Translations under genes and position numbers: made by a program | Notes under the pieces: model-generated | What the model saw: the letters and a program-made list of their open reading frames with translations, nothing else | The model's database searches: none | Told to the model about the DNA's origin: nothing | In this document: in pieces, positions 1-64,000 of the stretch | Position numbering within the stretch: the first letter of the stretch is position 1 | Layout: each line of letters begins with the position of its first letter | NCBI GenBank assembly: GCA_041667545.1 | Contig: JBAYES010000001.1 | Coordinates: 5,928-69,927 of the forward strand | Length of the DNA stretch: 64,000 nucleotides | Direction of reading: 5' to 3' | From: Candidatus Omnitrophota bacterium | GTDB taxonomy: Bacteria > Omnitrophota > Gorgyraeia > Tantalellales > Tantalellaceae

Positions 1-2
1 TT

Positions 3-539
3 GTGCAGATAGATAATCTTTCGTCAGAAGCAAAAGGTCTGGCACAGGTAATTTCAGAATATACCCGAGCGTTGGATATTTTGGATGATTTTGACCATGG
101 AAGATTAAAGGAGCCGAAAGGTCAAAAAAGTGATAAATACAAAATGACCTATCAAGAGGCCAGAACTATTATTGAAACGATGAAAGAAAAGTTTAAGGAT
201 TCTAATATTGTTGGCCAAGAAAAAGACCAGGGATTTAAAAGTTCTCTCGGAGCGATTTATCAAAGTGCCGGTGGCAAGGATGCCTATTCGACAATTCAGG
301 AAAAAGCAGCACATTTGCTATATTTTGTAACCAAGAATCATAATTTTGTGGATGGGAACAAAAGGATCGCCGCAACACTATTTATTTGTTTTCTTAAAGG
401 TAATGGGATTCTGTATCGCAAAGATGGAAGTCGTATTGTTGATGATAATGCTCTTGTTGCCTTAACCCTCATGATTGCCGCAAGCAACCCGAAAGAAAAA
501 GATGTGATGGTGAAGGTGATTATGAATTTGATTTGTTAA
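3..539 (+). CDS. Fic/Doc family protein, probably truncated at the N-terminus by the window edge
   Basis: Doc/Fic-like motif HNFVDGNKRIAA (HxFx[DE]GN[GK]R) near the C-terminus. The ORF runs from the window edge. Confidence 0.5.
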   Translation: MQIDNLSSEAKGLAQVISEYTRALDILDDFDHGRLKEPKGQKSDKYKMTYQEARTIIETMKEKFKDSNIVGQEKDQGFKSSLGAIYQSAGGKDAYSTIQEKAAHLLYFVTKNHNFVDGNKRIAATLFICFLKGNGILYRKDGSRIVDDNALVALTLMIAASNPKEKDVMVKVIMNLIC

Positions 540-549
540 TGAGGAGATA

Positions 550-753
550 TTGTTAATGGATAAGGAATTTAAATTATCACGTGTTTCAGGTACTCCTGTT
601 AGTAATGAAGAGATCCTGTCAGATTTAAAGAGAGTATCGAAAATTCTTAATGAAACAAGGATGACTCAGAAAAACTACGAGCAGTTTGGTCAATTTAATT
701 GTAGTACTATTATCCGTCGATTCGGTTATGGAATAAGGCTGTGCAGATGGTAG
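550..753 (+). CDS. N-terminal fragment of an HNH endonuclease-like gene, separated from 741..1220 by an apparent frameshift
   Basis: Contains a ...RRFGYG... repeat similar to the ...RRYGSWTNALKAF repeat of the next ORF. The two ORFs overlap in different frames at 741-753. Confidence 0.35.
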   Translation: MLMDKEFKLSRVSGTPVSNEEILSDLKRVSKILNETRMTQKNYEQFGQFNCSTIIRRFGYGIRLCRW

Positions 754-1220
754 GCCTATCTGTTTCTAACGAAATAAATATTACCGAAGAACGATTATTC
801 GAGAACATTCTACGTTTATGGCAGCATTATGGAAGGCAGCCAAGAAGAAGAGAGTTGGCGGAGGAACCGTCAGTTATATCTCAAAGCCCTTATAATCGGC
901 GCTATGGATCATGGACAAATGCGCTAAAAGCCTTCATTGAATATGCGAATTCTTCAGAAATAGGATATCAGAAAAGAAAATCGGCTAACACAAAGAACAA
1001 ACTACGAGTGGAAAGACGAGATCCGTCTCTGAGATTGCGTTGGAAGGTGTTAAAAAGAGACCGTTTCACCTGTTGTAAGTGTGGCGCAAGCCCTGTACTT
1101 AAGGTAGGGGTAGAATTCCACGTCGATCATATTATGCCTTACAGTAAAGGTGGAGAAACAGTGTTTGAGAATTTGCAGACTCTTTGTTCGACCTGCGACA
1201 TAGGAAAGAGTGATTTGTGA
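741..1220 (+). CDS. HNH endonuclease domain protein
   Basis: C-terminal HNH motif HVDHIMPYSKGGETVFENLQTLCSTCDIGKS. The N-terminal RYGSWTNAL repeat is typical of HNH homing-endonuclease-like proteins. Confidence 0.55.
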   Translation: MQMVGLSVSNEINITEERLFENILRLWQHYGRQPRRRELAEEPSVISQSPYNRRYGSWTNALKAFIEYANSSEIGYQKRKSANTKNKLRVERRDPSLRLRWKVLKRDRFTCCKCGASPVLKVGVEFHVDHIMPYSKGGETVFENLQTLCSTCDIGKSDL

Positions 1221-1288
1221 TTTTAATTAGAGTCGATGAACGATCGTGACTAATTGTGGATTCATATACGACTAAAGGATGTTTGTAG

Positions 1289-2632
1289 ATGATTGATAAT
1301 AAAACAGATAAAAAAAAGCGAGTTTTTCTGAGGACTTTCGGTTGTCAAATGAACGAGCGGGATTCTGAGATCATTTCGGGGATGCTTGAGGGGAAGGGGT
1401 ATGAGATCACCGGAAATGAGGGCGAGGCGGATGTTATTCTTTTTAATACCTGCAGTGTGAGACAGCATGCGGAAGACCGTGTTATAGGCAATCTGCAGAA
1501 GCTTGCTTCCCGCAGGAAAAAGAACCCCGGATTCAGGATAGGGGTCCTGGGGTGTATGGCCGAAAGGCATGGGGAGATGCTTTTAAAACAATACCCCCAG
1601 GTCGATCTTGTGGCGGGGCCGAACAATATCCCGGATATCCCCGGTCTTCTTGACAGGGCAATGAACGGCGAAAGGCCCGCGGCCACAGGCATCCGGAAAC
1701 GGCCCCGTAAAGACGCGTCGATCGGACACAAAAAAGGGACACTTTCGGATTTTGTTAATATAACCTACGGCTGTGACAATTTTTGCTCGTATTGTATAGT
1801 ACCCCATGTGCGCGGCCGCGAGGTGTCCAGGAAAAAGATGGAGATAGTCGAAGAGGTATGGGCTCTTGCCGATAGGGGATGCAAGGAAGTTACCTTGCTC
1901 GGACAGAACGTTAATTCCTACGGCAAGACGCTTAATAGCAAGACCACTTTTCCGGATCTTCTGGAGGCCGTAAACAAAGTGCGCGGCATAGAACGCATAC
2001 GTTTTGTCACAAGCCATCCCAAAGACGCGGGCATGTCTCTTTTCAGGGCTATGAGAGATCTGGAAAAGGTCTCGGAGAACCTGCATCTCCCTCTTCAGTC
2101 GGCTTCCGACAAAATACTTGATCTTATGAACCGAAAATACAAATACGGAGATTATTTGAAAAAGGTGGATGATTACAGGAAAATACTTCCGGAAGGCGGG
2201 TTAAGCACGGATATTATTGTGGGGTTCCCCTCTGAAAAGGAAAGTGATTTTGAGGCGACAAGAAAAGCTCTTGAGGAAATATCATTTAACTCGGCTTTTA
2301 TATTCAAATATTCTCCCAGGCCTCCCGCTATGTCGGCATGCCTTGAGGATGATGTTCCGGAACAAGAAAAGAAGCGCCGAAATACCGAACTTCTTGCCGT
2401 ACAAAAGAAAGTCTCGCTTAAGAAAAACAAAGACCTTATCGGCAGCACGGTCGAAGTTCTGGTAGAGGGAAAAAGCCGTATGTCGGAGAGCGAAATGGTG
2501 GGCCGGGCCAGGAATAATGTTACATGTGTTTTCCCTGGAACGGAAGAGCTTACAGGCAGTCTGGTGAAGGTCAGGATAGCGGGAGCGAGCCCGAATACGC
2601 TTAAGGGCGAAGTGGTGAGGGCAAAGGGGTAA
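1289..2632 (+). CDS. miaB: tRNA-i6A37 methylthiotransferase MiaB (radical SAM, MTTase family)
   Basis: N-terminal MTTase motif FGCQMNERDSE, radical SAM CxxxCxxC (CDNFCSYC) and a C-terminal TRAM-like region. Lies adjacent to miaA. Confidence 0.85.
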   Translation: MIDNKTDKKKRVFLRTFGCQMNERDSEIISGMLEGKGYEITGNEGEADVILFNTCSVRQHAEDRVIGNLQKLASRRKKNPGFRIGVLGCMAERHGEMLLKQYPQVDLVAGPNNIPDIPGLLDRAMNGERPAATGIRKRPRKDASIGHKKGTLSDFVNITYGCDNFCSYCIVPHVRGREVSRKKMEIVEEVWALADRGCKEVTLLGQNVNSYGKTLNSKTTFPDLLEAVNKVRGIERIRFVTSHPKDAGMSLFRAMRDLEKVSENLHLPLQSASDKILDLMNRKYKYGDYLKKVDDYRKILPEGGLSTDIIVGFPSEKESDFEATRKALEEISFNSAFIFKYSPRPPAMSACLEDDVPEQEKKRRNTELLAVQKKVSLKKNKDLIGSTVEVLVEGKSRMSESEMVGRARNNVTCVFPGTEELTGSLVKVRIAGASPNTLKGEVVRAKG

Positions 2633-2690
2633 GGGGCAAGGGGGAAGGGGTAAGAGGTAATGGGGAAGGGCGAAGAGGGAAGGATAAGTG
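2625..2690 (+). repeat. purine-rich (GGTAAGGGG/CAAGGGG/GAAGGGG)n tract embedding the miaB stop codon
   Basis: ggcaaaggggtaaggggcaagggggaaggggtaagaggtaatggggaagggcgaagagggaagg, a canonical G4 pattern (GGGG N3 GGGG N3 GGGGG N2 GGGG). Confidence 0.85.
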
Positions 2691-3638
2691 GTATATAAAG
2701 AAAAGAAACCGGCATTGATCGGCATGCTCGGGCCTACGGCCAGCGGGAAAAGCGAGGTCGCGGCCCTGCTCGCCGAGAAGATAAACGGCGAGATAATCTC
2801 ATGCGATTCAATGCAGATCTATAGAGGTATGGAGACAGTTACGCAGGCTCCGTCCGGTGATATCACATCAAAGGTCAAGCATCATCTGGTCGGGATCATA
2901 TCCCCGGAGAAAGAATTTAATGCGGCCGAATTTGTTACTCTTGCCTCACGGGCTGTTGATGAAGTGATCTCTCTCGGCAAGATCCCCGTTCTTGCGGGCG
3001 GAACGGGTCTTTACGTTAAAGCTCTTCTCGAGGGTATTTTTTCGTCGCCTCCCGGGGATGATGAACTGCGGCAGCGTCTCGCGAAGGAGTCCTCCGAAAA
3101 GGGCGGCACCTATCTTTACGATAAACTTAAGAAAATAGATCCCGAGGCGGCTTTAAAAATAGATCCCCGGAACATTCGCCGCGTCATAAGGGCCCTGGAA
3201 ATTTTTGAACTTACCGGAAAGACATTTTCAGAGAAAAAGAACGAAACAAAAGGTATTGCGGACGCATATGATGTTAAGCTCTTTGCTCTCGAAGTATCCA
3301 GAGAGGCCCTTATAGAGAGAATTAACAAAAGAGTGGAGAATATGTTCTTATCCGGGATCGTGGATGAGGTTAAAACACTATCTGTGAAAAATATGAGTTC
3401 CACCGCTTCTAAGGCTCTCGGGTTAACCGAAGTATCCGGGTTTATCGCCGGGAAAGCCGGGCTTGAAGATACCAAGAGTGAAATTAAAATAAAGACACGG
3501 CAATACGCCAAACGCCAAATGACATGGCTACGGGCGGTAAAAGGTTTGGAATGGGTTAAATCCGAAAAAGCCGCGGGAGATATAGCTTCTGATATCGCGG
3601 CCAGGCTTGGTTTTACCGGATCCGGCGGGAGGGAATAA
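2688..3638 (+). CDS. miaA: tRNA dimethylallyltransferase MiaA
   Basis: P-loop GPTASGKS and overall IPT-family layout, including the RQ..W motif region (AKRQMTW). Confidence 0.85.
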   Translation: MVYKEKKPALIGMLGPTASGKSEVAALLAEKINGEIISCDSMQIYRGMETVTQAPSGDITSKVKHHLVGIISPEKEFNAAEFVTLASRAVDEVISLGKIPVLAGGTGLYVKALLEGIFSSPPGDDELRQRLAKESSEKGGTYLYDKLKKIDPEAALKIDPRNIRRVIRALEIFELTGKTFSEKKNETKGIADAYDVKLFALEVSREALIERINKRVENMFLSGIVDEVKTLSVKNMSSTASKALGLTEVSGFIAGKAGLEDTKSEIKIKTRQYAKRQMTWLRAVKGLEWVKSEKAAGDIASDIAARLGFTGSGGRE

Positions 3639-3645
3639 TATTTGA

Positions 3646-4935
3646 ATGTATACCACTAAACCCATATCCAAAGAGCGCGAAAAAGCTTTTCTTGTCACCG
3701 TAACACAATATGGAAAAGAAGAACTGGATCTCGCGGGAAGAATTGATGAGTTTGAGACGCTTGCTTCTTCTTGCGGCGCCGTAATAGCCGGAAGCGAGGT
3801 GTGCAGGATAAAAGAAATAAAACCCAACCTTTTTATAGGCACTGGAAAAGCTGAAGAGATAGCCGGGAAGGCGTCGGAACTCAAGGCGGACAGCGTAATT
3901 TTCAACAATGACCTTTCTCCGTCACAGCAGAAGAATCTTGGCGAAAAATTCAATGTCAAGACCATAGACCGTACCCAGCTGATACTGGATGTCTTTGCCA
4001 GAAGAGCTACTTCTTTGGAAGGCAAGGTCCAGGTCGAGCTTGCCCAGCTCATGTACCTTCTTCCCAGGCTTAGCCGTTTATGGCTGCATTTCTCGAAACA
4101 GGCGGGCGGTATCGGCACCAGAGGCCCCGGAGAACAGCAGCTTGAAGTGGACAGGAGAAAGGTTCGGGAACGTATTTCCCGTCTTAAAAAGGAACTATCT
4201 GAGATAACGCGCCAGAGAGGAGTTCAGAGGTCACGCAGGGAAAGGTTCTCAATGCTTTCCGTCGCGCTTGTGGGCTATACTAACTCGGGGAAATCAACTT
4301 TGTTCAACGCGGTAACGGCGGCCAAAGTAAAAACAAAGGATCAGTTTTTCAGTACGCTCGACCCTACCGTAAGAAAGAAACACCTGCCCAATAATCAGGT
4401 CATTCTTTTGTCGGATACCGTAGGGTTCCTGAACGATCTTCCGCATCATCTTATCGAAAGTTTTAAGGCCACTCTCGAGGAGGTTAAGGGAGCGGATATA
4501 CTTTTCCACGTCGTGGATATGAGTGACAGCCGTATAGGCGAAAAGATGGGAGCGGTGATGCAGGTTTTGAACGACATTTCCGCCTCAGACAAGCCGATCT
4601 TTACCATACTTAATAAATCCGACATCGTGCCCGCCGGGCCTCAAACCGAAAGGATAAAACGCAAATTCCCGGGTTCTGTGGTTGTTTCCGCCTTGAAAAA
4701 GGAGGGGCTGTCGGCGATAGACGATATTCTGATGAGATATATCGACAAGGATATGGAAGATATGGAAATAGTCCTTCCTCCCGGGCATTATTCGGTAGCC
4801 GCGGTTATAAGGGAAAAAGGAGAAGTCCGTTTCGAGGAATACCGGGATGAGGGTCTTTTTCTCCATGCCCGGGTGCCTAAAAAGATGAAACGCCAGATCT
4901 TTAAAACACTCGGCGCATCGGGCATAGATCATTGA
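3646..4935 (+). CDS. hflX: GTPase HflX
   Basis: HflX N-domain followed by a G-domain with G1 VGYTNSGKSTL and G3 DTVGF motifs. Confidence 0.85.
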   Translation: MYTTKPISKEREKAFLVTVTQYGKEELDLAGRIDEFETLASSCGAVIAGSEVCRIKEIKPNLFIGTGKAEEIAGKASELKADSVIFNNDLSPSQQKNLGEKFNVKTIDRTQLILDVFARRATSLEGKVQVELAQLMYLLPRLSRLWLHFSKQAGGIGTRGPGEQQLEVDRRKVRERISRLKKELSEITRQRGVQRSRRERFSMLSVALVGYTNSGKSTLFNAVTAAKVKTKDQFFSTLDPTVRKKHLPNNQVILLSDTVGFLNDLPHHLIESFKATLEEVKGADILFHVVDMSDSRIGEKMGAVMQVLNDISASDKPIFTILNKSDIVPAGPQTERIKRKFPGSVVVSALKKEGLSAIDDILMRYIDKDMEDMEIVLPPGHYSVAAVIREKGEVRFEEYRDEGLFLHARVPKKMKRQIFKTLGASGIDH

Positions 4936-4950
4936 TCTGATATCTGAGCC

Positions 4951-4978
4951 TTGACAAAAATCACGACAGTGATATAAT
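4951..4978 (+). promoter_or_regulatory. sigma70-type promoter of the hrcA-grpE-dnaK-dnaJ operon
   Basis: TTGACA (4951-4956), a 16-bp spacer, then TATAAT (4973-4978), about 80 nt upstream of the hrcA start. Confidence 0.7.
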
Positions 4979-4979
4979 T

Positions 4980-5006
4980 TTGGCACTCGTAGTAAACGAG
5001 TGCTAA
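4980..5006 (+). promoter_or_regulatory. CIRCE operator (HrcA binding site)
   Basis: TTGGCACTC-N9-GAGTGCTAA, a perfect inverted repeat matching the CIRCE consensus TTAGCACTC-N9-GAGTGCTAA. It sits immediately downstream of the -10 box. Confidence 0.85.
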
Positions 5007-5057
5007 TGAGTTTAAGCGTGAAAAATACTTTCAGGCGAAATTTTAAGAGGTTTTAAG

Positions 5058-6116
5058 GTGAACGGCACAAAAAGGGATAACAGAAAAGACGTGGTCCTGG
5101 CTCACATAGTTGAAGAGCATGTTTCAAGCGCTATGCCCGTAAGTTCCAGGGTTGTCGCGGAAAGGCTGGGAGGCGGAGTGTCCAGCGCGACCATAAGGAA
5201 CGTCATGAGCGAGCTTGAACATCAGGGGCTGATAGAACAGCCGCATACTTCGGCGGGAAGAGTGCCTACCAATGCCGGGTACAGGCGTTATGTCAGCATG
5301 AAAACAGAAAAAGTGAGCTATAGAAAAAGGGAAGCTGACCGGCTGGCTTTTGAATACGGGCTCAGGATAGAGACGATAAAGGAACTTATCGAAAAAACAA
5401 CGCATCTGATAAGCAGGGAATTACATAACGCGGGCGTAATGATGTGGCCGGGGGAGAACAATCTTTATCTCAAACATCTTGAACTGGTCAAGATAAGGTC
5501 GGAAGTGGTTCTTGCCGTGCTTATCACAATGACAAACGCGGTCAAGAACCATCTTGTAAAACTCGATCGGGATATAAGTCCCGAAGAGCTCGTGAGAGTA
5601 TCAAGGTATGTCAATGAGAACTATTCTGAAAAGCCGGTAACAGAGACATTAGAACACATACGGGAAGAAATAAAAAGCGATGCCTTAACGGGGCGGTCCG
5701 ATGTAAGAAAAGTAGCTCTTACGGCGCTCAGGATCCTGGACGGAATAGCTATGGAAAATATCGATAATGAGCTATACTGGGAGGGAATAGACAATTTCAT
5801 GAGCGAACCGGAGTTTTCCGATATAAGTTTTATGCGCAGAGTTTTCCAGATATTTTCGGACCAGAAAAAAGAGCTTGCCGATATTTTTACCAGAGATCTT
5901 TCATCGGGAGACATAAAGGTGTATATAGGGGATGAATGCGGAGTGGAAATCCTAAAGGATTGCAGTATAGTAACATGCGGGTATTTTTTAAGGGGTAAGG
6001 CCGCGGGACGTATGGGTGTTGTCGGCCCGACCAGAATGGATTACGACAGGGCGTTAAGAATGGTTAGCTGCTTATCCGGATTGATAAGCGCCAAACTCGA
6101 GGAGATAGACGGGTAG
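5058..6116 (+). CDS. hrcA: heat-inducible transcription repressor HrcA
   Basis: N-terminal SSATIRNVMSELEHQGLIEQPHTSAGRVPT motif and a GTG start. Lies downstream of CIRCE and upstream of grpE. Confidence 0.85.
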   Translation: MNGTKRDNRKDVVLAHIVEEHVSSAMPVSSRVVAERLGGGVSSATIRNVMSELEHQGLIEQPHTSAGRVPTNAGYRRYVSMKTEKVSYRKREADRLAFEYGLRIETIKELIEKTTHLISRELHNAGVMMWPGENNLYLKHLELVKIRSEVVLAVLITMTNAVKNHLVKLDRDISPEELVRVSRYVNENYSEKPVTETLEHIREEIKSDALTGRSDVRKVALTALRILDGIAMENIDNELYWEGIDNFMSEPEFSDISFMRRVFQIFSDQKKELADIFTRDLSSGDIKVYIGDECGVEILKDCSIVTCGYFLRGKAAGRMGVVGPTRMDYDRALRMVSCLSGLISAKLEEIDG

Positions 6117-6118
6117 TC

Positions 6119-6676
6119 ATGCATAAAGACAAAAAACATAAGAAGAATATCGAAGGTGAAGTTATTTCGGAAAGCGAAGCCGAGAATGAACTGACGGAAA
6201 AGGCCATGGAAGAGCTTAGGACAAAGGCGGCCGAAAGAGATGAATACTACAGTAAATGGCTGAATGTCCACGCGGAATACGAAAATACGAAAAGACGCCT
6301 TGAGAAAGAAAAGTATGACCATATAAGGTTCGCCAATGAGGGAATAATATCCAGATTGTTCCCCATAATGGACAATTTCGATATGGCTTTCGCGGCTATG
6401 GAGAAAGCCGAGGATAAAGGGGCTATGCTCGAGGGGATAAAACTTGTTCAGAAAGAGTTCCACAGGGTCCTTGAAGATTCAGGAGTAAAAAAAATAGAGA
6501 CCCTGGGTAAACAGTTCGATCCCAATATTCACGAAGCTGTAATGGCTGTGGAGACAGAGGATATCCCCGATGGTGAAGTGGTTGAAGAAGTAAGGCCGGG
6601 GTATATGTTGAATGACAGGTTATTGCGCGCCGCCCAGGTAAAGGTGGCGAAAAATGCCCCGGATAACGAGGAATAA
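6119..6676 (+). CDS. grpE: nucleotide exchange factor GrpE
   Basis: GrpE fold motifs (NxxKRxxKE, DNFD) and position between hrcA and dnaK. Confidence 0.85.
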
Positions 6677-6699
6677 CAATAGTAATAAGGAGGATAGCA

Positions 6700-8634
6700 A
6701 TGGGAAAAGTTATAGGGATAGATCTTGGGACAACTAATTCTTGCGTGGCCGTTATGGAAGGAAAGGAGCCTAAGGTAATAGCAAATGCCGAGGGGACAAG
6801 GACCACGCCCAGTGTTGTGGCTTTCACCAAAAGCGGGGAGAAACTTGTCGGCCAGCCCGCGAAACGCCAGGCGGTGACCAATTCGGATAACACTATTTTC
6901 AGCATAAAGCGTTTTATGGGGAGACAGCATTCCGAAGTGCAGGAAGAAGAAAAGCTGGTTCCATACAAGGTGGAAGACGACAGCAAGGGGAATGTAGTGG
7001 TGGCCTCTCACGGTAAAAAATACACTCCTCCCGAGATATCGGCAATGATACTCCAGAAAATGAAACAGACAGCGGAAGATTATCTGGGAGAAAAAGTTTC
7101 GGAAGCCGTTATTACCGTTCCCGCTTATTTCAACGATTCACAGCGCCAGGCTACAAAAGACGCGGGGGAAGTTGCCGGGCTTAAAGTGCTCAGGATAATC
7201 AACGAACCAACGGCCGCGAGCCTGGCTTACGGGCTTGACAGCAAAAAGAACGAAAAAATAGCCGTTTTCGATCTTGGCGGCGGAACTTTCGACATATCCA
7301 TACTGGATGTGGGCGAAGGAGTGTTCGAAGTGAAGTCCACTAACGGCGATACGCATCTTGGAGGGGACAACTTCGACCAGAATGTCATGAACTGGATAGC
7401 GGAAGAATTCAAAAAAGAGCATGGGATAGATCTCAGGAACGACAAGATGTCGCTTCAAAGGCTCAAAGAAGCGGCTGAGAAAGCTAAATGTGAGCTTTCT
7501 TCGAACCTTGAGACGGAGATCAACCTGCCGTTCATAACAGCGGATGCCTCGGGGCCGAAACATCTTACGATGGCACTTACAAGATCGAAATTGGAACAGC
7601 TTGTGGACTCTCTTGTAGAAAGGACAAAAGAACCTTGTTACAGGGCTCTGAAAGATTCCGGTTATTCCCCTTCGGAAATAGACGAGGTCATACTTGTTGG
7701 AGGGCAGACGCGTATGCCCAAAGTACAGGAAGTGGTCAAGGAGATATTCGGGAAAGAACCCCACAAGGGAGTAAATCCCGACGAAGTAGTGGCGATAGGG
7801 GCCGCTATACAGGGCGGCGTTCTCAGCGGCGCCGAAGGCCTTTCGGATGTGGTTCTTCTTGACGTCACTCCGCTTTCTCTGGGGATAGAGACATTAGGCG
7901 GGGTAATGACAAAATTGATAGAACGCAATACGACAATACCTACTAAAAAAAGTCAGGTATTTTCCACTGCCGCCGACAATCAGACCGCGGTTTCCATACT
8001 GGTTCTGCAGGGCGAGAGGGAAATGTCGAGCGACAACAGGACTCTTGGGCGTTTTGACCTTGTCGGAATACCTCCGGCTCCCAGAGGCATTCCCCAGGTA
8101 GAAGTGACGTTCGATATAGATGCCAACGGTATTGTGCATGTTTCGGCAAAAGACAAGGCCACCGGCAAAGAACAGTCCATAAGGATAGAATCTTCAAGCG
8201 GGCTTTCTAAGGAAGAAATAGAAAAGATGAAGGCCGATGCCAAATCGCATGAAAGCGAAGACAAGAGAAAGAAAGAGCTTATCGAGGCGAAAAATCAGCT
8301 TGATAATCTGATATATGCCACCGAAAAAGCGGTAAAAGAATACGGCGATAAGGTCTCGGAAGACGAAAAGAAGAAAGTAACGGAAGCGGTGGAGGAAGCC
8401 AGGAAAAAACTTTCTTCCGAGGACGTTGCCGAGATCAAAAAAGCGCAGGAAGAGCTTCAGAAAGCCAGCCATAAACTTTCGGAAGAAATGTACAAGGAGG
8501 CGCAGGCTAAAGCTCAGGCGGAAACCGCTGGCCAGGACGCCTCGGCCGGAGCCCGACCGGACGAGAACAAAAAAGAAGAAGATGTTGTCGACGCGGATTA
8601 CAAAGTGGACGACGACAAGGAAAAGAACGGGTGA
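6700..8634 (+). CDS. dnaK: molecular chaperone DnaK (Hsp70)
   Basis: Hsp70 signatures [18 protein letters not shown] and [11 protein letters not shown]. The 644-aa length fits DnaK. Confidence 0.95.
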
Positions 8635-8672
8635 GGCTTTAAAATAACGGACATTTTCAACTGAAGGAAGAC

Positions 8673-9803
8673 ATGGCAGATTACTACGAGCTATTAGGCG
8701 TTGGCCGGGACGTTTCCGGGGACGACCTCAAAAAGGCATACAGGAAACTAGCCCTTAAGTACCACCCCGACAAGAATCCGGGAAGCAAGGAAGCTGAAGA
8801 TAAGTTCAAAGAACTGTCACACGCTTACGAGATCCTGAGCGATCCGGAAAAGCGCTCAAGGTATGATAGGTTCGGCGAGGCGGGTTTTCAGCATGGGGGG
8901 TCGGGAGGGTTTGATTTTCACGACCCAGGCGATATTTTTAGGGAGGTTTTTGGCGGCGGTTTCGGCGGAGCTTTCGGCGGGATATTTGACAGTATGTTCG
9001 GATCCGGACAGTCAGGAACCCGCGGTCCGAGAAAAGGACGCGATCTGGAATATTCTCTTACTCTGACCTTTCTTGAAGCGGTCAAGGGTATTACCAAAGA
9101 GATAAAGATCCGGAAATACGACATATGTTCTTCCTGCAAGGGCTCGGGAGCCCGGCCCGGTACAGGGAAGGCCAGATGTTCAAGATGCGGAGGGACCGGC
9201 CAGATCTCGAGATCTGCCGGGTTTTTCAGCATAGCGACGACATGCGATACCTGCGGCGGAGCGGGTGAGGTCATCAAGTCTCCGTGTTCGGACTGTTCGG
9301 GAAGCGGCAGAGTGCAGGTCTCCCGGAAGATCACGGTTACGGTGCCCCCCGGGGTCGATACGGGCGTCAGATTGAGGATATCGAAAGAAGGCGAACCGGG
9401 TTACAATGGCGGGCCGTTCGGCGATCTGTATGTGTCGTTGAGGGTCCTGGAACATAAGTCATTTTCCCGCAGGGACTACGATCTTTTATACGCGGCCGAT
9501 GTATCCTTTGCCCAGCTTGCTTTGGGAGACGAAATAAATGTTCCCGGGATAGAAGGGGAAGTAGGTTTTACTATCCCGCCCGGAACCGCTTCAGGGCGTG
9601 TTTTCCGTATTAAGGGCAAGGGAATTAAACGTCTGGACGGCCGCGGAACGGGGGATCAGCTTGTAAAGGTGAATGTTATTATTCCAGAAAAGCTTAGTTC
9701 GCGGCAGAAGGAACTTTTAATGGAGTTTGACGAAAGTTTTGTAGGGAAGAATACCAAAAAAAAGAAGACCATAATGAATAAAGTAAAAGAGATCCTTTCA
9801 TAA
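8673..9803 (+). CDS. dnaJ: co-chaperone DnaJ
   Basis: J-domain with HPD (YHPDKN), a G/F-rich region and four CxxCxGxG zinc-finger repeats. Confidence 0.9.
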
Positions 9804-9813
9804 AAGGAGAAAA

Positions 9814-10083
9814 ATGCCTACCTACGAGTATCAGTGTAAAAAATGCGGGTACAGATTCGAAAAATTCCAGAGTATGACCGAATTGCCGGTAAAAAAATGT
9901 CCCGAATGCAAAGGTTCTGTGAGAAAAATGATAGGGACAGGCGCCGGCCTTATATTCAAGGGAAAAGGTTTTTACCAGACCGATTATAAATCTACCGGAA
10001 GCGGGACAAAAAAGCAAGATGATAAAAATCCCGCGGAAACCCCCTGCGGTAAACCCGGGCCATGCGGTTCATGCGCAAGTTAA
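9814..10083 (+). CDS. FmdB-family zinc ribbon protein
   Basis: MPTYEYQCKKCG ... KCPECKG double CxxC pattern. The protein is 89 aa. Confidence 0.7.
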   Translation: MPTYEYQCKKCGYRFEKFQSMTELPVKKCPECKGSVRKMIGTGAGLIFKGKGFYQTDYKSTGSGTKKQDDKNPAETPCGKPGPCGSCAS

Positions 10084-10084
10084 A

Positions 10085-10474
10085 ATGAGGTTTTCTGAAT
10101 GGGTTAAAATAGACAGGCCTTTTTTTGCATGGGTTCCGGCCTGCTTATGGGGTTTGAACATCCTTGTCCTTTCACTGCTGCCTTATAGACTTACTCCGCA
10201 GCTTACGGTAGGACATTTCGATAAGTTGTGCCATTTTTCGATCTATGCTGTTTTCGCGTTTCTTGCGGTATGGGGACTAAAAAGGTCATTTAAAAAACCT
10301 ACAGCAAAAAACCTCTTGTTAGTGTTGATATTGACCATTGGTTATGGTATCTTAATTGAAATATTTCAAAGGTTTGTTCCGGGAAGGGAAGCATGTGTAT
10401 ACGATGTGCTTTTCAATTCGGCAGGTGTTTTTACGGGTATAAGTTTCGGAAGGGTGACATTATGGCGGAAGTAA
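10085..10474 (+). CDS. VanZ-like membrane protein
   Basis: Multi-TM protein with DKxxH and ExxQxFxPGR-like motifs. I prefer the start at ATG 10085 over the 6-frame ORF start at 10019, which overlaps the previous gene. Confidence 0.45.
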   Translation: MRFSEWVKIDRPFFAWVPACLWGLNILVLSLLPYRLTPQLTVGHFDKLCHFSIYAVFAFLAVWGLKRSFKKPTAKNLLLVLILTIGYGILIEIFQRFVPGREACVYDVLFNSAGVFTGISFGRVTLWRK

Positions 10475-11757
10475 GGCCGTTCAGAGGGTTGGTTTATGAT
10501 CCCGTGACAGTGGGGGATGTTTCCAGGGTAATGGCTCCTCCTTACGATGTAATATCGGATGAAAAGAGGGAGGAGCTCTACGGTAAGAGCGACTTCAATG
10601 TGGTCAGACTAATACTTGGTAAAGATGTTCCCGGGGACGGCCGGAATGACAATAAGTACATTCGATCAAAAAAAGCCATGAACGATTGGATGGAAAAAGG
10701 AGTTTTGGCCACGGACGAGCAGGAAGCCTTTTATGTATATCTTCAGCAGTATGAAGTAAAAGGGCGAAGGTTTAGCCGGACAGGCTTTTTGGGGCTTATG
10801 AAGATAGAGGGGACGGATGTGGTTTTGCCGCATGAGCATACCCTGTCCAAACCCAAGGAAGACAGGATGAGCCTGATAGGGGAGGTAGAGTGTAATTTAA
10901 GTCCCATATTCGGACTGTACAGCGGGGACGAAGGATATATTTCCGGGAAACTTAAGAATGCCGTATCTGGACTTACACCGTTCACGGACATTGAGATCGA
11001 TGGGGTAAGGCATGTTATCTGGAAGCTTTTTAGCGCCGATGTGATATCAGAAATATCGGAGGCCATGGAGACGAGAAAGATCTTCATAGCCGATGGACAT
11101 CACAGGTACGCTGTTGCCAAGGCTTACAGGGATCTTTGCCGTTCCCGGGAAGGGTACGACGGACGGGCTGACCATGTTCTTATGTACCTGACAGATATGG
11201 ATGATCCCGAAAATCTCACAGTTCTTGCTACTCACAGGGTAATAAATAATATCCCGGAAGATGTAAAGAACGGTATTTTGTTGAAGATAGAGCGATATTT
11301 TAATATTACCGAGATCAAGGGGCTTTCCGCTCTCATGGATAAAGTGGAGGAGCTAAGACGGAAAAGCTATGTTTACGGTTTTTTTGACGGCATTAGATAT
11401 TTTCTTATAGAACCCCGGGAAACGGAAGATTTGAAGAACCTCATACGCAACAAACCCGAGTCATGGAAAGATCTTGACGTAAGTGTTCTTCACTCGGTCA
11501 TATTAGAGAAACTTCTGGGGATACAGGCAAAAGAAGGCGATGTAAGCTACGCGAAAGAGCCGGAAGAAGCGGAATCGCTCGTGAAAGAGGCAGGCGGCAG
11601 AGCGGCTTTTTTCCTTAATCCCACAAGGGTAGAGCAGCTTCGGGCGGTAGCTGAAGATGGAGAGATGATGCCCCAAAAATCGACATATTTTTACCCTAAA
11701 CTTTTAACGGGACTTGTGATGAACAGGTTCGAAGACCAGAAAGAAAAAGTGATATAG
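10462..11757 (+). CDS. DUF1015 domain protein
   Basis: N-terminal FRGLVYDP...APPYDVIS signature. Start taken at MAEVRPF (ATG 10462), inside the longer ORF that begins at 10393. Confidence 0.65.
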   Translation: MAEVRPFRGLVYDPVTVGDVSRVMAPPYDVISDEKREELYGKSDFNVVRLILGKDVPGDGRNDNKYIRSKKAMNDWMEKGVLATDEQEAFYVYLQQYEVKGRRFSRTGFLGLMKIEGTDVVLPHEHTLSKPKEDRMSLIGEVECNLSPIFGLYSGDEGYISGKLKNAVSGLTPFTDIEIDGVRHVIWKLFSADVISEISEAMETRKIFIADGHHRYAVAKAYRDLCRSREGYDGRADHVLMYLTDMDDPENLTVLATHRVINNIPEDVKNGILLKIERYFNITEIKGLSALMDKVEELRRKSYVYGFFDGIRYFLIEPRETEDLKNLIRNKPESWKDLDVSVLHSVILEKLLGIQAKEGDVSYAKEPEEAESLVKEAGGRAAFFLNPTRVEQLRAVAEDGEMMPQKSTYFYPKLLTGLVMNRFEDQKEKVI

Positions 11758-11790
11758 GCGTTCTCTTTGGATTTTAAATAAGGACAAAAA

Positions 11791-12627
11791 ATGTCATTTT
11801 TCTCCAAAAAACCGATCTTCGGGAAAAAGAAAAAAAGGGAAGTGCCCGGAGGCCTTTGGACCAAATGCCCGGGGTGCGGTGAACTTCTTTACAATAAAAA
11901 GCTCAAAGAGAGCAACAATGTCTGTGCTAAATGCGACTATCATTTCAGGCTTGGAGCGTATGAGCGTATAGAGAGCATGGTCGACCCGGATACATTCTGT
12001 GAAATGTTCAAGGACATGGAAAGCAAAGATCCCCTGAAATTCAAAGGCCCTACCGGGTATCCTACAAAAATAAAGAACGATCAAAAAACCACAGGCCTCA
12101 AAGAAGCCGCGGTGGTAGGGGAAGGGTATCTTGACTCCCGGAGGATAGCCATAGGGGCTACGGATTCAAGGTTCATAATGGGATCCATGGGGTCTGTGGT
12201 GGGAGAGAAAATAACCCGTCTCATAGAGTTCGCGGATTCAGAAAAGATCCCGCTCATAATAGTTTCGGGTTCCGGAGGCGGGGCTCGTATGTACGAGGGA
12301 ATGTATTCTCTTATGCAGATGGCGAAAACAAGCGCCGCGCTCGACCGGTTCAACCGGAACGGCGGGTTTTTTATTTCTCTTCTGACCAATCCTACAATGG
12401 CCGGAGTTATGGCAAGTTTCGCTTCTCTCGGGGACGTAATAATCGCGGAACCAAAAGCGCTTATAGGTTTTACAGGGCCCAGGGTCATTCAACAGACAAT
12501 AAAACAGGATCTTCCCGAGGGGTTCCAGAGTTCGGAGTTCCTTCTTGACCATGGATTGATAGACATGATCGTGCATCGCGACGAGATGAGGAAAGCCCTA
12601 AGCGCTCTTATGGGATACACTTCGTAA
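11791..12627 (+). CDS. accD: acetyl-CoA carboxylase carboxyltransferase beta subunit AccD
   Basis: N-terminal zinc ribbon CPGCGELLY...CAKCDYH followed by a carboxyltransferase domain. Confidence 0.85.
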   Translation: MSFFSKKPIFGKKKKREVPGGLWTKCPGCGELLYNKKLKESNNVCAKCDYHFRLGAYERIESMVDPDTFCEMFKDMESKDPLKFKGPTGYPTKIKNDQKTTGLKEAAVVGEGYLDSRRIAIGATDSRFIMGSMGSVVGEKITRLIEFADSEKIPLIIVSGSGGGARMYEGMYSLMQMAKTSAALDRFNRNGGFFISLLTNPTMAGVMASFASLGDVIIAEPKALIGFTGPRVIQQTIKQDLPEGFQSSEFLLDHGLIDMIVHRDEMRKALSALMGYTS

Positions 12628-12649
12628 AAATCGGGGAAAAGGTTATTTA

Positions 12650-13753
12650 ATGGCACAGGTGAGTTTGAGAAATGTTGTTAAAGAGTTTCCCGGAGGGATA
12701 AAAGCCGTAAACAATGTAAGTTTCGGAGTAGATAATAAGGAATTCCTGGTTCTTGTAGGCCCTTCGGGGTGCGGGAAATCCACGACGCTGCGGCTCGTAG
12801 CCGGCCTTGAAAAAGCCACTTCAGGCGAGATCTTCATAGGTAATAGAAAGGTGAATGATGTTCCCCCCAAAGACCGGGATATAGCTATGGTCTTTCAGAA
12901 TTACACGCTGTATCCGCACATGACCGCCTACGAAAACATGGCTTTCGGGCTAAAACTCAGGAAATATCCGCAGGAAGAGATAGATACACGGGTACGGGAA
13001 GCGGCAGGTATACTCGGTATCGAGAACCTTCTGACAAGAAGGTCGCGGGAGCTTTCCGGAGGCCAGAGACAACGGGTGGCTTTGGGAAAGGCAATAGTCC
13101 GTAAGCCCCTGGTATTTCTTTTTGACGAACCCTTGAGCAACCTCGATATTAAGCTCAGAGTGCAAATGCGCACGGAAATTCGCAAGCTTCACATAAGGCT
13201 TCAATCCACAATGATATACGTCACGCACGATCAAACCGAAGCCATGACATTGGGCGACCGTATAGTCGTAATGAAAGACGGTATAGTACAGCAGGTAGAT
13301 GTGCCCGGTGTGGTCTATAACAAACCCGTTAACAAATTTGTGGCAAGTTTTATCGGGGCTCCGCCCATGAATTTTATGGAAGGCAAGATCATCAAAAGGG
13401 AAAGAAAACTCTATTTCGACGAAGGGAACTTCAGGATAAGACTGGTGGAAGGTATGTACGACGCTCTCGAGGCGTATACGGATAAAAGGTTATTAATGGG
13501 AATAAGGAGCGAGGACATACATGATAAACTCAGCGTATCAGAAGCTCCTCCGGAGAACATAGTTACGATGAATTGTGATGTCGTTGAGCATCTGGGGTCG
13601 GAGGCGTATATCCATTTAGACACCGGCAAACATGTTCTCGTTGCCAGGGTTCCGGGGGATGCTAATCCTCAAGTGAACCTGGATATGGACATCGTTTTCG
13701 ATATGAGTAAAGTTCACTTTTTCGATAAGGCTACCGAAAAAACAATTGTTTAG
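12650..13753 (+). CDS. ABC transporter ATP-binding protein, MalK/UgpC family, with a C-terminal TOBE-like domain
   Basis: Walker A GPSGCGKST, signature LSGGQRQR and Walker B LLFDEPLSNLD. No adjacent permease gene. Confidence 0.8.
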   Translation: MAQVSLRNVVKEFPGGIKAVNNVSFGVDNKEFLVLVGPSGCGKSTTLRLVAGLEKATSGEIFIGNRKVNDVPPKDRDIAMVFQNYTLYPHMTAYENMAFGLKLRKYPQEEIDTRVREAAGILGIENLLTRRSRELSGGQRQRVALGKAIVRKPLVFLFDEPLSNLDIKLRVQMRTEIRKLHIRLQSTMIYVTHDQTEAMTLGDRIVVMKDGIVQQVDVPGVVYNKPVNKFVASFIGAPPMNFMEGKIIKRERKLYFDEGNFRIRLVEGMYDALEAYTDKRLLMGIRSEDIHDKLSVSEAPPENIVTMNCDVVEHLGSEAYIHLDTGKHVLVARVPGDANPQVNLDMDIVFDMSKVHFFDKATEKTIV

Positions 13754-13759
13754 GCTTTT

Positions 13760-15199
13760 ATGCCCAATTCCATAACCCCGGCGGTCAGGAAAAATATCCT
13801 GGTCGCGCTTTTTCTGGTTATATTCTTTACGATACTGTGGAATGTCAGTTCCATAGGGGTTTCCATTTCAGGCCGAGTTCAGCATATAGAGATCATCATC
13901 TTAAGCGTTGTGATACTGGCCGGCGCCGTTCTGATGTTCCTGTGGAGCAATCTCGGCGTCGTTCCGGGCCTGCTTTCTTTTCTAATGGCCATGATATTTC
14001 TGGCCCGGCCGCTCAAAGCTACAGATCCCCAATATTATGCCGCGCTGATAGTGGTATTTTTCGCGTTTATTCTTGGGGGATATCACTTTAACAGAAAAGG
14101 CCTCAAGGCTCTGCAGAAACACAAGGTTACCATGGAGAAGATCTCCGAGGACAACAACCTTATAAGCGATCATATGCGTAACAGGGACAGCGAGGTCTCT
14201 GCCATGGGTAAAAAAATAGACGGTCTTTTAAAGCTTAAGGGCATAGCCGATAAGATAGGTGTTATTCTTAAGGAGGACGAAATACTCGGCGAGGTCGCTA
14301 AAGAGACATTCAATATTTTCGGAAATGACAACAGAGTTCTGCTTTTTACGGTCAGCGAGGAAACAGGCGGTCTTAACCTCTCTATCACCCTTAAGGGTAC
14401 AGGCAGAAAAGCTTTCGAAAATAAAAAAGGCGGTATTTTTGACAGTTGGGTCATGAAAAACACCAAAAGTCTTTTAGTAAAAGATGTGAAAGAGGATTTC
14501 AGGTTTTCCGTGAGAGGGAAAGAAGGAAAAGATGATGCCGCATCGCTCATGGTAAAACCTCTCATTATGGAAGGCAGGGTGCTTGGTGTGTTAAGGGTGG
14601 ATTCCCCCAAAGAAGGGGTGTTTACATCACATGAACTGAGAATGCTGGATATTGTCGGGGATCTCGCGGCCGTGGCCATGGAAAATGCCAGGCTTTACAG
14701 GCGGACAGAAGAGCTGGCGATAAAGGACAGCCTTACCGGGCTTTGCGTCCACCGATATTTTATGGAACGCCTTGACGAAGAAGTAAAAAGGGCATTAAGG
14801 AGCGGAAATTCTTTTGCTCTTCTTATGATCGACATCGACAATTTCAAGGTTTTTAATGACGAGTATGGCCATATGACAGGTGACGCCGTTCTTCAAAGCA
14901 TGGGCGCCATATTAAGGAGCAAGGCGTCGGCGGGTGATACCGTGGCGAGATACGGCGGTGAGGAATTCGCTTTTCTCGCTCTTCATGTAGACAGAGCCCG
15001 GGCGCTGGAGATCGCCGAAGAAATAAGGGCTGAAGTTGCGGATACGCCCGTAATGGTGAGAAGAAAAGAACGTTCGGTAACAGTATCTATCGGAGTAAGT
15101 ATTTTCCCCGAAGACGGCAGACTCAGGGATGACATTATAATGGAAGCCGATAAAGCGCTTTACAGAGCAAAAAAGAAAGGCAAGAACCGGATATGCTGA
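13760..15199 (+). CDS. membrane-anchored GAF-GGDEF diguanylate cyclase
   Basis: N-terminal TM helices, a GAF-like middle region and a GGDEF domain with RYGGEEF. Confidence 0.8.
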   Translation: MPNSITPAVRKNILVALFLVIFFTILWNVSSIGVSISGRVQHIEIIILSVVILAGAVLMFLWSNLGVVPGLLSFLMAMIFLARPLKATDPQYYAALIVVFFAFILGGYHFNRKGLKALQKHKVTMEKISEDNNLISDHMRNRDSEVSAMGKKIDGLLKLKGIADKIGVILKEDEILGEVAKETFNIFGNDNRVLLFTVSEETGGLNLSITLKGTGRKAFENKKGGIFDSWVMKNTKSLLVKDVKEDFRFSVRGKEGKDDAASLMVKPLIMEGRVLGVLRVDSPKEGVFTSHELRMLDIVGDLAAVAMENARLYRRTEELAIKDSLTGLCVHRYFMERLDEEVKRALRSGNSFALLMIDIDNFKVFNDEYGHMTGDAVLQSMGAILRSKASAGDTVARYGGEEFAFLALHVDRARALEIAEEIRAEVADTPVMVRRKERSVTVSIGVSIFPEDGRLRDDIIMEADKALYRAKKKGKNRIC

Positions 15200-16575
15200 A
15201 AATGAGACCCTTTATGCTTTTAGCTCTGAACATATTGCTGGTCCTGGCCAGTTGGGCGGCATATAATTTTCCTCAAGCGGATGAGTATCTGTTCCTGTTC
15301 ATTATTCCGACGGTTTACGTTTTAATGCCGTTCGTTCTTTCAATCAGACAAGCGTTGGCCGTGACGGCAATGAATTTTTTATTTTTGGTATTTTACGGCA
15401 TACTGGGCGTACTTAATCCCATAGACATAACGGCCTTCATTTCTCTTTTTGCGATTGTAGGTTCGATAAGCTATTTGTGTTTCTGGATCTATCGGAGTTT
15501 TGTGGAATTTTATGAAAAGGAATCCGGCAGGGCTCAGAGACAATATAATAACCTGGTCTCAGAACTTGAATCCATAGACAGGAGGGGCAGGAAGATAGAA
15601 ACAGAACTTGTCAGGATATCAAGGCTTTACGAGATCACAAAGAAACTCGCTCCCGCGCTTACATTCGAGGAACTTTTGGAGGTGCTTTTCGATTTTCTTG
15701 AAGAGAACTTCAGCCTGAAAGCGGCCCATCTTATGGTATGTTCCGGAACGGAATGTGTAAGGTGTATTTCAAGAGAGATAGCCCCGAACGAAGAACCTCC
15801 TAAAGAAAGCGCAAGTATGGATACATCAAAGATCCTTGATTATTGCGCCGCGCATGAAATGAATTCTTTATTCGTTACGAAAGAAGAATCCGGAGAACTT
15901 TTCGAGAACATGAACCTTACTTCGGAGACTTTTATGCTGTTCCCGATAGCCGTGAGAGGAGAAGTTTCGGCTATTCTTGCTGTTGAAGGCGCGCAAAGGT
16001 CAATGTACGGAAGGTTCAGGATACTTATACCGCAGATAGCCCTGGAATTCCGGAAGGTCCAGTTGTACGAAAAGGTCCAGGAGCTTTCCATAATGGACGG
16101 GTTGACGGAAGTTTATCTGAGAAGGTATTTGATGGAACGGTTGGAAGAGGAGATAGACAGGGCGAAGAGGCTTAACCTGACATTTTCTGTGGGAATGGTG
16201 GATGTAGATCACTTCAAGGATTGTAACGATAGATACGGCCATCTTGTGGGGGACGCCGTTCTTAAAAAGATCGCCGATCGGCTGAAAAAATCGGTTCGGG
16301 AAATCGATATGATAGCGCGTTACGGGGGGGAAGAATTCTGCCTGATCCTCCCGGAAACCACCGAGGAACTGGCCATGACCGTAGGTGAGCGCGTAAGAAG
16401 GTCTGTTGAAGAGGAACCCATAAAAGCGTTTGATGAAGAACTTAAGCTGACCGTCAGTGTGGGAATAGCGACATATCCCGAGGATGGCGAAAAAATAGAG
16501 ACTCTTTTGGAAAAAGCCGACACCGCTCTCTATAAAGCCAAACGCCGGGGCCGGAACACGGTTTGTAAAATATGA
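15193..16575 (+). CDS. membrane-anchored sensor diguanylate cyclase (GGDEF)
   Basis: TM helices, a sensor region and a GGDEF domain with RYGGEEF. Overlaps the previous gene by 7 nt. Confidence 0.8.
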   Translation: MLKMRPFMLLALNILLVLASWAAYNFPQADEYLFLFIIPTVYVLMPFVLSIRQALAVTAMNFLFLVFYGILGVLNPIDITAFISLFAIVGSISYLCFWIYRSFVEFYEKESGRAQRQYNNLVSELESIDRRGRKIETELVRISRLYEITKKLAPALTFEELLEVLFDFLEENFSLKAAHLMVCSGTECVRCISREIAPNEEPPKESASMDTSKILDYCAAHEMNSLFVTKEESGELFENMNLTSETFMLFPIAVRGEVSAILAVEGAQRSMYGRFRILIPQIALEFRKVQLYEKVQELSIMDGLTEVYLRRYLMERLEEEIDRAKRLNLTFSVGMVDVDHFKDCNDRYGHLVGDAVLKKIADRLKKSVREIDMIARYGGEEFCLILPETTEELAMTVGERVRRSVEEEPIKAFDEELKLTVSVGIATYPEDGEKIETLLEKADTALYKAKRRGRNTVCKI

Positions 16576-16677
16576 CCCGGCGGCGACCGTCGGGACCGGC
16601 AAAGTGAAGACCACGCTGGATTTTTATTTTTTGAGATGGTATACTGCATTCTCACAAAATTACGGAAGGGTAATAAT

Positions 16678-19404
16678 ATGAAAAGGTTTTACGTTTTAGG
16701 GAAACCGGGAAAATTATGCGCGGTCTTTTTGTGCCTCTGTCTTGTCGCGGGCGGCGCTTTGCCTTCGGAAGCTTTCTGGCCCGGGGCAGATACCGGGTCC
16801 GATCCGGAATTTTCCAGACAACAAAAAAGAAATATGGAGATACAAAAAATATTGGATAAAGCCAGGGACGAGCGGGGAGTGAATAATTACAAAAGAGCGA
16901 GATCTTTCGGGGAAAGAGCTTTGAGGCTTGACCCGGACAACTATGCCGTTAAAGCGTTTTTGGGGCATTTAGACATTGCCGAAGAAAGATGGGAAAAATA
17001 TCAGTCTGACCTGAAAGAGCTTAAGATAAGGCAGAAAGAAGAGGCAAAAGCCCAAAAAGAGGCTGAAAAAGAGCTAAAAAGAGAGGAAGTTTCCCAAAAA
17101 CGAGCTGAAGAGGAAGCGGCTAAATTGGAAGAGCGAAAGGAAGATGTTCCGGTTAAACAAGTTATGGCGGAAGAAAAGCCCGCGGTTGATATGCCTGATG
17201 TAGATAGAGTCTCTGAAGATGCCGAAAGTATTCCGGGAGAAAAGGAGATCTTTCCCAAAAGAGAAGATCCCGAGATGGATCTTTTAGCGAAGTCGGGCCA
17301 TTCCATAGTGGTAGACGGGGATAGAGTGGAATATCTACAGGAAGAAGGACGCATAACGGCGGAAGGCAATGTTTCAATACAGTATGGCGATGTGGTGCTT
17401 AACTGTGACAAGATATCCATAGACACTAATTCGAGAATAGCGCTCTGTGAAGGCAATGTCCGCATAGTGCACCCCAAAGGGGTATTGGAAGGCGATCTCA
17501 TTCGTTATGACCTGGCAAATAAGGAAGGAGAGATAGTCGGGGCGGATCTTAAAGCATTTCCGTGGTTTGCCACAGCGGATGAGACGGGCAAGGTCGGGCC
17601 CAATGAATATGTGCTTAAGAACGGGTACATAACAACATGCGACGAAGATGAACCGCATTATCACCTTAAAGCCCAGGAAATACGTGTTTTCCCGAACGAT
17701 AAGATCATAGCAAAAAATGTTATCTACTACATAGGCAAGATCCCTGTTTTGTGGGTGCCTTATTATTATCAGCCCAACATAGAGTTAAAGACAAAGGTAC
17801 AACTGATCCCGGGCAGTACAAGCGATTGGGGCTATTTTCTTCTCTCCGCATGGCGGTTTCATATAAAGGGGAACACTAAAGTTGATATACTTTCCGATTA
17901 CCGGACCAAAAAAGGTTTCGCTTTCGGCGCCAATCTTTACTATGATCTCGACGATACCGGCATAGAGGGGTTAGGTAAAGGCCTTTTAAGGGGATACTTT
18001 ATAGATCAGAATGGTTTTGGCACGTATGAACCATCTGAATTTAGGGATGAAGGAACGCAGCAGAGATGGAGAAGGCGTATCCAGTGGAAACATCGTTTGA
18101 ATTTCGACGAAGAGACCACTGGTATAGTGGAATTCAATAAACTGAGTGACGAGCATGTTCTCAAAGAATATTTTTACAACGAGTACGAGGAGAATAACCC
18201 CGTTCCCCCCAACTACATATCCATTATAAACACAAAACCGAATTATTCCTTCAGCCTTGAGGCCCACAAAAGGTTCAACGATTTTTATACGGTGACGCAG
18301 CGTCTTCCCGAAGTAAAACTTGATGTTTTCGAGCAGAGGTTGTGGGATACGCCTCTGTACTACGGTTCAACTTCTTCCGCTACCTACTTCGAGAAAGAAT
18401 ACGCTTATCTTTCATCGCCGTCCGAGAAAGTGGGCAGAGCCGATACCTATCAGAAACTTGCCTATGCCACAGGTATAGGCCCTTTGAGCATTGTGCCTTA
18501 CGGTACACTTCAGGGAACGGCATATAGCCGGACAAAAAATCAAAGTCAGGCCGCTGTACGGGGTACCTTCGGCGGGGGGGTAGACACTTTTATCAGGTTT
18601 AGCCGTGTGTTCGACATTAAGACAGATTATCTGGGACTTGATATAAACGAGTTAAGGCATATAGTCGCTCCCAGGGCTCAATATTATTACACTTACAGAC
18701 CCAGCATGAGCAGGGGACATTTTTACCAGATGGACGAAATAGACGCCCTGGAACATCTTAACGGTATAGCGTTCTCATTAGAGAATAAACTGCAGACCAA
18801 GAGAGGGATGCCGGGAGAAATGGCTTCGGTGGATCTTATAAGGAGCATAATACGAACGGATTATTCTTTCAGAGAGAAAGAAGGCGGGCCCCGGTTCAAA
18901 ATGCTTCATTCCGACCTTGAAGTCAGGCCTTATAGCTGGTTGTATTTCGATAATAGGCTTGAGATAGAGACAGAGAATTTTTCCGTAAAGACAAATAGTG
19001 TTGAGGCCGTCCTTCAGCCCTGGTGGAATTTTCAGGCGGCTTTGGGATACCGCTACGAGAAAAGGATGGATGATTCAAGGAATCAGCTGACATTCGATAC
19101 GAATTGGGTTATAAACCCGAAGTGGAGCGTAGGATTATACGAACGGTTCGATCTTGAGAAAAGTGATATTGAAGAACAGCAGCTTACGATCACAAGGGAT
19201 CTTCACTGCTGGGCGGTAGATGTAGTTTACAACGTCAAGGGAAAAGATATCTTTGAAGACGATTTTACATTCTGGTTCGCTTTCAGGCTTAAAGCTTTCC
19301 CGGACCTTCCGATAGGCCTTTCGAGATCATATAACAAAACTCCTCCGGGGGCGTTATCTTCGTATCCCAGGCCCTCATTAACGCCGGAGCCGTATAAGCC
19401 ATAG
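16678..19404 (+). CDS. lptD: LPS-assembly outer-membrane protein LptD/OstA homolog with an unusual charged coiled-coil N-terminal insertion
   Basis: Signal-peptide-like N-terminus, an OstA_N-like beta-jellyroll segment (VVDGDRVEY...GNVSIQYGDVVLNCDKISIDTNS...GNVRI) and a large C-terminal beta-barrel region rich in Y/F/W/G. Start taken at ATG 16678, which follows GGAAGG. Confidence 0.7.
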   Translation: MKRFYVLGKPGKLCAVFLCLCLVAGGALPSEAFWPGADTGSDPEFSRQQKRNMEIQKILDKARDERGVNNYKRARSFGERALRLDPDNYAVKAFLGHLDIAEERWEKYQSDLKELKIRQKEEAKAQKEAEKELKREEVSQKRAEEEAAKLEERKEDVPVKQVMAEEKPAVDMPDVDRVSEDAESIPGEKEIFPKREDPEMDLLAKSGHSIVVDGDRVEYLQEEGRITAEGNVSIQYGDVVLNCDKISIDTNSRIALCEGNVRIVHPKGVLEGDLIRYDLANKEGEIVGADLKAFPWFATADETGKVGPNEYVLKNGYITTCDEDEPHYHLKAQEIRVFPNDKIIAKNVIYYIGKIPVLWVPYYYQPNIELKTKVQLIPGSTSDWGYFLLSAWRFHIKGNTKVDILSDYRTKKGFAFGANLYYDLDDTGIEGLGKGLLRGYFIDQNGFGTYEPSEFRDEGTQQRWRRRIQWKHRLNFDEETTGIVEFNKLSDEHVLKEYFYNEYEENNPVPPNYISIINTKPNYSFSLEAHKRFNDFYTVTQRLPEVKLDVFEQRLWDTPLYYGSTSSATYFEKEYAYLSSPSEKVGRADTYQKLAYATGIGPLSIVPYGTLQGTAYSRTKNQSQAAVRGTFGGGVDTFIRFSRVFDIKTDYLGLDINELRHIVAPRAQYYYTYRPSMSRGHFYQMDEIDALEHLNGIAFSLENKLQTKRGMPGEMASVDLIRSIIRTDYSFREKEGGPRFKMLHSDLEVRPYSWLYFDNRLEIETENFSVKTNSVEAVLQPWWNFQAALGYRYEKRMDDSRNQLTFDTNWVINPKWSVGLYERFDLEKSDIEEQQLTITRDLHCWAVDVVYNVKGKDIFEDDFTFWFAFRLKAFPDLPIGLSRSYNKTPPGALSSYPRPSLTPEPYKP

Positions 19405-19428
19405 TCCTTAGACCATAGTCCATAGTTT
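19398..19428. repeat. CCATAGTCC short direct repeats, first of four occurrences
   Basis: ccatagtccttagaccatagtccatagtttgg. Related copies at 20762-20797, 22392-22418 (inverted) and 24536-24572. Confidence 0.8.
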
Positions 19429-19454
19429 GGAGGAGGGGGAGGACAGGAGACAAA

Positions 19455-20759
19455 ATGAAAATAACTATAGTAGGAAGCGGGTATGTGGGGCTGGTAACAG
19501 GCACATGTTTTTCCGATCTCGGGAATGAGGTTATTTGCGCCGACAGCGACAGCGCGAAGATAGGCCTTTTGAAAAAAGGCGGGGTGCCCATATACGAGCC
19601 CGGGCTTGAAGAACTTATAAAGAAGAACGTTAAAAGCGGCAGATTAAGTTTTACCACCGATATCAAAAAAGCCGTTTCCGGATCGGAAGTGGTTTTTATC
19701 TGTGTGGGGACACCTCCTAAAGATGACGGCAGCGCCGATCTCAGCGGAGTGGAGAAAGTATCCAAGGATATTGCCGAACATTTTGACTCGTACAAACTTA
19801 TTGTGGAAAAAAGCACCGTTCCGGTGGAAACGGGAGAATGGGTGAGGCGCACTATAGCTAAGTTCAATAAGAGCGGCAGTGAGTTTGAGATAGCTTCCAA
19901 CCCCGAGTTTTTAAGGGAAGGCTCGGCTATAAAAGACTTTATGAACCCTGACAGAGTAGTTATAGGCGTGGAATCGGAGAGGGGAGAGAAGATACTTCGC
20001 GATATTTACGAACCCTTGAACACTAAAATAGTGGTTACTAATATCAAAGGCGCAGAGATAATAAAACACGCGGCAAATTCGTTCCTGGCCGTGAAAATAT
20101 CCTTTATAAACGCCTTGAGCAATATATGCGAGAAAACCGGGGCCGATGTAGAGCAGGTGGCCGAGGGCATAGGGCTTGATTCTCGAGTTAACAAGCATTT
20201 TTTAAGAGCGGGCATAGGTTTTGGCGGATCGTGTTTTCCTAAAGATCTTAAAGCTTTCATACATATATGCGAAAAACTGAGCTATGATTTCGGAATGTTG
20301 AAAGAGGTCGAAAAAATCAACGAAAGACAAAAGGAACTTGCCGTTGAAAAGATACGCAAAATGCTGTGGAATATGTCGGGAAAAGTGATAGCGGTATGGG
20401 GACTGGCTTTTAAGCCCGACACCGACGATATTCGGTCCGCCCCGGCCATAGACATAATAAACCGTCTTCTATCGGAAGGCGCCCGCATAAGGGCTTACGA
20501 TCCCGTAGCAATGGATAATTCCAGGAAGCTGTTCGCCGATTCCCCTAACATAGAGTTCTCTCGGGATATCTACGATGCCGCGAGATCAGCGGACTGTATA
20601 GTTCTTATGACCGAATGGAACGATTTCAAGGAAGTAGACTGGAACAGAATAAAGAAAGAAATGGCGCAGACGTTTATACTTGACGGACGCAATATTTACG
20701 ACCCTGAAAAAATGAGGGATCTGGGCTTTACGTACGAGGGAATAGGGCGGGGGGTGTAA
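19455..20759 (+). CDS. ugd: UDP-glucose 6-dehydrogenase
   Basis: N-terminal Rossmann MKITIVGSGYVGL and the catalytic GGSCFPKD motif. The protein is 434 aa. Confidence 0.85.
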   Translation: MKITIVGSGYVGLVTGTCFSDLGNEVICADSDSAKIGLLKKGGVPIYEPGLEELIKKNVKSGRLSFTTDIKKAVSGSEVVFICVGTPPKDDGSADLSGVEKVSKDIAEHFDSYKLIVEKSTVPVETGEWVRRTIAKFNKSGSEFEIASNPEFLREGSAIKDFMNPDRVVIGVESERGEKILRDIYEPLNTKIVVTNIKGAEIIKHAANSFLAVKISFINALSNICEKTGADVEQVAEGIGLDSRVNKHFLRAGIGFGGSCFPKDLKAFIHICEKLSYDFGMLKEVEKINERQKELAVEKIRKMLWNMSGKVIAVWGLAFKPDTDDIRSAPAIDIINRLLSEGARIRAYDPVAMDNSRKLFADSPNIEFSRDIYDAARSADCIVLMTEWNDFKEVDWNRIKKEMAQTFILDGRNIYDPEKMRDLGFTYEGIGRGV

Positions 20760-20761
20760 GT

Positions 20762-20797
20762 CCATAGTCAATAGTCCATGGTCCATGGTCGATAGAA
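20762..20797. repeat. CCATRGTC short repeats, second occurrence
   Basis: tccatagtcaatagtccatggtccatggtcgatag. Confidence 0.8.
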
Positions 20798-20803
20798 GGT
20801 CTT

Positions 20804-20846
20804 GTGCCGGGTTCACAAAAGCAGGTTCCCATTACGAACCTGGCAC
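20804..20846 (+). promoter_or_regulatory. conserved 42-nt upstream element, copy 1 of 3 (GTGCCRGGTTCACAAAAGCRGGTTCCCATTACGAACCTGGCA)
   Basis: Near-identical copies at 24588-24628 and 26017-26058, each 29-77 nt upstream of a start codon. It contains an outer inverted repeat GTGCCRGGTTC/GAACCTGGCAC and an inner one CAGGTTC/GAACCTG. Confidence 0.75.
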
Positions 20847-20874
20847 AGAAAAACTGTAAAAAAAGGAAACAAAC

Positions 20875-21603
20875 ATGATAGAAGGCGTAAAAGTAAAACA
20901 GCTGAAACTCATCCCGGACGATCGCGGCAGGCTTATGGAAATACTGCGGAAAGACGATGACTTGTTTGCGGAATTCGGACAGGTGTATATGACAACGGCC
21001 TTTCCGGGAGTTGTAAAGGCCTGGCATTTCCACAAAAAGCAAACTGACAATTTTACCTGTATAAGGGGGTGTATGCGTCTCGGTCTGTATGACTCCCGTA
21101 AAACCTCGTCTACATACGGCAAAGTCGAAGAATTCATAATAAGCCTTGATAGCCCGATGCTTGTTCAGATACCACCTGAAGTTTATCACGGGTTCAAGTG
21201 CATAAGCGAGGAAGAAGCTGTAGTAATAAACACGGTAACCGTACCATACGATAAGAACGATCCGGACGAATACAGAGTAGACGCGTTTGAAAATGATATC
21301 CCTTTCGACTGGAACGCCGTCATTGCGAGGCCCGCAGGGCAGAGCAACCCAAAAAACGAGTCGACTGAAACGCCGTCATTGCGAGGCCCGCAGGGCCGAA
21401 GCAACCCAAAAAACGAGTCGACCGAAACGCCGTCATTGCGAGGCCCGCAGGACCGAAGCAACCCAAGGAACGAGTCGACCGAAACGCCGTCATTGCGAGG
21501 CCCGCAGGGCCGAAGCAACCCAAAAAACGAGTCGACCGAAACGCCGTCATTGCGAGGCCCGCAGGGCCGAAGCAACCCAAAAAAACGAGGTAACCTGACA
21601 TGA
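20875..21603 (+). CDS. rfbC: dTDP-4-dehydrorhamnose 3,5-epimerase RmlC with an in-frame tandem-repeat C-terminal extension
   Basis: RmlC cupin core through ...DPDEYRVDAFENDIPFDW. No stop codon follows, and the frame stays open through 5 x 57-bp repeats (NESTETPSLRGPQGRSNPK). It ends at a TGA overlapping the rfbA ATG. Confidence 0.75.
   Translation: MIEGVKVKQLKLIPDDRGRLMEILRKDDDLFAEFGQVYMTTAFPGVVKAWHFHKKQTDNFTCIRGCMRLGLYDSRKTSSTYGKVEEFIISLDSPMLVQIPPEVYHGFKCISEEEAVVINTVTVPYDKNDPDEYRVDAFENDIPFDWNAVIARPAGQSNPKNESTETPSLRGPQGRSNPKNESTETPSLRGPQDRSNPRNESTETPSLRGPQGRSNPKNESTETPSLRGPQGRSNPKKRGNLT
21311..21594 (+). repeat. tandem repeat array A: five copies, unit 57 bp with a 56-bp first copy (GAAACGCCGTCATTGCGAGGCCCGCAGGGCCGAAGCAACCCAAAAAACGAGTCGACC)
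   Basis: Copy starts at 21311, 21367, 21424, 21481 and 21538, identical apart from a few substitutions. The array lies between the rfbC domain end and the rfbA start. Confidence 0.95.
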
Positions 21604-22340
21604 AAGGCATAGTACTCGCGGGGGGGCTCGGAAGCCGTCTTTTTCCTCTCACCAAAATAACCAATAAACATCTTCTTCCGGTTTACGACAAACCCATGAT
21701 CTATTATCCCATAATGACGCTTGTCGACGCTGGCATAACCGAGATAATGGTGGTTACAGGAGGAAACCATGCCGGAAATTTCCTCCGGCTTCTGGGCAAC
21801 GGGACCGAATTCGGCCTTAAAGGAATAAATTACGCTTATCAGGAAAATGAAGGCGGCATAGCCGAAGCCCTCGGACTTGCCGAATACTTTGCCGACAATG
21901 ATAAATGTGTCGTGATCCTGGGAGATAATATTATAGAAAAAAGCATAAAAAAAGAAGTTGAGGAATTTTCCGCGCAGAAAGAAGGCGCGCGTATAATGAT
22001 AAAAGAATCTTCTCACCCGGAAAGATTCGGCGTTGTGGAGTTCGAAGACAACAAAATAAAACGGATAATAGAAAAACCCAAAAACCCGCCCACAAATTAC
22101 ATAGTTACGGGAGTCTATATGTATGACGGCAAGGTTTTCGACTTTATAAAAGGTCTCGATCCCTCCGGCAGAGGGGAACTTGAAATAACGGATGTCAACA
22201 ACATGTATATAGAAAAAGGCCAGATGGAATACTCTATGCTTGACGGCTGGTGGACCGACGCGGGTACGTTTACCTCTCTTCTCAGGGCAAGCAACCTTGT
22301 CGCGGGAAAGGATGCCTCCAAAAACCAAAGCGCGTCATAA
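21600..22340 (+). CDS. rfbA: glucose-1-phosphate thymidylyltransferase RmlA
   Basis: N-terminal MKGIVLAGGLGSRLFPLT nucleotidyltransferase motif. Length and order fit the rml operon. Confidence 0.9.
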   Translation: MKGIVLAGGLGSRLFPLTKITNKHLLPVYDKPMIYYPIMTLVDAGITEIMVVTGGNHAGNFLRLLGNGTEFGLKGINYAYQENEGGIAEALGLAEYFADNDKCVVILGDNIIEKSIKKEVEEFSAQKEGARIMIKESSHPERFGVVEFEDNKIKRIIEKPKNPPTNYIVTGVYMYDGKVFDFIKGLDPSGRGELEITDVNNMYIEKGQMEYSMLDGWWTDAGTFTSLLRASNLVAGKDASKNQSAS

Positions 22341-22391
22341 TATAACTAGATGCAAGCAACCGGGTGCAAGTTCTACCGGCCACCTACCATG

Positions 22392-22418
22392 GACTAATGA
22401 CTATGGACTACACAACGA
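22392..22418. repeat. CCATRGTC repeat, inverted orientation
   Basis: ccatggactaatgactatggactac, the reverse complement of GTAGTCCATAGTCATTAGTCCATGG. Confidence 0.7.
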
Positions 22419-22428
22419 GAGGCGACAT

Positions 22429-23406
22429 ATGAGGCTGCTAATTACGGGAGGCGCGGGGTTCATCGGCTCCAACTTCATACGTCTTACACTTGATAGATAC
22501 AAGGATATAAGGGTAACCAATCTCGATAAACTTACCTATTGCGGCAATTCGGCCAATCTTGAGGACATATCGAAAGATCCGAGATATTCTTTCGTAAAAG
22601 GTGATATCTGCGATAAGGGCCTTATGGAAGATCTCATCTCAGACTCCGACATTATTATCAATTTTGCCGCCGAGACCCATGTGGACAGGTCAATAAAATA
22701 TCCGGATGACTTTATTGTTACCAATATTTACGGTACAAAAACCCTTCTTGAGGCCGCCCGTAAGAGCGGCATCTCAAAATTCATACAGATAGGGACAGAT
22801 GAGGTCTATGGGAGCGTGCCGGAAGGCCTTTCCGCGGAAAGGGATACTTTAAGGCCCAATAGCCCTTATTCGGCGACAAAAGCTTCGGCCGACCTTTTGG
22901 CTCTTTCTTACTACACGACTTACGGCCTTCCCGTAATAGTTACAAGAAGCTCCAATAATTTCGGGCCGTACCAATTCCCGGAAAAAGTGATACCGCTTTT
23001 TATAACCAATCTTATAGACGGGCGTAAGGTCCCGCTTTACGGGGACGGCGGCAATATCAGGGACTGGATATTCGTCGGCGACAATTGCGAGGGCATAGAC
23101 GTTATAATGCGTAAGGGCAAACCCGGAGAGATCTATAATATCGGCGGAGGCAATCATCTTTCCAACAAGGAACTTACCTATGCGATACTGTCGGCGATGG
23201 GGAAGGGGGAGGACTCTATAGAGTATGTAAAAGACAGGCCCGGCCATGACAGGAGATATGCTCTTGACTCTTCTAAGGCGGGGAAACTTGGATGGACCGC
23301 GTCTTCAGATCTTAACGGAGACATCCAAAGGACCATAAAGTGGTACAAAGATAATGAGTCCTGGTGGCGTGAACTGAAAAAGAAAGCCGAAATAATCACC
23401 TGGTAG
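22429..23406 (+). CDS. rfbB: dTDP-glucose 4,6-dehydratase RmlB
   Basis: MRLLITGGAGFIGSNF Rossmann start and the YSATKAS catalytic motif. The 6-frame ORF extends upstream to 22240, but the conserved N-terminus begins at ATG 22429. Confidence 0.9.
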   Translation: MRLLITGGAGFIGSNFIRLTLDRYKDIRVTNLDKLTYCGNSANLEDISKDPRYSFVKGDICDKGLMEDLISDSDIIINFAAETHVDRSIKYPDDFIVTNIYGTKTLLEAARKSGISKFIQIGTDEVYGSVPEGLSAERDTLRPNSPYSATKASADLLALSYYTTYGLPVIVTRSSNNFGPYQFPEKVIPLFITNLIDGRKVPLYGDGGNIRDWIFVGDNCEGIDVIMRKGKPGEIYNIGGGNHLSNKELTYAILSAMGKGEDSIEYVKDRPGHDRRYALDSSKAGKLGWTASSDLNGDIQRTIKWYKDNESWWRELKKKAEIITW

Positions 23407-23436
23407 CGTAAAAGATCTTCAGGGAACATAAGTTTT

Positions 23437-24342
23437 ATGAAAATACTTATAACAGGGTCCGGCGGGATGCTGGGGCGGGAACTTCGCGGCGTTCTTTCAA
23501 AGGGAGAAAATGAAATAGCCGGGTTGGACATTGCTTTGACGGATATGGCGAAGCCCGAACCGGGAGTTTTTTATAATGTTAACATAAACGATGCCGAAGA
23601 GATCAAGAAGGTCTTTGAAAAAGAAAAACCGGATATAGTTATTCATACAGCGGCCTGGACAGATGTGGACGGCTCTGAGAAAGATCCCGAAAAGGCGCGT
23701 AAGATAAATGTCGAGGGGACTGTTAATGTAGCCGAATCGGCTCGGAAACATTCCGCTGACCTCTTATATATCAGTACGGATTTTGTTTTTGACGGCGGGA
23801 AAAACGCTCCGTATACGGAACTTGACGAGTGTGCTCCCCTAAGTGTTTACGCTAAGACGAAATGGGAAGGAGAGAACAAGGTCAGAGGATCTCTGGAAAA
23901 TTATGCCATAGTAAGAACAAGCTGGCTTTTCGGCCCCGGGGGAAAGAACTTCGTTAAAGCCATAGTATCAAGATCTAAAGACCACAAAACGATACAGGTA
24001 GTGAACGATCAGACGGGTTCTCCGACATACACAAAGGATCTGGCCGATAGCGTAAAGAAACTTCTTGAGAAGGGGATAAAAGGCGGGGAAATATACCATG
24101 TATGTAATTCAGGCCAATGTTCCTGGTATGAGTTCGCCCTTAAGATAAAAGATCTTGTGCCCGAGATGAAAGATGTAAATATTGTACCCTTGTCTTCCGT
24201 CGAACTTGGCCGCTCGGCCCCAAGGCCCGCGTATTCCGTAATGAACACAAGCAAGTTCCGGGAACATACTGGCATGAGTCTAAGGAATTGGCAAGAAGCG
24301 CTGGAAGAGTACCTATGCGAAGAGGGAAGGGCAAAGAGGTAA
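23437..24342 (+). CDS. rfbD: dTDP-4-dehydrorhamnose reductase RmlD
   Basis: MKILITGSGGMLG N-terminus and RmlD-like length. The stop TAA is embedded in GGTAAGGGG. Confidence 0.85.
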   Translation: MKILITGSGGMLGRELRGVLSKGENEIAGLDIALTDMAKPEPGVFYNVNINDAEEIKKVFEKEKPDIVIHTAAWTDVDGSEKDPEKARKINVEGTVNVAESARKHSADLLYISTDFVFDGGKNAPYTELDECAPLSVYAKTKWEGENKVRGSLENYAIVRTSWLFGPGGKNFVKAIVSRSKDHKTIQVVNDQTGSPTYTKDLADSVKKLLEKGIKGGEIYHVCNSGQCSWYEFALKIKDLVPEMKDVNIVPLSSVELGRSAPRPAYSVMNTSKFREHTGMSLRNWQEALEEYLCEEGRAKR

Positions 24343-24372
24343 GGGGTAAGGGCGAAGAGGGAAGGGCAGAGA
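24320..24372 (+). repeat. purine-rich GGTAAGGGG/CGAAGAGGG tract overlapping the rfbD stop codon
   Basis: gaagagggaagggcaaagaggtaaggggtaagggcgaagagggaagggcagag. Similar tracts at 2625-2690, 27034-27060, 29953-30062 and 32866-32925. Confidence 0.85.
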
Positions 24373-24465
24373 GCGAAGGGTTATGCGGAATAGCGTTTTT
24401 CACGTCGTTGCGAGGGAGCGAAGGGTTATGCGGAATAGCGTTTTTCACGTCGTTGCGAGGGAGCG
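24373..24465 (+). repeat. tandem repeat array B: two copies of a 45-bp unit ending in CGTCGTTGCGAGGGAG
   Basis: Unit gcgaagggttatgcggaatagcgtttttcacgtcgttgcgagggag starts at 24373 and 24418. It is followed by GCGACCGAAGCAATCTAATAAAATAAAAATAAG. Confidence 0.9.
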
Positions 24466-24503
24466 AAGCGACCGAAGCAATCTAATAAAATAAAAATAAG
24501 AAG
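24447..24503 (+). promoter_or_regulatory. conserved terminal element CGTCGTTGCGAGG...CCGAAGCAATCTAATAAAATAAAAATAAG, copy 1 of 3
   Basis: The CCGAAGCAATYTAATAAAATAAAAATAA tail recurs almost exactly at 30106-30141 and 32957-32992. Confidence 0.7.
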
Positions 24504-24535
24504 TCGGAGAGCAAAGAGGTAAGAGGAAAGGGTAG

Positions 24536-24572
24536 TCCATAGACCATAGTCGATAGTCCATGGTTTGGGAAC
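24536..24572. repeat. CCATRGTC short repeats, fourth occurrence
   Basis: ggtagtccatagaccatagtcgatagtccatggtttgg. Confidence 0.8.
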
Positions 24573-24587
24573 ATGACTCCGGGTCTC

Positions 24588-24628
24588 GTGCCAGGTTCAC
24601 AAAAGCGGGTTCCCATTACGAACCTGGC
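24588..24628 (+). promoter_or_regulatory. conserved 42-nt upstream element, copy 2
   Basis: gtgccaggttcacaaaagcgggttcccattacgaacctggc, about 70 nt upstream of the 24699 start. Confidence 0.75.
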
Positions 24629-24698
24629 GAAGGGCGGAACGCCCCCGCCGTCATCCTGAGGAGCCGAAGGCGACGAAGGATCCCAAAAAAGGAAAACA

Positions 24699-26012
24699 AT
24701 GAACACACATGCAGCATTAAAACAAAAGATCAAGAATAAAACCGCCACTGTGGGTGTCATCGGCCTCGGTTATGTCGGCCTTCCCATGGCCGTGCAGTTC
24801 GCCCGAAAAGGATTTGACGTTCGAGGTATAGACTTAAGCGCAAAACGTATAGCCAGATTGAAAAAAGGCGTTTCCTACATTGGCGACATATCGGACGCGG
24901 CGATAAAAGAAGCCCTCACATCCAAAAAATTCACCGTAACATCGGACGCTAAGCACTTAAAAAAATGCGATGTTGTTATAGTCTGCGTACCCACTCCCAT
25001 AAATAAGGCCCTGAAACCCGATATCTCATACATACTCTCAGCCGCGAAAGTAATGAAAGAGAATATCCGGCCCGGCCAGCTTTTTGTGCTTGAAAGTACA
25101 ACATACCCCGGAACTACGCGGGAGGTTCTTTTGCCCATACTTTCCGGAAAGAAACTTACGGCGGGCAACGATTTTTTTCTTGCCTTTTCTCCCGAAAGAA
25201 TAGATCCGGGTAATCCAAAATATGATTTTTCCAATATACCCAAGCTTGTCGGCGGTATTACCGGTAAATGCACGGAACTTGCCAAACTTCTTTACCGGCA
25301 AGTCACTGAAAAGGTAATAGGCCTTTCTTCTCCCGAGACGGCGGAGGTAACCAAACTGCTTGAAAACTCATTCCGGATAGTTAATATCGGACTCATAAAC
25401 GAATTCGCGAATTTATGCCACAAACTAGACATAGACGTATGGGAAGTTATTGAAGCGGCAAAAACAAAACCCTTCGGTTACATGCCTTTTTATCCCGGCC
25501 CGGGAGTGGGCGGGCACTGCATACCTGCCGATCCCATGTACCTTTCATGGAAAGCCAGGAAGGTGGGTTTTGAGACAAGGATGATAGACCTTGCCGCTAA
25601 AGTCAACATAAACGCTCCACGTCATATAGTGGAAAGGATAAGCGCAATTCTAAAAAAATACGGGAAAAAGATAAAAAACTCTAAAATACTTATCCTGGGA
25701 GCGGCATATAAAAAAAATATAAACGATCTCAGGGAGTCGCCCGCGCTGGATGTAATGAAGGCGCTGGACAATAAAAAGGCGAAATGGGCGTATAGTGACG
25801 CGTATATCCCGTATTTGGACATACATGGTCTTAAGTCCAAAAGCGTTAAACTTTCACCAAACCTTGTCAAAAAACAGGATCTTGTCGTGATACTAACAGA
25901 CCACAGCAATGTAGATTACAAAATGGTAGCCAAGAACTCGAAAAGGATCTTTGATACACGTAATATAACAGGCAGATCAGGAATAAAAGGGGACAATATC
26001 GTCAAGTTATGA
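24699..26012 (+). CDS. nucleotide-sugar dehydrogenase of the UDP-GlcNAc/UDP-ManNAc 6-dehydrogenase type (WbpA/WecC/TviB-like)
   Basis: N-terminal VGVIGLGYVGLP Rossmann motif and catalytic GGHCIP. The 437-aa length is typical of the TviB/WecC clade. Confidence 0.85.
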   Translation: MNTHAALKQKIKNKTATVGVIGLGYVGLPMAVQFARKGFDVRGIDLSAKRIARLKKGVSYIGDISDAAIKEALTSKKFTVTSDAKHLKKCDVVIVCVPTPINKALKPDISYILSAAKVMKENIRPGQLFVLESTTYPGTTREVLLPILSGKKLTAGNDFFLAFSPERIDPGNPKYDFSNIPKLVGGITGKCTELAKLLYRQVTEKVIGLSSPETAEVTKLLENSFRIVNIGLINEFANLCHKLDIDVWEVIEAAKTKPFGYMPFYPGPGVGGHCIPADPMYLSWKARKVGFETRMIDLAAKVNINAPRHIVERISAILKKYGKKIKNSKILILGAAYKKNINDLRESPALDVMKALDNKKAKWAYSDAYIPYLDIHGLKSKSVKLSPNLVKKQDLVVILTDHSNVDYKMVAKNSKRIFDTRNITGRSGIKGDNIVKL

Positions 26013-26016
26013 TCTT

Positions 26017-26058
26017 GTGCCGGGTTAACAAAAGCAGGTTCTCATTACGAACCTGGCA
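26017..26058 (+). promoter_or_regulatory. conserved 42-nt upstream element, copy 3
   Basis: gtgccgggttaacaaaagcaggttctcattacgaacctggca, starting 5 nt after the upstream stop and about 45 nt before the 26104 start. Confidence 0.75.
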
Positions 26059-26103
26059 TAAAAAAGCGCAACTTCTCTCGCGGTCAAAAAAAAGGAGTCA
26101 CAC

Positions 26104-27036
26104 ATGTCTAAATACCTTGTAACAGGCGGAGCCGGATTTATAGGGTCTAACATTGTAGAAGAACTCGTTTCCCGGGGAGAAATCGTACGCGTTCTGGACA
26201 ATCTTTCAACCGGCTTCGAAGAGCATATCGCTCCTTTCATGGACAAGATAGAGTTCCAAAAAGGCGACATCAGAAAAGAGGAAGATGTGAAGAAGGCTGT
26301 TTCGGGAATGGATTACGTTATTCATCAGGCGGCTTTAAGAAGCGTAGCTAAAAGCGTAGAGGCCCCGGTGCCGACCAATGACGTCAATGTATGGGGAACT
26401 CTTAACATGCTTCTTATCTCCGTAGAAAATAAAATAAAAAGGTTTGTTTACGCTTCTTCGAGTTCGGCTTACGGCGACTGTGATGTTTTTCCCGAGCATG
26501 AGGGGCTTTGTCCCAACCCGATATCTCCATACGCGGTGAGCAAACTTGCCGGAGAGCATTATGCCAGGATGTTTACTCACACAATGGGCCTGGAAACCGT
26601 AAGCCTGCGTTATTTCAACGTATTCGGACCGCGTCAGAATCCGGAATCTAAGTATTCGGCGGTAATTCCGGCATTTATTGACAGGCTTGTAAAGAATGAA
26701 CCGTGCATTATAGACGGAACAGGGGAACAGTCCAGGGATTTTACTTATGTAAAGAACGTCGTCGACGCAAATATAGCTTCATGTCATGCAAAAGGCGTTT
26801 CCGGAATGGTTTTCAACGTAGCGTGCGGAGAAAGTTATTCTGTGAACGAAACGGCAAGATCCATCGCCAAAATTCTGGGTAAGAATATTTCCCCAGTATA
26901 CGGCCCGAAAAGAAAGGGAGATGTACTAAAAACCTATGCCGACATAACGGCGCTGAAAGAGAAACTGGGAGTCACTCCGGAAGTAGGCTTTTACGAAGGC
27001 CTGGAAAAAACAGTTAAGTGGTTCGTAGAGAAGTAA
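26104..27036 (+). CDS. NAD-dependent nucleotide-sugar 4-epimerase (WbpP/TviC-like)
   Basis: YLVTGGAGFIGSN Rossmann motif and catalytic YAVSKLA (YxxxK). Pairs with the upstream TviB-like dehydrogenase. Confidence 0.8.
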   Translation: MSKYLVTGGAGFIGSNIVEELVSRGEIVRVLDNLSTGFEEHIAPFMDKIEFQKGDIRKEEDVKKAVSGMDYVIHQAALRSVAKSVEAPVPTNDVNVWGTLNMLLISVENKIKRFVYASSSSAYGDCDVFPEHEGLCPNPISPYAVSKLAGEHYARMFTHTMGLETVSLRYFNVFGPRQNPESKYSAVIPAFIDRLVKNEPCIIDGTGEQSRDFTYVKNVVDANIASCHAKGVSGMVFNVACGESYSVNETARSIAKILGKNISPVYGPKRKGDVLKTYADITALKEKLGVTPEVGFYEGLEKTVKWFVEK

Positions 27037-27069
27037 GGGTGAGGGCAAAGAGGTAAGGGGCACAAAGCC

Positions 27070-27366
27070 CCGTCATTGCGAGGAATGAACGAAGTGAGTG
27101 ACGAACCAAACGCGTCTTCTCCGTCATTGCGAGGAACGAACGAAGTGAGTGACGAACCAAACGCGTCTTCTCCGTCATTGCGAGGAACGAACGAAGTGAG
27201 TGACGAACCAAACGCGTTTTCTCCGTCATTGCGAGGAACGAACGAAGTGAGTGACGAACCAAACGCGTTTTCTCCGTCATTGCGAGGAACGAACGAAGTG
27301 AGTGACGAATCAAACGCGTTTTCTCCGTCATTGCGAGGAACGAACGAAGTGAGTGACGAAGCAAAC
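27070..27366 (+). repeat. tandem repeat array C: about 5.8 copies of a 51-bp unit CCGTCATTGCGAGGAACGAACGAAGTGAGTGACGAACCAAACGCGTCTTCT
   Basis: Copy starts at 27070, 27121, 27172, 27223, 27274 and 27325. The last copy ends ...GACGAAGCAAACTAAATAAACATG at the carbamoyltransferase start. Confidence 0.95.
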
Positions 27367-27375
27367 TAAATAAAC

Positions 27376-29205
27376 ATGAAAAACAACAAAACCTACATAT
27401 TAGGAATATCCGCTTACTATCACGACGCGGCAGCGGTTCTCCTGGAAGACGGCAATATTATCGCAGCCGCCCAGGAAGAGCGGTTCACCCGCAAAAAGCA
27501 CGACCCGTCATTTCCTCTGAAGGCGGTTGAATATTGTCTTACCGGTGCCGATATCAAAATAGAAGACGTTGACATTGTGGCTTTCTACGATAAACCCTTT
27601 CTCAAATTCGAAAGGCTTCTCGAAACTTATGTGGCCTACGCGCCTTTCGGCATAAGATCTTTCATACAGGCCATGCCTCCCTGGGTAAAACAGAAACTCT
27701 TCATGAAAGAGCATATAAAAAGCGAACTCGGATACAAGGGTAGAATAATATTCCCCGAACATCACCATTCCCACGCTTCAAGCGCGTTCTACCCCTCGCC
27801 TTTCGAGGAAGCGGCCATACTTACGGTTGACGGTGTGGGAGAATGGGCCACGGCAAGCATAGCAAAAGGCAGCGGCAGCAAGCTGGAACTTTTAAAAGAG
27901 ATAAAGTTCCCGCATTCCCTGGGGCTTCTTTATTCGGCGTTCACTTACTATTGCGGGTTCAGGGTAAATTCCGGAGAGTATAAACTTATGGGGCTTGCCC
28001 CCTATGGCGAACCTAAATACGCGGAACTCATAACGGACAAACTTATTGACATTAAGGATGACGGATCGTTCAAGCTTGATCTCAGATATTTTAACTATTG
28101 TACAGGCCTTACCATGACGAACAGGAAATTCCATTCTCTTTTCGGCGGCCCGCCAAGAAAGAAAGAAGGCGCGCTTCTTCAAAAACATATGGATATAGCC
28201 CGTTCCATACAGGATGTGACCGAAACAGTTATCATGAAGATGGCAAAATATACCCGCAACCTTACAGACTGCCGCGATCTTTGCATGGCGGGAGGCGTAG
28301 CCCTGAACTGTGTGGCGAACGGCAAGATGGTTCGGGAAGGACTTTTTGACAATATATGGATACAGCCGGCTTCATCCGATGCCGGAGGCGCCCTCGGCGC
28401 GGCTTTGGCAGCATGGCATGAGTGTATGGGCCGGGAAAGGCCGGTAGATCATGGGCGTGACTCGCAAAAGGCAAGTTTACTCGGACCGGAGTTTTCCGAC
28501 AGTGAGATAGAGGGCTATCTCATCAAGGAAAAGATTCCTTATAACAAGGTCCCTCCGGAAGAGATCTCAAAACGAACGGCTGATCTTATAGCTTCGGAGA
28601 ATGTTATCGGCTGGTTTCAGGGAAGAATGGAATTCGGGCCGAGAGCCCTTGGCGCCAGAAGTATTCTGGGAGACCCGAGATCCGAGAAAATGCAGTCTTT
28701 AATAAACCGAAAGATAAAATTCAGGGAATCCTTCAGGCCGTTCGCGCCCAGTATTCTACTTGAATCCGCGAAAGAATATTTCAGCATGGAAGGTGAAAGT
28801 CCGTACATGCTTATGGTGTTCCCGGTATCCGAAAATAAAAGAGTGAAAAATACTTCAGGAGAAGAACTATTTGGAATAAACAAACTCAAGGAAAAACGCT
28901 CGCTTGTCCCGGCCATAACCCATGTAGATAACTCCGCGAGAGTCCAGACAGTTAAACAGGAGGATAATCCGGCATATTACGATCTTATAAATGAGTTCAA
29001 GGTGAGGCACAACTGTCCACTTGTCATAAACACATCTTTTAACGTCAGGGGAGAACCCATAGTCTGCACACCGGCAGACGCCTACAGATGTTTTATGCGT
29101 ACCAATATGGATTATCTTGTAATGGGTAATTTTATTATCGACAAAAAAGATCAGGATCCTTCAAGAATAAAGCTTGAAGAAGTCAATAATTTTGAATTAG
29201 ACTGA
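27376..29205 (+). CDS. carbamoyltransferase (NodU/CmcH/SxtI family)
   Basis: N-terminal ILGISAYYHDAAAVLL, the HHHSHASSAF metal motif and a C-terminal YrdC-like domain. The protein is 609 aa. Confidence 0.85.
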   Translation: MKNNKTYILGISAYYHDAAAVLLEDGNIIAAAQEERFTRKKHDPSFPLKAVEYCLTGADIKIEDVDIVAFYDKPFLKFERLLETYVAYAPFGIRSFIQAMPPWVKQKLFMKEHIKSELGYKGRIIFPEHHHSHASSAFYPSPFEEAAILTVDGVGEWATASIAKGSGSKLELLKEIKFPHSLGLLYSAFTYYCGFRVNSGEYKLMGLAPYGEPKYAELITDKLIDIKDDGSFKLDLRYFNYCTGLTMTNRKFHSLFGGPPRKKEGALLQKHMDIARSIQDVTETVIMKMAKYTRNLTDCRDLCMAGGVALNCVANGKMVREGLFDNIWIQPASSDAGGALGAALAAWHECMGRERPVDHGRDSQKASLLGPEFSDSEIEGYLIKEKIPYNKVPPEEISKRTADLIASENVIGWFQGRMEFGPRALGARSILGDPRSEKMQSLINRKIKFRESFRPFAPSILLESAKEYFSMEGESPYMLMVFPVSENKRVKNTSGEELFGINKLKEKRSLVPAITHVDNSARVQTVKQEDNPAYYDLINEFKVRHNCPLVINTSFNVRGEPIVCTPADAYRCFMRTNMDYLVMGNFIIDKKDQDPSRIKLEEVNNFELD

Positions 29206-29221
29206 CCAGTGGCGGGAGAAT

Positions 29222-29626
29222 ATGGAAGAGAAGAAGATACAAAAAAAAGATCTGAGAGAGTTTGGAATGGTGCTGTCTCTCATTCTGGCTCTTTTCGCGT
29301 TCATCCATTTCCGAAAAGGGCATTTTGATCTTACTAAATGGTTATCCATGTTCTCTGGCATGTCGGTTTTGTTCGCGATACTGGTGCCCGCGGCCTTAAT
29401 ACCGGCTTTTAAAGTTTTCACAAAAATAGCCCATGCTCTCGGCTGGTTCAACACAAGGCTTATCTTAGCCTTCGTTTACTATCTTATAGTAACCCCGATA
29501 GGTATAGTTTTCCGTATTTTCGGGAAAGATCTTTTGTCTTTAAAATTAGACAAGAACAAACCAAGCTACTGGCTTGACCATCATTCGGGAGGCGTCACGG
29601 CAGAGTCCCTGGAAAAACAGTTTTAG
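29222..29626 (+). CDS. SxtJ-like small membrane protein
   Basis: 134-aa protein with about 3 TM helices immediately downstream of the carbamoyltransferase. The ...REFGMVLSLILALF segment resembles SxtJ-family proteins. Confidence 0.45.
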   Translation: MEEKKIQKKDLREFGMVLSLILALFAFIHFRKGHFDLTKWLSMFSGMSVLFAILVPAALIPAFKVFTKIAHALGWFNTRLILAFVYYLIVTPIGIVFRIFGKDLLSLKLDKNKPSYWLDHHSGGVTAESLEKQF

Positions 29627-29639
29627 GGTCCGAAAAAGC

Positions 29640-29760
29640 GCAAAAAAGAGGAGCTCCTCGCTGTCATTCGCTATGAGGTCGCGGGGTTTGTGGAAAGGAT
29701 CCTGTTTCCTTGGTCATTACGAGGAGCCCTGTACCGGAGCGAAGCGACTATTACAATGCG
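29640..29760 (+). repeat. degenerate single copy of the CGTCATTGCGAGG...CGACGAAGCAA element
   Basis: gtcattacgaggagccctgtaccggagcgaagcgactattacaatgcgacgaagcaaacc, preceded by gctgtcattcgctatgagg. Confidence 0.6.
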
Positions 29761-29793
29761 ACGAAGCAAACCCCAAACAAAAGGATTGAACAT

Positions 29794-29952
29794 ATGGGAA
29801 AAATGGGGATAATGAGAGAATTATGGGACTTCATGAGAGTCCGGAAAAAGTGGTGGCTTCTGCCCATAATAATAATGCTGCTTCTTCTGGGGCTTTTGTT
29901 AATATTCACCCAGTCCTCAGCAGTAGCCCCGTTCATATACACGTTGTTTTGA
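29794..29952 (+). CDS. SxtK-like/DUF5989-like small membrane protein
   Basis: MGKMGIMRELWDFMRVRKKWWLLPIIIMLLLLGLLLIFTQSSAVAPFIYTLF. The RKKWWL...APFIYTLF pattern matches small proteins found after carbamoyltransferase genes. I prefer this internal ATG over the ORF start at 29710. Confidence 0.5.
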   Translation: MGKMGIMRELWDFMRVRKKWWLLPIIIMLLLLGLLLIFTQSSAVAPFIYTLF

Positions 29953-30062
29953 GCAAAGAGGTAAGGGGTAAGAGGCAAGGGGCAAGAGGTAAGGGCAGGG
30001 GGCGAAGGGCGGAGAGCAAAGGGCAAAGAGCGAAGGGCAAAGAGCGAAGGGCGGAGATCGGA
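29953..30062 (+). repeat. purine-rich (GGTAAGGGG/CAAGAGG/CGAAGGG)n tract
   Basis: gtaaggggtaagaggcaaggggcaagaggtaagggcagggggcgaagggcggagagcaaagggcaaagagcgaagggcaaagagcgaagggcggag. It contains four or more GGG/GGGG runs. Confidence 0.85.
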
Positions 30063-30076
30063 AGGATCGCAAAGCC

Positions 30077-30141
30077 CCGTCTTTGCGAGGTCCCCGGAAC
30101 GGGGGCCGAAGCAATCTAATAAAATAAAAATAAAACAAGTC
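30077..30141 (+). promoter_or_regulatory. structured element CCGTCTTTGCGAGG-[CCCCGGAACGGGG hairpin]-CCGAAGCAATCTAATAAAATAAAAATAAAACAAGTC
   Basis: A near-identical element at 32927-32992 has its hairpin changed to CCTCCGGAACGGAGG, which is compensatory covariation. It lies about 25 nt upstream of the UXS start. Confidence 0.7.
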
Positions 30142-30164
30142 TCGGTGTAAAAAAAAGGACAATC

Positions 30165-31106
30165 ATGCGTATACTACTAACCGGCGGAGCCGGATTTCTC
30201 GGGTCACATCTGTCTGAACGCCTTCTAAAAGAGGGACATAAAGTTGTCTGTATGGACAACCTTATAACCGGCAGAACGGAGAATATATCTCACCTTATCT
30301 CTAATGAGGACTTTGAATTCATCAAACATGATGTCTCAAAATTCATTATTGTTGACGAGAAACTGGATTATGTTTTTCATTTTGCATCTCCCGCAAGCCC
30401 CGAAGACTATCTCAATCACCCGATAAAAACCCTTAAAGTGGGTTCTCTGGGGACACATAACGCTCTTGGCGTGGCAAAAGAGCATGAAGCAAAATTCCTT
30501 CTCGCGTCCACTTCCGAGGTTTACGGAGACCCTCTTGTAAACCCCCAGCCGGAAACTTACTGGGGCAACGTAAACCCCATAGGGCCGCGCGGAGTTTATG
30601 ACGAAGCAAAGAGATTCGCGGAAGCTATAACGCTTGCTTATCACAGGGTTCACGGTGTAGATACTAAAATAGCCCGTATCTTCAATACTTACGGGGAAAG
30701 AATGCGCCATCATGACGGCCGGGTAGTACCGAATTTCATAGATCAGGCATTGAAGGGAGAACCACTTACAGTTTACGGTGACGGGACACAGACGAGAAGT
30801 TTTTGCTACGTGTCAGACCTTATTGAGGGGATATTCCGCCTTATGAATTCAGATCTTAACGAGCCGGTAAACATCGGAAACCCCATAGAGCTGAGCGTTC
30901 TTGAATTTGCGGAAAAAATAAAAGAAATATCCGGAGCTGATTGTGAAATAGTCTTCAAGCCGCTCCCGGTCAACGACCCAAAAGTAAGAAGGCCGGACAT
31001 AACCAAAGCAAAAAAAGAACTCGGCTGGGAACCCGAGATTAATTTAGAGCAAGGATTAAAGAGAACTATAGAATGGGCCAAGAGAGAAGCAAAAACGACT
31101 CAGTAG
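30165..31106 (+). CDS. UDP-glucuronate decarboxylase (UDP-xylose synthase)
   Basis: [16 protein letters not shown] start, YDEAKR catalytic motif and 313-aa length fit UXS. The upstream ugd supplies UDP-GlcA. Confidence 0.8.
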
Positions 31107-31115
31107 AATAATGCT

Positions 31116-31367
31116 TCCGTCATTGCGAGGAGTGGACGAAAAGAGTATTCCTCCGTCGTTGCGAGGAGCGAACGAAGAGAGTATTTCTCCGTCGTTGCGA
31201 GGAGCGAACGAAGAGAGTATTCCTCCGTCGTTGCGAGGAGCGAACGAAAAGAGTATTCCTCCGTCGTTGCGAGGAGCGAACGAAAAGAGTATTCCTCCGT
31301 CGTTGCGAGGAGCGAACGAAGAGAGTATTTCTCCGTCGTTGCGAGGAGCGAACGAAGAGAGCGACGA
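31116..31367 (+). repeat. tandem repeat array D: seven copies of a 36-bp unit TCCGTCGTTGCGAGGAGCGAACGAAGAGAGTATTYC
   Basis: Copy starts at 31116, 31152, 31188, 31224, 31260, 31296 and 31332. Ends ...GAGCGACGAAGCAATCTCAAAAAATCAAGGAGCAATATG at the gmd start. Confidence 0.95.
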
Positions 31368-31394
31368 AGCAATCTCAAAAAATCAAGGAGCAAT

Positions 31395-32375
31395 ATGAGC
31401 AACAAAAAAGCGCTGATAACCGGTATAACCGGCCAGGACGGCAGTTATCTTGCCGAATACCTGCTTAAAAAAGGATACGAGGTGTATGGTGTTGTGAGAC
31501 GGGTTGCCTTGGAAGACCAAAAGCACAGAATGTGGCGCATAAACCACATAGCCGACAAAATTAAATTTCACTCCGGGTCGCTTGAAAGTTATCCCAGTCT
31601 TTTTAAGATAGTGGAGAAGATCAGGCCTGACGAATGTTATCATCTTGCGGCTCAGAGTTTTGTGACCTATTCTTTTGAAGACGAATTCTCGACCCTTAAT
31701 GCCAATATTAACGGAACGCATTACATTTTATCGGCTCTTCAGAGCGTGGTTCCCGACTGCCGGTTCTATTTCGCCGCGTCCAGCGAGATGTTCGGGCGTG
31801 TAGAAGAAGTTCCTCAAACTGAGATAACAAAGTTCCACCCCAGGTCAGCATATGGCATTTCAAAAGTAGCGGGTTTTGATCTTACAAGGAATTACCGTGA
31901 GGCGTACAATATGTACGCGGTAAGCGGCATACTTTTTAACCATGAATCGCCGCGCAGAGGATATGAATTCGTTACGAGGAAGATAACTTCTCTTGCGGCG
32001 CAAATTAAACTTGGCAAAGCCCAAAAGCTGTATCTTGGCAATCTTGATGCCAAAAGAGACTGGGGCCATGCGCGGGAGTATGTCAAAGCCATGCATGCTA
32101 TGCTTCAGCAGGATGAACCGTATGACTATGTGATAGGTACGGGAGAAACCCACTCGGTGCGTGAATTTGCCGAAATAGCCTTTAAATGCCTTGATCTGGA
32201 TTACAAGAAATATGTGGAAATCGACCAGAATTTTTTCCGTCCCGCAGAAGTAGATCTTCTCATCGCCGATCCGTCAAAAGCAAAAAAAGAACTGGGCTGG
32301 GAATACGATCTCTCGTTCGAAGATCTTGTCTCGGAGATGGTAAGATCAGATTACGACCATCTGTCAAAGAGCTAA
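31395..32375 (+). CDS. gmd: GDP-mannose 4,6-dehydratase
   Basis: KALITGITGQDGSYLAEYLL start, YxxxK catalytic motif and 326-aa length fit Gmd. Confidence 0.9.
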   Translation: MSNKKALITGITGQDGSYLAEYLLKKGYEVYGVVRRVALEDQKHRMWRINHIADKIKFHSGSLESYPSLFKIVEKIRPDECYHLAAQSFVTYSFEDEFSTLNANINGTHYILSALQSVVPDCRFYFAASSEMFGRVEEVPQTEITKFHPRSAYGISKVAGFDLTRNYREAYNMYAVSGILFNHESPRRGYEFVTRKITSLAAQIKLGKAQKLYLGNLDAKRDWGHAREYVKAMHAMLQQDEPYDYVIGTGETHSVREFAEIAFKCLDLDYKKYVEIDQNFFRPAEVDLLIADPSKAKKELGWEYDLSFEDLVSEMVRSDYDHLSKS

Positions 32376-32398
32376 GGGCTAAGGGCGAAGAGCAATCT

Positions 32399-32445
32399 CC
32401 CCGTCATTGCGAGGAGTCCACGGCTACTAAAACTTAGAACGACGA
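32399..32445 (+). repeat. single copy of the CGTCATTGCGAGG...CGACGAAGCAAACC element
   Basis: ccccgtcattgcgaggagtccacggctactaaaacttagaacgacgaagcaaacc. Confidence 0.7.
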
Positions 32446-32523
32446 AGCAAACCAAATAATATGAAAATGACAAGTCGCGCAAAGGACAAAGTGGAAAGGC
32501 AGGATAAGGACGATAGTGAATAA

Positions 32524-32871
32524 ATGGGTGCAAAGATGAGTGTATTCCACAAGGAACTTGGAAGTGGACGCTGGAATGAGATGCCATTCTGCGAGCAAAT
32601 GGCGAATATCGGAAGCGAAGTAAGCAGGGCATTCAGATGGCGTGAAAAAGACAGAAAGGATCTTTCACTTAACTCGGCAAACAGGGCTTTGGAGCTTTTG
32701 GACATGACCACAAGACCCATAAAAAAATACGCCCGGTTAAAGGAACTATCGCGAGTAAGAGAAGTTTTGGTTGATTTTTTCTATGGTAGCAACGAATACG
32801 GTTCTTCTGGGATATCATTGCTAAAATATTTCGACCATTTTAACTATCTGGCGAGAATAGGTAAGGGGTAG
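32524..32871 (+). CDS. small hypothetical protein
   Basis: 115-aa ORF bracketed by repeat elements, with a weak all-alpha resemblance to MazG-like NTP pyrophosphohydrolases. No confident family assignment. Confidence 0.4.
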   Translation: MGAKMSVFHKELGSGRWNEMPFCEQMANIGSEVSRAFRWREKDRKDLSLNSANRALELLDMTTRPIKKYARLKELSRVREVLVDFFYGSNEYGSSGISLLKYFDHFNYLARIGKG

Positions 32872-32925
32872 GGGCGAAGGGGCAAGAGGTAAGGGGTAAG
32901 AGCAAAGGGCGGAAGGGTCACAAAA
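32866..32925 (+). repeat. purine-rich GGTAAGGGG tract
   Basis: ggtaaggggtaggggcgaaggggcaagaggtaaggggtaagagcaaagggcggaaggg. Confidence 0.85.
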
Positions 32926-32926
32926 T

Positions 32927-33031
32927 CTCGTCGTTGCGAGGCCTCCGGAACGGAGGCCGAAGCAATTTAATAAAATAAAAATAAAACAAGTCCCGGGATT
33001 GCTTCGGTCGCTCCGCTTCCTCGCAACGACG
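32927..33031 (+). promoter_or_regulatory. inverted pair of CGTCGTTGCGAGG...CCGAAGCAAT elements flanking a conserved A-rich core
   Basis: Forward copy at 32927-32992 with a CCTCCGGAACGGAGG hairpin. An inverted partial copy ATTGCTTCGGTCGCTCCGCTTCCTCGCAACGACGG at 32997-33031 gives a roughly 100-nt imperfect palindrome. Confidence 0.7.
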
Positions 33032-33091
33032 GGAAACGACCGAAGAATCTAAGGACTATTTAGCAATTTAACAACAAGGAGATACAGTACA

Positions 33092-34216
33092 ATGCAAGTA
33101 CCGCTTTTAGACCTGAAAGGTCAGTACAAAAGCATTAAACAGGAAATAGATAAGACAATAGCCGATGTGGTCGAAAGCCAGTACTTCATACTTTCCTCTG
33201 AAGTATCGGAGTTTGAGAAGGAAGTTGCTTCTTATACCGGTGTTCCAGCTGGTGTCGGCGTGGCTTCCGGCACAGACGCCATAATCCTTGCGTTGAGAGC
33301 CGCGGGCATAGGCAAGGGAGACAGAGTAATAACCACACCTTTTACTTTTTTCGCTACCGCCGAGTCGATTTCCGTCCTCGGAGCTAAGCCAGTCTTCGTT
33401 GATATCGACCCCGAAACTTACAATATAGACCCAAAGGCGATCGAAGAAGCCATGCTCAAAATACAAAAACGCGATAACGCCGAACGCGGTACGATCAAGG
33501 CTATCATCCCGGTCCATCTCTACGGCCAATGCGCCGACATGGGCCCTATAATGGAGATAGCCCTTAAATACGGGCTTAAAGTAATAGAAGACTGCGCCCA
33601 GGCCATGGGAGCCGTCTACAAAGGGAAGAAAGCGGGGAGTTTCGGCCTCGCCGGAGCATTCAGTTTCTTTCCCAGCAAGAATCTGGGCGGATTCGGAGAC
33701 GGAGGAATGGTAGTTTCGGACGATGACGGTATTATTTCAGCCGTGAAAAAGTTAAGGGTACATGGCAGCTCAAAACAGTACATTCATGACGAAATAGCGT
33801 ATAATTCCAGGCTCGATAGCCTTCAGGCCGCGATACTGAGGGTTAAGCTAAGAAAGCTCAATTTCTGGATAGAAAAACGTATAGAGATCGCCAGAAGATA
33901 CAATGAGGCCTTTCAGGGAACGGATATCGTTACTCCCAAAACCGGAGAAGGAAATACACACACTTATCATCAATACACCATATCGGTTCCTGACAGAGAT
34001 GGTCTGCTAAATTATCTGGGGGAAAAGGGAATAGGCTCAAGAGTATATTATCCCGTACCCATGCACCTTCAGCCGTGTTATAAAGATCTGGGCTACAAAA
34101 AGGGAGATTTCCCCATATCGGAAAAAGCCGCAAAAAGCGTACTCTCTCTCCCGGTATATCCCGAACTTACGGAAGAAATGATACAATACGTCATCGACAC
34201 AGTACTTGCGTTTTAG
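33092..34216 (+). CDS. DegT/DnrJ/EryC1/StrS-family sugar aminotransferase (PLP-dependent)
   Basis: N-terminal VPLLDLKGQY, the GSFG..GAFSFFPSKNLG region and 374-aa length. Confidence 0.85.
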   Translation: MQVPLLDLKGQYKSIKQEIDKTIADVVESQYFILSSEVSEFEKEVASYTGVPAGVGVASGTDAIILALRAAGIGKGDRVITTPFTFFATAESISVLGAKPVFVDIDPETYNIDPKAIEEAMLKIQKRDNAERGTIKAIIPVHLYGQCADMGPIMEIALKYGLKVIEDCAQAMGAVYKGKKAGSFGLAGAFSFFPSKNLGGFGDGGMVVSDDDGIISAVKKLRVHGSSKQYIHDEIAYNSRLDSLQAAILRVKLRKLNFWIEKRIEIARRYNEAFQGTDIVTPKTGEGNTHTYHQYTISVPDRDGLLNYLGEKGIGSRVYYPVPMHLQPCYKDLGYKKGDFPISEKAAKSVLSLPVYPELTEEMIQYVIDTVLAF

Positions 34217-34301
34217 TTTTCCGAAAAAGCCTTTGACAAAGAAAAATTATAGTGTATAATCTATAATACATATAACTTATAAGCTATATGGCAAGGCTAA
34301 T

Positions 34302-35012
34302 ATGGACAAAAACATTAGAGAAGCTCAAAAAGAAGTTTTAAAGGTTTTTTCGCGGCATGCCCAAAATTTCGCGCTTTCCGGCGGAACGGCCTTAGAACTT
34401 TACTATCTGCATCACAGATTTTCAATTGATCTGGATTTTTTTTCTCCCGTATATGATGTGAAAGAGATAGACCTTCTGATCAAAGAGTTAAAGAAAGACC
34501 TAAAGACCGATATAAAATTGGAAAATGAACTCATGTCCGGGAATAAAGCAAAAGTTCGTTTTTATACGATGCCCATAAGTGATTCAGAAAAGACGTTGAA
34601 AATAGATTTTGTTGAAGACGTGATAGTAGATAAACCTGAAATTGAGAATTTTGAAGGTGTCAGAGTTTATGGGGCGCATAATATATATTTGCAAAAGGCC
34701 TCGGCCATTACGGGAACTCAGATAAACACAGACCACATAGGACGGGAGATCATGCAGGGCAGGGTGGAAGCCAGGGACGCATTCGATCTATATATGCTTT
34801 CAAAAAAAATAAGTCCGCTTCACGTGTTTTTAAAAAGTTCTCCGGGGTATATACAACGGGGGATAATTCAATGGTATAGAAGGTTCTCAAGAACAGATCT
34901 TAAGCTATCACTGCTTGACCTGGATATCTATTCAAGAACATTCGACTCAAAGGAAATGATAATTCATCTGGAAGAAGAAATAGAAAAATTCATGCAGGAA
35001 ACCATAATATGA
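34302..35012 (+). CDS. AbiEii-like nucleotidyltransferase (DUF1814 family)
   Basis: GGTALELYYLHHRFSIDLDFF matches the AbiEii N-terminal NTase motif. Confidence 0.55.
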   Translation: MDKNIREAQKEVLKVFSRHAQNFALSGGTALELYYLHHRFSIDLDFFSPVYDVKEIDLLIKELKKDLKTDIKLENELMSGNKAKVRFYTMPISDSEKTLKIDFVEDVIVDKPEIENFEGVRVYGAHNIYLQKASAITGTQINTDHIGREIMQGRVEARDAFDLYMLSKKISPLHVFLKSSPGYIQRGIIQWYRRFSRTDLKLSLLDLDIYSRTFDSKEMIIHLEEEIEKFMQETII

Positions 35013-35533
35013 GCAAAGCAAATTCATCATATTCAAAGTATTTCTGGGACCTGAACGAAAAAGCGCTCACGGAAACAGCGGATATCTTAAAGGATCCCGA
35101 TCATGAGAGATTTCAGCAGAGAATGGTCAGACTGCTTTCCCGCTGTCAGAGCCCGGAAGAGCTTTTTTCTGTAATTTCAAAAGACAACTTTGTCAAAGCT
35201 TGGCCTAAATTGAGCAGGTACTGGGCAAAAATAGAAAAAATCTCGGATTTCAGAGACTGGTGGCAGACAATATACGAGGAGATCCTGAGAAGACAAGGCA
35301 AGGCCACGAAGGCAATGGGAGAGCCTTCGGCGCTCTTTAAGAATATCGGGGCAAAGATCAGGGAAGCAAGGACAGAAAAGGAAATCAGCCAGAAAGATCT
35401 TGCTTTGGCGGTTGGAATGAAACAGCCCGATATTTCCAAGATCGAAGAGGGTAAAAAGAACATTACTCTTGAAACTTTAGCCCGAATATGTAAATATCTG
35501 GATATTCGAGAAATAGGGATAATCGGAAAATAG
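35009..35533 (+). CDS. XRE-family HTH protein with an unknown N-terminal domain
   Basis: C-terminal ISQKDLALAVGMKQPDISKIEEGKKNITLETLARICKYLDI helix-turn-helix. An ATGA start/stop overlap links it to the upstream NTase gene. Confidence 0.55.
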   Translation: MSKANSSYSKYFWDLNEKALTETADILKDPDHERFQQRMVRLLSRCQSPEELFSVISKDNFVKAWPKLSRYWAKIEKISDFRDWWQTIYEEILRRQGKATKAMGEPSALFKNIGAKIREARTEKEISQKDLALAVGMKQPDISKIEEGKKNITLETLARICKYLDIREIGIIGK

Positions 35534-35551
35534 TAGGAAAGGGGGACAGGC
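35456..35551 (+). repeat. 96-bp direct repeat, copy 1 (3' end of the XRE gene plus AGGAAAGGGGGACAGGC)
   Basis: About 96% identical to 37614-37709. Confidence 0.9.
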
Positions 35552-35605
35552 TACTTTTTATTCCTACAGTTCCCACAATATAAAAAGTTGCCTGTCCCCC
35601 TTTTT
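35541..35605. terminator. long-stem hairpin with a T-run on either strand (GGGGGACAGGC...GCCTGTCCCCC TTTTT)
   Basis: 11-bp perfect GC-rich stem, extendable to about 20 bp through ACTTTTTA/TAAAAAGT, followed by TTTTT. A T-run also follows on the - strand. Second copy at 38463-38523. Confidence 0.55.
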
Positions 35606-35694
35606 CACAACGAGCAACCCCGTACCACTCGCTTCGCTCGGGCACGGGTAGGCGAGCACCCAGCAACCTCTATGGGCGAGTCAACATTTTAACG

Positions 35695-36462
35695 TTGGCG
35701 AAACTATGGAAACATGATCGATCGACGAGGTGCATGTTGAATAAACCGGAACTTAAACAGTATTTAATGAGCGGTCAGTTCCTGAATGCTCTGTCCAGAC
35801 GGAAATATTTTAGCTTTGACGAGCTTTATGCCAAATTGTCGAAAAAGTATCCGGATTTAAAAAGAGTACAGCTATCTCGCTATATGTTTGATGTTGTTAA
35901 AAATGGAAAAATATATGGCGCCGGTCGAGGATGGTACTCTTTGATCAAAAGTCCTTTGACGGCAGAGCCGGAGTTTGTTCAAGAAATTGTGGATCTTCTG
36001 GCCAATGAGTATCCGCAAGTTGTTTTTTCCTGTTGGTCGACCAAACATATCCGGTCTTTTATGCATCACCTGCTTGCGAAATTTGTGACATTTGTTTATA
36101 CGCAGTGGGAAGCGATGGAGATGATGGGAGATTTTCTGGAATCGGAAGGATACAAGGTATGGGTCAATCCGCACGGGAAGGATATTGATCGTTTCCATGT
36201 GAATATGGAGAAAACCGTTGTTATTCGCCCATTGATTTCTCGTGTTCCGGTTAATGGCCATTTTGCGACATTTGAGAAAATTCTGGTCGATCTGGGGGTG
36301 GAGATCCGGCAGTTGCCTTTAATGGATGAGAGCGAATATGACACCTTGTTATCGAATGCTTTGACAGCCGGACGTGTGGATGTCGGAACTCTGATTAGTT
36401 ATGCCAAGAGGCGGCGGTTAAGTATTGACAAGACTGTATTCAATATTCGCAAGGCGTTATGA
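35695..36462 (+). CDS. AbiEi-like antitoxin/transcriptional regulator
   Basis: N-terminal region with a GAGRGWYSL motif typical of AbiEi-family wHTH domains. Sits immediately upstream of an AbiEii gene. Confidence 0.5.
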   Translation: MAKLWKHDRSTRCMLNKPELKQYLMSGQFLNALSRRKYFSFDELYAKLSKKYPDLKRVQLSRYMFDVVKNGKIYGAGRGWYSLIKSPLTAEPEFVQEIVDLLANEYPQVVFSCWSTKHIRSFMHHLLAKFVTFVYTQWEAMEMMGDFLESEGYKVWVNPHGKDIDRFHVNMEKTVVIRPLISRVPVNGHFATFEKILVDLGVEIRQLPLMDESEYDTLLSNALTAGRVDVGTLISYAKRRRLSIDKTVFNIRKAL

Positions 36463-36515
36463 ATTAAATCCACATTTATCAAAAGTGTGGATTTAATTCA
36501 TATAGGGAATCTTAT

Positions 36516-37592
36516 ATGATTGAAAACAGGTGTTTTACGGCATCGTGGATTGAGCAAAAAAGGCGCGAAATCGGGCGTGTTGATCCGGCTCTCTTGGAAA
36601 AAACCATATATGCGATGGCACTTCTTTGCGGGCTGGCCCGGTCAAAAATGCCTTTTGTCTTCAAGGGCGGGACCAGTTTGATACTGCTCATTAAGGACTT
36701 CCGCAGGCTTTCCATCGATGTCGATATCGTTGCCGATATTCCACGGTCAGAATATGAGGTGATTCTGGAGGAGATCGGGAAGACGGCTCCGTTTTTGGGC
36801 TACGTGGAGGATAAGCGCGGTGACCGCGGCTTGCCAAGGCGGACGCATTTTAAGTTTGCGTATCATTCAGTCGTTTCTAAGCGCAAGGATTATGTTTTGC
36901 TGGATATTCTGGAAGAGAAGAATATCTATCCGACAACAAAGATGGTTGCCATTGAGCCTTCATTTGTAGAAGTATCACGGCGAGTTTCCGTACGAATGCC
37001 GACAGCCGAATGTCTCTTGGGGGACAAGCTTACGGCATTTGCTCCGAATACGATAGGTGTTCCTTACGAAAGGAAGTCCGGAATGCAGATCATCAAGCAC
37101 TTGTTTGATATCGGGGAGCTTTTTGGAGTTGCCGAAGATATGAACATGGTAAGACGGGCGTATGAAGCAATCGCCAGAGCTGAGATCGGCTATAGAGAGA
37201 ACGCTTTTATTTTGGAAGAGGCATTGACGGATACTTTTAATACTGGCGTCAAAGTTTGTATGATGGGCATGAGAGGAGAAAGGGCGGGTCGGGAAGCGGA
37301 GGTCTTGCGGAAGGGAATTCAACGGGTTGAAAGCCATCTGGTTAATACGTTGTTCACACTGACAGAAGCTAGATTAGCGGCATCTCGGGCGATTCTGTTA
37401 TCCGCTTTGGTGAGAGAAAAAACAGACCGCAGAGGTCTGGGGGCTTTTCGTTGGAAGCCACAAGATGACGGGGGATTGGGTTCGCTTTCGCTAAACGGGG
37501 AATTGGAGAGACTGAACCGGATCAAGTTGATCTCTCCGGAAGCGTTTCATAATCTCCACACGGCCCAAGGCTTTTTAGTCGAGAAGATATGA
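36516..37592 (+). CDS. AbiEii-family nucleotidyltransferase toxin (type IV TA/Abi)
   Basis: FKGGTSLILLIKDFRRLSIDVDIV NTase motif and DUF1814-like length of 358 aa. Confidence 0.65.
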   Translation: MIENRCFTASWIEQKRREIGRVDPALLEKTIYAMALLCGLARSKMPFVFKGGTSLILLIKDFRRLSIDVDIVADIPRSEYEVILEEIGKTAPFLGYVEDKRGDRGLPRRTHFKFAYHSVVSKRKDYVLLDILEEKNIYPTTKMVAIEPSFVEVSRRVSVRMPTAECLLGDKLTAFAPNTIGVPYERKSGMQIIKHLFDIGELFGVAEDMNMVRRAYEAIARAEIGYRENAFILEEALTDTFNTGVKVCMMGMRGERAGREAEVLRKGIQRVESHLVNTLFTLTEARLAASRAILLSALVREKTDRRGLGAFRWKPQDDGGLGSLSLNGELERLNRIKLISPEAFHNLHTAQGFLVEKI

Positions 37593-37613
37593 TAGTGGCC
37601 TGTTCGTTGATCA

Positions 37614-37709
37614 AAGAACATTACCCTTGAAACTTTAGCCCGAATATGTAAATATCTGGATATTCGAGAAATAGGGATAAGCGGAAAATAGCAGGAAAAG
37701 GGGACAGGC
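37614..37709 (+). repeat. 96-bp direct repeat, copy 2, containing an orphan copy of the last 78 nt of the 35009..35533 gene
   Basis: aagaacattacccttgaaactttagcccgaatatgtaaatatctggatattcgagaaatagggataagcggaaaatagcaggaaaaggggacaggc. Confidence 0.9.
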
Positions 37710-37728
37710 GGGCGACAGGAACAAAACC

Positions 37729-38454
37729 ATGTATCTATCAGTGATCATACCAGCCTACAACGAAGAAAAAAACATCGAAGGGACTCTTGCCGAAATAGAG
37801 GCATATCTCGCGGGTAAGGATTTAGCATCCGAAGTCATCCTCATCGACGACGGCTCGATAAACTGGACAGTTGTTAAGGCTCGCGAATTTGAAGAACGAA
37901 TTCGCGATTTCAGGATAATCGAAAGCAAGCCAAATCACGGGAAGGGATACGTTGTCAGGAGAGCCATGCTGGAGGCGCAAGGCGAGTACAGTCTTTTTAT
38001 GGACGCAGATAACTCCACTTCGATAAAGGAATTAGAAAATTTTTTACCCGCCATAAGCGATAAATTTGACATCTACATAGCTTCCCGAAGGATATCCGGT
38101 TCCAAAGTGAAAGTTCCTATAATGCGCCGCGCTTTAGGCAATGTGTACATATTTGTAGCGCGCATCCTCCTCGGCATAGGTATAAGCGATATTAATTGCG
38201 GGTTCAAAATATACAGCAAAAAGTCCGTTCAAGACATTTTTACAAAGCAGCTCATGAACGATTGGAGTTTCGACGCCGAAAATCTGTTTGTTGCGAAAAA
38301 GTACGGTTACAAGATAAAAGAGATTCCGGTAGAATGGAAGCACAAATACACGTCAAAAGTAAGGCCGTTTAGTGACGGGATCAAAAGTTTCACAAGTCTC
38401 GTAAAAATAAGAACAAACGACCTTTTGGGGAAATACCGCATAAATAGAGGATAG
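37729..38454 (+). CDS. GT2 polyprenyl-phosphate sugar transferase (DPM1/GtrB/ArnC-like)
   Basis: LSVIIPAYNEEKNIEGTL N-terminus, DDGS and DAD motifs and 241-aa length. Confidence 0.8.
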   Translation: MYLSVIIPAYNEEKNIEGTLAEIEAYLAGKDLASEVILIDDGSINWTVVKAREFEERIRDFRIIESKPNHGKGYVVRRAMLEAQGEYSLFMDADNSTSIKELENFLPAISDKFDIYIASRRISGSKVKVPIMRRALGNVYIFVARILLGIGISDINCGFKIYSKKSVQDIFTKQLMNDWSFDAENLFVAKKYGYKIKEIPVEWKHKYTSKVRPFSDGIKSFTSLVKIRTNDLLGKYRINRG

Positions 38455-38462
38455 AGGAAAAG

Positions 38463-38523
38463 GGGACAGGCTGCTTTTATCCCTACGGTTCCCACAATAT
38501 AAAAAGTTGCCTGTCCCCCTTTT
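38463..38523. terminator. long-stem hairpin with T-run, copy 2
   Basis: GGGGACAGGCTGCTTTTAT...ATAAAAAGTTGCCTGTCCCCC TTTT. Confidence 0.55.
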
Positions 38524-38538
38524 ACGGATGCCTTCAAT

Positions 38539-39231
38539 ATGATAACGATAGTATTACCAACATACAATGAAGCGGAGAATACGCCAAGGCTTATAATGAG
38601 CCTTGAGAATAGTTTTAAAGACTCTCTTGAGATCCTGGTGGTGGATGACGATTCTCCGGATAAGACCTGGCAAATAGTCGAGAGTATGGGGCTTCCCGAA
38701 GTGCGCGTTATAAGACGTATAGGCGAAAGGGGTCTTGCCACGGCTATTGCGAGAGGAGTTGACGAAGCCAGGGGTGATATAGTAGGTTGGATGGATGTGG
38801 ATATGTGTCATCCCCCGTCACTACTTCCTCAAATGTTGTCTTTTTTGAACGAATATGATGTTGTTATAGGATCAAGGTACGTTAATGGCGGGAAAGATGA
38901 CAGGGGACCATTCAGGGTGTTTACAAGCAGGCTGATTAACCGGTTCGCGGGTCTTTTATTGGGATTTTATGTTAAGGATTATGACAGCGGATTCATTCTT
39001 ATAAAGAAAGAGGTAATAGATAGAGTTGGGTTCCCATCAAGCGGATATGGGGATTATTTCATAGAGCTTATGTACAGGTGTAAAAGAAATGGATTTAAGG
39101 TTAAAGAGGTTCCATATGTTTTCAGGGATAGGGAAGTGGGAGAATCTAAAACCGCCGGTAGTCTTATGGATTTCTTCAAATTGGGATTTGGCTACATTAC
39201 CCGCATAGTAAAATTAAGGTTCAGATCTTGA
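38539..39231 (+). CDS. GT2 polyprenyl-phosphate sugar transferase (DPM1-like)
   Basis: ITIVLPTYNEAENTPRL, VVDDDSPDKT and WMDVDM (DxD) motifs. Confidence 0.8.
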   Translation: MITIVLPTYNEAENTPRLIMSLENSFKDSLEILVVDDDSPDKTWQIVESMGLPEVRVIRRIGERGLATAIARGVDEARGDIVGWMDVDMCHPPSLLPQMLSFLNEYDVVIGSRYVNGGKDDRGPFRVFTSRLINRFAGLLLGFYVKDYDSGFILIKKEVIDRVGFPSSGYGDYFIELMYRCKRNGFKVKEVPYVFRDREVGESKTAGSLMDFFKLGFGYITRIVKLRFRS

Positions 39232-39662
39232 ATAAAGGTCGGGGGAGGGGGGCTATGGAATGTATAAAGTCCAAAAAGGGCAACATAATAGCTATTGTGA
39301 TACGTGAAAAAGACAGGTTTGAGGGGATAAAATTCTTCACTCCTTCTAATTTTTCTCAACAAGTAGGCCTCTTAACCCACAAGAAAGGATCTATAGTAAA
39401 ACCTCACGTTCATAAACTTATTGAAAGAAAGGTAGAGATAACTCAGGAGGTTCTTTTTGTCAAAAAAGGAAAAATAGCTCTGTATCTCTATGATGAAAGT
39501 AACAAGCACATGGCTACAAGGTATCTAAAAAAAGGCGATACGGTAATTCTCGCAAGTGCCGGGCATGGCATAAAAGTCCTGCAGGAAAGCGTTATTTTTG
39601 AGGTAAAACAGGGCCCTTATGCGGGTGCCGACGATAAAGTGTATCTTAAGAAAAAACTTTAG
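39228..39662 (+). CDS. cupin-fold sugar 3,4-ketoisomerase-like protein (FdtA/WxcM C-terminal-like)
   Basis: 144-aa protein with a His-rich cupin motif HKKGSIVKPHVH. Positioned directly before a DegT aminotransferase, as in FdtA-FdtB pairs. Confidence 0.5.
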   Translation: MNKGRGRGAMECIKSKKGNIIAIVIREKDRFEGIKFFTPSNFSQQVGLLTHKKGSIVKPHVHKLIERKVEITQEVLFVKKGKIALYLYDESNKHMATRYLKKGDTVILASAGHGIKVLQESVIFEVKQGPYAGADDKVYLKKKL

Positions 39663-39670
39663 GGAGACAC

Positions 39671-40789
39671 ATGAAATTCATACCGGTAAACGAACCCCTG
39701 CTGGGCAAAAAAGAATTAAAATATGTGACAGATTGTATAAAAACAGGCTGGATATCGTCTAAAGGCGAATACATAAATAAATTTGAAAACAAGTTTGCTG
39801 AAGTTTGCGGGGTAAAGTACGGCATATCTACCACAAACGGGACTACAGCTCTTCATCTTGCCCTTGCTTCCCTGGGAATAGGCAAAGGTGATGAAGTTAT
39901 AATGCCAACTTTTACCATGATAGCCACGGCTTATGCGGTTCTCTATACGGGGGCTAAACCTGTTTTTGTCGACTCCGAAGAGAGGACATGGAACATGGAC
40001 ACATCCAAAGTCGAAAAGCTCATAAATAAAAATACAAAGGCTATACTTCCCGTGCATATTTACGGCCATTCGGTGGATATGGATCCTTTGCGGAAGCTTG
40101 CCCGAAAATATGATCTTTACCTGGTTGAAGATGCTGCAGAAGCGCATGGCGCCGAGTATAGGGGGGAGAGATGCGGATCTTTGGGGGACATAGGATGTTT
40201 TAGTTTCTATGGCAACAAGATCATAACTACCGGTGAAGGAGGGATGATAGTTACCAATAATAGAAAAATAACCGAAAAAGCCAGACTGTTGAAGGATCTG
40301 GCGCATTCTCCGGGGAAAAGGTTTCTTCATTCTGAGCTGGCATATAACTATCGTATGACCAATATGCAGGCGGCGGTCGGACTGGCTCAAGTCGAGCAGA
40401 TAAACAAATTCATTAGAAAAAAAAGAAAAATAGCTCAGACCTATAAGGAAAATCTAAAAGGTGTAAAAGGTTTGAGGCTTCCTGTCGAAGAGAAATGGGT
40501 AAAAAATGTTTATTGGATGTACGCGATCCTGATCGAAAAAGGGTTCGGAATTACGAGAGATAAGCTTATGACCGAACTTGCTGAAGAAGGAGTAGGCACA
40601 AGGGCGTTTTTCGTTCCTATGCATAGGCAGCCTGTGATCGTGAATAACGGGATATGCGATAAAAAAACTTCATATCCTGTCGCCGACGATATAGCGGAAA
40701 GAGGATTGTACCTTCCCACGGGCATGACACTCAGGGAAAAAGATATCGTAACGGTATGTAACAAGTTGAGGGAAATCCAACAAAAGTAG
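39671..40789 (+). CDS. DegT/DnrJ/EryC1-family sugar aminotransferase
   Basis: FIPVNEPLLGKKE...GWISSKG N-terminus and the CFSFYGNKIITTGEGG lysine region. Confidence 0.85.
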   Translation: MKFIPVNEPLLGKKELKYVTDCIKTGWISSKGEYINKFENKFAEVCGVKYGISTTNGTTALHLALASLGIGKGDEVIMPTFTMIATAYAVLYTGAKPVFVDSEERTWNMDTSKVEKLINKNTKAILPVHIYGHSVDMDPLRKLARKYDLYLVEDAAEAHGAEYRGERCGSLGDIGCFSFYGNKIITTGEGGMIVTNNRKITEKARLLKDLAHSPGKRFLHSELAYNYRMTNMQAAVGLAQVEQINKFIRKKRKIAQTYKENLKGVKGLRLPVEEKWVKNVYWMYAILIEKGFGITRDKLMTELAEEGVGTRAFFVPMHRQPVIVNNGICDKKTSYPVADDIAERGLYLPTGMTLREKDIVTVCNKLREIQQK

Positions 40790-40812
40790 GAGGCGGAAGA
40801 CCCCGATCCATT

Positions 40813-42228
40813 ATGGAAAACTATAAAAAAAGACTGATATTCACACACTTGCTGTTCATTTTGTCGCTCGCTGTGATCTATTCTATTCCATATGTGGCCC
40901 GCATGGCGGGGGATACATTTCTCCCTCCTCAGGGGAGATTTGTAAGGTTTTATAACATAGGAGTGATAACCGCTATATTTTTGAGCTACGGCAGTATGCT
41001 TTATTATCTGAAAAAAAGCGGGATGAATGTTTTTGAAAGAAGCCGGCTGACGGTATATTTCTGGGGACTGACCGTTACGGTCTCTCTGCTTTTATGTTTT
41101 TCTCACGCCGTTCATTCCAGCGATCTTTATGAGTATTGTATAAGGGGAAGAATGGCGGGTCTTTACGGCATAAATCCTTATTTCAGCATGCCCTCTGACA
41201 TACAGAGCGATATGTTCTATCCTCTCATATTCTGGAAAAATACCCCTGAATGTTACGGTCCGGCGTGGGTGTACATAGGCATATTCAACACGTTACTTTT
41301 TCCGAACAGCCTTATTCTTACGATCTTCTTTCATAAATTTGTGCTGTTTGTTTTTCTTCTGGCCGGCGGGTATTTTTTCTTTAAGATATGCGAAGAGTTA
41401 AACTTTAAAAACAAACACATTCTCACGGTAGCGTATATCCTTAACCCTCTTATGCTGCTGATGACGATAGTTGACGGGCATAACGAAATAGCCATGGTTA
41501 CGTTCATTCTCGCGGCTTTATGGTGTGTTTTGAGATCGAGGTACGCGGTTTCCATGATCCTTTTTGCCGTAGCGGTAAATATCAAGTTCACATACGTTAT
41601 GATCGCGCCGTTATTTGTGGCTTATATACTTTGGGGTCCCGGCCCGAAGCCTTTAAACGAACGACTTAAAGAAAGCGCGATCGGTATTTTTCTGGCGGCG
41701 CTTGTTACGTCGATTTTATGGGCCTCTTTCACCTGGGGTTCCGTACCGGCCATTATTGATTATTACAGGGACGTTAATACCTGGTTCTGGGCGGACACCA
41801 TACCGTACATATTCTATTTTATCCTCGAAAAAACAGGCATGGACTCTCCTCGTAAGATCATAGAAATGGGTTCTTTGGGGATTTTCGCTATTTCATATTT
41901 TTTCGCGGCTATTTATTTTTTTCGCAACGTCAAGAGAGATAAGAGAGCGATATTTACTGCCGGCAGTTTCATTTTTCTCGCTCTATATGTTACTAATTAT
42001 ACGCCCTTTCAGCCTTGGTATCTCTTGTGGGTGATACCGCTTTTGCTTTTAAGCGGTATACGGCCTAAATTTCTGCTCGTGACCATGATGTCATATTTTT
42101 TAATGATGACCTTCTGGAAAAGGATGTCAGCTTTGGCGGTACCCATGATGGTTTTATATTTTATAGTCTACTTTTCACTTAAAAACAAAAAGACCGAGCT
42201 GAAAAACTTTGTTTTCAGCCTCGAGTAG
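40813..42228 (+). CDS. polytopic membrane protein, candidate GT-C-type glycosyltransferase
   Basis: About 12-13 predicted TM helices with conserved-looking loop residues (HSSDLYEY, YGPAW). Found within a lipid-linked glycosylation cluster. Confidence 0.45.
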   Translation: MENYKKRLIFTHLLFILSLAVIYSIPYVARMAGDTFLPPQGRFVRFYNIGVITAIFLSYGSMLYYLKKSGMNVFERSRLTVYFWGLTVTVSLLLCFSHAVHSSDLYEYCIRGRMAGLYGINPYFSMPSDIQSDMFYPLIFWKNTPECYGPAWVYIGIFNTLLFPNSLILTIFFHKFVLFVFLLAGGYFFFKICEELNFKNKHILTVAYILNPLMLLMTIVDGHNEIAMVTFILAALWCVLRSRYAVSMILFAVAVNIKFTYVMIAPLFVAYILWGPGPKPLNERLKESAIGIFLAALVTSILWASFTWGSVPAIIDYYRDVNTWFWADTIPYIFYFILEKTGMDSPRKIIEMGSLGIFAISYFFAAIYFFRNVKRDKRAIFTAGSFIFLALYVTNYTPFQPWYLLWVIPLLLLSGIRPKFLLVTMMSYFLMMTFWKRMSALAVPMMVLYFIVYFSLKNKKTELKNFVFSLE

Positions 42229-42236
42229 AGGGAAAT

Positions 42237-42956
42237 ATGTTTTTGTCAGTAATAGTGCCGGCGTACAACGAAGAAAAGAGAATAGGAAGAACACTTTCTT
42301 TAATATCAGATTATCTCAAGGATAAGGACTTCGGATACGAAGTTATTGTCGTGGACGATGGTAGCGGAGATATGACCGTTAATGAAGTGGAAACCAGCAA
42401 ACTTTTCAGAGGGAACAATTTAAAGTTGATTAAAAACGGAGTCAACAGAGGTAAAGGTTTTTCAGTAAAGAGGGGTATTTTAGAATCCGTCGGCGAATAC
42501 GTACTAATATGCGATGCGGATATGTCGACCCCGATACCGGAGGTCGAGAAACTATTAGTTTATATGCCGCAGGGGAATGACATTGTCCTGGGATCACGAA
42601 GCATTAAAGGCGCCGACATAAGAGTGGCACAACCTTTTCAGAGAAGGATAATGGGCAAAACGTTCAACCTTTTGGTAAAAATGTTCCTATTCAGAGGGAT
42701 CAATGATACACAATGTGGCTTTAAACTGTGCAGGGGGGATCTCGCCCGACGCTTGGCCGAAAAGATGCGAATCGATGGATTTAGCTTTGATGTGGAGATC
42801 CTCTATCTTGCCTTAAGATCCGGATATACGATTAAGGAGGTAGGAGTTGTGTGGATAAATTCGGCGGATAGCAGAGTTCATCCTGTTTTTTCTTCCCTTC
42901 AGATGATGAGGGATATTTTGCGTATAAAATTCATACATAAAAAAATAGCCTTGTGA
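42237..42956 (+). CDS. GT2 polyprenyl-phosphate sugar transferase (GtrB/ArnC-like)
   Basis: LSVIVPAYNEEKRIGRTL, VVDDGSGD and CDADMS motifs. A paralog of 37729..38454. Confidence 0.8.
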   Translation: MFLSVIVPAYNEEKRIGRTLSLISDYLKDKDFGYEVIVVDDGSGDMTVNEVETSKLFRGNNLKLIKNGVNRGKGFSVKRGILESVGEYVLICDADMSTPIPEVEKLLVYMPQGNDIVLGSRSIKGADIRVAQPFQRRIMGKTFNLLVKMFLFRGINDTQCGFKLCRGDLARRLAEKMRIDGFSFDVEILYLALRSGYTIKEVGVVWINSADSRVHPVFSSLQMMRDILRIKFIHKKIAL

Positions 42957-42960
42957 TGCG

Positions 42961-44277
42961 ATGAATCCGCAAATCTTTTTACTGGTTTTTTATCTTGCTT
43001 CGATAGTTATCCTTTTGAAACGCAAAGGGCATATCATATATCTAATGTGCCTTACTGTGCCTTTTTATGATAATTTCGAGGGATTGTTCGTTAATTTGTC
43101 TCTGTTTTCAATAAAGTTCACTTTAAAGCCTTTTCTGTTCTTTGAGCTTGTGCTGGTTTCTCTGGTGGTCTTGGATATCTGGAGAGAGAAAAGACTTGGA
43201 AAACGTCTGTCATTTTTGAATAAAGCGGCTTTTCTGTCCATGTTCTTATTTTCGTTGTTAGCCTTGATATTTACGATACGAGAGGGGATACCAACATTTG
43301 TCGGCTTTAACGTTTGTCTGCTGGCTGTTTTATTGTTGGCAGTACCCTATTACTGTAAGAAGGAAACAATTGAACTTAGGAAACTCTTATTTTACCTGTT
43401 CGCAGGGTGTGTAATATCCTTTATCCCGATGCTTTTTGAAAACATCATTCCTTCTATTTTATCATGTTCTCCGCCGATTAACCGCGGGCTTAAGATCTAT
43501 GGAATGACCTTTGCAATGATAGCGTCCCCGGCGGTCTATGCTTATTTGATGTCCCGAAGGGTACATGTTCATATCCTTTCAGGGATTTTCCTGTTCATTA
43601 TTTTTATAATGACGATATTGACCCAATCCAGAGCAAGCATTTTTGCGCTGTTTTTATCGGTATTTTTCTGTACCATCTTTATTTCCGTTAAAAGGGCCAA
43701 TTATGGTCTAAATATGACCAGGATCTCGAGCATAGTTCTTATTTTAGGCTTAGCGGTTTTTGGCGCGTATGCCCTAAACAACTCGGTGATTAATGAGATC
43801 GATATTGTCAAAGTTTTCAAAGATGATTCCGTTATAATACAGAAAGATCCGTTCATGGGGTCGATAGACAGTACGTTTTTTAAAAAAGTGTGGGCTCTGT
43901 TAGCGCATGAAAGGACCATCGCCTGGCAGAGTACGATCAAGATATTGAAAACAGATCCTTTAATCGGCAGGGGATTGGTCTTTATGCCGACACAAGTTGG
44001 AACTCATAATGCATATTTGGGAGTTTTCCTGTCATCGGGCATAATCGGTCTGTTTTTTTATATAGTCGGAATGTTAGCCGTTCTTATGAATCTGATATTC
44101 AAAATCATAAAAAATGACGAATATCCAAAATATCAGTTTTTTTATTTTTCTCTTTCTACCGCATTATTGACTTATTGTGTGAATGGTATTTTTCAGACAA
44201 ATTTTAATGAATATTTGCCGTGGTTTTTTGCCGCGGTATCTTTTCTTGACAGTCCCATCACCGGTAAAGTTGACTGA
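42961..44277 (+). CDS. O-antigen ligase-like (Wzy_C domain) membrane protein
   Basis: Polytopic protein with the hallmark HNAYLGVFLSSGIIG (H-N-x-[YF]-L-x5-G) and SRASIFALFL segments. Confidence 0.65.
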   Translation: MNPQIFLLVFYLASIVILLKRKGHIIYLMCLTVPFYDNFEGLFVNLSLFSIKFTLKPFLFFELVLVSLVVLDIWREKRLGKRLSFLNKAAFLSMFLFSLLALIFTIREGIPTFVGFNVCLLAVLLLAVPYYCKKETIELRKLLFYLFAGCVISFIPMLFENIIPSILSCSPPINRGLKIYGMTFAMIASPAVYAYLMSRRVHVHILSGIFLFIIFIMTILTQSRASIFALFLSVFFCTIFISVKRANYGLNMTRISSIVLILGLAVFGAYALNNSVINEIDIVKVFKDDSVIIQKDPFMGSIDSTFFKKVWALLAHERTIAWQSTIKILKTDPLIGRGLVFMPTQVGTHNAYLGVFLSSGIIGLFFYIVGMLAVLMNLIFKIIKNDEYPKYQFFYFSLSTALLTYCVNGIFQTNFNEYLPWFFAAVSFLDSPITGKVD

Positions 44278-44279
44278 TA

Positions 44280-45989
44280 ATGGAAAAACGAATTATTTTG
44301 TTCGCGATAATATGTGCAGGGTTCTTCGTGAGGGTATGGGGAATAGATTACGGGTTGCCTTATGTTCTGCACCAGGATGAGCCCATAATAATAAATCATG
44401 CGCTTGCTTACGGAACCGGAGATCTCAACCCGCATTTTTTTATTATACCTCCCGCATGTTCCTATCTGCTTTTTTTCTGTTACATTGTTTTTTTTGTAAT
44501 GGGGAAATTATTTGGGATTTTTTCGGGAGTTTCCGACTTTGCGATGAGTTATTTTAAAGATCCCACTTATTTTTACATAATAGCGCGCACAGTTCTTGGT
44601 GTCATCCCGGGGACATTGAGTATACTATTCACATATACGCTTTATAAGAGGCTTTTTTCAGAAAAAGGCGCGCTTTACGCGGCGGCCGTAGTCGCGTTTT
44701 CATTTTTGACCGCGGTTAATTCGCATTACGCGTATGTCGATAATATGATGCTCATGTTAGTGCTTCTCGCGTACTTATCTATTGTCAACATGATGCAAAG
44801 ACCCTCCTTAAAAAACTATCTAATTGCAGGAGCCTTGTTGGGGGGGGCAATAGGAGTTAAATATAATTCCGGAATTCTCATAGTTCCCATGCTTTTAGCG
44901 CACGTTTTCGCGGTATCAGATGCTATCCGGAAGAAAACCGACATTGTGTTGGACAAGAACATGTGGATGGCCATGGCCGCCGCGGCGGCTGTTTTTATAG
45001 TGATAAATCCTTTTGCTGTCCTGGATTGGCAGTATTTCGCGTCCAGTGTTCCGGGCAGGATAAGGACCGCGTATATGGGGTGGACACATCACCTTATATA
45101 TTCTCTGAGAGAAGGGATGGGCTGGTTCCTGGTCATACCGGGAATCATCGGAGCTCTTGCAATGTGCGGAAGGACAGAAAAGAGAAAAACACTGGTATTT
45201 CTATCGTTCCCCGTTGTTTTTTATATGCACCTTGTGCTTGGCAGTCAAAGGTTTTCAAGATATGCTCTACCTTTGGTGCCTTTTTTAGCCATGGGAGCAG
45301 CTTTTTTCTTTTTCAATTTTATGGGTAAATACGCGAAAAACCGCATTGGGAAAAATATAATAATGACACTTTCGTTGATCCTTATCATTCCAACGCTGGT
45401 TAAATCCGTTAAGGCGGATATGCTTTTTGCCGGTCAGGATACACGTTCTCTTTCAGCTTTGTGGATAGAAGAAAATATTGTTCCGGGGTCAAAAATAGCG
45501 GTGGACCACACTTCGTACCGGCCGCAGATATTTCAGTCGGATGATCAGATAAAGGAAAAGTATCGCCTCGCGGATTCCCAGAAAGGACTCGAAAGCGTCA
45601 AGCAAAAGAAACTGGATTATCTGCTCAAAGTCGCCGAGGGCAGAAGATCATATGACGTGTTCTTCATAGGCGCGCAAAGCGGGGAGAAGTCGATGTTCAT
45701 GTCGATGTCGCCGGGTATCGAGGGCGATCTTGAGGTTCTCAAAAAGAATGGTATAGAATACATGGTGGTGAACTACTATACGGGTTCACCGGACTCGGAT
45801 CTTATAAATTCTGTCAAGGCCGAAGGAAAAGTCCTGGCGGAATTCAGCCCTTACCATGACGGGCATATCGCAGTCCCTAACGACAAAGTGGATCATACGT
45901 TCATGAACATAGGGTCAAAAGAGCTTTTCTCCAGGAATGCGACCGGGCCCTGTATCGTGGTTTATGCCATTGAAAAACATGAAAAGTAA
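44280..45989 (+). CDS. GT-C glycosyltransferase, family 39/83-like (PMT/ArnT-type)
   Basis: N-terminal TM helix then the loop-1 motif VLHQDEPIIINHALAYG (DE). About 11 TM helices and a C-terminal soluble domain. Confidence 0.65.
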   Translation: MEKRIILFAIICAGFFVRVWGIDYGLPYVLHQDEPIIINHALAYGTGDLNPHFFIIPPACSYLLFFCYIVFFVMGKLFGIFSGVSDFAMSYFKDPTYFYIIARTVLGVIPGTLSILFTYTLYKRLFSEKGALYAAAVVAFSFLTAVNSHYAYVDNMMLMLVLLAYLSIVNMMQRPSLKNYLIAGALLGGAIGVKYNSGILIVPMLLAHVFAVSDAIRKKTDIVLDKNMWMAMAAAAAVFIVINPFAVLDWQYFASSVPGRIRTAYMGWTHHLIYSLREGMGWFLVIPGIIGALAMCGRTEKRKTLVFLSFPVVFYMHLVLGSQRFSRYALPLVPFLAMGAAFFFFNFMGKYAKNRIGKNIIMTLSLILIIPTLVKSVKADMLFAGQDTRSLSALWIEENIVPGSKIAVDHTSYRPQIFQSDDQIKEKYRLADSQKGLESVKQKKLDYLLKVAEGRRSYDVFFIGAQSGEKSMFMSMSPGIEGDLEVLKKNGIEYMVVNYYTGSPDSDLINSVKAEGKVLAEFSPYHDGHIAVPNDKVDHTFMNIGSKELFSRNATGPCIVVYAIEKHEK

Positions 45990-48291
45990 AGGAACTTTTT
46001 ATTTTATAGCGTTATTTCTTACGGGGGTATGCTTAATATTCCACGAGATTTTATTTCTCAGAACCGCTTTTCTTAAAGCCGACTACCTTCAACAGCTTTT
46101 CCCATGGTCCGCGCTTTATTCCGACAGCATAAAAACTTTTAATCTGCCGATGTGGATAAGAGGCGTGCAATGCGGGTTTCCGCTATTTGCCGAGGGTCAG
46201 ACAGGGGTTTTGTATCCTTTTAACCTTATTTTCTTTCTTATTCTTCCCCTGAAAGCGGCTTACAATTATTCTTTCCTGTTCCACTTTGCGATCTGCGGAA
46301 TTTTCACTTTTTTCTTTGCCAGAAGAAAAGGTGCCGATGTCTGGGGCGGAGGGCTGGCCGCTTTGCTTATATGTTTCGGCAGCGCCTATGCCGGATGCTT
46401 TATACATCTTGCGTCGTTAAGGGCTCTTGCATGGTTCCCTCTGGTCCTCCTGTTATTTGACGAATATCTGAAAAAAAATAATCCGGGATCTTTCTTGTTG
46501 ATATCTATTGTCGCGGGGATGCAGCTTCTTGCGGGTTCAATGCAGATGTCCGCTTACGCATTTTTTTTCTATTTTTTATATTTCATCCATGGGACCAGGC
46601 AGGGGAAAAAGCCGTTGTTACGGTCCGTAGGGGTCTTTTTCATAGTTACAGCCCTTTCCTTGACTATAGCGCTTCCGCAGTTGTTAGCTACATATAAAAT
46701 GTCCGGGCTCTCTAACCGGATATCCTTAATGACTCCGGATTTTGCTTTATGGAATTCGCTCTCACCCGCGGCGCTTGTTGGATGTGTCATGCCCTATGTG
46801 GGAGAGCTCTTCGCCAGGGGAAACATAATATACATCAGCGTACTGGGACTTTTTTTTTCATGCGTGGCTATATGGCTTTCCAGGTCAGAAAGGCCGTTGA
46901 GGCCGCTTGTTGTAATGCTGATCTTCTCAATATTACTCGCATTGGGAAAATATAATCCTGTTTATACGGCATTGATCAAGGCCGCTAATTTTTATTCGTT
47001 CCGCGCTCCGTCAAGATTCATATTCTTCGGTATATTCTCTCTTGCTGTTCTCGCGGGCGCGGGGTTCACTTATTTAATGGAGAACAGGGAAAAGGTGCCC
47101 GGCCGCGTATATAACGGTTTTTTATGGATACTATCCGGTATACTGGGGGTATTTTTTACGGCAAAGGCTGTTCTAAGGATCTACGGAAGCAGAATATTGC
47201 AGCTGGCTTCTACCTATGTTAAGGACAACATATATGGAAAACCCTTTCACAGGTATGATCTCGAGACGTATATGGAAAGGACGGAAGGTTTTTATAGACA
47301 GCTTAAAAGCATATTTTCTTTTGAAAACCCTTATGTTATTATGACTTTGCTTGTCGTCTTGTGTTCTTTTTTATTCATCTACGCCCTCAAAAGGTCATAT
47401 AGGGGAAAGCTGTTTTTCAAGTACGCATCCCTTGTTTTTATATGTGCCGAGCTGGTCATTTTCAGCCGGTTTTCGAAAGGTCTGAAAGCCGAGATCGCCT
47501 CTTTTGAGTACATCGTTCCCAAAGAGCGGAGCGTGTTCAATGTCCTGAAAAACGACAATGAATTATACAGGATATGCCCCTTCGGGAGGTTCGAGACCCT
47601 GCCCGTATGGTTGAAGCCGAGCATGAACACGTATTACGGAATAGACAGTATCGCCATATACTCTCCGCTTGTAAATGCCGATTATTTTGATGTGATGAAG
47701 GGGACGGGCGTGGTGGATGATTCCATAGGTATTTTTCCGCCTGAAAAAGAAGTGCTGTATCAAAAATTATCAATTTTCAAAAAACTTAATGTGAAATATA
47801 TCGTTTCGACCGTTGAACTTGAGCATGATGAATTGGACTTTGTTTTATCGGATAAGGGTCTTCGTCTGTATGTTTTGAAAAATTATCTGCCCAGATGCTG
47901 GATATCATCCGATGTGAATGGGGCGAATGACGTTAAATCCGAGATACGAATGACCGAATATTCTTCAGGCAGGGCCGAAGTAAGCGCAGGGAGCAAGACC
48001 GGAGGATATTTGATCTTTTCCGAGAAATTCTATCCGGGATGGGAGGTCTACGTCAATGGGAAAAAGGAGGAAATGGTCAAAGCCTCCGGCATTTTGCAGG
48101 CAGTCAAGATTGCTCCGGGTAAACATGATGTCACGTTCAAATATGATCCCGAACACGTCGGGATATTGATCATGATATCAACGGCAGCATTTTTTTTGGT
48201 ACTTCTAATAGCGGTATTGTTTTTAACCTCAGGGAAATATAAACCAGGCCGTCTTTTTGCCGGCGGTAACTTCTACGCGGATCATGAATAA
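45979..48291 (+). CDS. YfhO-family membrane glycosyltransferase (GT-C)
   Basis: N-terminal ...ADYLQQLFPW...LPMWIRGVQCGFPLFAEGQTGVLYPFNLIFF matches the YfhO signature. About 780 aa with a large C-terminal soluble domain. The start is ambiguous among 45937, 45964 and 45979. Confidence 0.7.
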   Translation: MKSKGTFYFIALFLTGVCLIFHEILFLRTAFLKADYLQQLFPWSALYSDSIKTFNLPMWIRGVQCGFPLFAEGQTGVLYPFNLIFFLILPLKAAYNYSFLFHFAICGIFTFFFARRKGADVWGGGLAALLICFGSAYAGCFIHLASLRALAWFPLVLLLFDEYLKKNNPGSFLLISIVAGMQLLAGSMQMSAYAFFFYFLYFIHGTRQGKKPLLRSVGVFFIVTALSLTIALPQLLATYKMSGLSNRISLMTPDFALWNSLSPAALVGCVMPYVGELFARGNIIYISVLGLFFSCVAIWLSRSERPLRPLVVMLIFSILLALGKYNPVYTALIKAANFYSFRAPSRFIFFGIFSLAVLAGAGFTYLMENREKVPGRVYNGFLWILSGILGVFFTAKAVLRIYGSRILQLASTYVKDNIYGKPFHRYDLETYMERTEGFYRQLKSIFSFENPYVIMTLLVVLCSFLFIYALKRSYRGKLFFKYASLVFICAELVIFSRFSKGLKAEIASFEYIVPKERSVFNVLKNDNELYRICPFGRFETLPVWLKPSMNTYYGIDSIAIYSPLVNADYFDVMKGTGVVDDSIGIFPPEKEVLYQKLSIFKKLNVKYIVSTVELEHDELDFVLSDKGLRLYVLKNYLPRCWISSDVNGANDVKSEIRMTEYSSGRAEVSAGSKTGGYLIFSEKFYPGWEVYVNGKKEEMVKASGILQAVKIAPGKHDVTFKYDPEHVGILIMISTAAFFLVLLIAVLFLTSGKYKPGRLFAGGNFYADHE

Positions 48292-49942
48292 AAAACAAGT
48301 CTATATTCTGGCAGTCTTGCTTCTTTCGTTCTTTACCGTCCTGGCCGTAACGAGTGTCTGGCCGGGCAGGAAGTCCGCCACCGCGGATGAGTTGGCACAT
48401 CACATTCCGGTCGGATATGTCCTTCTTTCAAAGGGTGATCTCAAGATGGATCCTTCCCAGCCTCCTCTTGCCAGATATCTTGCGGCGCTTCCCCTGGTGA
48501 TTTTTATGGATCTTAGTATCCCTGACAATGAAGACCAGTGGCGCAGGGAAGACAGGTCCGAGTTCGGCAGGGATTTTTTTTACAAGTTCAATGACCATCC
48601 GGATAGGATGTTATTTTACTCAAGATGTTCTTTTATTGTCATCGGCCTGCTTTGCGGGATCATACTGTTTGTCATGGCAAGATCGTTTTATGGCGACAGG
48701 GCCGCTCTTTTCAGTCTTTTCCTTTACAGCTTTTCGCCTAACATCATCGCTCATACAAGGCTTTCTACGGTAGATATGACCGCGACATGTTTTATTCTGC
48801 TTTCGGTGTATACCTTTTGGAGATTTCTACGGAAACGATCTCTGAAAAATATAGTGATCGCGGGAGGATGTTTGGGGCTTGCTCAGCTTTCTAAATATAC
48901 TTCACTTTTGCTTTATCCGACATTCATCTTTCTCACGGCACTCGAGATCCCATCCGTTCCGGAAGGTGAGCGAGCGCGGCTATTCAAAAAACTGTTTGTC
49001 ATCTTTGCGTGTTCCATAATTTTATTGTGGGCAGGTTATGGCTTTGATTCTGATCCGATATTGAATGGAGCGATGAGAGTCCAGGAAAAACTCGGGATTG
49101 CGCATAGCTTTGCTCAGAAATTAATACCGTTCTGGAACGAAAATATGTCTCGAGTTTTGGACCATGTCTTGCTTAATGTGCCGGTTCCCCTCGGTACGCA
49201 TATGCAGGGTACACTGGGGGTTATGAGACACGGATATGAAGGCCATAGCGTTTATTTTCTCGGGCAGTGGTCGGGTAAAGGCAATCCACTGTATTTCGTT
49301 TTGTCCTTTATGGTAAAAACGCCCATTCCGTCCATCCTTTTTATCGTTGCAGGGTTTTTCCTGGTCTTTAAAAAGGGCATGCGCAGAAAAGAGAGATTTC
49401 TTCTGACGTTGATAGCGGTTATTTTCCTCACGGCATCTTTAAGTAAACTGCAGTTGGGACATAGGTACGTTTTGCCCATGTATCCATTCTGTTTTATACT
49501 GGCCGGCAGGAGCGCGGAGTTATGGAAGAAGCCTTACAAGATACCTATCAGCCTGCTTATGGTGTGGTATCTCGTCACCGCATTCTGGATATGGCCCGAT
49601 TATATCAGCTATTTCAATGAAACGATAGGCGGTCCGGCTAACGGATACAAATATCTGAGAGATTCGAATATCGATTGGGGGCAGGACCTCCCCGCGCTGG
49701 CGGAATACATGCGCGAGAACGACATGCAGGAAGTGAGGTTGATGTATTTCGGATCGGCTGAACCTTCCGAGCACGGCATCAGATACAAGCCATTGGAGGA
49801 GTCGGAAACCATATTTCCGGGATCGAACGTGTACGCCATAAGCGTTCATAAACTTGAAAGGGTAAAATGGGCCCGGTACCATGAGCCGGACGCGAAATTG
49901 GGGTATTCGATATTTGTCTATGATTTCAGAGAGGACGAATAG
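48284..49942 (+). CDS. GT-C glycosyltransferase, family 39/83-like (ArnT/PMT-type)
   Basis: Loop-1 motif ATADELAHHIPVGY after the first TM, about 11 TM helices and a C-terminal domain. Start taken at ATG 48284, an 8-nt overlap. Confidence 0.65.
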   Translation: MNKKQVYILAVLLLSFFTVLAVTSVWPGRKSATADELAHHIPVGYVLLSKGDLKMDPSQPPLARYLAALPLVIFMDLSIPDNEDQWRREDRSEFGRDFFYKFNDHPDRMLFYSRCSFIVIGLLCGIILFVMARSFYGDRAALFSLFLYSFSPNIIAHTRLSTVDMTATCFILLSVYTFWRFLRKRSLKNIVIAGGCLGLAQLSKYTSLLLYPTFIFLTALEIPSVPEGERARLFKKLFVIFACSIILLWAGYGFDSDPILNGAMRVQEKLGIAHSFAQKLIPFWNENMSRVLDHVLLNVPVPLGTHMQGTLGVMRHGYEGHSVYFLGQWSGKGNPLYFVLSFMVKTPIPSILFIVAGFFLVFKKGMRRKERFLLTLIAVIFLTASLSKLQLGHRYVLPMYPFCFILAGRSAELWKKPYKIPISLLMVWYLVTAFWIWPDYISYFNETIGGPANGYKYLRDSNIDWGQDLPALAEYMRENDMQEVRLMYFGSAEPSEHGIRYKPLEESETIFPGSNVYAISVHKLERVKWARYHEPDAKLGYSIFVYDFREDE

Positions 49943-49943
49943 A

Positions 49944-50693
49944 ATGAAAAGTGAAAAAGCCAGCCTGATAAGGCATTATAAGAATCTCTGGTTTTTCAAT
50001 TTTAACCGGTTGAAGGACAATAACTACAAGGACATGAGGGAATACCTTGCCGGGGTCTTTTTATCGGATATAGAAGAATTTATCCCTCTTACGGGGAAAA
50101 AAGTTCTGGATGTCGGCGGAGCCAGAGGAGAGCTGTGTAAGGTCATTAACGAGAAAAGGGGTTGTGAGGCCGTCAATCTTGATCCCACTCCTTACGAATA
50201 CGGGGAATATTCGAGTGATTTTATATGGAAAGACACCGTCGCGGGGGTTGCTGAGGATATGCCGTTCAAGGATAATGAATTCGACCTTGTAATTTGCAGG
50301 GGCGTGTTTGAACATATATTTCCTGAAAAACAGCAGATTTCGTTAGATGAAATGTTCAGGGTAACCAGGCCGGGCGGGTATTGTTACATAACTATACCCC
50401 CCTGGTATAATCCCTGTGCCGGACATGGATTGAAACCGTTTCATTACCTGCCGTTCAAGTTATCGAAATTCATGGCGCAAAAGGCCTACGGAAAAAAAAT
50501 AAAGGAAAATTCCTGGAGAGAAAGAAGGCTTTTCAGGATAACATTCAGAAGTATGCTGAAAATGATATCTTCAAGCGGATTTAAACTGGTGGAGACTGAA
50601 GATGTCCATTTCAGAATGCATGTACTTACCAAAATCCCCATTCTGCGAGATATTGCCGTTCCGGCTGTAGCCTTCATCCTTTCGAAAAGCTGA
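49944..50693 (+). CDS. class I SAM-dependent methyltransferase
   Basis: VLDVGGARGELC (motif I) and LVICRGVFEHIFPE (Methyltransf_11-like). Confidence 0.75.
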   Translation: MKSEKASLIRHYKNLWFFNFNRLKDNNYKDMREYLAGVFLSDIEEFIPLTGKKVLDVGGARGELCKVINEKRGCEAVNLDPTPYEYGEYSSDFIWKDTVAGVAEDMPFKDNEFDLVICRGVFEHIFPEKQQISLDEMFRVTRPGGYCYITIPPWYNPCAGHGLKPFHYLPFKLSKFMAQKAYGKKIKENSWRERRLFRITFRSMLKMISSSGFKLVETEDVHFRMHVLTKIPILRDIAVPAVAFILSKS

Positions 50694-50742
50694 TTAGTTT
50701 TAGCGCTGGTTTTAAAAAGGGTGGTTTTTACTTTGAGCACTC

Positions 50743-50778
50743 ATGGTACATAATGACAATTCATGACCAATGATGACT
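50743..50778 (+). promoter_or_regulatory. three phased ATGAC(A/C/T) direct repeats at 10-bp spacing upstream of the 50793 promoter
   Basis: ATGACA at 50753, ATGACC at 50763 and ATGACT at 50773. Confidence 0.5.
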
Positions 50779-50792
50779 ATTAAAAGTTTGTA

Positions 50793-50820
50793 TTGACAAT
50801 AGAGATTTTTGTCATATAAT
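50793..50820 (+). promoter_or_regulatory. consensus sigma70 promoter with an overlapping palindromic operator
   Basis: TTGACA (50793-50798), a 16-bp spacer, then TATAAT (50815-50820). The inverted repeat TGACAA-N9-TTGTCA spans the -35 box and the spacer. Confidence 0.7.
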
Positions 50821-50869
50821 AGCCGAGATATTCAGTTATGCTTGCACTTGCCAAACAATCGGAGGATGT

Positions 50870-51130
50870 ATGGAGATTAAGGCCAACGAAGTATATACCG
50901 CACAGGAAGCGCAAAAACTGCTAAAGGTAAGCCCGAGCACCACAATGCGTCTTATCAAGGGGGGGGTAATACGCGCCGCCAAGGTCGGAAAGCAGTATAG
51001 GATAATGGGAAAAGAACTTTTGCGTATCGTTTCGCCCCAGATCGAGGATAAAGTGGGCAAGATATACAACAAAGGCCGTCAGTGGGTCCATGAGGGCATT
51101 GATGACGATGAAACGTTAAAAAAGAGGTAA
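50870..51130 (+). CDS. small helix-turn-helix DNA-binding protein (excisionase/MerR-like HTH_17-type)
   Basis: YTAQEAQKLLKVSPSTTMRLIKGGVIRAAKVGKQYRI is an HTH pattern typical of excisionase-family DNA-binding domains. Confidence 0.5.
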   Translation: MEIKANEVYTAQEAQKLLKVSPSTTMRLIKGGVIRAAKVGKQYRIMGKELLRIVSPQIEDKVGKIYNKGRQWVHEGIDDDETLKKR

Positions 51131-51135
51131 AACTA

Positions 51136-51210
51136 TGGATCTGGCTGATCAGAAAGTTCTCGTAACCGGCGCCGATGGATTATCGCAAAAAATTGGATTG
51201 CGTAATTAAG
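51136..51210 (+). pseudogene. remnant of an NAD-dependent epimerase/dehydratase N-terminus
   Basis: Encodes MDLADQKVLVTGADGLSQKIGLRN then a stop. This is a degenerate KVLVTGAtGfiG Rossmann start truncated after 24 codons. Confidence 0.35.
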
Positions 51211-51398
51211 ACCTACAAAATGCTGTACAATAAGATATTTGAAGGGTAACGTCGGGTTTCACGGGAGGCGAACCTTAGCGTATCTGATGCCGAGAAAACG
51301 TTCAGTGGACATTGATGATATTCTTGATCACAGGTTCGCTGAAATGATAATGAAAGACGAAATCTAACCGCATGTAACCAAACAATGGGAGAGAAACA

Positions 51399-52379
51399 AT
51401 GAAAGATATTTTTAAGAATAAGGTCGTTCTTGTTACCGGAGGGACAGGATCGTTTGGGAGGAAGATCACAGAGATAGTATTAAGGAATTGTAATCCGAGA
51501 AAACTTATTATTTTTAGCCGTGATGAAATGAAACAATACGAAATGCACAAGGAGTTCGACAGCGATATTTTAAGATATTTCGTGGGAGATGTAAGGGATG
51601 TGGACAGATTAAAACGAGCCATGAAAGGGGTGGACATAATTGTTCACGCAGCGGCTTTAAAAATTGTGCCTACTGCTGAGTATAATCCATTTGAGGCGGT
51701 AAAGACCAACGTGATAGGCGCAGAGAACATAATTAATGTTGCCATTGACAATGGAGTTGAAAAGGTGGTCGCATTGAGTACTGATAAGGCCACAAACCCC
51801 ATAAATTTGTACGGAGCCACGAAGTTATGCTCGGAAAAAATGTTCATTGCCGCGAATAATTATTCTACGGAAAAGGGAACTCATTTCAGCGTTGTAAGGT
51901 ACGGTAATGTTTTTGGTTCAAGGGGAAGCGTCGCTCCTTTTTTCAAGAGATGCCGGGCCAAAGGAGTGGTTCCCATAACTGACGAAAGAATGACACGGTT
52001 CGGGATAACTTTAACGGATGGGGTTAAATTTGTCATGCAGAGTATTGCGGATATGCAGGGGGGGGAGATCTTTATTCCCAAAATACCAAGCATGAAAGTT
52101 ACGGATCTTGCCGAAGCTATCTGTCCTGGATGTAAAAAAGAAATAATAGGAATAAGAGCTGGAGAAAAATTGCATGAAGCTCTGGTTCCGGCAGATGATG
52201 GAATTCATACTTACGAATACGAGGACAGGTATATAACATATCCTTACGTTGTGACCTATGGAGAAAGGAAGGATGGTGGTCGCCCTCTGGGCCCGGAGTT
52301 TGAAGGCTATCGAAGTGACAATAATTCTTTATGGCTTAGTGTTGAGGATTTAAGAAAGATGTCGGAGGAATATGCTTGA
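51399..52379 (+). CDS. UDP-N-acetylglucosamine 4,6-dehydratase, PseB/FlaA1/CapD-like
   Basis: KNKVVLVTGGTGSFGRK N-terminus and 326-aa length typical of PseB. Confidence 0.8.
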   Translation: MKDIFKNKVVLVTGGTGSFGRKITEIVLRNCNPRKLIIFSRDEMKQYEMHKEFDSDILRYFVGDVRDVDRLKRAMKGVDIIVHAAALKIVPTAEYNPFEAVKTNVIGAENIINVAIDNGVEKVVALSTDKATNPINLYGATKLCSEKMFIAANNYSTEKGTHFSVVRYGNVFGSRGSVAPFFKRCRAKGVVPITDERMTRFGITLTDGVKFVMQSIADMQGGEIFIPKIPSMKVTDLAEAICPGCKKEIIGIRAGEKLHEALVPADDGIHTYEYEDRYITYPYVVTYGERKDGGRPLGPEFEGYRSDNNSLWLSVEDLRKMSEEYA

Positions 52380-53619
52380 CGTGAATATCCCCTACGGAAA
52401 ACAGAATATCAGCGGCAAGGATACAAAGTCAGTAGACGCTGTCCTTCGCTCAGATTGGATAACTCAAGGATCCAAGGTGGGCGAATTCGAGGCCTGCCTT
52501 GCCAGATATTGCAACTCTAAATTCGCGGTTGCTGTTTCCAGCGGTACCGCAGCTTTGCATTTGGCCTGCCTGGCCGCCGGCATAGGTAAAGGTGACGAAG
52601 CCATAACGAGCCCGATAACTTTTCTTGCCACTCCTAATTCCGTGCTCTATACCGGCGCGAAACCAGTATTTTCTGACATAGATTACGAAACAGTCAATAT
52701 AAGCCCAGTTGAAATATCTAAAAATCTGACCCGGAGAACGAGAGTCATTCTCCCGGTACATTTTGCAGGATTACCCTGTAAAATGCCTGAGATATCAAAG
52801 ATCGCCAGGAAAAACAAGTTGATTGTCATAGAAGACGGATGTCACGCGTTAGGGGCCGAGTATAAGCATGGGAAGGAGTTGGTAAAGGTCGGGAGCTGCA
52901 GACATTCGCATATGACTGTTTTTAGTTTTCATCCAGTGAAACACATAACAACGGGTGAGGGCGGAGCCATAACCACCAACAGCAAGGAGCTGTACAAAAA
53001 ATTGTGTATGTTAAGAACACACGGGGTTTACAGGGACCAGAAGATGGCGAGAGCGCGGGGGGGCTGGTATTATGAGATGAGGTCTCTCGGGTTTAACTAC
53101 AGAATAACCGATTTTCAGTGTTCTTTGGGTATTTCTCAGATGGGAAGGATCGACAGATTTCTCTCGGAAAGAAGGAAAATGGCGGATGTTTATGACAAGG
53201 AGTTTTCAGGTATGGGTGAAGTGATAAGAATTCCAAATCAACGGGTTGACAGTGAAAGGCATGCCTATCATCTTTACCTTTTAAGGTTGAATCCGGAATA
53301 TATATTTTTCAGCGGTTCACCGCGCTGTTCAGCTTTTTCAGTAGCTGACAATGGCCGTAAGGTCGGATTGGAAAGGAATAGAGTTATTGACGAACTTATA
53401 GAAAAAGGGATTCGCGCTCAAGTACACTACATTCCTGTATACAAGCAGCCTTACTATCGTGAAAACGGTTACGGGAGGGTTAACTGCATATCCTCGGAAA
53501 AATATTTCAATGAAACGATCTCACTACCCATATACCCTGGACTCAGCACCGATCAACAGGGGTATGTCATAAAGAACGTGAAGAAAGCATTATGTGCGGC
53601 GGCAAAAAAAAGCAGGTAA
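52372..53619 (+). CDS. DegT-family aminotransferase (PseC-like)
   Basis: PLP-aminotransferase pattern including ...VFSFHPVKHITTGEGG. Lies immediately after the PseB-like gene. Confidence 0.8.
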   Translation: MLDVNIPYGKQNISGKDTKSVDAVLRSDWITQGSKVGEFEACLARYCNSKFAVAVSSGTAALHLACLAAGIGKGDEAITSPITFLATPNSVLYTGAKPVFSDIDYETVNISPVEISKNLTRRTRVILPVHFAGLPCKMPEISKIARKNKLIVIEDGCHALGAEYKHGKELVKVGSCRHSHMTVFSFHPVKHITTGEGGAITTNSKELYKKLCMLRTHGVYRDQKMARARGGWYYEMRSLGFNYRITDFQCSLGISQMGRIDRFLSERRKMADVYDKEFSGMGEVIRIPNQRVDSERHAYHLYLLRLNPEYIFFSGSPRCSAFSVADNGRKVGLERNRVIDELIEKGIRAQVHYIPVYKQPYYRENGYGRVNCISSEKYFNETISLPIYPGLSTDQQGYVIKNVKKALCAAAKKSR

Positions 53620-54541
53620 TTTGAATATATCCAGGTTCACTTTGGGTACGGCTCAGTTGGGATTGGATTACGGTATAGCCAATATTAACGGCAAGCCGGA
53701 TATTGTTAAGGCTCTTGAGATTCTCAATGCTGCCGTTGGATGTGGTGTCACAAGCTTTGATACTTCCTATTCGTATGGCGAAAGCGAGGAGATTCTGGGT
53801 TCTTTTATCGCGAAAAGGGCGGGAAAGGGCGAGGGCCTGTCTATAATATCGAAACTTCCTAAGATACTTCTCGGTGTGAGCCCTGCTCCGCAGATTGTAT
53901 ATAAGGAAGTGAAAAAATATGTGACGGAGTCCATAAAAAGACTGAATGTAGACACGATATCGGTGTATTTGATGCATGATGCTTCGGACATATGCTCTTA
54001 CGAAGGGAATGTTCTTAAGAGCTTGACAAAAATAAGGGAAGAAGGGCTCATAGGAACGGTAGGAGCCTCTTTTTATTATCCGGACGATGCGGAGAGGGTT
54101 CTCGATGTGGACGATATAGGCGCAGTACAGGTCCCTGTTAATCTGATGGACCATAGATTCATCAGGAACGGACTTATGTCAAGATTATCCCGAAAGGGCA
54201 AGATCGTTTTTGCCAGAAGTGTATTCTTGCAGGGCTTGTTCTTCATGGACCATGAAGAACTATCTGAAAAAATGTGTCATGTGAAACCATATTTGCGCAA
54301 GGCCGTCAGCCTGGCAGGGGAACATAATCTTGGAATGGACGAACTGGCGATGGGGTTTGTGAATAGCATTCCGGGTATCTCATCTTTCGTAATAGGGGCA
54401 GATAATGCGACCCAGGTTCTGCGTAATAGTGAGCTGATCGATAATCCCCCGATGGACAGCCAGTTGTATGGCAAGATATCGGGGCATTTTGCATATGTTC
54501 CGGAAAAGGTGACAATACCTATTTTTTGGGGGAAGGAGTGA
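53594..54541 (+). CDS. aldo/keto reductase family oxidoreductase
   Basis: FTLGTAQLGLDYG N-terminus and D..Y..GESE AKR-like motifs. Confidence 0.65.
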   Translation: MRRQKKAGNLNISRFTLGTAQLGLDYGIANINGKPDIVKALEILNAAVGCGVTSFDTSYSYGESEEILGSFIAKRAGKGEGLSIISKLPKILLGVSPAPQIVYKEVKKYVTESIKRLNVDTISVYLMHDASDICSYEGNVLKSLTKIREEGLIGTVGASFYYPDDAERVLDVDDIGAVQVPVNLMDHRFIRNGLMSRLSRKGKIVFARSVFLQGLFFMDHEELSEKMCHVKPYLRKAVSLAGEHNLGMDELAMGFVNSIPGISSFVIGADNATQVLRNSELIDNPPMDSQLYGKISGHFAYVPEKVTIPIFWGKE

Positions 54542-54543
54542 AT

Positions 54544-55335
54544 ATGGGTATAAAAGAAATGTTCAGCCTTGAGGGTAAAGTCGCGATAGTTACAGGTGGA
54601 GCGGGCCACATAGGTTCGGCCATTAGTGAGATTTTAGCGACAGCAGGCGCTAAAGTGGTTATCGCCGGGTTAGATTCGGAAAAATCTAAAAAGAAGGCCG
54701 GAGAGATCATTAAAGAATGTGGCGAAGGATGTTCGGGAATAACAATGGATATTGCTTCTCCTCAAAAAGTAAGAAAAGCCATGAGAACAATAGCAGAGGA
54801 TTTCGGAGGGATAGATATCCTGGTTAATAACGCATATTTTGGAGGTCGCGGAAGTATCGAAGACATTTCCGACAAGAATTGGGAGAAGGGTATAGATGGG
54901 ACCATCAACTCTGTTTTTAGATGTTCGCAGTCTGTCATCCAACACATGGAAAAAAGAAAAGGCGGTTCGATAATTAACATATCGTCGATATATGGAATGG
55001 TTTCTCCGGACCCGTCAATATATGGAGGGACCGATTATCATAATCCTCCGAACTATGGCGCGGGAAAAGCCGCGATAATACAATTTACACGTTTTGGGGC
55101 GTGTCATCTGGCCGGAAAAAATATAAGAATGAATTGCGTTACTCCGGGGGCATTCCCGAACAAGGAAGTGCAAAAGGACGTAAAGTTCATATCAAAGCTT
55201 GAAAAAAAGATCCCTGCGGGCAGGATAGGATTACCCCGCGATATCAAGGGGGCTGTTCTATTTCTGGCATCAGAGGCGTCTTCATATGTCACAGGCGTTA
55301 ATTTAGTAGTAGATGGGGGGTGGACAGCTTGGTGA
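54544..55335 (+). CDS. SDR-family short-chain dehydrogenase/reductase
   Basis: VAIVTGGAGHIGSAI (TGxxxGxG), NNAY and YxxxK (YGAGKAA). Start at ATG 54544, after the previous stop. Confidence 0.8.
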   Translation: MGIKEMFSLEGKVAIVTGGAGHIGSAISEILATAGAKVVIAGLDSEKSKKKAGEIIKECGEGCSGITMDIASPQKVRKAMRTIAEDFGGIDILVNNAYFGGRGSIEDISDKNWEKGIDGTINSVFRCSQSVIQHMEKRKGGSIINISSIYGMVSPDPSIYGGTDYHNPPNYGAGKAAIIQFTRFGACHLAGKNIRMNCVTPGAFPNKEVQKDVKFISKLEKKIPAGRIGLPRDIKGAVLFLASEASSYVTGVNLVVDGGWTAW

Positions 55336-56033
55336 CGGGCAGTGAAAAGAAAGTGGCCGGGATCATACAGGCACGTATGTCCTCAAGAAGGCTCCCGGGT
55401 AAGGTAATGATGGATCTATCCGGCAAGACTTTGCTTTCGCGCGTTATAGACAGGACAAGAGCGGCAAAAAGGATTGACTCTATATGTGTGGCGACTTCCG
55501 CTTTCCCGGAAGATGATGTTATTGAAATAGAGGCACGCAGGAATGATGTTGAGGTATTCAGGGGAGACCTAGATAATGTTCTGATGAGATATTGCGGGGC
55601 TGCAGATTATATGGGGGCGGATTATGTATTAAGGATAACGGGAGATAACCCTCTTACGGAACCAAGTTTTATAGATATGTGCTCGGATAAGATATTAAAT
55701 GAAGATCTTGATTATGTTTTTGTGAGTGATGTGCCTTACGGCTCTGGCGCTGAAGCGATTTCGAGAAGAGCTTTGTTCGAGGCTTTGGCAAAAGCTGATA
55801 GCAAAGAAAAAGAACATGTGACCATGTACTTGTACAAGAACCCGGAAGATTTCAAAAATTCAACGATAGAACCACCACCCTGGTTAAGGAGGCCGGATAT
55901 CAGACTGACCATTGATACTCCGAAAGATTATATTTTTCTGAGAAAAGTATTTTCATATTTTTACGAGAAAGGTATTTCAAACATCGGGCTAAGAGCCGTC
56001 ATCGAACTTATCGACGAGATAGGGGGGGCTTGA
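55320..56033 (+). CDS. CMP-nonulosonic acid cytidylyltransferase-like protein (SpsF/PseF/NeuA family, CTP_transf_3)
   Basis: VAGIIQARMSSRRLPGKVM matches the acylneuraminate cytidylyltransferase N-terminal motif. The true start may be an internal GTG. Confidence 0.7.
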   Translation: MDSLVTGSEKKVAGIIQARMSSRRLPGKVMMDLSGKTLLSRVIDRTRAAKRIDSICVATSAFPEDDVIEIEARRNDVEVFRGDLDNVLMRYCGAADYMGADYVLRITGDNPLTEPSFIDMCSDKILNEDLDYVFVSDVPYGSGAEAISRRALFEALAKADSKEKEHVTMYLYKNPEDFKNSTIEPPPWLRRPDIRLTIDTPKDYIFLRKVFSYFYEKGISNIGLRAVIELIDEIGGA

Positions 56034-56800
56034 TGGTGAACTTGGGATTGAAACTGTGGTCCGATAACGACGAATATATGCCCCATGCAGAAGAATTGTA
56101 TAGGGAAGGGTATTATGATTTTATAGAGCTATATGCGGTTCCAGGGACATCAAAAGAATATCTGGATAGATGGAAGAGTCTGGGAGTCAAATTTGTTATA
56201 CATGCGCCGCATTCTTTTCATGGGTTCAATCTTGCGGACTCTGGCAGAGCTGGTCGTAATAAGGTATTGTTTGAAGAAGCAAGGCGGTTCGCCGATGGCC
56301 TTGCCGCGGAACATATAGTCGTGCATCCCGGGGTGTTAGGTACGGAGGATGCGGTATTTGAGCAGTTAAAAGTCTTTGGCGACAGCAGGGTATTGCTGGA
56401 GAATATGCCTTATAGGGCTTTAGACAAGGGGATCTGCGCGGGTCATGATCCGGAACGAGTTAGAGACCTTGTCTCGTCATGCCATATAGGTTTTTGTCTG
56501 GACATAGCCCATGCCAGCAATTACGCTATCAACTTTGGGTGGGATTATTGCGATGTGCTTGAGGAGTTTATGTGTATAGAACCCAAATTGATACATATGT
56601 GTGGAATAGATATTTCTTCTGAGACCGACAGCCACTTGCATTTAAAGGATAGCCAGGTTAGTATGGATGAAATAGGAGCGATAATAAGAGGTTCCGGGGT
56701 AAAAAGATGTACGTTGGAGACCCCGAAGGATTCTCGAATCAATCTTGATGATTTCAAAGAAGAAATTTCAACGGCGCGAAAAATTTTGGGCGGATCATGA
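56030..56800 (+). CDS. TIM-barrel sugar phosphate isomerase/epimerase-like protein (xylose isomerase-like fold)
   Basis: Length and dispersed His/Glu/Asp pattern are compatible with the AP-endonuclease-2/xylose-isomerase-like TIM barrel. Assignment is weak. Confidence 0.4.
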   Translation: MMVNLGLKLWSDNDEYMPHAEELYREGYYDFIELYAVPGTSKEYLDRWKSLGVKFVIHAPHSFHGFNLADSGRAGRNKVLFEEARRFADGLAAEHIVVHPGVLGTEDAVFEQLKVFGDSRVLLENMPYRALDKGICAGHDPERVRDLVSSCHIGFCLDIAHASNYAINFGWDYCDVLEEFMCIEPKLIHMCGIDISSETDSHLHLKDSQVSMDEIGAIIRGSGVKRCTLETPKDSRINLDDFKEEISTARKILGGS

Positions 56801-57870
56801 TAAAAAAAATAGAGGTAGCTGGTCGCGTGATAGGGGATGGGTTTAAAACTTTCATAATAGCGGAGGCCGGAGCTAATTGGAAATACTGCAGAGATATGGA
56901 TCTTAATTATAAACACGCGATCAAGCTTATTAATATCGCCGCAGATTCGGGCGCGGATGCCGTTAAGTTCCAGGTGTACAGAGCCGCAAAGCTGTATGTT
57001 AAGTCAGCTGGTCACGCGGGTTACATAGGCAAGAATAAACCGATATACGATATCATTAAGGATATGGAAATACCCTATGAGTGGATACCGGAATTGAAGG
57101 ATCGATGTGATAAAAGAGGGATAGTTTTTCTTGCTACTCCGTTTGATGAAGAGTCGGTCATTGTACTTGAGAAGGCGGCGATAGAACTTTATAAGATAGC
57201 GTCGTATACTATTTCTCATCTACCCCTTGTCGAGATGATAGCGAGGCTCAACAAGCCTATCATTTTGTCTACCGGGGCATCCAACATTGCCGATATAGAC
57301 AGGGCACTTGAGACCGTGTCAAAATGGGGTAATGACAGGATTGCTCTTATGCAATGCACGGCCCGATATCCCGCATCGCTTGAGACCATTAATTTAAGAG
57401 TCATAAGTACTCTGAAAAATAAATATGATATTCCGGTAGGGCTTTCTGACCATTCCAGAAATCCAATTGTAGCGCCTCTCGGCGCGGTGAGTATCGGGGC
57501 AAATATCTTGGAAAAGCATTTCACAACTGACAATTCTTTGGATGGTCCGGATCATGGGTTTGCCCTGCTTCCAGAAGAGTTCAAGATGATGGTGGATTAT
57601 ATCAGAATGATGGAACGGGCGATTGGTAGTGGGGTCAAGGAGATCCAGAAGGAAGAAGAAGAATTGCATGGATTTTGCAGAAGGAAAATATATGCTGTAA
57701 AAGACATTTTACAAGGTGAATCTTTCTCGGAGGACAATATCGGGGTTTTGCGGAGTGGTCACGCTGCTAAAGGGCTGGATCCTCTGGAATATGGAAACGC
57801 GATCGGGAAAAGAGCAAGAATCCGTATTAAGGCAGGTGATCCTATAACCAAGGAAGTTCTGGATGAATGA
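56797..57870 (+). CDS. nonulosonic acid synthase (NeuB/PseI/SpsE family)
   Basis: FIIAEAGANW...AADSGADAVKFQ NeuB motif plus a C-terminal SAF (antifreeze-like) domain. Confidence 0.85.
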   Translation: MIKKIEVAGRVIGDGFKTFIIAEAGANWKYCRDMDLNYKHAIKLINIAADSGADAVKFQVYRAAKLYVKSAGHAGYIGKNKPIYDIIKDMEIPYEWIPELKDRCDKRGIVFLATPFDEESVIVLEKAAIELYKIASYTISHLPLVEMIARLNKPIILSTGASNIADIDRALETVSKWGNDRIALMQCTARYPASLETINLRVISTLKNKYDIPVGLSDHSRNPIVAPLGAVSIGANILEKHFTTDNSLDGPDHGFALLPEEFKMMVDYIRMMERAIGSGVKEIQKEEEELHGFCRRKIYAVKDILQGESFSEDNIGVLRSGHAAKGLDPLEYGNAIGKRARIRIKAGDPITKEVLDE

Positions 57871-60121
57871 TTACGGGTTATCTTTCCGGCCGGCTGTCAG
57901 GGAAGATTGTTCCCTGTTTCATATGTGGAGGAATGAGAGTATTGTCCGGGATCGTTCTTTTTCGGGTGATATGATAGGTTTAGAGGAGCATAAAGAATGG
58001 TTTGAGAAAAAATTGATCGATGGTAATTGCAAAATGTTCGTTTTGCAGAGAAACAGCATCCCACTTGGGCAGGTCAGGTTTGACATTTTAGGAAAGAAAG
58101 CCGAAATAAGCCTGTCTATTTCGAGTGAGTATAGAGGCATGTCATATGGCAAAAGAAGTATCAGAATGATGTCGGATTACATACTACGCAGTGGTATTGC
58201 TGACAGAGTGGTTGCGTATGTAAAGGAGGGGAACAAGTCTTCATTGGGAGCTTTCAGATCCTCGGGGTATACGGTATTGAACGAGAATATCATAGTCAAG
58301 GGGCAGAAGGCGATTGAGCTAGAGTACTCAGAGGAAGGCAGGCGGACCAGGCCCATCAAGTATCTTGCTACGACATCTCTTAAGCAAATATGGGAGAAGG
58401 AAAGAGATATTGTTTTGCTGGGGCCTTGGTGTTTTGATGGAGAGACGTATGAGGGCGAACCCTCCTCTATTGCCCTATCTCTGGCAAAAGATATAAAATA
58501 TACTACTGAGAACCTGATACCAAATGCGAATTATTGTGAGAAAGTTTACGGGGAGCTGATAGGTGAAATGACGGCTGTTATGAACGCTGTGCACGATGTC
58601 CAGGAGAGCGTCGATTACTGGGCAATTGTTCTTAACCCCTGGCTTGTTTTTCATATTTGCATGATGCATGAAAAATACACCAGGATATTGAAAGTTCAGA
58701 ACGAGCATAAGGATGGACTATATACTCATACGGTGGAACCCGACGAGAATCTAGCTCCGATGGATACCCGGGAGTTTCTTTTCAATAAGGTCGGAGATCC
58801 TGTCTATAACTTGCAGTTATTTTCTCAAATTATTAAAGCATCTGGGATGAACCATCATAAAGCAGAGAAATTTAGTCCTCTTCGCCCGGAGACGGGCTAT
58901 AGTCGTTGGGGGGAAGCCTTGAACTCAGTCAAAATTTTCGTTAAACGTATGTTTTATAAAAGTCTGTCGGCTTTTCTCGCAGAAAGCGATGTTGTCATGA
59001 CCGACATGTATCACATCGATTTTTGGGACTGCGTTCATTTAAGTCTGGCTACAGGATCGGCAATTTGTTTGGATACTATTTTTCCATGCCGGCGTACCGA
59101 AATATTTGATTATGATAAAGAACTCAGAGGAAAGATGAAAATGGCGAAAGGGGATGACCCTTTTGTGAATGTATTAAAGGAAAGCATCATATACTCCATG
59201 CCTCGTTGTTATGTTGAGGGATACGCTTATGTCTCGGGGCGAGTGAACGATATCAAGAGAAAAAAACCACATTTTATTATATCCGCGATAGGGTGGTACT
59301 TTAATGAAATGTTTAAGTTTTATGCGGCTCGAATGAAGAGCAAAGGCAGCAAGTTAGTAGGTGTTCAACATGGCGGGGATTACGGCTACAGTCTTTACCA
59401 ATCGGCGTTCATTTTTGAGCTGAAAAACAAAGACATGTTCTTCAGTTGGGGGTGGGGAAAAGGTATGGATAAGATAAAGGCGCTTCCCAATCCACATCTT
59501 TCCAGGATCAAGAATACATACTCGAATAGGGGGGACGGGATCCTCTATATATCTACCAATTATCCAAAACATTTTTTCTCTTTGTTGAGCTATCCTGGTA
59601 CCGAAGGGATGGAAATGTATTTCGAACAACAATTTTCTTTTTTGAAAAAAATGCCTTCTCGTCTGACCGGAAAATTGTACTATCGTTCTTACCCGACGGA
59701 TTACGGCAGGAGGATAAAAGACAGGGTAAAAATGATGAATCCTTCGATCAGGTGGGCCGACAAGTCCAGGAGTTTTCAGTGGATGAGGCGATCTAGACTA
59801 GTCGTATTGGATCACCCCGGGACATCCTTTGTGGAAGCCATGGTGGTGAACGTGCCATTGATACTTTTCTATAGCAGGGAATTATGGGCTATGTCACCTT
59901 ATGCAGAGAGTCTTTTTGATGCGATGAGGAGTAAAGGTATTGTTCAACCCAATCCTGATTCTGCTGCGGTTAAACTGGATGAAGTCTATGATAATGCTCG
60001 TGAATGGTGGAAGGATAGGCAGATACAAAAGATCAGAGAAGAATTTATTGAAAGCTATGGATATTCCCGGAAAAACTGGAGGGATATATGGGCCAAAGAA
60101 ATACGTTTATTGAAAGACTAA
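57863..60121 (+). CDS. fusion protein: N-terminal GNAT acetyltransferase (PseH-like) plus a C-terminal domain of about 580 aa and unknown function
   Basis: First roughly 170 aa have a GNAT layout (...RNESIVRDRSF... NCKMFVLQRNSIPLGQVRF...). The remaining 580 aa match no motif I recognise with confidence. Confidence 0.55.
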   Translation: MNDYGLSFRPAVREDCSLFHMWRNESIVRDRSFSGDMIGLEEHKEWFEKKLIDGNCKMFVLQRNSIPLGQVRFDILGKKAEISLSISSEYRGMSYGKRSIRMMSDYILRSGIADRVVAYVKEGNKSSLGAFRSSGYTVLNENIIVKGQKAIELEYSEEGRRTRPIKYLATTSLKQIWEKERDIVLLGPWCFDGETYEGEPSSIALSLAKDIKYTTENLIPNANYCEKVYGELIGEMTAVMNAVHDVQESVDYWAIVLNPWLVFHICMMHEKYTRILKVQNEHKDGLYTHTVEPDENLAPMDTREFLFNKVGDPVYNLQLFSQIIKASGMNHHKAEKFSPLRPETGYSRWGEALNSVKIFVKRMFYKSLSAFLAESDVVMTDMYHIDFWDCVHLSLATGSAICLDTIFPCRRTEIFDYDKELRGKMKMAKGDDPFVNVLKESIIYSMPRCYVEGYAYVSGRVNDIKRKKPHFIISAIGWYFNEMFKFYAARMKSKGSKLVGVQHGGDYGYSLYQSAFIFELKNKDMFFSWGWGKGMDKIKALPNPHLSRIKNTYSNRGDGILYISTNYPKHFFSLLSYPGTEGMEMYFEQQFSFLKKMPSRLTGKLYYRSYPTDYGRRIKDRVKMMNPSIRWADKSRSFQWMRRSRLVVLDHPGTSFVEAMVVNVPLILFYSRELWAMSPYAESLFDAMRSKGIVQPNPDSAAVKLDEVYDNAREWWKDRQIQKIREEFIESYGYSRKNWRDIWAKEIRLLKD

Positions 60122-60136
60122 CCCTGGAGGATAGAG

Positions 60137-61366
60137 ATGAGATATTGTAAAAGGTGTGTATATCCGGAGTCGTCCGCTGTAAAGCTTACGTTTGATGAGA
60201 GGGGAATATGCAGTGGATGCAGAGTTGCTGAAGAAAAAGAAAAACTGGATTGGGGTGAGCGTGAAAAACAATTGAGAAAGATCCTAGAGTCATATAAGGG
60301 ACAGGCAGAATATGACTGTATAATTCCGGTGTCAGGTGGCAAGGATAGTCACTATCAGGTGTATCTGATAAAAGAAGTTTATGGCCTAAACCCTCTTCTG
60401 GTGACATTTAACCACACTTTTAATACGAGGCTGGGAATAGATAATCTTACGAACCTTGTTGAAAAATTTGGTTGCGATCACTTAAGGTTTACGCCCAGTC
60501 CTAAAACAGTGAAAAAGCTTGCCAGGGTTGCTCTCAAAAAGATGGGGGACTTTTGCTGGCATTGTCATTGTGGTATTTTTACCTATCCCGTTCAGGTAGC
60601 CGTGAAATATCGGATACCTTTATTGATATGGGGGGAACAGGGTTTCTTAGACTTAGGGGGTATGTTTTCGCATTACGATATGATTGAAATGACGAGGAGG
60701 TTCAGGACGGAGCATGGTCTCAGGGGATACGACTATTCCGATTTGATCGACGAGAAAGAGGGGATAACGGCAGAAGACTTGAGGTGGGCGGTATATCCTT
60801 CAGATAAGGATATCGAGCGTGTGGGGGTCAGGGGCATTTATCTTGGTAATTTTGTTAATTGGAACGGAAAAAAACAGACGGAGTTTTTAATAAAAAATTA
60901 TAATTTTCAGACGGCTCGTGAATCAAGAAGTTACAATACCTACGAAAACGTCGAATGTCATCATTGTGGTGGTGCCCATGACTATCTCAAATGGCTTAAA
61001 TTTGGCTATGGCAGGGCCACAGATCATGCGTCGCAAGATATACGTTTGGGTAGGATGACGAGAGAGGAGGGTGTTGATATGGTTGAGAAATACGACGCGA
61101 AACGTCCAAATGACCTAGATCCGCTTCTTGATTGGCTGGAGATAAGTGAGGAAGAATTTGTCGAGGCCGTTGATGGGATGAGGGATCCGCGCGCGTGGAA
61201 AAAAGAGAACGGCAAGTGGATATTGCAAGATCATGTGAGAAATCACCGGAACGATCCTGGAGTAGAGGAGGTAAGGGTGCCTCTTGATGAAGAAAAACGA
61301 AAAACGAGAGAATATGTTCTGACATGTCCAAGAGGTAAGTTCGCCGATGGATATGTCAGGATGTGA
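60137..61366 (+). CDS. N-acetyl sugar amidotransferase (WbuX/PseA-like, PP-loop ATPase)
   Basis: N-terminal CKRCVYPESS...CSGC zinc ribbon and PP-loop PVSGGKDSHYQ. Followed by HisH/HisF homologs. Confidence 0.8.
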   Translation: MRYCKRCVYPESSAVKLTFDERGICSGCRVAEEKEKLDWGEREKQLRKILESYKGQAEYDCIIPVSGGKDSHYQVYLIKEVYGLNPLLVTFNHTFNTRLGIDNLTNLVEKFGCDHLRFTPSPKTVKKLARVALKKMGDFCWHCHCGIFTYPVQVAVKYRIPLLIWGEQGFLDLGGMFSHYDMIEMTRRFRTEHGLRGYDYSDLIDEKEGITAEDLRWAVYPSDKDIERVGVRGIYLGNFVNWNGKKQTEFLIKNYNFQTARESRSYNTYENVECHHCGGAHDYLKWLKFGYGRATDHASQDIRLGRMTREEGVDMVEKYDAKRPNDLDPLLDWLEISEEEFVEAVDGMRDPRAWKKENGKWILQDHVRNHRNDPGVEEVRVPLDEEKRKTREYVLTCPRGKFADGYVRM

Positions 61367-61385
61367 AATATTACATCATTTTATG

Positions 61386-62003
61386 AAGACGCTTGTAGTT
61401 GATTACAACATAGGAAATTTGCAGTCCATGGTTAATGCTCTGAAAATGGTCGGAGGTGATGTGATAGTTTCTAACAAGGGGGAAGATTTTGAAAAGGCTT
61501 CACATATAGTTTTGCCAGGTGTCGGAGCGTTTGGGGAAGGTATGAAGAATCTTGAAGCCCTGGGGTTGATCGAATTACTGCACAAACATGTGATCGAGAA
61601 AAAAAAGCCATTTTTAGGTGTATGTTTGGGAATGCAGCTTATATGTGGATATAGCTGTGAGGGGGGAGATTACAAAGGCCTTGGGTGGGTTACCTCTAAA
61701 GTCCAATACCTGGGGCAGGGTATAACGGGATTGTTGATTCCACATGTAGGATGGAATGACGTTGTCCCGAGGGATAAAAGTGTTTTATTTCCCGATCCGC
61801 TGAAAACCTATGTGTTTTACTTTGTTCACAGCTACCACTGCGAGTCAGAATCGCAAGATGTTGTTAGTTCGGAATGTTTCTACGGACGCAAATTCACCGC
61901 AAGCTTTGAACATGAAAATATTTTTGCCACGCAGTTTCATCCAGAAAAAAGTCAGCTTTTGGGGTTAGAGTTGTTAGGTAACTTTTTAAATTATCGTTTT
62001 TGA
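61386..62003 (+). CDS. glutamine amidotransferase subunit, HisH-like (WbuY-type)
   Basis: LVVDYNIGNLQSMVNAL...VLPGVGAFG...GVCLGMQL catalytic Cys and a HxxE C-terminus. Start at ATG 61386. Confidence 0.8.
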   Translation, partial: KTLVVDYNIGNLQSMVNALKMVGGDVIVSNKGEDFEKASHIVLPGVGAFGEGMKNLEALGLIELLHKHVIEKKKPFLGVCLGMQLICGYSCEGGDYKGLGWVTSKVQYLGQGITGLLIPHVGWNDVVPRDKSVLFPDPLKTYVFYFVHSYHCESESQDVVSSECFYGRKFTASFEHENIFATQFHPEKSQLLGLELLGNFLNYRF

Positions 62004-62019
62004 TTGCAGGGAAACATAT

Positions 62020-62862
62020 ATGCTTAAAAAAAGGCTTATTGCCGTACTTCTCCTGAAGAACGGGCATCTGGTCAAAACTAGGAATTTTGATAATTTTCAG
62101 ATAATTGGTAGTCCTTTGCAGTCCATCGAGAGGTTCAATTCATGGGCAGTTGATGAAATATTGCTGCTGGATTTGAGTACAGAAAAATTTTACGACCACG
62201 AAAGATATGATTGTGGATATGAGAACCCGGATTCTATTGAGGGTATAATCTCATACCTTTCAAGATCTTGTTTTGTCCCGCTTGCGGTTGGAGGGGGAAT
62301 ACACAATATTGAAGATATTAAACAGCGCCTTAAATTTGGCGCGGATAAAGTAGTTATAAATACGCAGGCATTCAATGCTCCCGGTTTTATTGTCGAAGCA
62401 GCGAAGATGTTCGGGAAACAGTGCATAGTGGTATCGATAGATGTTAAGTTTGGCAGCGGCGGAAGGCCAACCGTTCATGTGGCGCATGGTAATAAGGATA
62501 CAGGACTTGATCCGGTAGTATGGGCTAAAGAAGTTGAAACATTTGGTGCCGGGGAAATTTTGCTTAACTCTGTAGACAGGGATGGCACTATGTCTGGATA
62601 TGACCTTGATCTAATAAGATCCGTCACCGAAAATGTAGATATACCAGTTATCGTTTGTGGTGGGGCAGGGGAATGGAGCCATTTTGTTGATGCTATTAAT
62701 CTTGGCCAAGCTTCGGCCGTTGGAGCTGCTAATATTTTCTATTTCAGGGAACAGAGTACACGAATAGCGAAGAAATATATGAAAGCTTCCGGTATCAATG
62801 TGCGTTTCGCCGAGGATTTTGAGAAATTTATAAACATTAAGAATAATCAGGCCACACGGTGA
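62020..62862 (+). CDS. cyclase subunit, HisF-like (WbuZ-type)
   Basis: HisA/HisF TIM-barrel pattern (...VPLAVGGGI..., ...IVVSIDVK..., ...GAGEILLNSVDRDGT...). Confidence 0.8.
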   Translation: MLKKRLIAVLLLKNGHLVKTRNFDNFQIIGSPLQSIERFNSWAVDEILLLDLSTEKFYDHERYDCGYENPDSIEGIISYLSRSCFVPLAVGGGIHNIEDIKQRLKFGADKVVINTQAFNAPGFIVEAAKMFGKQCIVVSIDVKFGSGGRPTVHVAHGNKDTGLDPVVWAKEVETFGAGEILLNSVDRDGTMSGYDLDLIRSVTENVDIPVIVCGGAGEWSHFVDAINLGQASAVGAANIFYFREQSTRIAKKYMKASGINVRFAEDFEKFINIKNNQATR

Positions 62863-63299
62863 GGAACGATTTGTCATTTTTAAAGTTCATAAAACAAATA
62901 TTTTGGCGGACACCCGGGAAGTTCATTTTTATCGTTATTTTTATAATCCTGGCTGGTATGCTTGAAGGTGTGGGGTTTACGCTTTTTTCAAATCCTTTTA
63001 TACGGCATATCATTAATACTTTACGACTGGTGGAAAGGACTCATTGGTTTAAATTGCAGGAGGTTTTTGACGAGCTGGCATATCTATTAAAAGCTTTATC
63101 ATTCGAAGGGATATGTTCAGATTGCCGCGACGCACTCAAAGAAAAGTTCCTGATATTCGCTGATATAGATAGGTTTTATAAGAACTGGATATCAGGAGGA
63201 CTTGCCATGGATCAAAACATAGTAGACGGGTATATGGATATAGTAGATAGGGTTTTGTTGAACGGCGCCGAGGAGTGCGCGGGAGTACTGCATGGATAA
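62859..63299 (+). CDS. hypothetical protein
   Basis: 146-aa ORF with an N-terminal hydrophobic segment, co-directional and overlapping with its neighbours. No recognised family. Confidence 0.4.
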   Translation: MRNDLSFLKFIKQIFWRTPGKFIFIVIFIILAGMLEGVGFTLFSNPFIRHIINTLRLVERTHWFKLQEVFDELAYLLKALSFEGICSDCRDALKEKFLIFADIDRFYKNWISGGLAMDQNIVDGYMDIVDRVLLNGAEECAGVLHG

Positions 63300-64000
63300 C
63301 TCAGAGACGATGAAAGCTTGGGCAGACAATTGGTCCCCCCACAGCGTGAGTGAAGTGATGTCGATATTCGGATATATCAGAGTTAAGAGATTGCTGACTA
63401 TTTTTAGGGAATTGTTACCGGTCGAAGGCAAGATCCTAGAAGGTGGATGCGGGTTGGGACCATGGGTCATCAAATTGCGTGAACTTGGGTACGATGTCAC
63501 GGGCGTGGATTACGACACGGCCTCTATCGGTAAGATCAAGGAATACGATCCCATTATACCGGCGTATGTTGCGGATGTAAACAGCATGCCGTTCGAAAAC
63601 AATACTTTTGATGCTTACATGTCATTGGGCGTGCTTGAACATTTTGTTGAAGGTCCTCAAGAAGCTATTGAAGAAGCTCGAAGGGTTATGAAATCTGATG
63701 GATTGTTCCTGATAACGCTGCCCTACTTGAACCTGTTATTGAGGGTGAAGCGTCCTTATGAAAGATTGAAAAGGATTGGTTGGGTTAGAGGGCTCTTAGG
63801 GAAAGAACAAAAAGTCTTCTATTACGAGCGTTATTTTAACGTGCGCGAGATATGCAATTATCTTGAGGCTGGGGGTTTCGAGGTCGAGGAGATTAAGCCG
63901 ATCGATCATATATTCTCATTCGTTTCTTTTTCGAGAATTTTCAGGGATAAAATGTCTTATGATGGAGAGAATGATCTTGCTGTGAAGGCCGCAGATATTT
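63292..64000 (+). CDS. class I SAM-dependent methyltransferase, partial (runs off the window end)
   Basis: My manual translation from ATG 63292 gives ...ILEGGCGLGPWV...VTGVDYD...MSLGVLEHF..., which are methyltransferase motifs I and II. No stop before 64000, so it is absent from the ORF track. Confidence 0.55.
   Translation, partial: MDNSETMKAWADNWSPHSVSEVMSIFGYIRVKRLLTIFRELLPVEGKILEGGCGLGPWVIKLRELGYDVTGVDYDTASIGKIKEYDPIIPAYVADVNSMPFENNTFDAYMSLGVLEHFVEGPQEAIEEARRVMKSDGLFLITLPYLNLLLRVKRPYERLKRIGWVRGLLGKEQKVFYYERYFNVREICNYLEAGGFEVEEIKPIDHIFSFVSFSRIFRDKMSYDGENDLAVKAADI

Follow-up and report, generated by a model that had tools for sequence, protein, structure and literature searches.

We found that the C-terminal tail of an RmlC-family protein, encoded in a 64,000-nucleotide stretch of Candidatus Omnitrophota DNA (hereafter the window, whose numbering is used throughout), is probably the by-product of a CGTC-tagged, REP-type hairpin element: the stop codon of the gene would have been lost and the element amplified to five copies, the tail being tolerated and not a functional domain. 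The open reading frame (ORF) at 20875-21603 on the + strand encodes 242 aa and consists of a cupin domain, a tandem array (array A) and a TGA. Pfam PF00908 covers residues 2-150 of this ORF (56.7 bits; cutoff 27), and the best PDB match of the cupin domain is 3ejk, a "dTDP sugar isomerase". Because the ORF scores only 35.5 bits against the NCBIfam rmlC equivalog TIGR01221, far under the cutoff of 155.75, we name the protein, on these profile matches, as an RmlC-family member and not as a proven RmlC. The cupin gene starts an rmlC-rmlA-rmlB-rmlD block, which is preceded by lptD and ugd. The features of the locus are as follows.

20875-21315, + strand: RmlC-family cupin domain, about 147-148 aa, last residues ...IPFDWN.
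21316-21603, + strand: extension of the ORF via array A, 94 codons plus a TGA overlapping the rfbA ATG.
21587-21603, + strand: junction of the rmlC tail and rfbA, with GAGG at 21587-21590, TAA at 21591, TGA at 21596 and ATGA at 21600-21603.
21600-22340, + strand: rfbA/rmlA-like nucleotidyltransferase gene (Pfam PF00483, E=1e-60).

The first in-frame stop past FDW is the TGA at 21601-21603, part of the ATGA, and the TAA and the TGA upstream of it are the stops of the two frames other than that of the ORF. The Shine-Dalgarno-like GAGG is rfbA's own and lies 9 nt 5' of its ATG. A sequence-only reading of this DNA had claimed that no stop codon separates the RmlC domain from array A, and that about 95 extra residues end at a TGA overlapping the rfbA start. 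Both statements held: the ORF contains no such stop, nor does its counterpart in a close relative (L001, described below), and the extension is 94 codons long.

Tandem Repeats Finder (TRF) placed array A at 21305-21589 (57 bp x 5.0, 95% matches), and the spacing of its copies was 56, 57, 57 and 57 nt.

21305-21360, + strand: copy 1, 56 nt; it opens with true coding sequence from the 3' end of rmlC, TCGACTGGAAC, and has a degenerate 3' box.
21361-21417, + strand: copy 2, 57 nt; a TGA at 21366-21368 stands in place of the duplicated TGG.
21418-21474, + strand: copy 3, 57 nt; a variant with GGACC and CCCAAGGAAC.
21475-21531, + strand: copy 4, 57 nt; equal to the consensus.
21532-21589, + strand: copy 5; an A7 run at 21579-21585 (A6 in L001), otherwise identical to the single copy of L001.

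In copy 1, CGAAG has become AGAG through a 1-nt deletion and a substitution, which accounts for the frame shift that the sequence-only reading had deduced from a first copy 1 bp shorter than the rest. The TGA at 21366-21368 is out of frame solely through this deletion; with an intact copy 1, the ORF would end there with a tail of about 17 aa. The further statement that both frames remain open is right for the consensus unit, which is 19 codons long and free of stops in all three frames, but wrong for frame 0, which meets the TGA of copy 2. Likewise, the domain and the array do adjoin, although the first 11 nt of the array, from 21305, still belong to the conserved domain, and it does not begin after a domain end near 21315. 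The unit opens with the nucleotides encoding (F)DWN, and this rmlC-derived start decays from TCGACTGGAAC to TCGACTGAAAC and TCGACCGAAAC in later copies. Because the unit includes the last codons of rmlC, array A grew in place. The fivefold peptide repeat that had been proposed was an overcount: NESTETPSLRGPQGRSNPK occurs four times in the tail, with one copy variant (PQDRSNPR), and copy 1 translates as NAVIARPAGQSNPK. When units were shuffled with matched composition, a given frame was open in 67% of cases, and the open frame across array A is not beyond chance.

The array A unit is a hairpin element that also occurs outside the gene. A CGTC tag stands beside a two-part stem: the lower part is ATTGC/GCAAT, the upper part is of variable G+C sequence and closed by a GNA triloop, and a purine internal loop, GA/GAA, separates the two. 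The following elements of the window illustrate the family.

21379-21404, + strand: representative hairpin core of array A, TTGC-GA-GGCCC-GCA-GGGCC-GAA-GCAA, with its CGTC tag at 21374.
24371-24482, + strand: intergenic same-family array, 45 bp x 2.2, with the 3' box CGAAGCAATC in the last unit only.
24649-24682, + strand: sister-type element CGTCATCCTGAGG...CGAAGGATC, with the covarying lower stem ATCCT/AGGAT.
27070-27366, + strand: intergenic same-family array, 51 bp x 5.8.
30078-30116, + strand: lone intergenic element whose upper stem differs (GGUCCCCG/CGGGGGCC), folding at -20.5 kcal/mol.
31116-31374, + strand: intergenic same-family array, 36 bp x 6.8, with the 3' box in the last unit only.
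32929-33031: the sole inverted element pair of the window, 32929-32966 on the + strand and 33031-32997 on the - strand.

The core at 21379-21404 folds as RNA at -14 kcal/mol into exactly the predicted structure, and the equivalent cores of the other copies start at 21323, 21436, 21493 and 21550. Units of array A and of L001 end in GCAAC, by which the outermost A-T pair is lost. RNA folding showed that three different upper stems in the window pair as predicted, and the lower stem covaries (ATTGC/GCAAT, ATCGC/GCGAT, ATCCT/AGGAT). At least five terminal pairs were present in 31% of 108 distinct variable inserts compared to 0.7% of shuffles, and 67 of these inserts have a GNA triloop. The motif CGTCRTTGCGAGG matched 24 times in the window (23 times on the + strand) against 0.15 expected, an abundance far beyond chance. 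A generalised 5' box gave 25 matches spread over 12 kb, 24 of them co-oriented with the genes, and all 20 copies outside array A are intergenic, each in the gap from a stop codon to the start codon that follows. Four arrays of this family fall within 10 kb. Judged from sequence, the unit is a member of the CGTC-tagged REP superfamily with a variant architecture, an assignment made against the text description of the superfamily, to none of its families 1-4 in particular (Di Nocera, De Gregorio & Rocco 2013, BMC Genomics 14:522; PMC3733652).

The sequence-only reading had overlooked that the array A unit is a dispersed intergenic hairpin. The sister-type element at 24649-24682 was also found in the rmlC-rmlA spacer of another locus (L215). 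The unit lengths of the five arrays in this lineage, counting the window and L001 together, are 57, 51, 45, 36 and 30, all divisible by 3, which is unexplained if no array was ever translated. We rejected the general rule that such arrays are multiples of 3 and hence translated: arrays of spacer plus the 5' half of the element occur in many phyla, where periods of 17, 25, 26, 29, 31, 35, 43, 50 and 58 were found. Exact 26- and 30-mers of the array A core likewise occur in many phyla. Taking an exact 30-mer shared between phyla as recent horizontal transfer had to be tempered, since the boxes are conserved and the insert is a short stem of G+C capped by a GNA loop, so that the same insert can recur independently.

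Several other identities for the element were considered and set aside. It is not an intrinsic terminator: the hairpins are followed by CCCAAAAAAC or AATAAAATAAA instead of a T run, and a terminator scan gave no + strand site in 21300-21600. Integron attC sites came into question for elements lying between successive genes in one orientation, but by inspection the elements lack the R''/R' consensus RYYYAAC...GTTRRRY, and the genes instead form a syntenic rml/ugd operon that is conserved in relatives. The consensus cores of hammerhead and kink-turn motifs did not fit the GA/GAA loop by inspection, and canonical REP/REPIN sequences differ at the head of the element, which is (C)GTC(A/G) here and not GT(A/G)G. 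Rfam had no match at E<=1 in 19000-35000, and in seven related loci it returned chance miRNA-precursor matches alone, far under the gathering score. Literature searches with the repeat sequence strings yielded primer coincidences alone, and a search on tandem repeats in Omnitrophota found nothing.

To place the tail in its lineage, we compared the protein with its orthologues, the check that the sequence-only reading had suggested. Among the 120 best orthologues, which are 72-87% identical and about 148 aa long, 119 lack the tail, and their matches cover just 60-63% of the query. Nearly all C-termini that were read consist of FDW plus 2-3 aa (11 aa in P0046). Five syntenic orthologous loci have their own TAA or TAG 2-3 codons past FDW, followed by a spacer of 18-117 nt.

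The close relative L001, an independent contig with 86% aa identity, has a single copy of the element at the same position at the 3' end of rmlC, again with no stop and with the same ATGA overlap. The element and junction, 56 nt, are identical between the window and L001 except for one A-run indel (A7 vs A6). The two rmlC domains share 85.7% identity and differ at 51 third codon positions, and the 56 nt would be free of substitutions by chance with a probability of about 2e-4. Identity is also high, 96%, over the first 93 nt of rfbA, and the perfect conservation of element and junction could reflect a recent recombination tract rather than constraint. The tail of L001 (AVIARPAGPKQPKKRGNLT) and that of window copies 2-5 (TPSLRGPQGRSNPK) come from identical nucleotides in a different frame; it is thus the DNA that is conserved and not the peptide. 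Upstream of its rmlC, L001 carries an array (30 bp x 6) that is absent from that place in the window, and by this comparison arrays of the family are labile; the L001 array also contains a called 63-aa ORF, which is spurious.

In all, 94 residues are added to the enzyme in the window lineage and 18 in its sister lineage. Queried alone as a protein against 5.8 billion sequences, the tail matched none at E<=1, and AlphaFold assigned residues 156-242 a pLDDT <50 with no secondary structure, that is, predicted disorder. The tail is probably translated, since the loss of the stop is no one-off sequencing slip, being shared by the independent L001 contig.

These observations suggest the following course of events. 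In the common ancestor of the window genome and L001, the element would have come to abut rmlC directly past ...FDW(N/S), with loss of the gene's stop. In the window lineage, a 57-bp segment comprising the last 11 nt of rmlC, the element and an A-rich trailer would then have been tandem-duplicated in place to five copies. The ORF would run on through these copies because the unit happens to be stop-free in every frame and 19 codons long, and the 1-nt deletion in copy 1 would allow it to reach the TGA that overlaps the rfbA ATG. Ribosomes would very probably translate the tail, yielding a disordered, functionless C-terminal appendage, and any selection would act on the nucleotide hairpin rather than on the peptide. 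The hairpin could influence mRNA stability or segmental decay within the operon, as has been proposed for other REPs, or could persist merely as a selfish or neutral repeat.

The sequence-only reading had also raised stop/start coupling to rfbA. In its selected form, the frame would be kept open so that ribosomes leaving rmlC melt the five hairpins and stop at the ATGA, setting the rfbA:rmlC ratio. In both lineages the ORF is open exactly up to the ATGA, and in the window it gets there solely through two offsetting indels (one nt lost in copy 1 and one gained in the last A run), a circumstance that could point to selection for coupling. The window and L001 have identical junctions throughout, including the ATGA overlap, and the hairpins stand directly 5' of the rfbA ribosome-binding site. 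Nevertheless, all three + frames close within 21591-21603, <=13 nt from the rfbA ATG; because termination falls beside the rfbA start in whatever frame, coupling is possible but maintenance of the frame is unnecessary for it. In addition, rfbA has its own GAGG, which is not sequestered since the last hairpin ends 11 nt before it, and the five orthologous loci do with an ordinary stop and an untranslated spacer. Folding the whole of array A as RNA gave inter-unit pairings and nothing informative on the rfbA ribosome-binding site. We consider selection for coupling unlikely.

It is quite improbable that the long tail is an assembly or sequencing artefact, in which the copy number or the two indels are wrong and an intact copy 1 leads to the TGA at 21366, leaving the array untranslated. 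Short-read metagenome assemblies are prone to errors in tandem 57-bp repeats that add up to 285 bp, and an A6/A7 homopolymer is the site of one of the indels. Full read-through hangs on a single 1-nt deletion, and a look-up in a collection of public assemblies did not return the identical 242-aa product. Against this, L001 independently confirms that the stop is missing, copy 1 combines its deletion with an adjacent substitution, a pattern untypical of homopolymer error, and the copies differ at several positions as real diverged copies do. A selected S/T/P/E-rich C-terminal domain (e.g. a linker, glycosylation substrate or localisation signal), the genuine low-complexity tail of the sequence-only reading, is very hard to credit: the ORF is open, the unit is a whole 19 codons and the L001 protein is extended too, but the L001 extension uses a different frame of the same nucleotides, the tail is predicted to be disordered and without homologues, 119 of 120 orthologues lack it, and its unit is an intergenic repeat elsewhere in the window.

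The reading of the tail as a by-product of the hairpin element has practical consequences for annotation: the 242-aa "RmlC" that gene callers produce will include the repetitive tail, which should be flagged as REP-derived, and spurious ORFs on both strands of such arrays are to be expected. For genome evolution, the locus offers what appears to be a clean, datable case in which a palindromic repeat removed a stop codon and went on to expand where it stood, providing raw material for new C-termini, as has been argued for the Rickettsia palindromic elements (RPEs). It also extends CGTC-type REPs to Omnitrophota and documents a two-tier hairpin with a GNA triloop, together with head-to-tail arrays of the 5' half of the element.

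It has been previously reported that CGTC REPs "lack a dedicated transposase", in the wording of the available text of the 2013 survey (PMC3733652). Outside the window, in which no GIY-YIG gene was found, we observed a recurrent association of the hairpins with a stand-alone GIY-YIG nuclease of about 95 aa. Among loci selected by the element, 8 of 11 GIY-YIG ORFs were hairpin-flanked, and in all five loci fetched independently through the protein, hairpins stood on both sides of the gene. The brackets are inverted CGTC/TGTC hairpins with their tags outward, and insertions of gene plus hairpins in the protein-fetched loci include the sufB/sufC and hsdR/hsdM gaps. Furthermore, 13 of 22 boxes lay <=300 bp from a GIY-YIG gene, a zone that makes up 15.5% of the sequence (binomial P=4e-6); the homologues are mostly on contigs of about 1 kb. 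We tentatively propose that this nuclease may be the cognate enzyme of CGTC-tagged REPs, its gene being bracketed like the RAYT "REPtron", and that the tandem arrays of spacer plus 5' half, the near-identical boxes shared across phyla and captures of ORF ends like the present RmlC tail may be footprints of cutting and repair. Alternatively, the GIY-YIG gene could home into REP clusters or be trapped by them. A link between CGTC repeats, GIY-YIG and REPs was not found in the limited literature collection searched. The association supplies a testable candidate for the enzyme reportedly missing from this widespread repeat class.

Among known systems, the closest are the CGTC REPs themselves, which the available text of the survey describes as having a terminal CGTC or TGTC tag (CCTC variants allowed) and a stem beginning with A-T and then T-A (PMC3733652). 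According to the same text, they occur in many phyla, mainly Alphaproteobacteria and also Planctomycetes, mostly downstream of ORFs in same-direction operons and sometimes inside genes, including at COOH termini, and in their clusters units and flanking DNA are reiterated in tandem. By that description the window element is alike in its unpaired terminal tag (array A units and other window copies begin CGTC(A/G)T, and TGTC occurs in other loci), in its first stem pairs (ATTGC...GCAAT in most window copies, the outermost pair being lost in array A) and in a short tail, ATCCA in many copies of the window-type element from other phyla. It is also alike in its many, chiefly extragenic copies 3' of ORFs (20 of 25 boxes are intergenic in the window). 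It is unlike them in its two-tier stem (5 bp, a GA/GAA loop, then 2-8 bp) and GNA triloop, whereas stems of 8-9 bp and loops of 4-5 nt are published, with other loop lengths noted for CGTC-1 of Bradyrhizobium. In addition, the published account has mostly head-to-head dimers, and window units are instead single or arrayed head to tail on one strand; inverted doublets of the element are common in soil and alphaproteobacterial loci. Omnitrophota lie outside the survey as its available text presents it.

Canonical REP/REPIN-RAYT systems are short, high-copy extragenic palindromes headed by a 5'-terminal GT(A/G)G tetranucleotide (PMC3116915, PMC3337134, PMC3686654), and no RAYT association with CGTC repeats is reported in the literature. 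They resemble the present element in their high-copy extragenic palindromes, in the inverted doublets seen in other phyla and in having inverted repeats on either side of one small nuclease gene, here GIY-YIG instead of RAYT. They differ in that REPIN sequences are lineage-specific, whereas the boxes described here are near-identical across phyla.

RPEs provide a parallel within genes. The classic ones are about 150 bp long and inserted internally in many genes (PMC10969869), and RPE-4 and RPE-6 are equated with CGTC-4 and CGTC-1, respectively, in the available text of PMC3733652. Likened by description, they too are small palindromic repeats in frame inside genes, translated as extra peptide and apparently tolerated; unlike them, the element here sits at the extreme 3' end, where it replaced the stop codon and was tandemly amplified. 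In E. coli, REPs near stop codons reportedly cause ribosomes to stall and reduce how strongly the preceding gene is expressed, a result attributed to Liang, Rudd and Deutscher in Mol Cell in 2015. Here too, where a coding region ends in stable hairpins, termination and the yield of the upstream protein could be affected, with the difference that the E. coli REP lies just past the stop, whereas the five hairpins of array A lie before it, inside the ORF.

The RmlC-family gene runs through a tandem array and into the downstream nucleotidyltransferase gene:

20875-21603, + strand, RmlC-family ORF of 242 aa (ORF list)
21305-21589, array A, 57-bp unit, 5.0 copies, 95% matches (Tandem Repeats Finder)
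21600-22340, + strand, nucleotidyltransferase gene (rfbA, or rmlA), PF00483, E=1e-60

PF00908 (dTDP-sugar isomerase) spans residues 2-150 of the 242-aa ORF (Pfam); because the ORF scores far under the cutoff of the NCBIfam rmlC equivalog, "RmlC-family cupin" is a safer name than rmlC. The sequence-only reading had seen no stop codon between the domain and array A, and about 95 extra residues ending in a TGA that overlaps the rfbA ATG (ATGA). Our frame scan bore out both points, the first in-frame stop past ...IPFDW being the TGA at 21601-21603. That reading also started array A at the domain end; in fact the unit begins within the domain, at TCGACTGGAAC, which represents the (F)DWN codons. Likewise, the supposed five-fold peptide has five DNA copies, but NESTETPSLRGPQGRSNPK occurs four times and copy 1 yields NAVIARPAGQSNPK instead. 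Copy-to-copy spacing is 56, 57, 57 and 57 nt, and copy 1 lacks 1 nt next to a substituted base (CGAAG to AGAG). The short first spacing thus stood, but the claim that both frames remain open did not: in frame 0, copy 2 contains a stop (TGA at 21366), and full read-through therefore hinges on the deletion in copy 1. Stops for all three frames fall inside 21591-21603. The ~95 open codons across array A are no evidence of coding: all three frames of the consensus unit are stop-free, and shuffling units at matched composition leaves any one frame open in 67% of cases.

We compared the ORF with its best 120 protein matches, all Omnitrophota RmlC-family proteins (72-87% identical), and query coverage was just 60-63% in all but one. 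Among the sequences inspected, nearly all C-termini extend 2-3 residues past ...FDW (11 in the match P0046), and the few longer orthologues carry their extra length N-terminally. As to whether orthologues stop at the domain end, a comparison the earlier reading had proposed, five syntenic loci (L215, L216, L219, L220, L221) have an rmlC with its own TAA or TAG and an untranslated rmlC-rmlA spacer of 18-117 nt; the L215 spacer contains a hairpin element of the type at 24649-24682. In L216, the ugd orthologue (L216:2454-3854) is called at 466 aa, longer than the 434-441 aa of its counterparts in the window and elsewhere; a start-codon choice or a repeat-derived extension may account for the difference. 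The exception among the matches was P0001 (86% aa identity), from contig L001 of a close relative, which ends ...FDWSAVIARPAGPKQPKKRGNLT*; L001 has a single element copy at the same site as array A, is also stopless and shares the ATGA. Across the rmlC domain, window and L001 are 85.7% identical in nucleotides, with 51 differences at third codon positions, versus no substitution and one A-run indel in the 56 nt of element plus junction (chance at the gene's average divergence, ~2e-4). The two tail peptides are different frames of identical nucleotides, which argues that the nucleotide sequence, not the protein, is conserved here. In an AlphaFold2 run on the 242-aa ORF with 29 aligned sequences, pLDDT was 85-97 for residues 1-150 and below 50, without secondary structure, for residues 156-242. 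Queried by itself against 5.8 billion proteins, the tail gave no match at E<=1.

The last 11 nt of rmlC itself recur within each unit in decaying form, from TCGACTGGAAC in copy 1 through TCGACTGAAAC in copy 2 to TCGACCGAAAC in copies 3-5, so array A is an in-place tandem duplication of an L001-like single copy. Upstream of its rmlC, L001 has a 30-bp x 6 array that is absent from the window, and arrays of spacer plus the element's 5′ half are present in many phyla; such arrays are labile.

Taken together, the finding is real but ordinary in kind: the end of rmlC continues in frame into a palindromic repeat of REP type. We consider it probable that rmlC acquired a CGTC-type REP hairpin at its 3′ end, that the hairpin was amplified in place, that it stays open through chance composition and small indels, and that it is probably translated into a disordered appendage which is tolerated; any function would lie at the nucleic-acid level, such as the operon mRNA stabilisation proposed for REPs, or there may be none. 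Translational coupling of the tail to the rfbA start, in keeping with the ATGA overlap, is unlikely: every frame stops beside that start, rfbA has a GAGG of its own, and in orthologues ordinary spacers suffice, so coupling would need no special selection. It is slightly less likely still that full-length read-through is an assembly or indel artefact, and the stop loss itself was independently confirmed by L001. A functional, low-complexity protein tail, as the sequence-only reading had entertained, is highly improbable given the frame difference between window and L001. The tail thus adds a new member to a class already known, one whose history of duplication is unusually clear. Long spurious minus-strand ORFs also run through the arrays (window 21186-22328, 21320-21664 and 27014-27364; L001:1913-2104), and the last, of 63 aa, is annotated as a gene in the public entry for L001; such ORFs are an annotation hazard.

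The array A unit contains CGTCATTGCGAGG, which, with one mismatch permitted, occurs 24 times in the window (0.15 expected), 23 times on the + strand and always within 21.3-33.0 kb; a generalised 5′ box has 25 matches. Outside the five copies of array A, every window copy lies after one gene's stop codon and before the start codon of the next, in a sugar-nucleotide cluster (lptD-ugd-rmlC-rmlA-rmlB-rmlD-ugd2-epimerase-carbamoyltransferase...gmd...aminotransferase). The complete element carries a CGTC tag and pairs into two stems, ATTGC/GCAAT below and a variable G+C stem above; an asymmetric internal loop of purines (GA facing GAA) separates them, and a triloop closes the hairpin. We conclude that this hairpin is real, because exactly this fold was predicted for three upper stems (GGCCC/GGGCC, GGUCCCCG/CGGGGGCC and GGCCUCCG/CGGAGGCC), covariation is seen in the lower stem (ATCCT/AGGAT in L215 and at 24649-24682; ATCGC/GCGAT elsewhere), at least 5 terminal pairs form in 31% of 108 distinct variable inserts from fetched loci versus 0.7% of shuffles, and 67/108 inserts have a GNA triloop. 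Very stable DNA mini-hairpins, d(GCGNAGC), have this type of loop, and the GNA triloops hint at a single-stranded DNA form of the element. Rfam returned nothing resembling it for the window region and related loci, and a terminator scan led us to reject a terminator identity.

Three other tandem arrays of this family lie in the window:

24371-24482, 45 bp x 2.2
27070-27366, 51 bp x 5.8
31116-31374, 36 bp x 6.8

In most arrays (24371-24482, 31116-31374, L001:1937-2135, and L144, L172, L132, L154 and others among the fetched loci) the unit is upstream spacer plus the hairpin 5′ half alone (CGTC..GCGAGG..), and the closing 3′ box CGAAGCAATC occurs only in the final unit, which suggests directional duplication anchored at the element. 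Unit lengths are divisible by three in 5/5 arrays of this lineage (57, 45, 51, 36 and 30, at window 21305-21589, 24371-24468, 27070-27366 and 31116-31361 and at L001:1937-2116; chance ~0.4%), but not so in other phyla (17, 25, 26, 29, 31, 35, 43, 50, 58).

Other repeats lie in the window. In many genes, G-rich heptad tracts (TAAGGGG/CAAGAGG/CGAAGGG; 24319-24378, 27034-27066, 29950-30053, 32859-32909, 2602-2683) begin at the stop codon or shortly ahead of it; the 7-nt period makes TAA recur in all three frames, and this TAA is often the gene's stop. For rmlD, such a tract supplied both the stop and the 7 codons before it (EEGRAKR). The stop of ORF 32524-32871 (115 aa; no Pfam or NCBIfam match) also falls in one, and this ORF has CGTC elements on both sides (32402 upstream; 32929 + and 33031 - downstream). 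A second, intergenic heptad of TAGTCCA type (gtccatagtcaatagtccatggtccatggtcgatag), with TAG every 7 nt, lies at 20760-20795, 24533-24565 and, inverted, 22378-22405. A conserved hairpin, GTGCCrGGTTCACaaaagCrGGTTCCCATTACGAACCTGGC (20803-20850, 24587-24630, about 26030-26060), stands 25-70 nt upstream of rmlC, ugd2 and the epimerase gene at 26104; it is terminator-like on the minus strand (terminator scan) and may be a 5′-UTR or promoter-associated element.

Among fetched loci, ORFs with elements on both flanks were repeatedly ~95-aa stand-alone GIY-YIG nucleases (Pfam PF01541), and in these element-selected loci hairpins lay <=200 bp away in 8/11, usually on both sides. As an independent test, we fetched five contexts from a protein search without selection by element, and 5/5 genes were bracketed by inverted CGTC/TGTC hairpins with tags outward, two as insertions (sufB/sufC and hsdR/hsdM):

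L222:2750-3700, bracketed GIY-YIG gene
L228:2500-3450, bracketed GIY-YIG gene
L229:2940-3340, bracketed GIY-YIG gene
L230:2960-3370, bracketed GIY-YIG gene
L231:2700-3340, bracketed GIY-YIG gene
L006, L040, L050, L071, L155, L157, L158, L174, further bracketed loci

Moreover, 13/22 boxes fell <=300 bp from the GIY-YIG gene, a zone covering 15.5% of the sequence (P=4e-6), and the majority of homologues are on ~1 kb contigs, as expected for multi-copy DNA. The 64-kb window has no GIY-YIG gene, and the literature searched gave no link between CGTC REPs and GIY-YIG. We regard the association as a lead, not a demonstration, and as the one part of these findings worth following; the GIY-YIG gene might instead home into REP clusters.

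An exact 26-mer of the array A hairpin occurs in >120 metagenome contigs (G+C 0.40 to 0.73), often as inverted doublets. An exact 30-mer occurs in 93 stretches of species-representative genomes, including Alpha-, Beta- and Gammaproteobacteria (with cultured Novosphingobium), Gemmatimonadota, Acidobacteriota, Chloroflexota, Planctomycetota, Bdellovibrionota, Omnitrophota and other groups. The element is not a canonical REP, its head not being GT(A/G)G. As described in PMC3733652, CGTC REPs bear a CGTC (or TGTC) tag that is unpaired, stems starting with A-T pairs and short, CCA-like tails; they occur in several phyla, mainly downstream of ORFs and at times intragenically, COOH termini included; they include the Rickettsia RPE-4 and RPE-6 and Neisseria dRS3 repeats, and "apparently lack a dedicated transposase". 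Compared with these, our element agrees in tag, A-T stem start, location and intragenic precedent, but departs in its two-tier stem with triloop and in its head-to-tail arrays, whereas the described CGTC REPs mostly form head-to-head dimers; because of this mixture, we file it as a variant member of the CGTC REP superfamily.

Follow-up and report, generated by a model that had tools for sequence, protein, structure and literature searches.

The element at positions 30077 to 30141 of the window probably belongs to the CGTC-tagged REP superfamily of hairpin repeats, the members of which are also called Ssn-related motifs (SRMs), and would as such represent a new sequence family within a known class. 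The window is the whole 64,000-nt stretch of DNA from a Candidatus Omnitrophota bacterium that was analyzed here; in line with this origin, its best protein matches, with 86%, 81% and 78% identity, were to Omnitrophota metagenome-assembled genomes. The element belongs to its family by its anatomy, its covariation, its organization into dimers, its variable presence at orthologous sites and the linkage of the family to Ssn-like genes in other genomes. What had the appearance of a conserved, covarying regulatory leader is on this reading a selfish or domesticated hairpin repeat, and a misreading is thereby averted.

Sequence and fold of the three copies

The sequence-only reading had singled out two 65-mers, at 30077 to 30141 and at 32927 to 32992, and both were recovered at these positions with the letters as quoted. 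They differ at 6 positions and are embedded in a direct repeat of 125 nt (30021 to 30145 and 32872 to 32996) with a sequence identity of 79%. The compensatory change reported between them was confirmed as a double-sided change in one stem pair, C30093-G30103 in copy 1 versus T32944-A32954 in copy 2. A second difference within the stem is T30091, which forms a T.G wobble in copy 1, versus C32942, which forms a C-G Watson-Crick pair in copy 2. According to a rough combinatorial estimate, a double change that restores one of the 13 pairs would arise with a probability of about 0.03 to 0.05 if 6 substitutions were scattered at random over the 65 nt, and copies 1 and 2 taken alone are therefore only suggestive. 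The selection on secondary structure that had been deduced from these two copies does not follow from them alone, but it is supported by the covariation across the family described below.

Folding showed that the real hairpin is bigger than previously described. Copies 1 and 2 fold into a basal stem, P1, of the form (T)TTGC/GCAA(T), followed by a GA/GAA internal loop, an apical stem, P2, of 8 bp and a GAA loop (Table 1). The third copy had been thought to lack the hairpin, which was found by folding to be incorrect: it contains a short standard core within the same skeleton. Upstream of this copy is a direct duplication of 45 nt in which box1 occurs a second time (24404).

A second unit in inverted orientation is located 3' of copy 2. 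Its core differs from that of copy 2, and the two units thus form a heterodimer that has its tags at the outer ends. The dimer folds as a hairpin of 111 nt with a folding energy of -53.8 kcal/mol (z -6.3). Copy 2 has a T at 32967, the position at which a C is near-invariant in the family.

Table 1. Positions of the repeat units and their parts within the window.
Feature	Position	Strand	Sequence or structure	Folding energy
Tandem array	21305..21589	+	5 complete units of 57 nt (GTCATTGCGAGG-CCCGCAGGGC-CGAAGCAAC)	
Copy 3	24448..24505	+	CGTC 24448-24451, GTTGCGAGG, short core GAGCGAAGCGAC, CGAAGCAATC, then the common tail	
Tandem array	27070..27366	+	5.8 units of 51 nt, each opening with CCGTCATTGCGAGG	
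Degenerate family copy	29714..29772	+	GTCATTACGAGG ... CGAAGCAAAC, upstream of DUF5989 gene	
Copy 1, REP unit	30078..30116	+		-20.5 kcal/mol (MFE), z -2.9
Copy 1, tag	30078-30081	+	CGTC	
Copy 1, P1	30083-30086 / 30111-30114	+	TTGC paired with GCAA	
Copy 1, internal loop	30087-30088 / 30108-30110	+	GA, GAA	
Copy 1, P2	30089-30096 / 30100-30107	+	GGTCCCCG paired with CGGGGGCC	
Copy 1, apical loop	30097-30099	+	GAA	
Copy 1, conserved C	30116	+	C	
Copy 1, A-rich tail	30117..30141	+	TAATAAAATAAAAATAAAACAAGTC	
Tandem array	31116..31375	+	6.8 units of 36 nt (TCCGTCGTTGCGAGGAGCGAACGAAGAGAGTATTCC), complete last unit, then CGAAGCAATCTCAAAAAATCAAGGAGCAATATG	
Single copy	32400..32452	+	long non-palindromic core (GTCATTGCGAGG-N28-CGAAGCAAAC)	
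Copy 2, REP unit, left half of inverted dimer	32929..32967	+	CGTC 32929-32932	-22.3 kcal/mol, z -4.2
Copy 2, stems		+	P1 GTTGC/GCAAT; P2 GGCCTCCG/CGGAGGCC; GAA loop	
A-rich spacer ("tail") between the two inverted units	32968..32996	+		
Right-hand inverted REP unit	32997..33031	-	reverse complement CGTCGTTGCGAGG-GAAGCGGAGCGAC-CGAAGCAATC	

Anatomy of the repeat family and covariation

Scans for the pattern showed that both boxes also occur together in IMG/VR contigs and JGI metagenomes (at least 120 loci in each) and in the Omnitrophota metagenome-assembled genomes L125, L127, and L180. In total, at least 354 unique copies with 255 distinct cores of 4 to 30 nt were collected. The layout of the family consists of a (C/T)GTC tag, the stem strand ATTGC, GA, a variable hairpin that opens with GG and closes with C, GAA, GCAAT, and then a C.

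The statistics of the tag were obtained from 128 matches that had been constrained on TTGCGAGG..CGAAGCAA only. GTC was located at positions -4 to -2 in 67 of these, and TC followed CAA in 59 of the 67 GTC-bearing matches versus 4 of the 61 others, which cleanly separates the family from chance matches. Among the 67, the base preceding GTC (-5) was T in 42 and C in 24, i.e. one or the other in 66. At the first stem position, A occupies -1 in 57 of the 67 and T occupies +1 in 60, and a T-A pair comes next; in the copies examined here, the first position is T/T in copy 1 and G.T in copy 2, and the second is T-A in both. The base after the palindrome was C in 64 of the 67 matches, followed by T (37) or C (29) and then by C (42) or A (17), such that CTC is the commonest form of the 3' tail of the units and CCA a minority form.

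It had been proposed that homologous copies be collected and tested statistically for covariation, and this revealed strong covariation in the apical stem. With the cores anchored on the fixed boxes only, mirror positions 1 to 4 were Watson-Crick paired in 56% to 78% of the 255 distinct cores, versus 28% to 38% with permuted partners (maximum 47% in 200 permutations) and 17% to 29% with slid partners. In a gap-free alignment of 34 distinct cores of 14 nt, the covariation score was 0.345, which none of 500 shuffles reached (0.085 +/- 0.015 in shuffled data), and was at most 0.068 with slid partners. Double-sided changes in this alignment numbered 57, versus 17.8 expected.

The cores occur in two forms: in the first, the stem runs on directly from GG...CC, and in the second, the variable stem starts only after a tandem G.A/A.G step (GAGG-A...GA-C). 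The upper variable stem is 2 to 8 bp long. Triloops, present in 92 of 177 hairpins, predominate, and the loops are rich in GNA. The variable core length together with the fixed boxes suggests that the recognized form is a folded single strand rather than a duplex site of fixed spacing.

Several other structured elements were considered and rejected. On inspection, and by our own reasoning, the strand lengths of the GA/GAA loop are off the consensus of a K-turn or sarcin-ricin motif. No GTTRRRY core sites of an integron attC site are present, and the units of the tandem arrays are identical throughout, with none of the variable spacers of a CRISPR array. A search of the window against Rfam 15 gave no matches at the gathering threshold, nor were there any with an E-value of 1 or below in the segment from 19300 to 33200.

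Genomic setting

The family is present at 8 intergenic sites within about 12 kb of the window, from 21.3 to 33.1 kb, and box1 (GTCNTTGCGAGG) occurs 24 times in the window versus 0.23 expected. Single copies account for four of the sites (24.4, 29.7, 30.1, and 32.4 kb), the dimer for one (32.9 kb), and direct tandem arrays for the other three; the 6.8 repeats of the 36-nt array span 31116 to 31361. In the array at 27070 to 27366, box2 is intact in the last unit only, directly 5' of the ATG at 27376. No copy of the family was identified in the remaining approximately 85 kb of the contig of about 100 kb (k141_2522559).

All 8 sites are located between co-oriented plus-strand genes for nucleotide-sugar and polysaccharide functions, the neighbors being rml genes and genes for UDP-glucose dehydrogenase, epimerases, carbamoyltransferase, a UXS-like protein, GDP-mannose dehydratase, and DegT. 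In the usual layout, a stop codon is followed by purine-rich heptads, CCGTCRTTGCGAGG, the variable core, CGAAGCAAYC, an A-rich stretch, a ribosome binding site, and the ATG. Because the GC skew is positive over the whole stretch and every gene lies on the plus strand, the directions of transcription and replication are inseparable here. A second assembly of the same strain (L001) was 99.97% identical and thus provides no information about divergence. The assemblies differ in copy number at 21.3, 24.4, and 31.1 kb, which may reflect either real variation or a collapse of repeats during assembly.

The A-rich tail

The three occurrences of the tail that had been noted were verified. The 27-nt sequence that comprises box2 and the tail, CGAAGCAATYTAATAAAATAAAAATAA, starts at 24473, 30107, and 32958, versus an expectation of 0.00 from shuffles, and over 28 nt the tails of two of the copies match fully (100% identity), with 96% identity in the third. 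On the strength of this conservation, and of its AT-rich composition and location upstream of start codons, the tail might be taken for a promoter or UP-like element, or for a protein-binding operator, that serves the three downstream genes. We give this explanation hardly any credence. None of the three tails contained a sigma-70-like site with matches to the -35 and -10 boxes in a promoter scan, and the promoter-like sites in the region were at chance level (15 versus 16.1 expected). The distance from the tail to the next ATG, which had been given as 25 to 100 nt, is uneven, with actual values of 24, 100, and 196 nt; the shortest is in copy 1, in which the tail ends 24 nt 5' of the ATG (30165) of a gene for a UDP-glucuronate-decarboxylase-like protein. 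The exact 25-mer of the tail had no matches in 596 Gb of genomes and none in the JGI metagenomes, which makes it untraceable beyond this strain, and no such sequence precedes the orthologous gene in related genomes.

The inverted second unit 3' of copy 2 makes the tail of that copy the loop of the 111-nt hairpin between two inverted units, and the most plausible reading of the A-rich tail is a spacer that separates the two units of an inverted REP dimer and has a sequence specific to this lineage. The simplest reading is a local duplication of a module consisting of a REP, the spacer, and in some cases a second REP, with copies 1 and 3 as single units that retain the spacer. Copies 1 and 3 are identical in box2 and the tail, and their cores are unrelated, which shows a mosaic reshuffling of modules rather than simple descent; recombination between repeats is the only account that we can offer for this mosaicism.

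The earlier suggestions that the tail or the element serves as an UP element of a promoter, as a site for a regulator, or as a gene-specific small RNA are thus without support, given the lack of sigma-70-like sites in the tails and of matches in Rfam. An intrinsic terminator was also considered and rejected, since the tract 3' of the hairpin on the plus strand is A-rich and not a run of T, and a T-rich tract is located 5' of it on the minus strand; neither the hairpin nor the tails were among the terminator-like sites of a scan.

Organization, orientation, and variable presence

Of the 354 collected copies, 139 belong to inverted pairs in which the tags are at the outer ends and the spacer has a median length of 24 nt, and 16 to pairs in which the tags are at the inner ends; 144 are single copies, and 55 have a partial partner. 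Relative to the flanking genes, as called crudely from open reading frames, 28 of the single copies were in the same orientation as both genes and 24 in the opposite orientation to both, i.e. there was no orientation bias.

To compare orthologous positions, we used the intergenic spacer between the genes for DUF5989 and UXS. The element was absent from this spacer in the Omnitrophota genomes L124 and L125, and from the region before the UXS gene in L123, which has a different upstream neighbor. A different dimer, with the core GCACGAAGTGC, is located one gene upstream in L125, and L127 contains an inverted pair and a tandem array of 28 nt elsewhere. Orthologous sites in these related Omnitrophota genomes are thus either empty or hold different copies, which indicates that the elements are gained and lost and do not constitute conserved leaders of genes. 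These patterns, together with the lack of an orientation bias in the family, also argue against the idea of a gene-specific regulator.

The same data bear on the main rival to a repeat of the CGTC-tagged class, namely that the element is an intercistronic RNA element in a polysaccharide operon, such as a stabilizer, a processing site, a ribosome standby site, or a translation enhancer, with a stem that covaries through RNA folding. It would explain why all 8 sites in the window have the element on the gene-sense strand, why many copies in the family end 15 to 25 nt before a ribosome binding site and ATG, and why wobble pairs of the G.T type are present on the sense strand (T30091.G in copy 1 and GTTGC/GCAAT in copy 2); effects of REPs on mRNA stability are also known (PMC3733652). 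In 93% of the cores, folding is furthermore more favorable for the sense strand than for the antisense strand, but the difference in energy is largely due to the constant GA-rich boxes, and in the variable stems the G.T pairs (13) were not significantly more numerous than the A.C pairs (7), a count that does not discriminate between the strands. The unbiased orientation of the single copies, the location of about half of the family in inverted dimers, the lack of conservation at orthologous positions, and the lack of a match in Rfam also speak against an RNA element, and we consider it rather unlikely as the explanation for the repeat. As a CGTC-tagged repeat, the hairpins that are transcribed inside the operon may nevertheless have a side effect on the mRNA.

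Association with genes for small GIY-YIG proteins

Among 10 open reading frames with elements on both sides, one matched the Pfam family GIY-YIG, and a local jackhmmer search identified five GIY-YIG genes of about 95 codons in the metagenome loci. All five have CGTC-type repeats within about 100 nt; the repeats belong to the family described here in four cases, and the fifth gene (in L248) is adjoined by the related GTCATTCTGAGC...GAAGAATC type. In a contig of 596 kb from a metagenome-assembled genome (L323), the GIY-YIG gene is located inside a dense cluster of family repeats.

In a sample that was chosen by protein and is independent of the repeats, at least 7,981 protein homologs were identified, the best 120 of which (homologs or clusters) were 81% to 98% identical over about 95 amino acids and came from many environments. 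We noted that a translated box2 (EAIS, KQS, or SNL) is located within 25 residues of the true start in 53 of 57 over-called homologs, defined as those whose annotated start lies at least 15 residues ahead of the true one, e.g. ...VVARHDSAEAISGTIGVVSKQYYVYIM....

The only family match of the GIY-YIG proteins, of about 95 amino acids, was to Pfam PF01541, and their membership in cd10448 is putative. NCBIfam contained no family for four of the five proteins, and that of L248 had only a sub-threshold match to a group I intron endonuclease; a search of the PDB with the GIY-YIG proteins gave only a distant match to UPF0213. Neither the window nor the approximately 100 kb of contig k141_2522559, including both contig ends, contained a GIY-YIG or ssn gene. 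That a cognate Ssn exists in this genome and acts on these copies is therefore an inference, as is any effect on the operon mRNA.

The open reading frames between elements also bear on the idea that the repeats are classical REPs, REPINs, or MITEs that are moved by a tyrosine transposase (RAYT or IS200-like) or by some other transposase. Inverted doublets that form long hairpins, as REPINs do, and a variable presence at orthologous sites are what such an element would show. However, the tag is YGTC and not GTAG, none of the 10 element-flanked open reading frames matched Y1_Tnp or another transposase in Pfam, one of them being the GIY-YIG gene, and CGTC-tagged REPs have been reported to lack an association with transposases (PMC3733652). 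A transposase-borne origin is, in our view, very unlikely.

A more far-reaching interpretation of the assignment to the CGTC-tagged class, and one that we regard as tentative and rather doubtful as a whole, is that the ATTGCGAGG...CGAAGCAATC repeats constitute a distinct, undescribed, and very widespread SRM class with an unusually conserved clade of Ssn proteins as its partner. Recognition would then be bipartite, with an invariant base stem and GA-rich internal loop below a free apical hairpin. The identity of 81% to 98% among the best 120 Ssn homologs across environments would suggest that an SRM-ssn-SRM unit is moving horizontally. In this genome, the copies cluster in that part of a surface-polysaccharide locus which is devoted to nucleotide sugars. 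Here they might modulate recombination or the uptake of single-stranded DNA, by analogy with the NTS near the variable genes of Neisseria; alternatively, co-option may have turned them into intercistronic RNA hairpins.

Comparison with described repeats

CGTC-tagged REPs, which include dRS3 of Neisseria and RPE-4 and RPE-6 of Rickettsia, were described by Di Nocera, De Gregorio, and Rocco (2013, BMC Genomics 14:522; PMC3733652). They are defined by an unpaired CGTC tag (or TGTC or CCTC), a stem that opens with complementary A/T, and a short 3' tail, and are arranged mainly as dimers with the tags outside, often as heterodimers, with no associated transposase (PMC3733652). The four families described, CGTC-1 to CGTC-4, have stems of 8 to 9 bp, loops of 4 to 5 nt, and a 3' tail that is mostly CCA, and an influence of REPs on mRNA stability has been discussed (PMC3733652).

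The repeat identified here likewise has an unpaired CGTC/TGTC tag (30078-30081, 32929-32932, and 24448-24451), a stem that starts with A-T and T-A pairs, and an unpaired 3' tail that starts with C. It also seems to be interspersed in intergenic DNA, occurs mostly as inverted dimers with the tags outside and often as heterodimers, is heterogeneous in its stems and loops, and has no associated transposase. Unlike in CGTC-1 to CGTC-4, a GA/GAA internal loop divides its stem into a lower part of 5 invariant bp and a variable upper part of 2 to 8 bp, and its loops are mostly of 3 nt (GNA) rather than 4 to 5 nt, with cores of 4 to 30 nt being tolerated. The bipartite stem and the 3-nt loops place it outside all four of the described families. 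Direct tandem arrays are common here but were "negligible" in those families, and the hosts, Candidatus Omnitrophota and uncultured lineages, lie outside the 5 phyla covered in that paper.

The NTS of Neisseria (CGTCATTCCCGCGMAVGCGGGAATCYRG) is a member of the CGTC hairpin class (Chenal et al. 2025, Nat Commun 16:2388; PMC11893778). It is bound and cut by SsnA, a single-domain GIY-YIG protein of 94 amino acids, only as sense-strand single-stranded DNA and not as double-stranded DNA or RNA; cleavage requires the three bases that precede the palindrome, and the C that follows the palindrome matters most for binding (PMC11893778). Across bacteria, ssn genes are flanked by such hairpins, the Ssn-related motifs (PMC11893778). 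The family shares with the NTS and SRMs a hairpin of 20 to 50 nt that is preceded by a conserved GTC and has a C as the first base 3' of the palindrome, repeats on both sides of a gene for a single-domain GIY-YIG protein of about 95 amino acids (elsewhere, in other genomes), and the clustering of copies around particular sets of genes. It differs from them in the conserved purine internal loop and the hypervariable apical stem, and in that an ssn gene is missing from the approximately 100 kb covered of the genome of the element. The published SRM pattern, HGTCWYN(0-2)YYVSBRHN(0-5)WNVSBRGN(0-2)RNCYNB, had no matches on either strand of the window as a regular expression, and matched the NTS as a control.

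GTAG REPs and REPINs with RAYT transposases occur in E. coli and Pseudomonas. The present family resembles them in its tagged palindromic units, in doublets that form long hairpins, in its intergenic location in operons, and in possible side effects on mRNA. It differs in the YGTC tag, in the absence of a RAYT, and in that the partner, where seen, is a GIY-YIG protein and not an HUH/Y1 protein.

Literature searches with the sequence strings GTCATTGCGAGG and TTGCGAGG plus CGAAGCAA retrieved unrelated primers only, and none of the literature found paired "GIY-YIG" with "repetitive extragenic palindromic".

Proposed mechanism and implications

By analogy with the NTS and SsnA of Neisseria, the sense strand of the element would fold once the DNA becomes single-stranded, e.g. 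during replication, transformation, or repair. The base of the hairpin and the flanking bases would then be recognized by a small single-domain GIY-YIG nuclease (Ssn), which may cut the strand a few nucleotides 5' of the tag. For this genome, we put forward the nuclease step with less confidence than the assignment to the class. The apical stem would need to be paired but would be free in sequence, and such a requirement would produce the covariation, including the change from C-G to T-A between copies 1 and 2. Copy 2 would in this scheme be a full inverted dimer with the tags outside, and the A-rich tail its spacer.

The family extends the CGTC-REP/SRM class to Candidatus Omnitrophota and other uncultured lineages, and to a stem architecture in which the base of the hairpin and its flanks are fixed and the top is free. 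Surveys of SRMs that are based on the published pattern will undercount such repeats, since the family escapes the pattern. The natural variants of the core offer a ready mutational scan of what an Ssn-type nuclease for single-stranded DNA may tolerate, which would be useful for the proposed use of these enzymes in biotechnology. The points of most use are the architecture and breadth of the family, its escape from the pattern, its clustering in the polysaccharide locus, and the artefacts that it creates in annotation. As to the latter, the repeats cause many spurious open reading frames and N-terminal over-extensions in the annotation of metagenomes, e.g. ...VIARHDSAEAIS....

Distribution of the REP sites

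Every REP site was confined to a 12-kb run of nucleotide-sugar genes (window 21300-33100), and none was identified in the other ~85 kb examined of contig k141_2522559, a distribution that recalls how, in Neisseria, the NTS is clustered around genes that vary (PMC11893778). The left unit of the inverted dimer contained a T at window position 32967 in place of the C that follows the palindrome and is near-invariant in the family, while its inverted partner retained the C. Because the corresponding base in the Neisseria NTS is the most critical one for SsnA binding (PMC11893778), the left unit may be a decayed site.

The Ssn-like protein and additional repeat families

The small Ssn-like GIY-YIG protein of ~95 amino acids encoded next to these repeats is unusually highly conserved, with identities of 81% to 98% in the top 120 clusters (P0001-P0120) of the protein-selected sample, which came from many environments. 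It was also noted that the gene calls frequently extended the N-terminus too far, through the repeat, such that the over-called proteins contained repeat-derived peptides, for example VIARHDSAEAIS, SLRGAEGDEAIS, and DCHASLAMT. Further CGTC-type families were identified alongside the same gene family in the loci L248 and L323, one of the form GTCATTCTGAGC-core-GAAGAATCTC and another of the form GTCATTGCGAGC-core-CGTGGCAATCTC, which suggests that there are several box variants per genome.

Features associated with the repeats and the polysaccharide cluster
Feature	Position	Description
Loci of the Ssn-like protein	L301, L304, L227, L270, L323	
Further CGTC-type families	L248 700-1400; L323 9900-11100	Same GIY-YIG gene family alongside
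AbiEii modules (nucleotidyltransferase toxin)	Window 34302-35533, 35695-37592	Inserted in polysaccharide cluster
97-nt direct repeats bounding AbiEii modules	Window 35455-35551/37613-37709	96% identical
49-nt direct repeats bounding AbiEii modules	Window 35556-35604/38475-38523	96% identical
Third intergenic repeat, ~68 nt	Window 20785-20852, 24569-24636, 25998-26065	GTGCCGGGTTCACAAAAGCAGGTTCCCATTACGAACCTGGC
Purine-rich heptad/14-mer tracts	Window 2596-2702, 24313-24398, 29942-30069, 32365-32392, 32854-32927	AAGGGGT, AAGAGGC, AAGGGCG and similar units
Second heptad family	Window 19399-19426, 20759-20795, 22389-22410, 24533-24561	AGTCCAT/GGTCCAT

Other repeats and inserted modules

Compared to the window, the 99.97% identical second assembly of the same strain (L001) was shorter by 3, 1, and 4 tandem units at window positions 21305-21589, 24371-24468, and 31116-31361, respectively, and contained the same 51-nt array at position 27070. 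The length differences represent either genuine VNTR-like variation or collapse of the arrays during short-read assembly.

One of the AbiEii modules contained an HTH gene and the other DUF6577. The third intergenic repeat contained a CAGGTTC/GAACCTG hairpin and was scored as terminator-like on the minus strand. The purine-rich tracts, which may be G-quadruplex-prone or Shine-Dalgarno-like, started immediately after a stop codon and were usually followed by a REP unit. The heptads of the second family resembled the cyanobacterial short tandem heptamer repeats.

Follow-up and report, generated by a model that had tools for sequence, protein, structure and literature searches.

The GTAG REPs, BIMEs and REPINs of E. 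coli and Pseudomonas are small imperfect palindromes which carry an unpaired 5' tetranucleotide and, as inverted doublets, can fold into one long hairpin; associated with them are RAYT (TnpA-REP) transposases, encoded by a flanked single-copy gene. They form mosaics with other short motifs, are amplified in tandem and are present or absent from strain to strain. REPs carrying the tag CGTC instead of GT[AG]G were described by Di Nocera, De Gregorio & Rocco (BMC Genomics 2013, PMC3733652), whose survey defines the families CGTC-1 to CGTC-4 and includes dRS3 of Neisseria as well as RPE-4 and RPE-6 of Rickettsia. As described there, the tag is unpaired and sometimes reads TGTC or CCTC, the stem starts with A-T, and the 3-nt tail is close to CCA; CGTC-1 to CGTC-4 possess continuous stems of 8-9 bp and loops of 4-5 nt. 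Dimers are predominantly HH (tags outside), rarely TT and to a negligible extent head-to-tail, clusters are rare, heterodimers are frequent, and spacers measure 20-100 nt, often with complementary ends. The elements locate to gaps between unidirectional or convergent ORFs near the upstream stop codon, some are intragenic, and no transposase is linked to them in this account. The survey authors pointed out that classes with bulges may have escaped their detection (PMC3733652).

The locus described here resides in a window of 64,000 nt from a Candidatus Omnitrophota bacterium (contig JBAYES010000001.1, positions 5,928 to 69,927), i.e., in a phylum outside the original CGTC REP survey. The first-pass annotation had noticed at 32927-33031 an inverted pair of a recurring element, forming an imperfect palindrome of about 100 nt. 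Both pair and recurrence are real: a repeat search returned arms at 32926-32941 / 33019-33034 (16 nt, 94 % complementary) and at 32957-32966 / 32998-33007 (10 nt, 100 % complementary), the A-rich core lying between the latter, and the 5' box GTCGTTGCGAGG has 28 matches with at most two mismatches in the window versus 3.1 expected. The pair is located 55 nt past the stop codon of a gene for a 115-aa protein and 57 nt ahead of the start codon of a gene for a DegT-family aminotransferase. Among the organism's NCBI proteins are MFA6635489 (DnaK) and MFA6635511-13 (GMD, the 115-aa protein and DegT); the 115-aa protein represents a conserved family without Pfam entry, which occurs mostly in Omnitrophota (1276 hits). 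The following parts were distinguished:

32929-32966, plus strand: forward REP unit, with CGTC tag (32929-32932) and outer stem GTTGC (32933-32937) / GCAAT (32962-32966)
32938-32939 and 32959-32961, plus strand: internal loop of the forward unit, GA / GAA
32940-32958, plus strand: apical hairpin of the forward unit, GGCCTCCG-GAA-CGGAGGCC, assigned like the loop from sequence and shared with the orthologous unit of relative L325
32967-32997, no strand: A-rich spacer TTAATAAAATAAAAATAAAACAAGTCCCGGG, 31 nt; the same box trails single forward units at 24482 and 30116
32998-33031, minus strand: reverse REP unit, complete, reading CGTC-GTTGC-GA-GGAAGCGGAGCGACC-GAA-GCAAT with tail CCC
33038-33049, plus strand: remnant 3' box GACCGAAGAATC, which repeats 32955-32966 (GGCCGAAGCAAT) in direct orientation

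With CGTC at the outer end of both arms (32929-32932 on the plus strand, 33031-33028 on the minus strand) and different apical hairpins in the two units, the pair is an HH heterodimer, the standard arrangement of the CGTC-tagged REP superfamily. The layout originally proposed, a forward and a reverse copy flanking an A-rich core, is retained, except that the reverse copy had been regarded as partial. The reverse unit is of the tandem-mismatch type with a GGA loop and is absent from the nearest relative, L325. Stem position 1 of the window pair is a G.T wobble (GTTGC...GCAAT) rather than A-T, and the tails read TTA (forward) and CCC (reverse). An independent assembly of the same organism (ENA ERZ27247361, contig k141_2522559; 99.98 % identical to the window, with differences confined to array copy number) contains the identical pair, which is therefore not an assembly artefact.

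In silico folding against shuffled controls, the check suggested along with the first description, agrees with the proposed potential for a long hairpin or cruciform on either strand. The 121-nt stretch folds with -53.8 kcal/mol as plus-strand RNA (z -6.37; none of 200 dinucleotide shuffles was as stable), with -50.6 kcal/mol as minus-strand RNA (z -5.23) and with -30.8 kcal/mol as plus-strand DNA (z -5.66), the latter two likewise relative to dinucleotide shuffles. Folded alone, the forward unit adopts the structure (((((..((((((((...))))))))...))))) with -22.3 kcal/mol (z -3.85), which is the structure typical of the family.

All copies in the window and 342 copies elsewhere share a common layout, i.e., an unpaired tag (CGTC or TGTC), an outer stem of 5 bp (ATTGC...GCAAT), a conserved GA/GAA internal loop, an apical hairpin and a short tail. 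The apical hairpin comprises 2-9 bp, is free to vary in sequence, has a closing G-C pair in 207 of 226 variants and contains a tandem G.A pair in 77 of these 226; GAA, GCA and GTA are the commonest triloops, with GGA and AAA also ranking among the commonest. The variable part pairs with itself (3.15 nested pairs versus 0.55 in shuffles), and the apical helix covaries in two gap-free alignments (0.152 versus 0.065 and 0.356 versus 0.080), a level which none of 500 shuffles reached and which compares to 0.004-0.121 in slid-register controls; single apical pairs were found as GC, CG, AU and UA. In the outer stem, A-U occupies position 1 in 27 of 36 and 17 of 19 sequences, and U-A occupies position 2 in 35 of 36 and 19 of 19. 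This stem is nearly invariant within the subfamily and therefore uninformative for covariation there. The CGTC tag lies outside all predicted helices. Since purine-purine mismatches are present on the CGTC strand only, the structure under selection would be that strand in its single-stranded form. A K-turn or loop-E reading of the GA/GAA loop was considered and dismissed, the strand registers, as judged by eye, being unlike those of a canonical K-turn.

The stem distinguishes the present unit from the known families: unlike the continuous 8-9 bp stems with 4-5 nt loops of CGTC-1 to CGTC-4, it consists of 5 bp, the GA/GAA internal loop and a further 2-9 bp, with triloops dominating. The unit thus belongs to the superfamily but to none of its four described families, and it probably constitutes an undescribed subfamily, as far as the text descriptions of CGTC-1 to CGTC-4 set it apart. 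Closest in sequence is CGTC-3 of R. palustris, which was rebuilt from the peptide VIAGLDPAIH in the supplement of the survey (PMC3733652) as CGTC-ATTGCCGGG-CTTGA-CCCGGCAAT-CCA; as inferred from this peptide, it has the same tag, the same outer 5 bp (ATTGC/GCAAT) and the same tail, and is devoid of the GA/GAA loop.

Copies outside the window were surveyed in a sample of 240 loci, for which viral contigs were searched with TTGCGAGG-N(6-36)-CGAAGCAA and species-representative genomes with GTCATTGCGAGG-N(6-36)-CGAAGCAATC, in both cases among the matches listed. The exact core was detected in isolates and MAGs of at least 17 phyla, as compared to 5 phyla reported for CGTC REPs in the survey (PMC3733652). 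It occurs in Alpha- and Gammaproteobacteria, Bacteroidota, Chloroflexota, Desulfobacterota, Myxococcota, Patescibacteria, Zixibacteria, Ignavibacteriota, Planctomycetota, Omnitrophota, Latescibacterota, Armatimonadota, Gemmatimonadota, Campylobacterota, Verrucomicrobiota, Bacillota and Binatia. It was also identified on viral contigs as well as on megaplasmids of Novosphingobium, Methylosinus, Methylocystis, Methylobacterium, Legionella and Calothrix, where it is unannotated. While REPIN sequences are lineage-specific, the present CGTC core is nearly identical across phyla. A literature search with sequence strings of the element retrieved primers only and nothing relevant; one soil-metagenome primer happens to fall on a copy of the element.

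Among the 240 loci listed, 85 of 104 close pairs are HH, 8 are TT and 11 are tandem. In the 90 dimers among the matches listed, GTC is preceded by C in 64 cases and by T in 16; 52 of them carry a CCA tail (CCAG, CCAT, CCAA), and most others end in CTC or CCC. Their spacers have a median length of 26 nt (IQR 23-31) and complementary ends (3.9 nested pairs on average versus 0.6 in shuffles). The 31-nt spacer of the window pair falls within this range, whereas its ends form 2 nested pairs and are without the usual complementarity. Regarding gene context, 33 of 60 dimers reside between unidirectional, 18 between convergent and 9 between divergent genes, at a median distance of 22 nt past the upstream stop codon; dimers are depleted between divergent genes, as REPs are. 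Overall, the 148 neighbouring ORFs (131 Pfam families) revealed no enriched family and none represented in more than three ORFs.

A conventional MITE, i.e., a non-autonomous remnant of a DDE transposon with the units as terminal inverted repeats and cut-and-paste movement generating target-site duplications, would share with the window pair the length of about 105 nt, the inverted ends of roughly 35 nt, the multiple copies and the variable presence among relatives. The dimers surveyed are of a different nature. Target-site duplications, sought as direct repeats of at least 2 nt, were not found in 80 of 89 dimers tested, the remainder displaying chance matches of 2-3 nt, and 89 of the 90 dimers among the matches listed are heterodimers, with the variable parts of the two arms typically 6 nt apart in length, so that the arms are not copies of each other. 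Furthermore, the apical hairpin of each arm covaries independently, single units and arrays of the 5' half are common, and no transposase is encoded nearby: neither RAYT nor Y1 transposase was detected in about 74 kb of the contig, and the 25 Pfam families listed beside units elsewhere include no transposase family. We therefore regard a MITE as highly improbable. The window-type unit agrees instead with the CGTC REPs in its unpaired tag, the AT start of its stem, HH dimers, heterodimers, spacers of 20-100 nt with often complementary ends, lacking target-site duplication and linked transposase, location near the upstream stop between unidirectional or convergent genes, and occasional read-through by ORFs.

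The gene junction harbouring the pair was compared among relatives via homologues of the 115-aa protein; the closest metagenome match to the DegT protein (68 % identity) was too distant for such an empty-site comparison. On contigs with close homologues, the synteny GMD - (DUF5674) - small gene - DegT is kept, while the junction itself differs as follows:

L338, small protein 82 % identical to that of the window: junction of -4 nt, the genes overlapping
L332-L334, small protein 78 % identical: junction of 51 nt, no REP
L336 and L337, small protein 76 % identical: junction of 76 nt, with an unrelated hairpin
L325, small protein 89 % identical (about 83 % nucleotide identity in the genes): junction of 140 nt, with one forward unit and the same apical hairpin
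Window, reference: junction of 220 nt, harbouring the HH dimer
L326-L331, six contigs (five JGI samples and one NCBI assembly), small protein 80 % identical: junction of 264 nt, containing another insert but lacking REPs

With junctions varying from -4 to 264 nt, conservation of the pair as a regulator is excluded. The structure is missing at the orthologous junction of five other relatives, in one of which the flanking genes overlap by 4 nt, and it is therefore no conserved control element of the aminotransferase gene. A gene-specific cis-regulatory RNA of the DegT-family aminotransferase (riboswitch, leader or operator) could account for a highly structured element in the 5' region of this gene. 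Its probability is, however, almost negligible, as the unit also precedes unrelated genes, was detected in at least 17 phyla and is missing in front of orthologous DegT genes; in a metagenome search with the DegT protein, serving as unbiased background, 517 kb of DegT loci contained only about 3 units. Searches against Rfam gave no hit at gathering score in the window, only chance miRNA-like hits (E 0.14-0.28) in the region of the pair, and no hit apart from one tRNA on 16 loci with canonical dimers.

The comparison with L325 also bears on the suggestion of a recombination hotspot, for which mapping of rearrangement breakpoints in related genomes had been advised. In BLAST, positions 1150-1166 of L325 align to both 32957-32973 and 33040-33056 of the window. 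The extra stretch of about 83 nt in the window comprises the A-rich box, the reverse unit as well as GGAAACGA, and the REP 3' box, CCGAAG(C)AAT(T/C)TAA, is found as a direct repeat at its two ends. With L325 possessing the forward unit alone and the additional ~83 nt bracketed by the 3' box, the structural breakpoint falls exactly on the element, and the hotspot proposal applies in this limited sense. The ~83 nt may represent either an insertion in the lineage of the window or a deletion between the repeats in L325; the outgroups are without both units. A unit with the same apical hairpin was furthermore identified at a non-orthologous spacer (GMD to DUF5674) in L335. As their differing presence among close relatives indicates, units turn over rapidly by gain, loss and copying.

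A different function initially considered was that of an intrinsic, possibly bidirectional terminator or attenuator, which would control read-through from the 115-aa gene into the aminotransferase gene. The hairpin is very stable on both strands, its position between stop and start codon is intergenic, the reverse unit is trailed on the minus strand 13 nt later by a T-rich run, and termination is among the roles hypothesised for REPs in the background cited by the survey (PMC3733652). On the plus strand, however, the hairpin is followed by GGGAAACGACC, i.e., not by a U-tract, and a terminator and promoter consensus scan of 32927-33040 found no site on either strand. There are no minus-strand genes to terminate, the five relatives lacking the structure include the one with overlapping genes, and identical units are found directly ahead of start codons elsewhere in the operon. 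A terminator or attenuator is accordingly considered very unlikely; judged by its sequence, the hairpin is probably not an intrinsic terminator, although it may confer partial termination or mRNA stabilisation.

A census of the window retrieved 10 units matching the structure, compared to 0.16 in shuffles. There are 10 independent sites within 12 kb, and none in the other ~52 kb of the window; the next 10 kb of the contig contain neither further units nor a transposase. Next to the pair, the following repeats, all on the plus strand, were identified:

32859-32920, plus strand: purine-rich heptamer array (GGTAAGG / GCAAAGR), with TRF rows at 32859-32909 of period 7/14
32402-32452, plus strand: single REP unit upstream of the 115-aa gene, with a homologue in L332/L333 and none in L324/L325
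31116-31373, plus strand: tandem array of the 5' half of the unit (36 nt x 6.8), the last copy being complete, which fills the epimerase-to-GMD spacer
30078-30115, plus strand: single REP unit CGTC-TTTGC-GA-GGTCCCCGGAACGGGGGCC-GAA-GCAAT, followed by the A-rich box
29712-29771, plus strand: single degenerate REP unit with a long insert
27070-27366, plus strand: tandem array of units (51 nt x 5.8)
24649-24683, plus strand: sibling unit CGTC-ATCCT-GA-GGAGCCGAAGGCGAC-GAA-GGAT-CC, with covarying outer stem
24371-24481, plus strand: array (45 nt x 2.2), the last copy being a complete unit (24448-24481) followed by an A-rich box; one copy fewer in L001
21305-21589, plus strand: tandem array of a complete unit plus 26-nt linker (57 nt x 5)

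In the sibling unit at 24649-24683, ATCC(T)/GGAT replaces the usual outer stem and the GA...GAA interior is kept. The units are arranged here as mosaics with the heptamer array, a GGAAG(T/G)ATCGCAA..CCC leader and the A-rich box. The heptamer array at 32859-32920 begins at the stop codon of the 115-aa gene and runs into the REP pair; similar heptamer arrays follow stop codons at 2602, 24319, 27036, 29953 and 32367 and are also present in the relatives L324, L325 and L335.

Four of the sites in the window are tandem arrays, which is atypical for the CGTC superfamily; unlike in other CGTC REPs, arrays and sense-oriented singletons dominate here. The 36-nt array at 31116-31373 is 144 nt shorter in L001, and its site is taken by an unrelated spacer of 287 nt in L324 and by a spacer of 1 nt in L327 and L329. 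The array at 21305-21589 is read through by an RmlC-like ORF (20875-21603), of which it makes up the C-terminal 92 aa. CRISPR or type III toxin-antitoxin (ToxI-like) loci were examined as candidates for the arrays of 36-57 nt and rejected: spacers are missing, the arrays precede sugar-biosynthesis genes, and the repeat is the REP itself. MIRUs (mycobacterial interspersed repetitive units; Supply et al. 1997) are reportedly intergenic repeats inside operons which share the orientation of the genes, vary in copy number and contain small ORFs abutting or overlapping the flanking stop and start codons. The tandem arrays of the window, though not the dimer, resemble MIRUs in being intra-operonic, gene-oriented and copy-variable and in their small ORFs; they differ in that the sequences are unrelated and MIRUs are not hairpin REPs, and the dimer is inverted rather than tandem.

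Sense orientation was observed at 9 of the 10 independent sites in the window (two-sided binomial p about 0.02). All genes of the window are encoded on the plus strand, which also has a positive GC skew, so that transcription and replication are inseparable as causes of this bias here. Family-wide, singletons are oriented without bias (15 sense, 14 antisense), and the longer arm of dimers is placed without polarity (15 versus 17); an RNA-only function inferred from sense orientation was dropped on account of these numbers.

The same figures bear on the idea of a folded single-stranded recombination site resembling integron attC, which would mark the boundaries of gene cassettes. attC sites are recognised by the core-site consensus RYYYAAC ... 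GTTRRRY. Like attC, the present units combine conserved outer boxes with a variable paired centre and unpaired bases making one strand functional; in the window most units are oriented with the genes, units at 32402 and 32929 flank the 115-aa gene, and an AbiEii/HTH module is found in the same cluster. The core sites RYYYAAC and GTTRRRY are, however, absent from single units and dimer alike, none of the genes called in 21-74 kb is of the integrase type, family-wide orientation is even and dimers are symmetric, and single units of 30-60 nt are much shorter than attC. An attC-like site is on these grounds extremely unlikely.

Taken together, it is highly probable that the pair is an HH heterodimer of CGTC-superfamily REP units in a spacer of a co-directional sugar-nucleotide operon, roughly comparable to a REPIN or BIME and tolerated rather than required; it appears to have formed recently within the operon. 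The reverse unit and the A-rich box were added (or, alternatively, lost in L325) with breakpoints inside the REP 3' box. The units may spread or rearrange as strand-specific single-stranded hairpins, in which G.A and A.A purine mismatches would be tolerated only on the CGTC strand. If transcribed, the hairpin of about 105 nt would, by analogy to the REPs of E. coli, probably act as a barrier to 3'-exonucleases or as a processing site, and such a barrier could uncouple the levels of the upstream and downstream cistrons.

A more far-reaching proposal, which we consider unlikely at present, holds that the interrupted-stem unit CGTC-ATTGC-GA-(any hairpin)-GAA-GCAAT, with about 20 near-invariant nucleotides, represents an undescribed pan-bacterial ssDNA/RNA module, that the pair arose by an insertion targeted into an existing 3' box, and that the arrays are translated or couple translation. 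If this were true, the tag and the GA/GAA loop would be recognised by one widespread protein, e.g., a nuclease of the HUH/Y1 type or a host repair or RNA-binding factor, and the in-frame arrays of Omnitrophota (36, 45, 51 and 57 nt) would be translated or would couple the translation of cistrons.

For the biology of the organism, the palindrome upstream of the aminotransferase gene is to be viewed as a dimer of a repeat element and not as a dedicated regulator of this gene; annotators should mask it and distrust small ORFs called over related repeats. To our knowledge, no mobilising enzyme of CGTC REPs is known, and they thus make up the half of the REP world which is without one. With its almost invariant core in many phyla, its gain and loss between strains and its breakpoints within the 3' box, the present subfamily would provide a good handle for finding this enzyme by phylogenetic profiling, and it would also be useful for testing whether REPs located in operons act on mRNA.

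Four tandem arrays of the CGTC-tagged REP unit were detected in the window, and the period of each is divisible by 3:
21305-21589, tandem REP array, period 57 nt
24371-24468, tandem REP array, period 45 nt
27070-27366, tandem REP array, period 51 nt
31116-31361, tandem REP array, period 36 nt

In silico translation of the 57-, 51- and 36-nt arrays revealed the ...PSLRG... frame to be open throughout all three. The ORFs predicted over the arrays adjoin or overlap the start of the following gene: ORF 31111-31398 shares an ATGA overlap at its end with the GMD gene, and ORF 20875-21603, spanning the 57-nt array, ends in an ATGA overlap with an rmlA-like gene. The product of the latter ORF is RmlC-like, with the Pfam domain dTDP_sugar_isom located inside residues 2-150, and carries a C-terminal tail of 92 aa coded wholly by the array, which therefore seems to have taken the place of the original stop codon of the RmlC-like gene. 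Such tandem arrays, with their putative reading frames, may be comparable to MIRUs.

Two of the arrays differ in length in contig k141_2522559 (L001; ENA ERZ27247361), a second assembly of the same organism that is 99.98% identical to the window outside these differences. The 36-nt array is shorter there by 144 nt, i.e. four units, and the 45-nt array by 45 nt, i.e. one unit, reflecting genuine copy-number variation or, alternatively, a collapse of the repeats in an assembly made at k=141.

The intergenic spacers also harbour two heptamer repeats, the first purine-rich (units GGTAAGG, GCAAAGA and GCGAAGG) and the second, arranged in short arrays, of the type TAGTCCA/CCATAGT:
2602-2683, 24319-24380, 24508-24534, 27036-27060, 29953-30053, 32367-32390 and 32859-32920, purine-rich heptamer arrays
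19399-19426, 20759-20795, 22389-22410 (opposite sense), 24533-24561 and 39986-40004, TAGTCCA/CCATAGT arrays

The purine-rich arrays start at or directly after the stop codons of plus-strand genes, and many of their units resemble Shine-Dalgarno sequences (AAGAGG, AAGGGG). Among contigs of relatives encoding homologues of the 115-aa protein, such arrays were also found in L324, L325 and L335, being kept even where REP units are absent, while GGTTNAG-type units occupy their place in L332-L334.

The spacers around the 115-aa protein gene vary in content among these relatives. A DUF5674 gene lies between the GMD gene and the small gene in L324, L325, L327, L332 and L335; the window lacks it and possesses instead a 148-nt spacer with a single REP unit (32376-32523). 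Downstream of the small gene, the six contigs L326-L331, of which one belongs to an NCBI assembly and the others to five JGI samples, share an identical spacer of 264 nt. Purine heptamers mark one of its ends, and the opposite end carries the reverse complement of these heptamers (CCCTTAGCCCTTACCCC). The approximately 190 nt of unrelated sequence flanked by these ends may represent a different inserted element.

A third repeat family, CAAAAGC(A/G)GGTTC(C/T)CATTACGAACCTGGC, folds into a hairpin of 7 bp, in front of which stands TGCC(G/A)GGTT(C/A)ACAAAAG, and scored as terminator-like on the minus strand in a terminator consensus scan. Its copies reside in three spacers of one cluster:
20816-20845, 24600-24628 and 26028-26057, CAAAAGC-type hairpin repeats

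Embedded in the polysaccharide cluster is also a pair of genes for AbiEii toxins; an HTH gene follows one of them, and a DUF6577 gene precedes the other. Scanning for promoter consensus sequences identified a perfect sigma-70 promoter (34233-34260; TTGACA, 16 nt, TATAAT) a short distance before the start of the AbiEii-like gene (34302).

A copy of the REP unit also underlies a published PCR primer, SEG8_cef01_for_150 (GAGATTGCTTCGTCGCTCTG; PMC8066302, Table 5), whose site lies 150 nt ahead of a resistance gene from a soil metagenome (PMC8066302).

REP units are accompanied by two further sequences. At three sites of this genome, a forward REP unit has behind it an A-rich box, (C/T)TAATAAAATAAAAATAA(A/G)A(C)AAGTC(N)CGG, which was not found behind the REP units of the other loci scanned, including that of another Omnitrophota MAG (L164):
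24482-24507, 30116-30145 and 32967-32997, A-rich boxes after a forward REP unit

The leader GGAAG(T/G)ATCGCAA(C/A)(A/G)CCC, at 30060-30078 in the window, precedes a REP unit and likewise lies upstream of REP units in L325 and L332/L333. Since these leader-REP combinations occupy non-orthologous sites in different genomes of the clade, what moves or is duplicated may be a mosaic module that extends beyond the REP itself.
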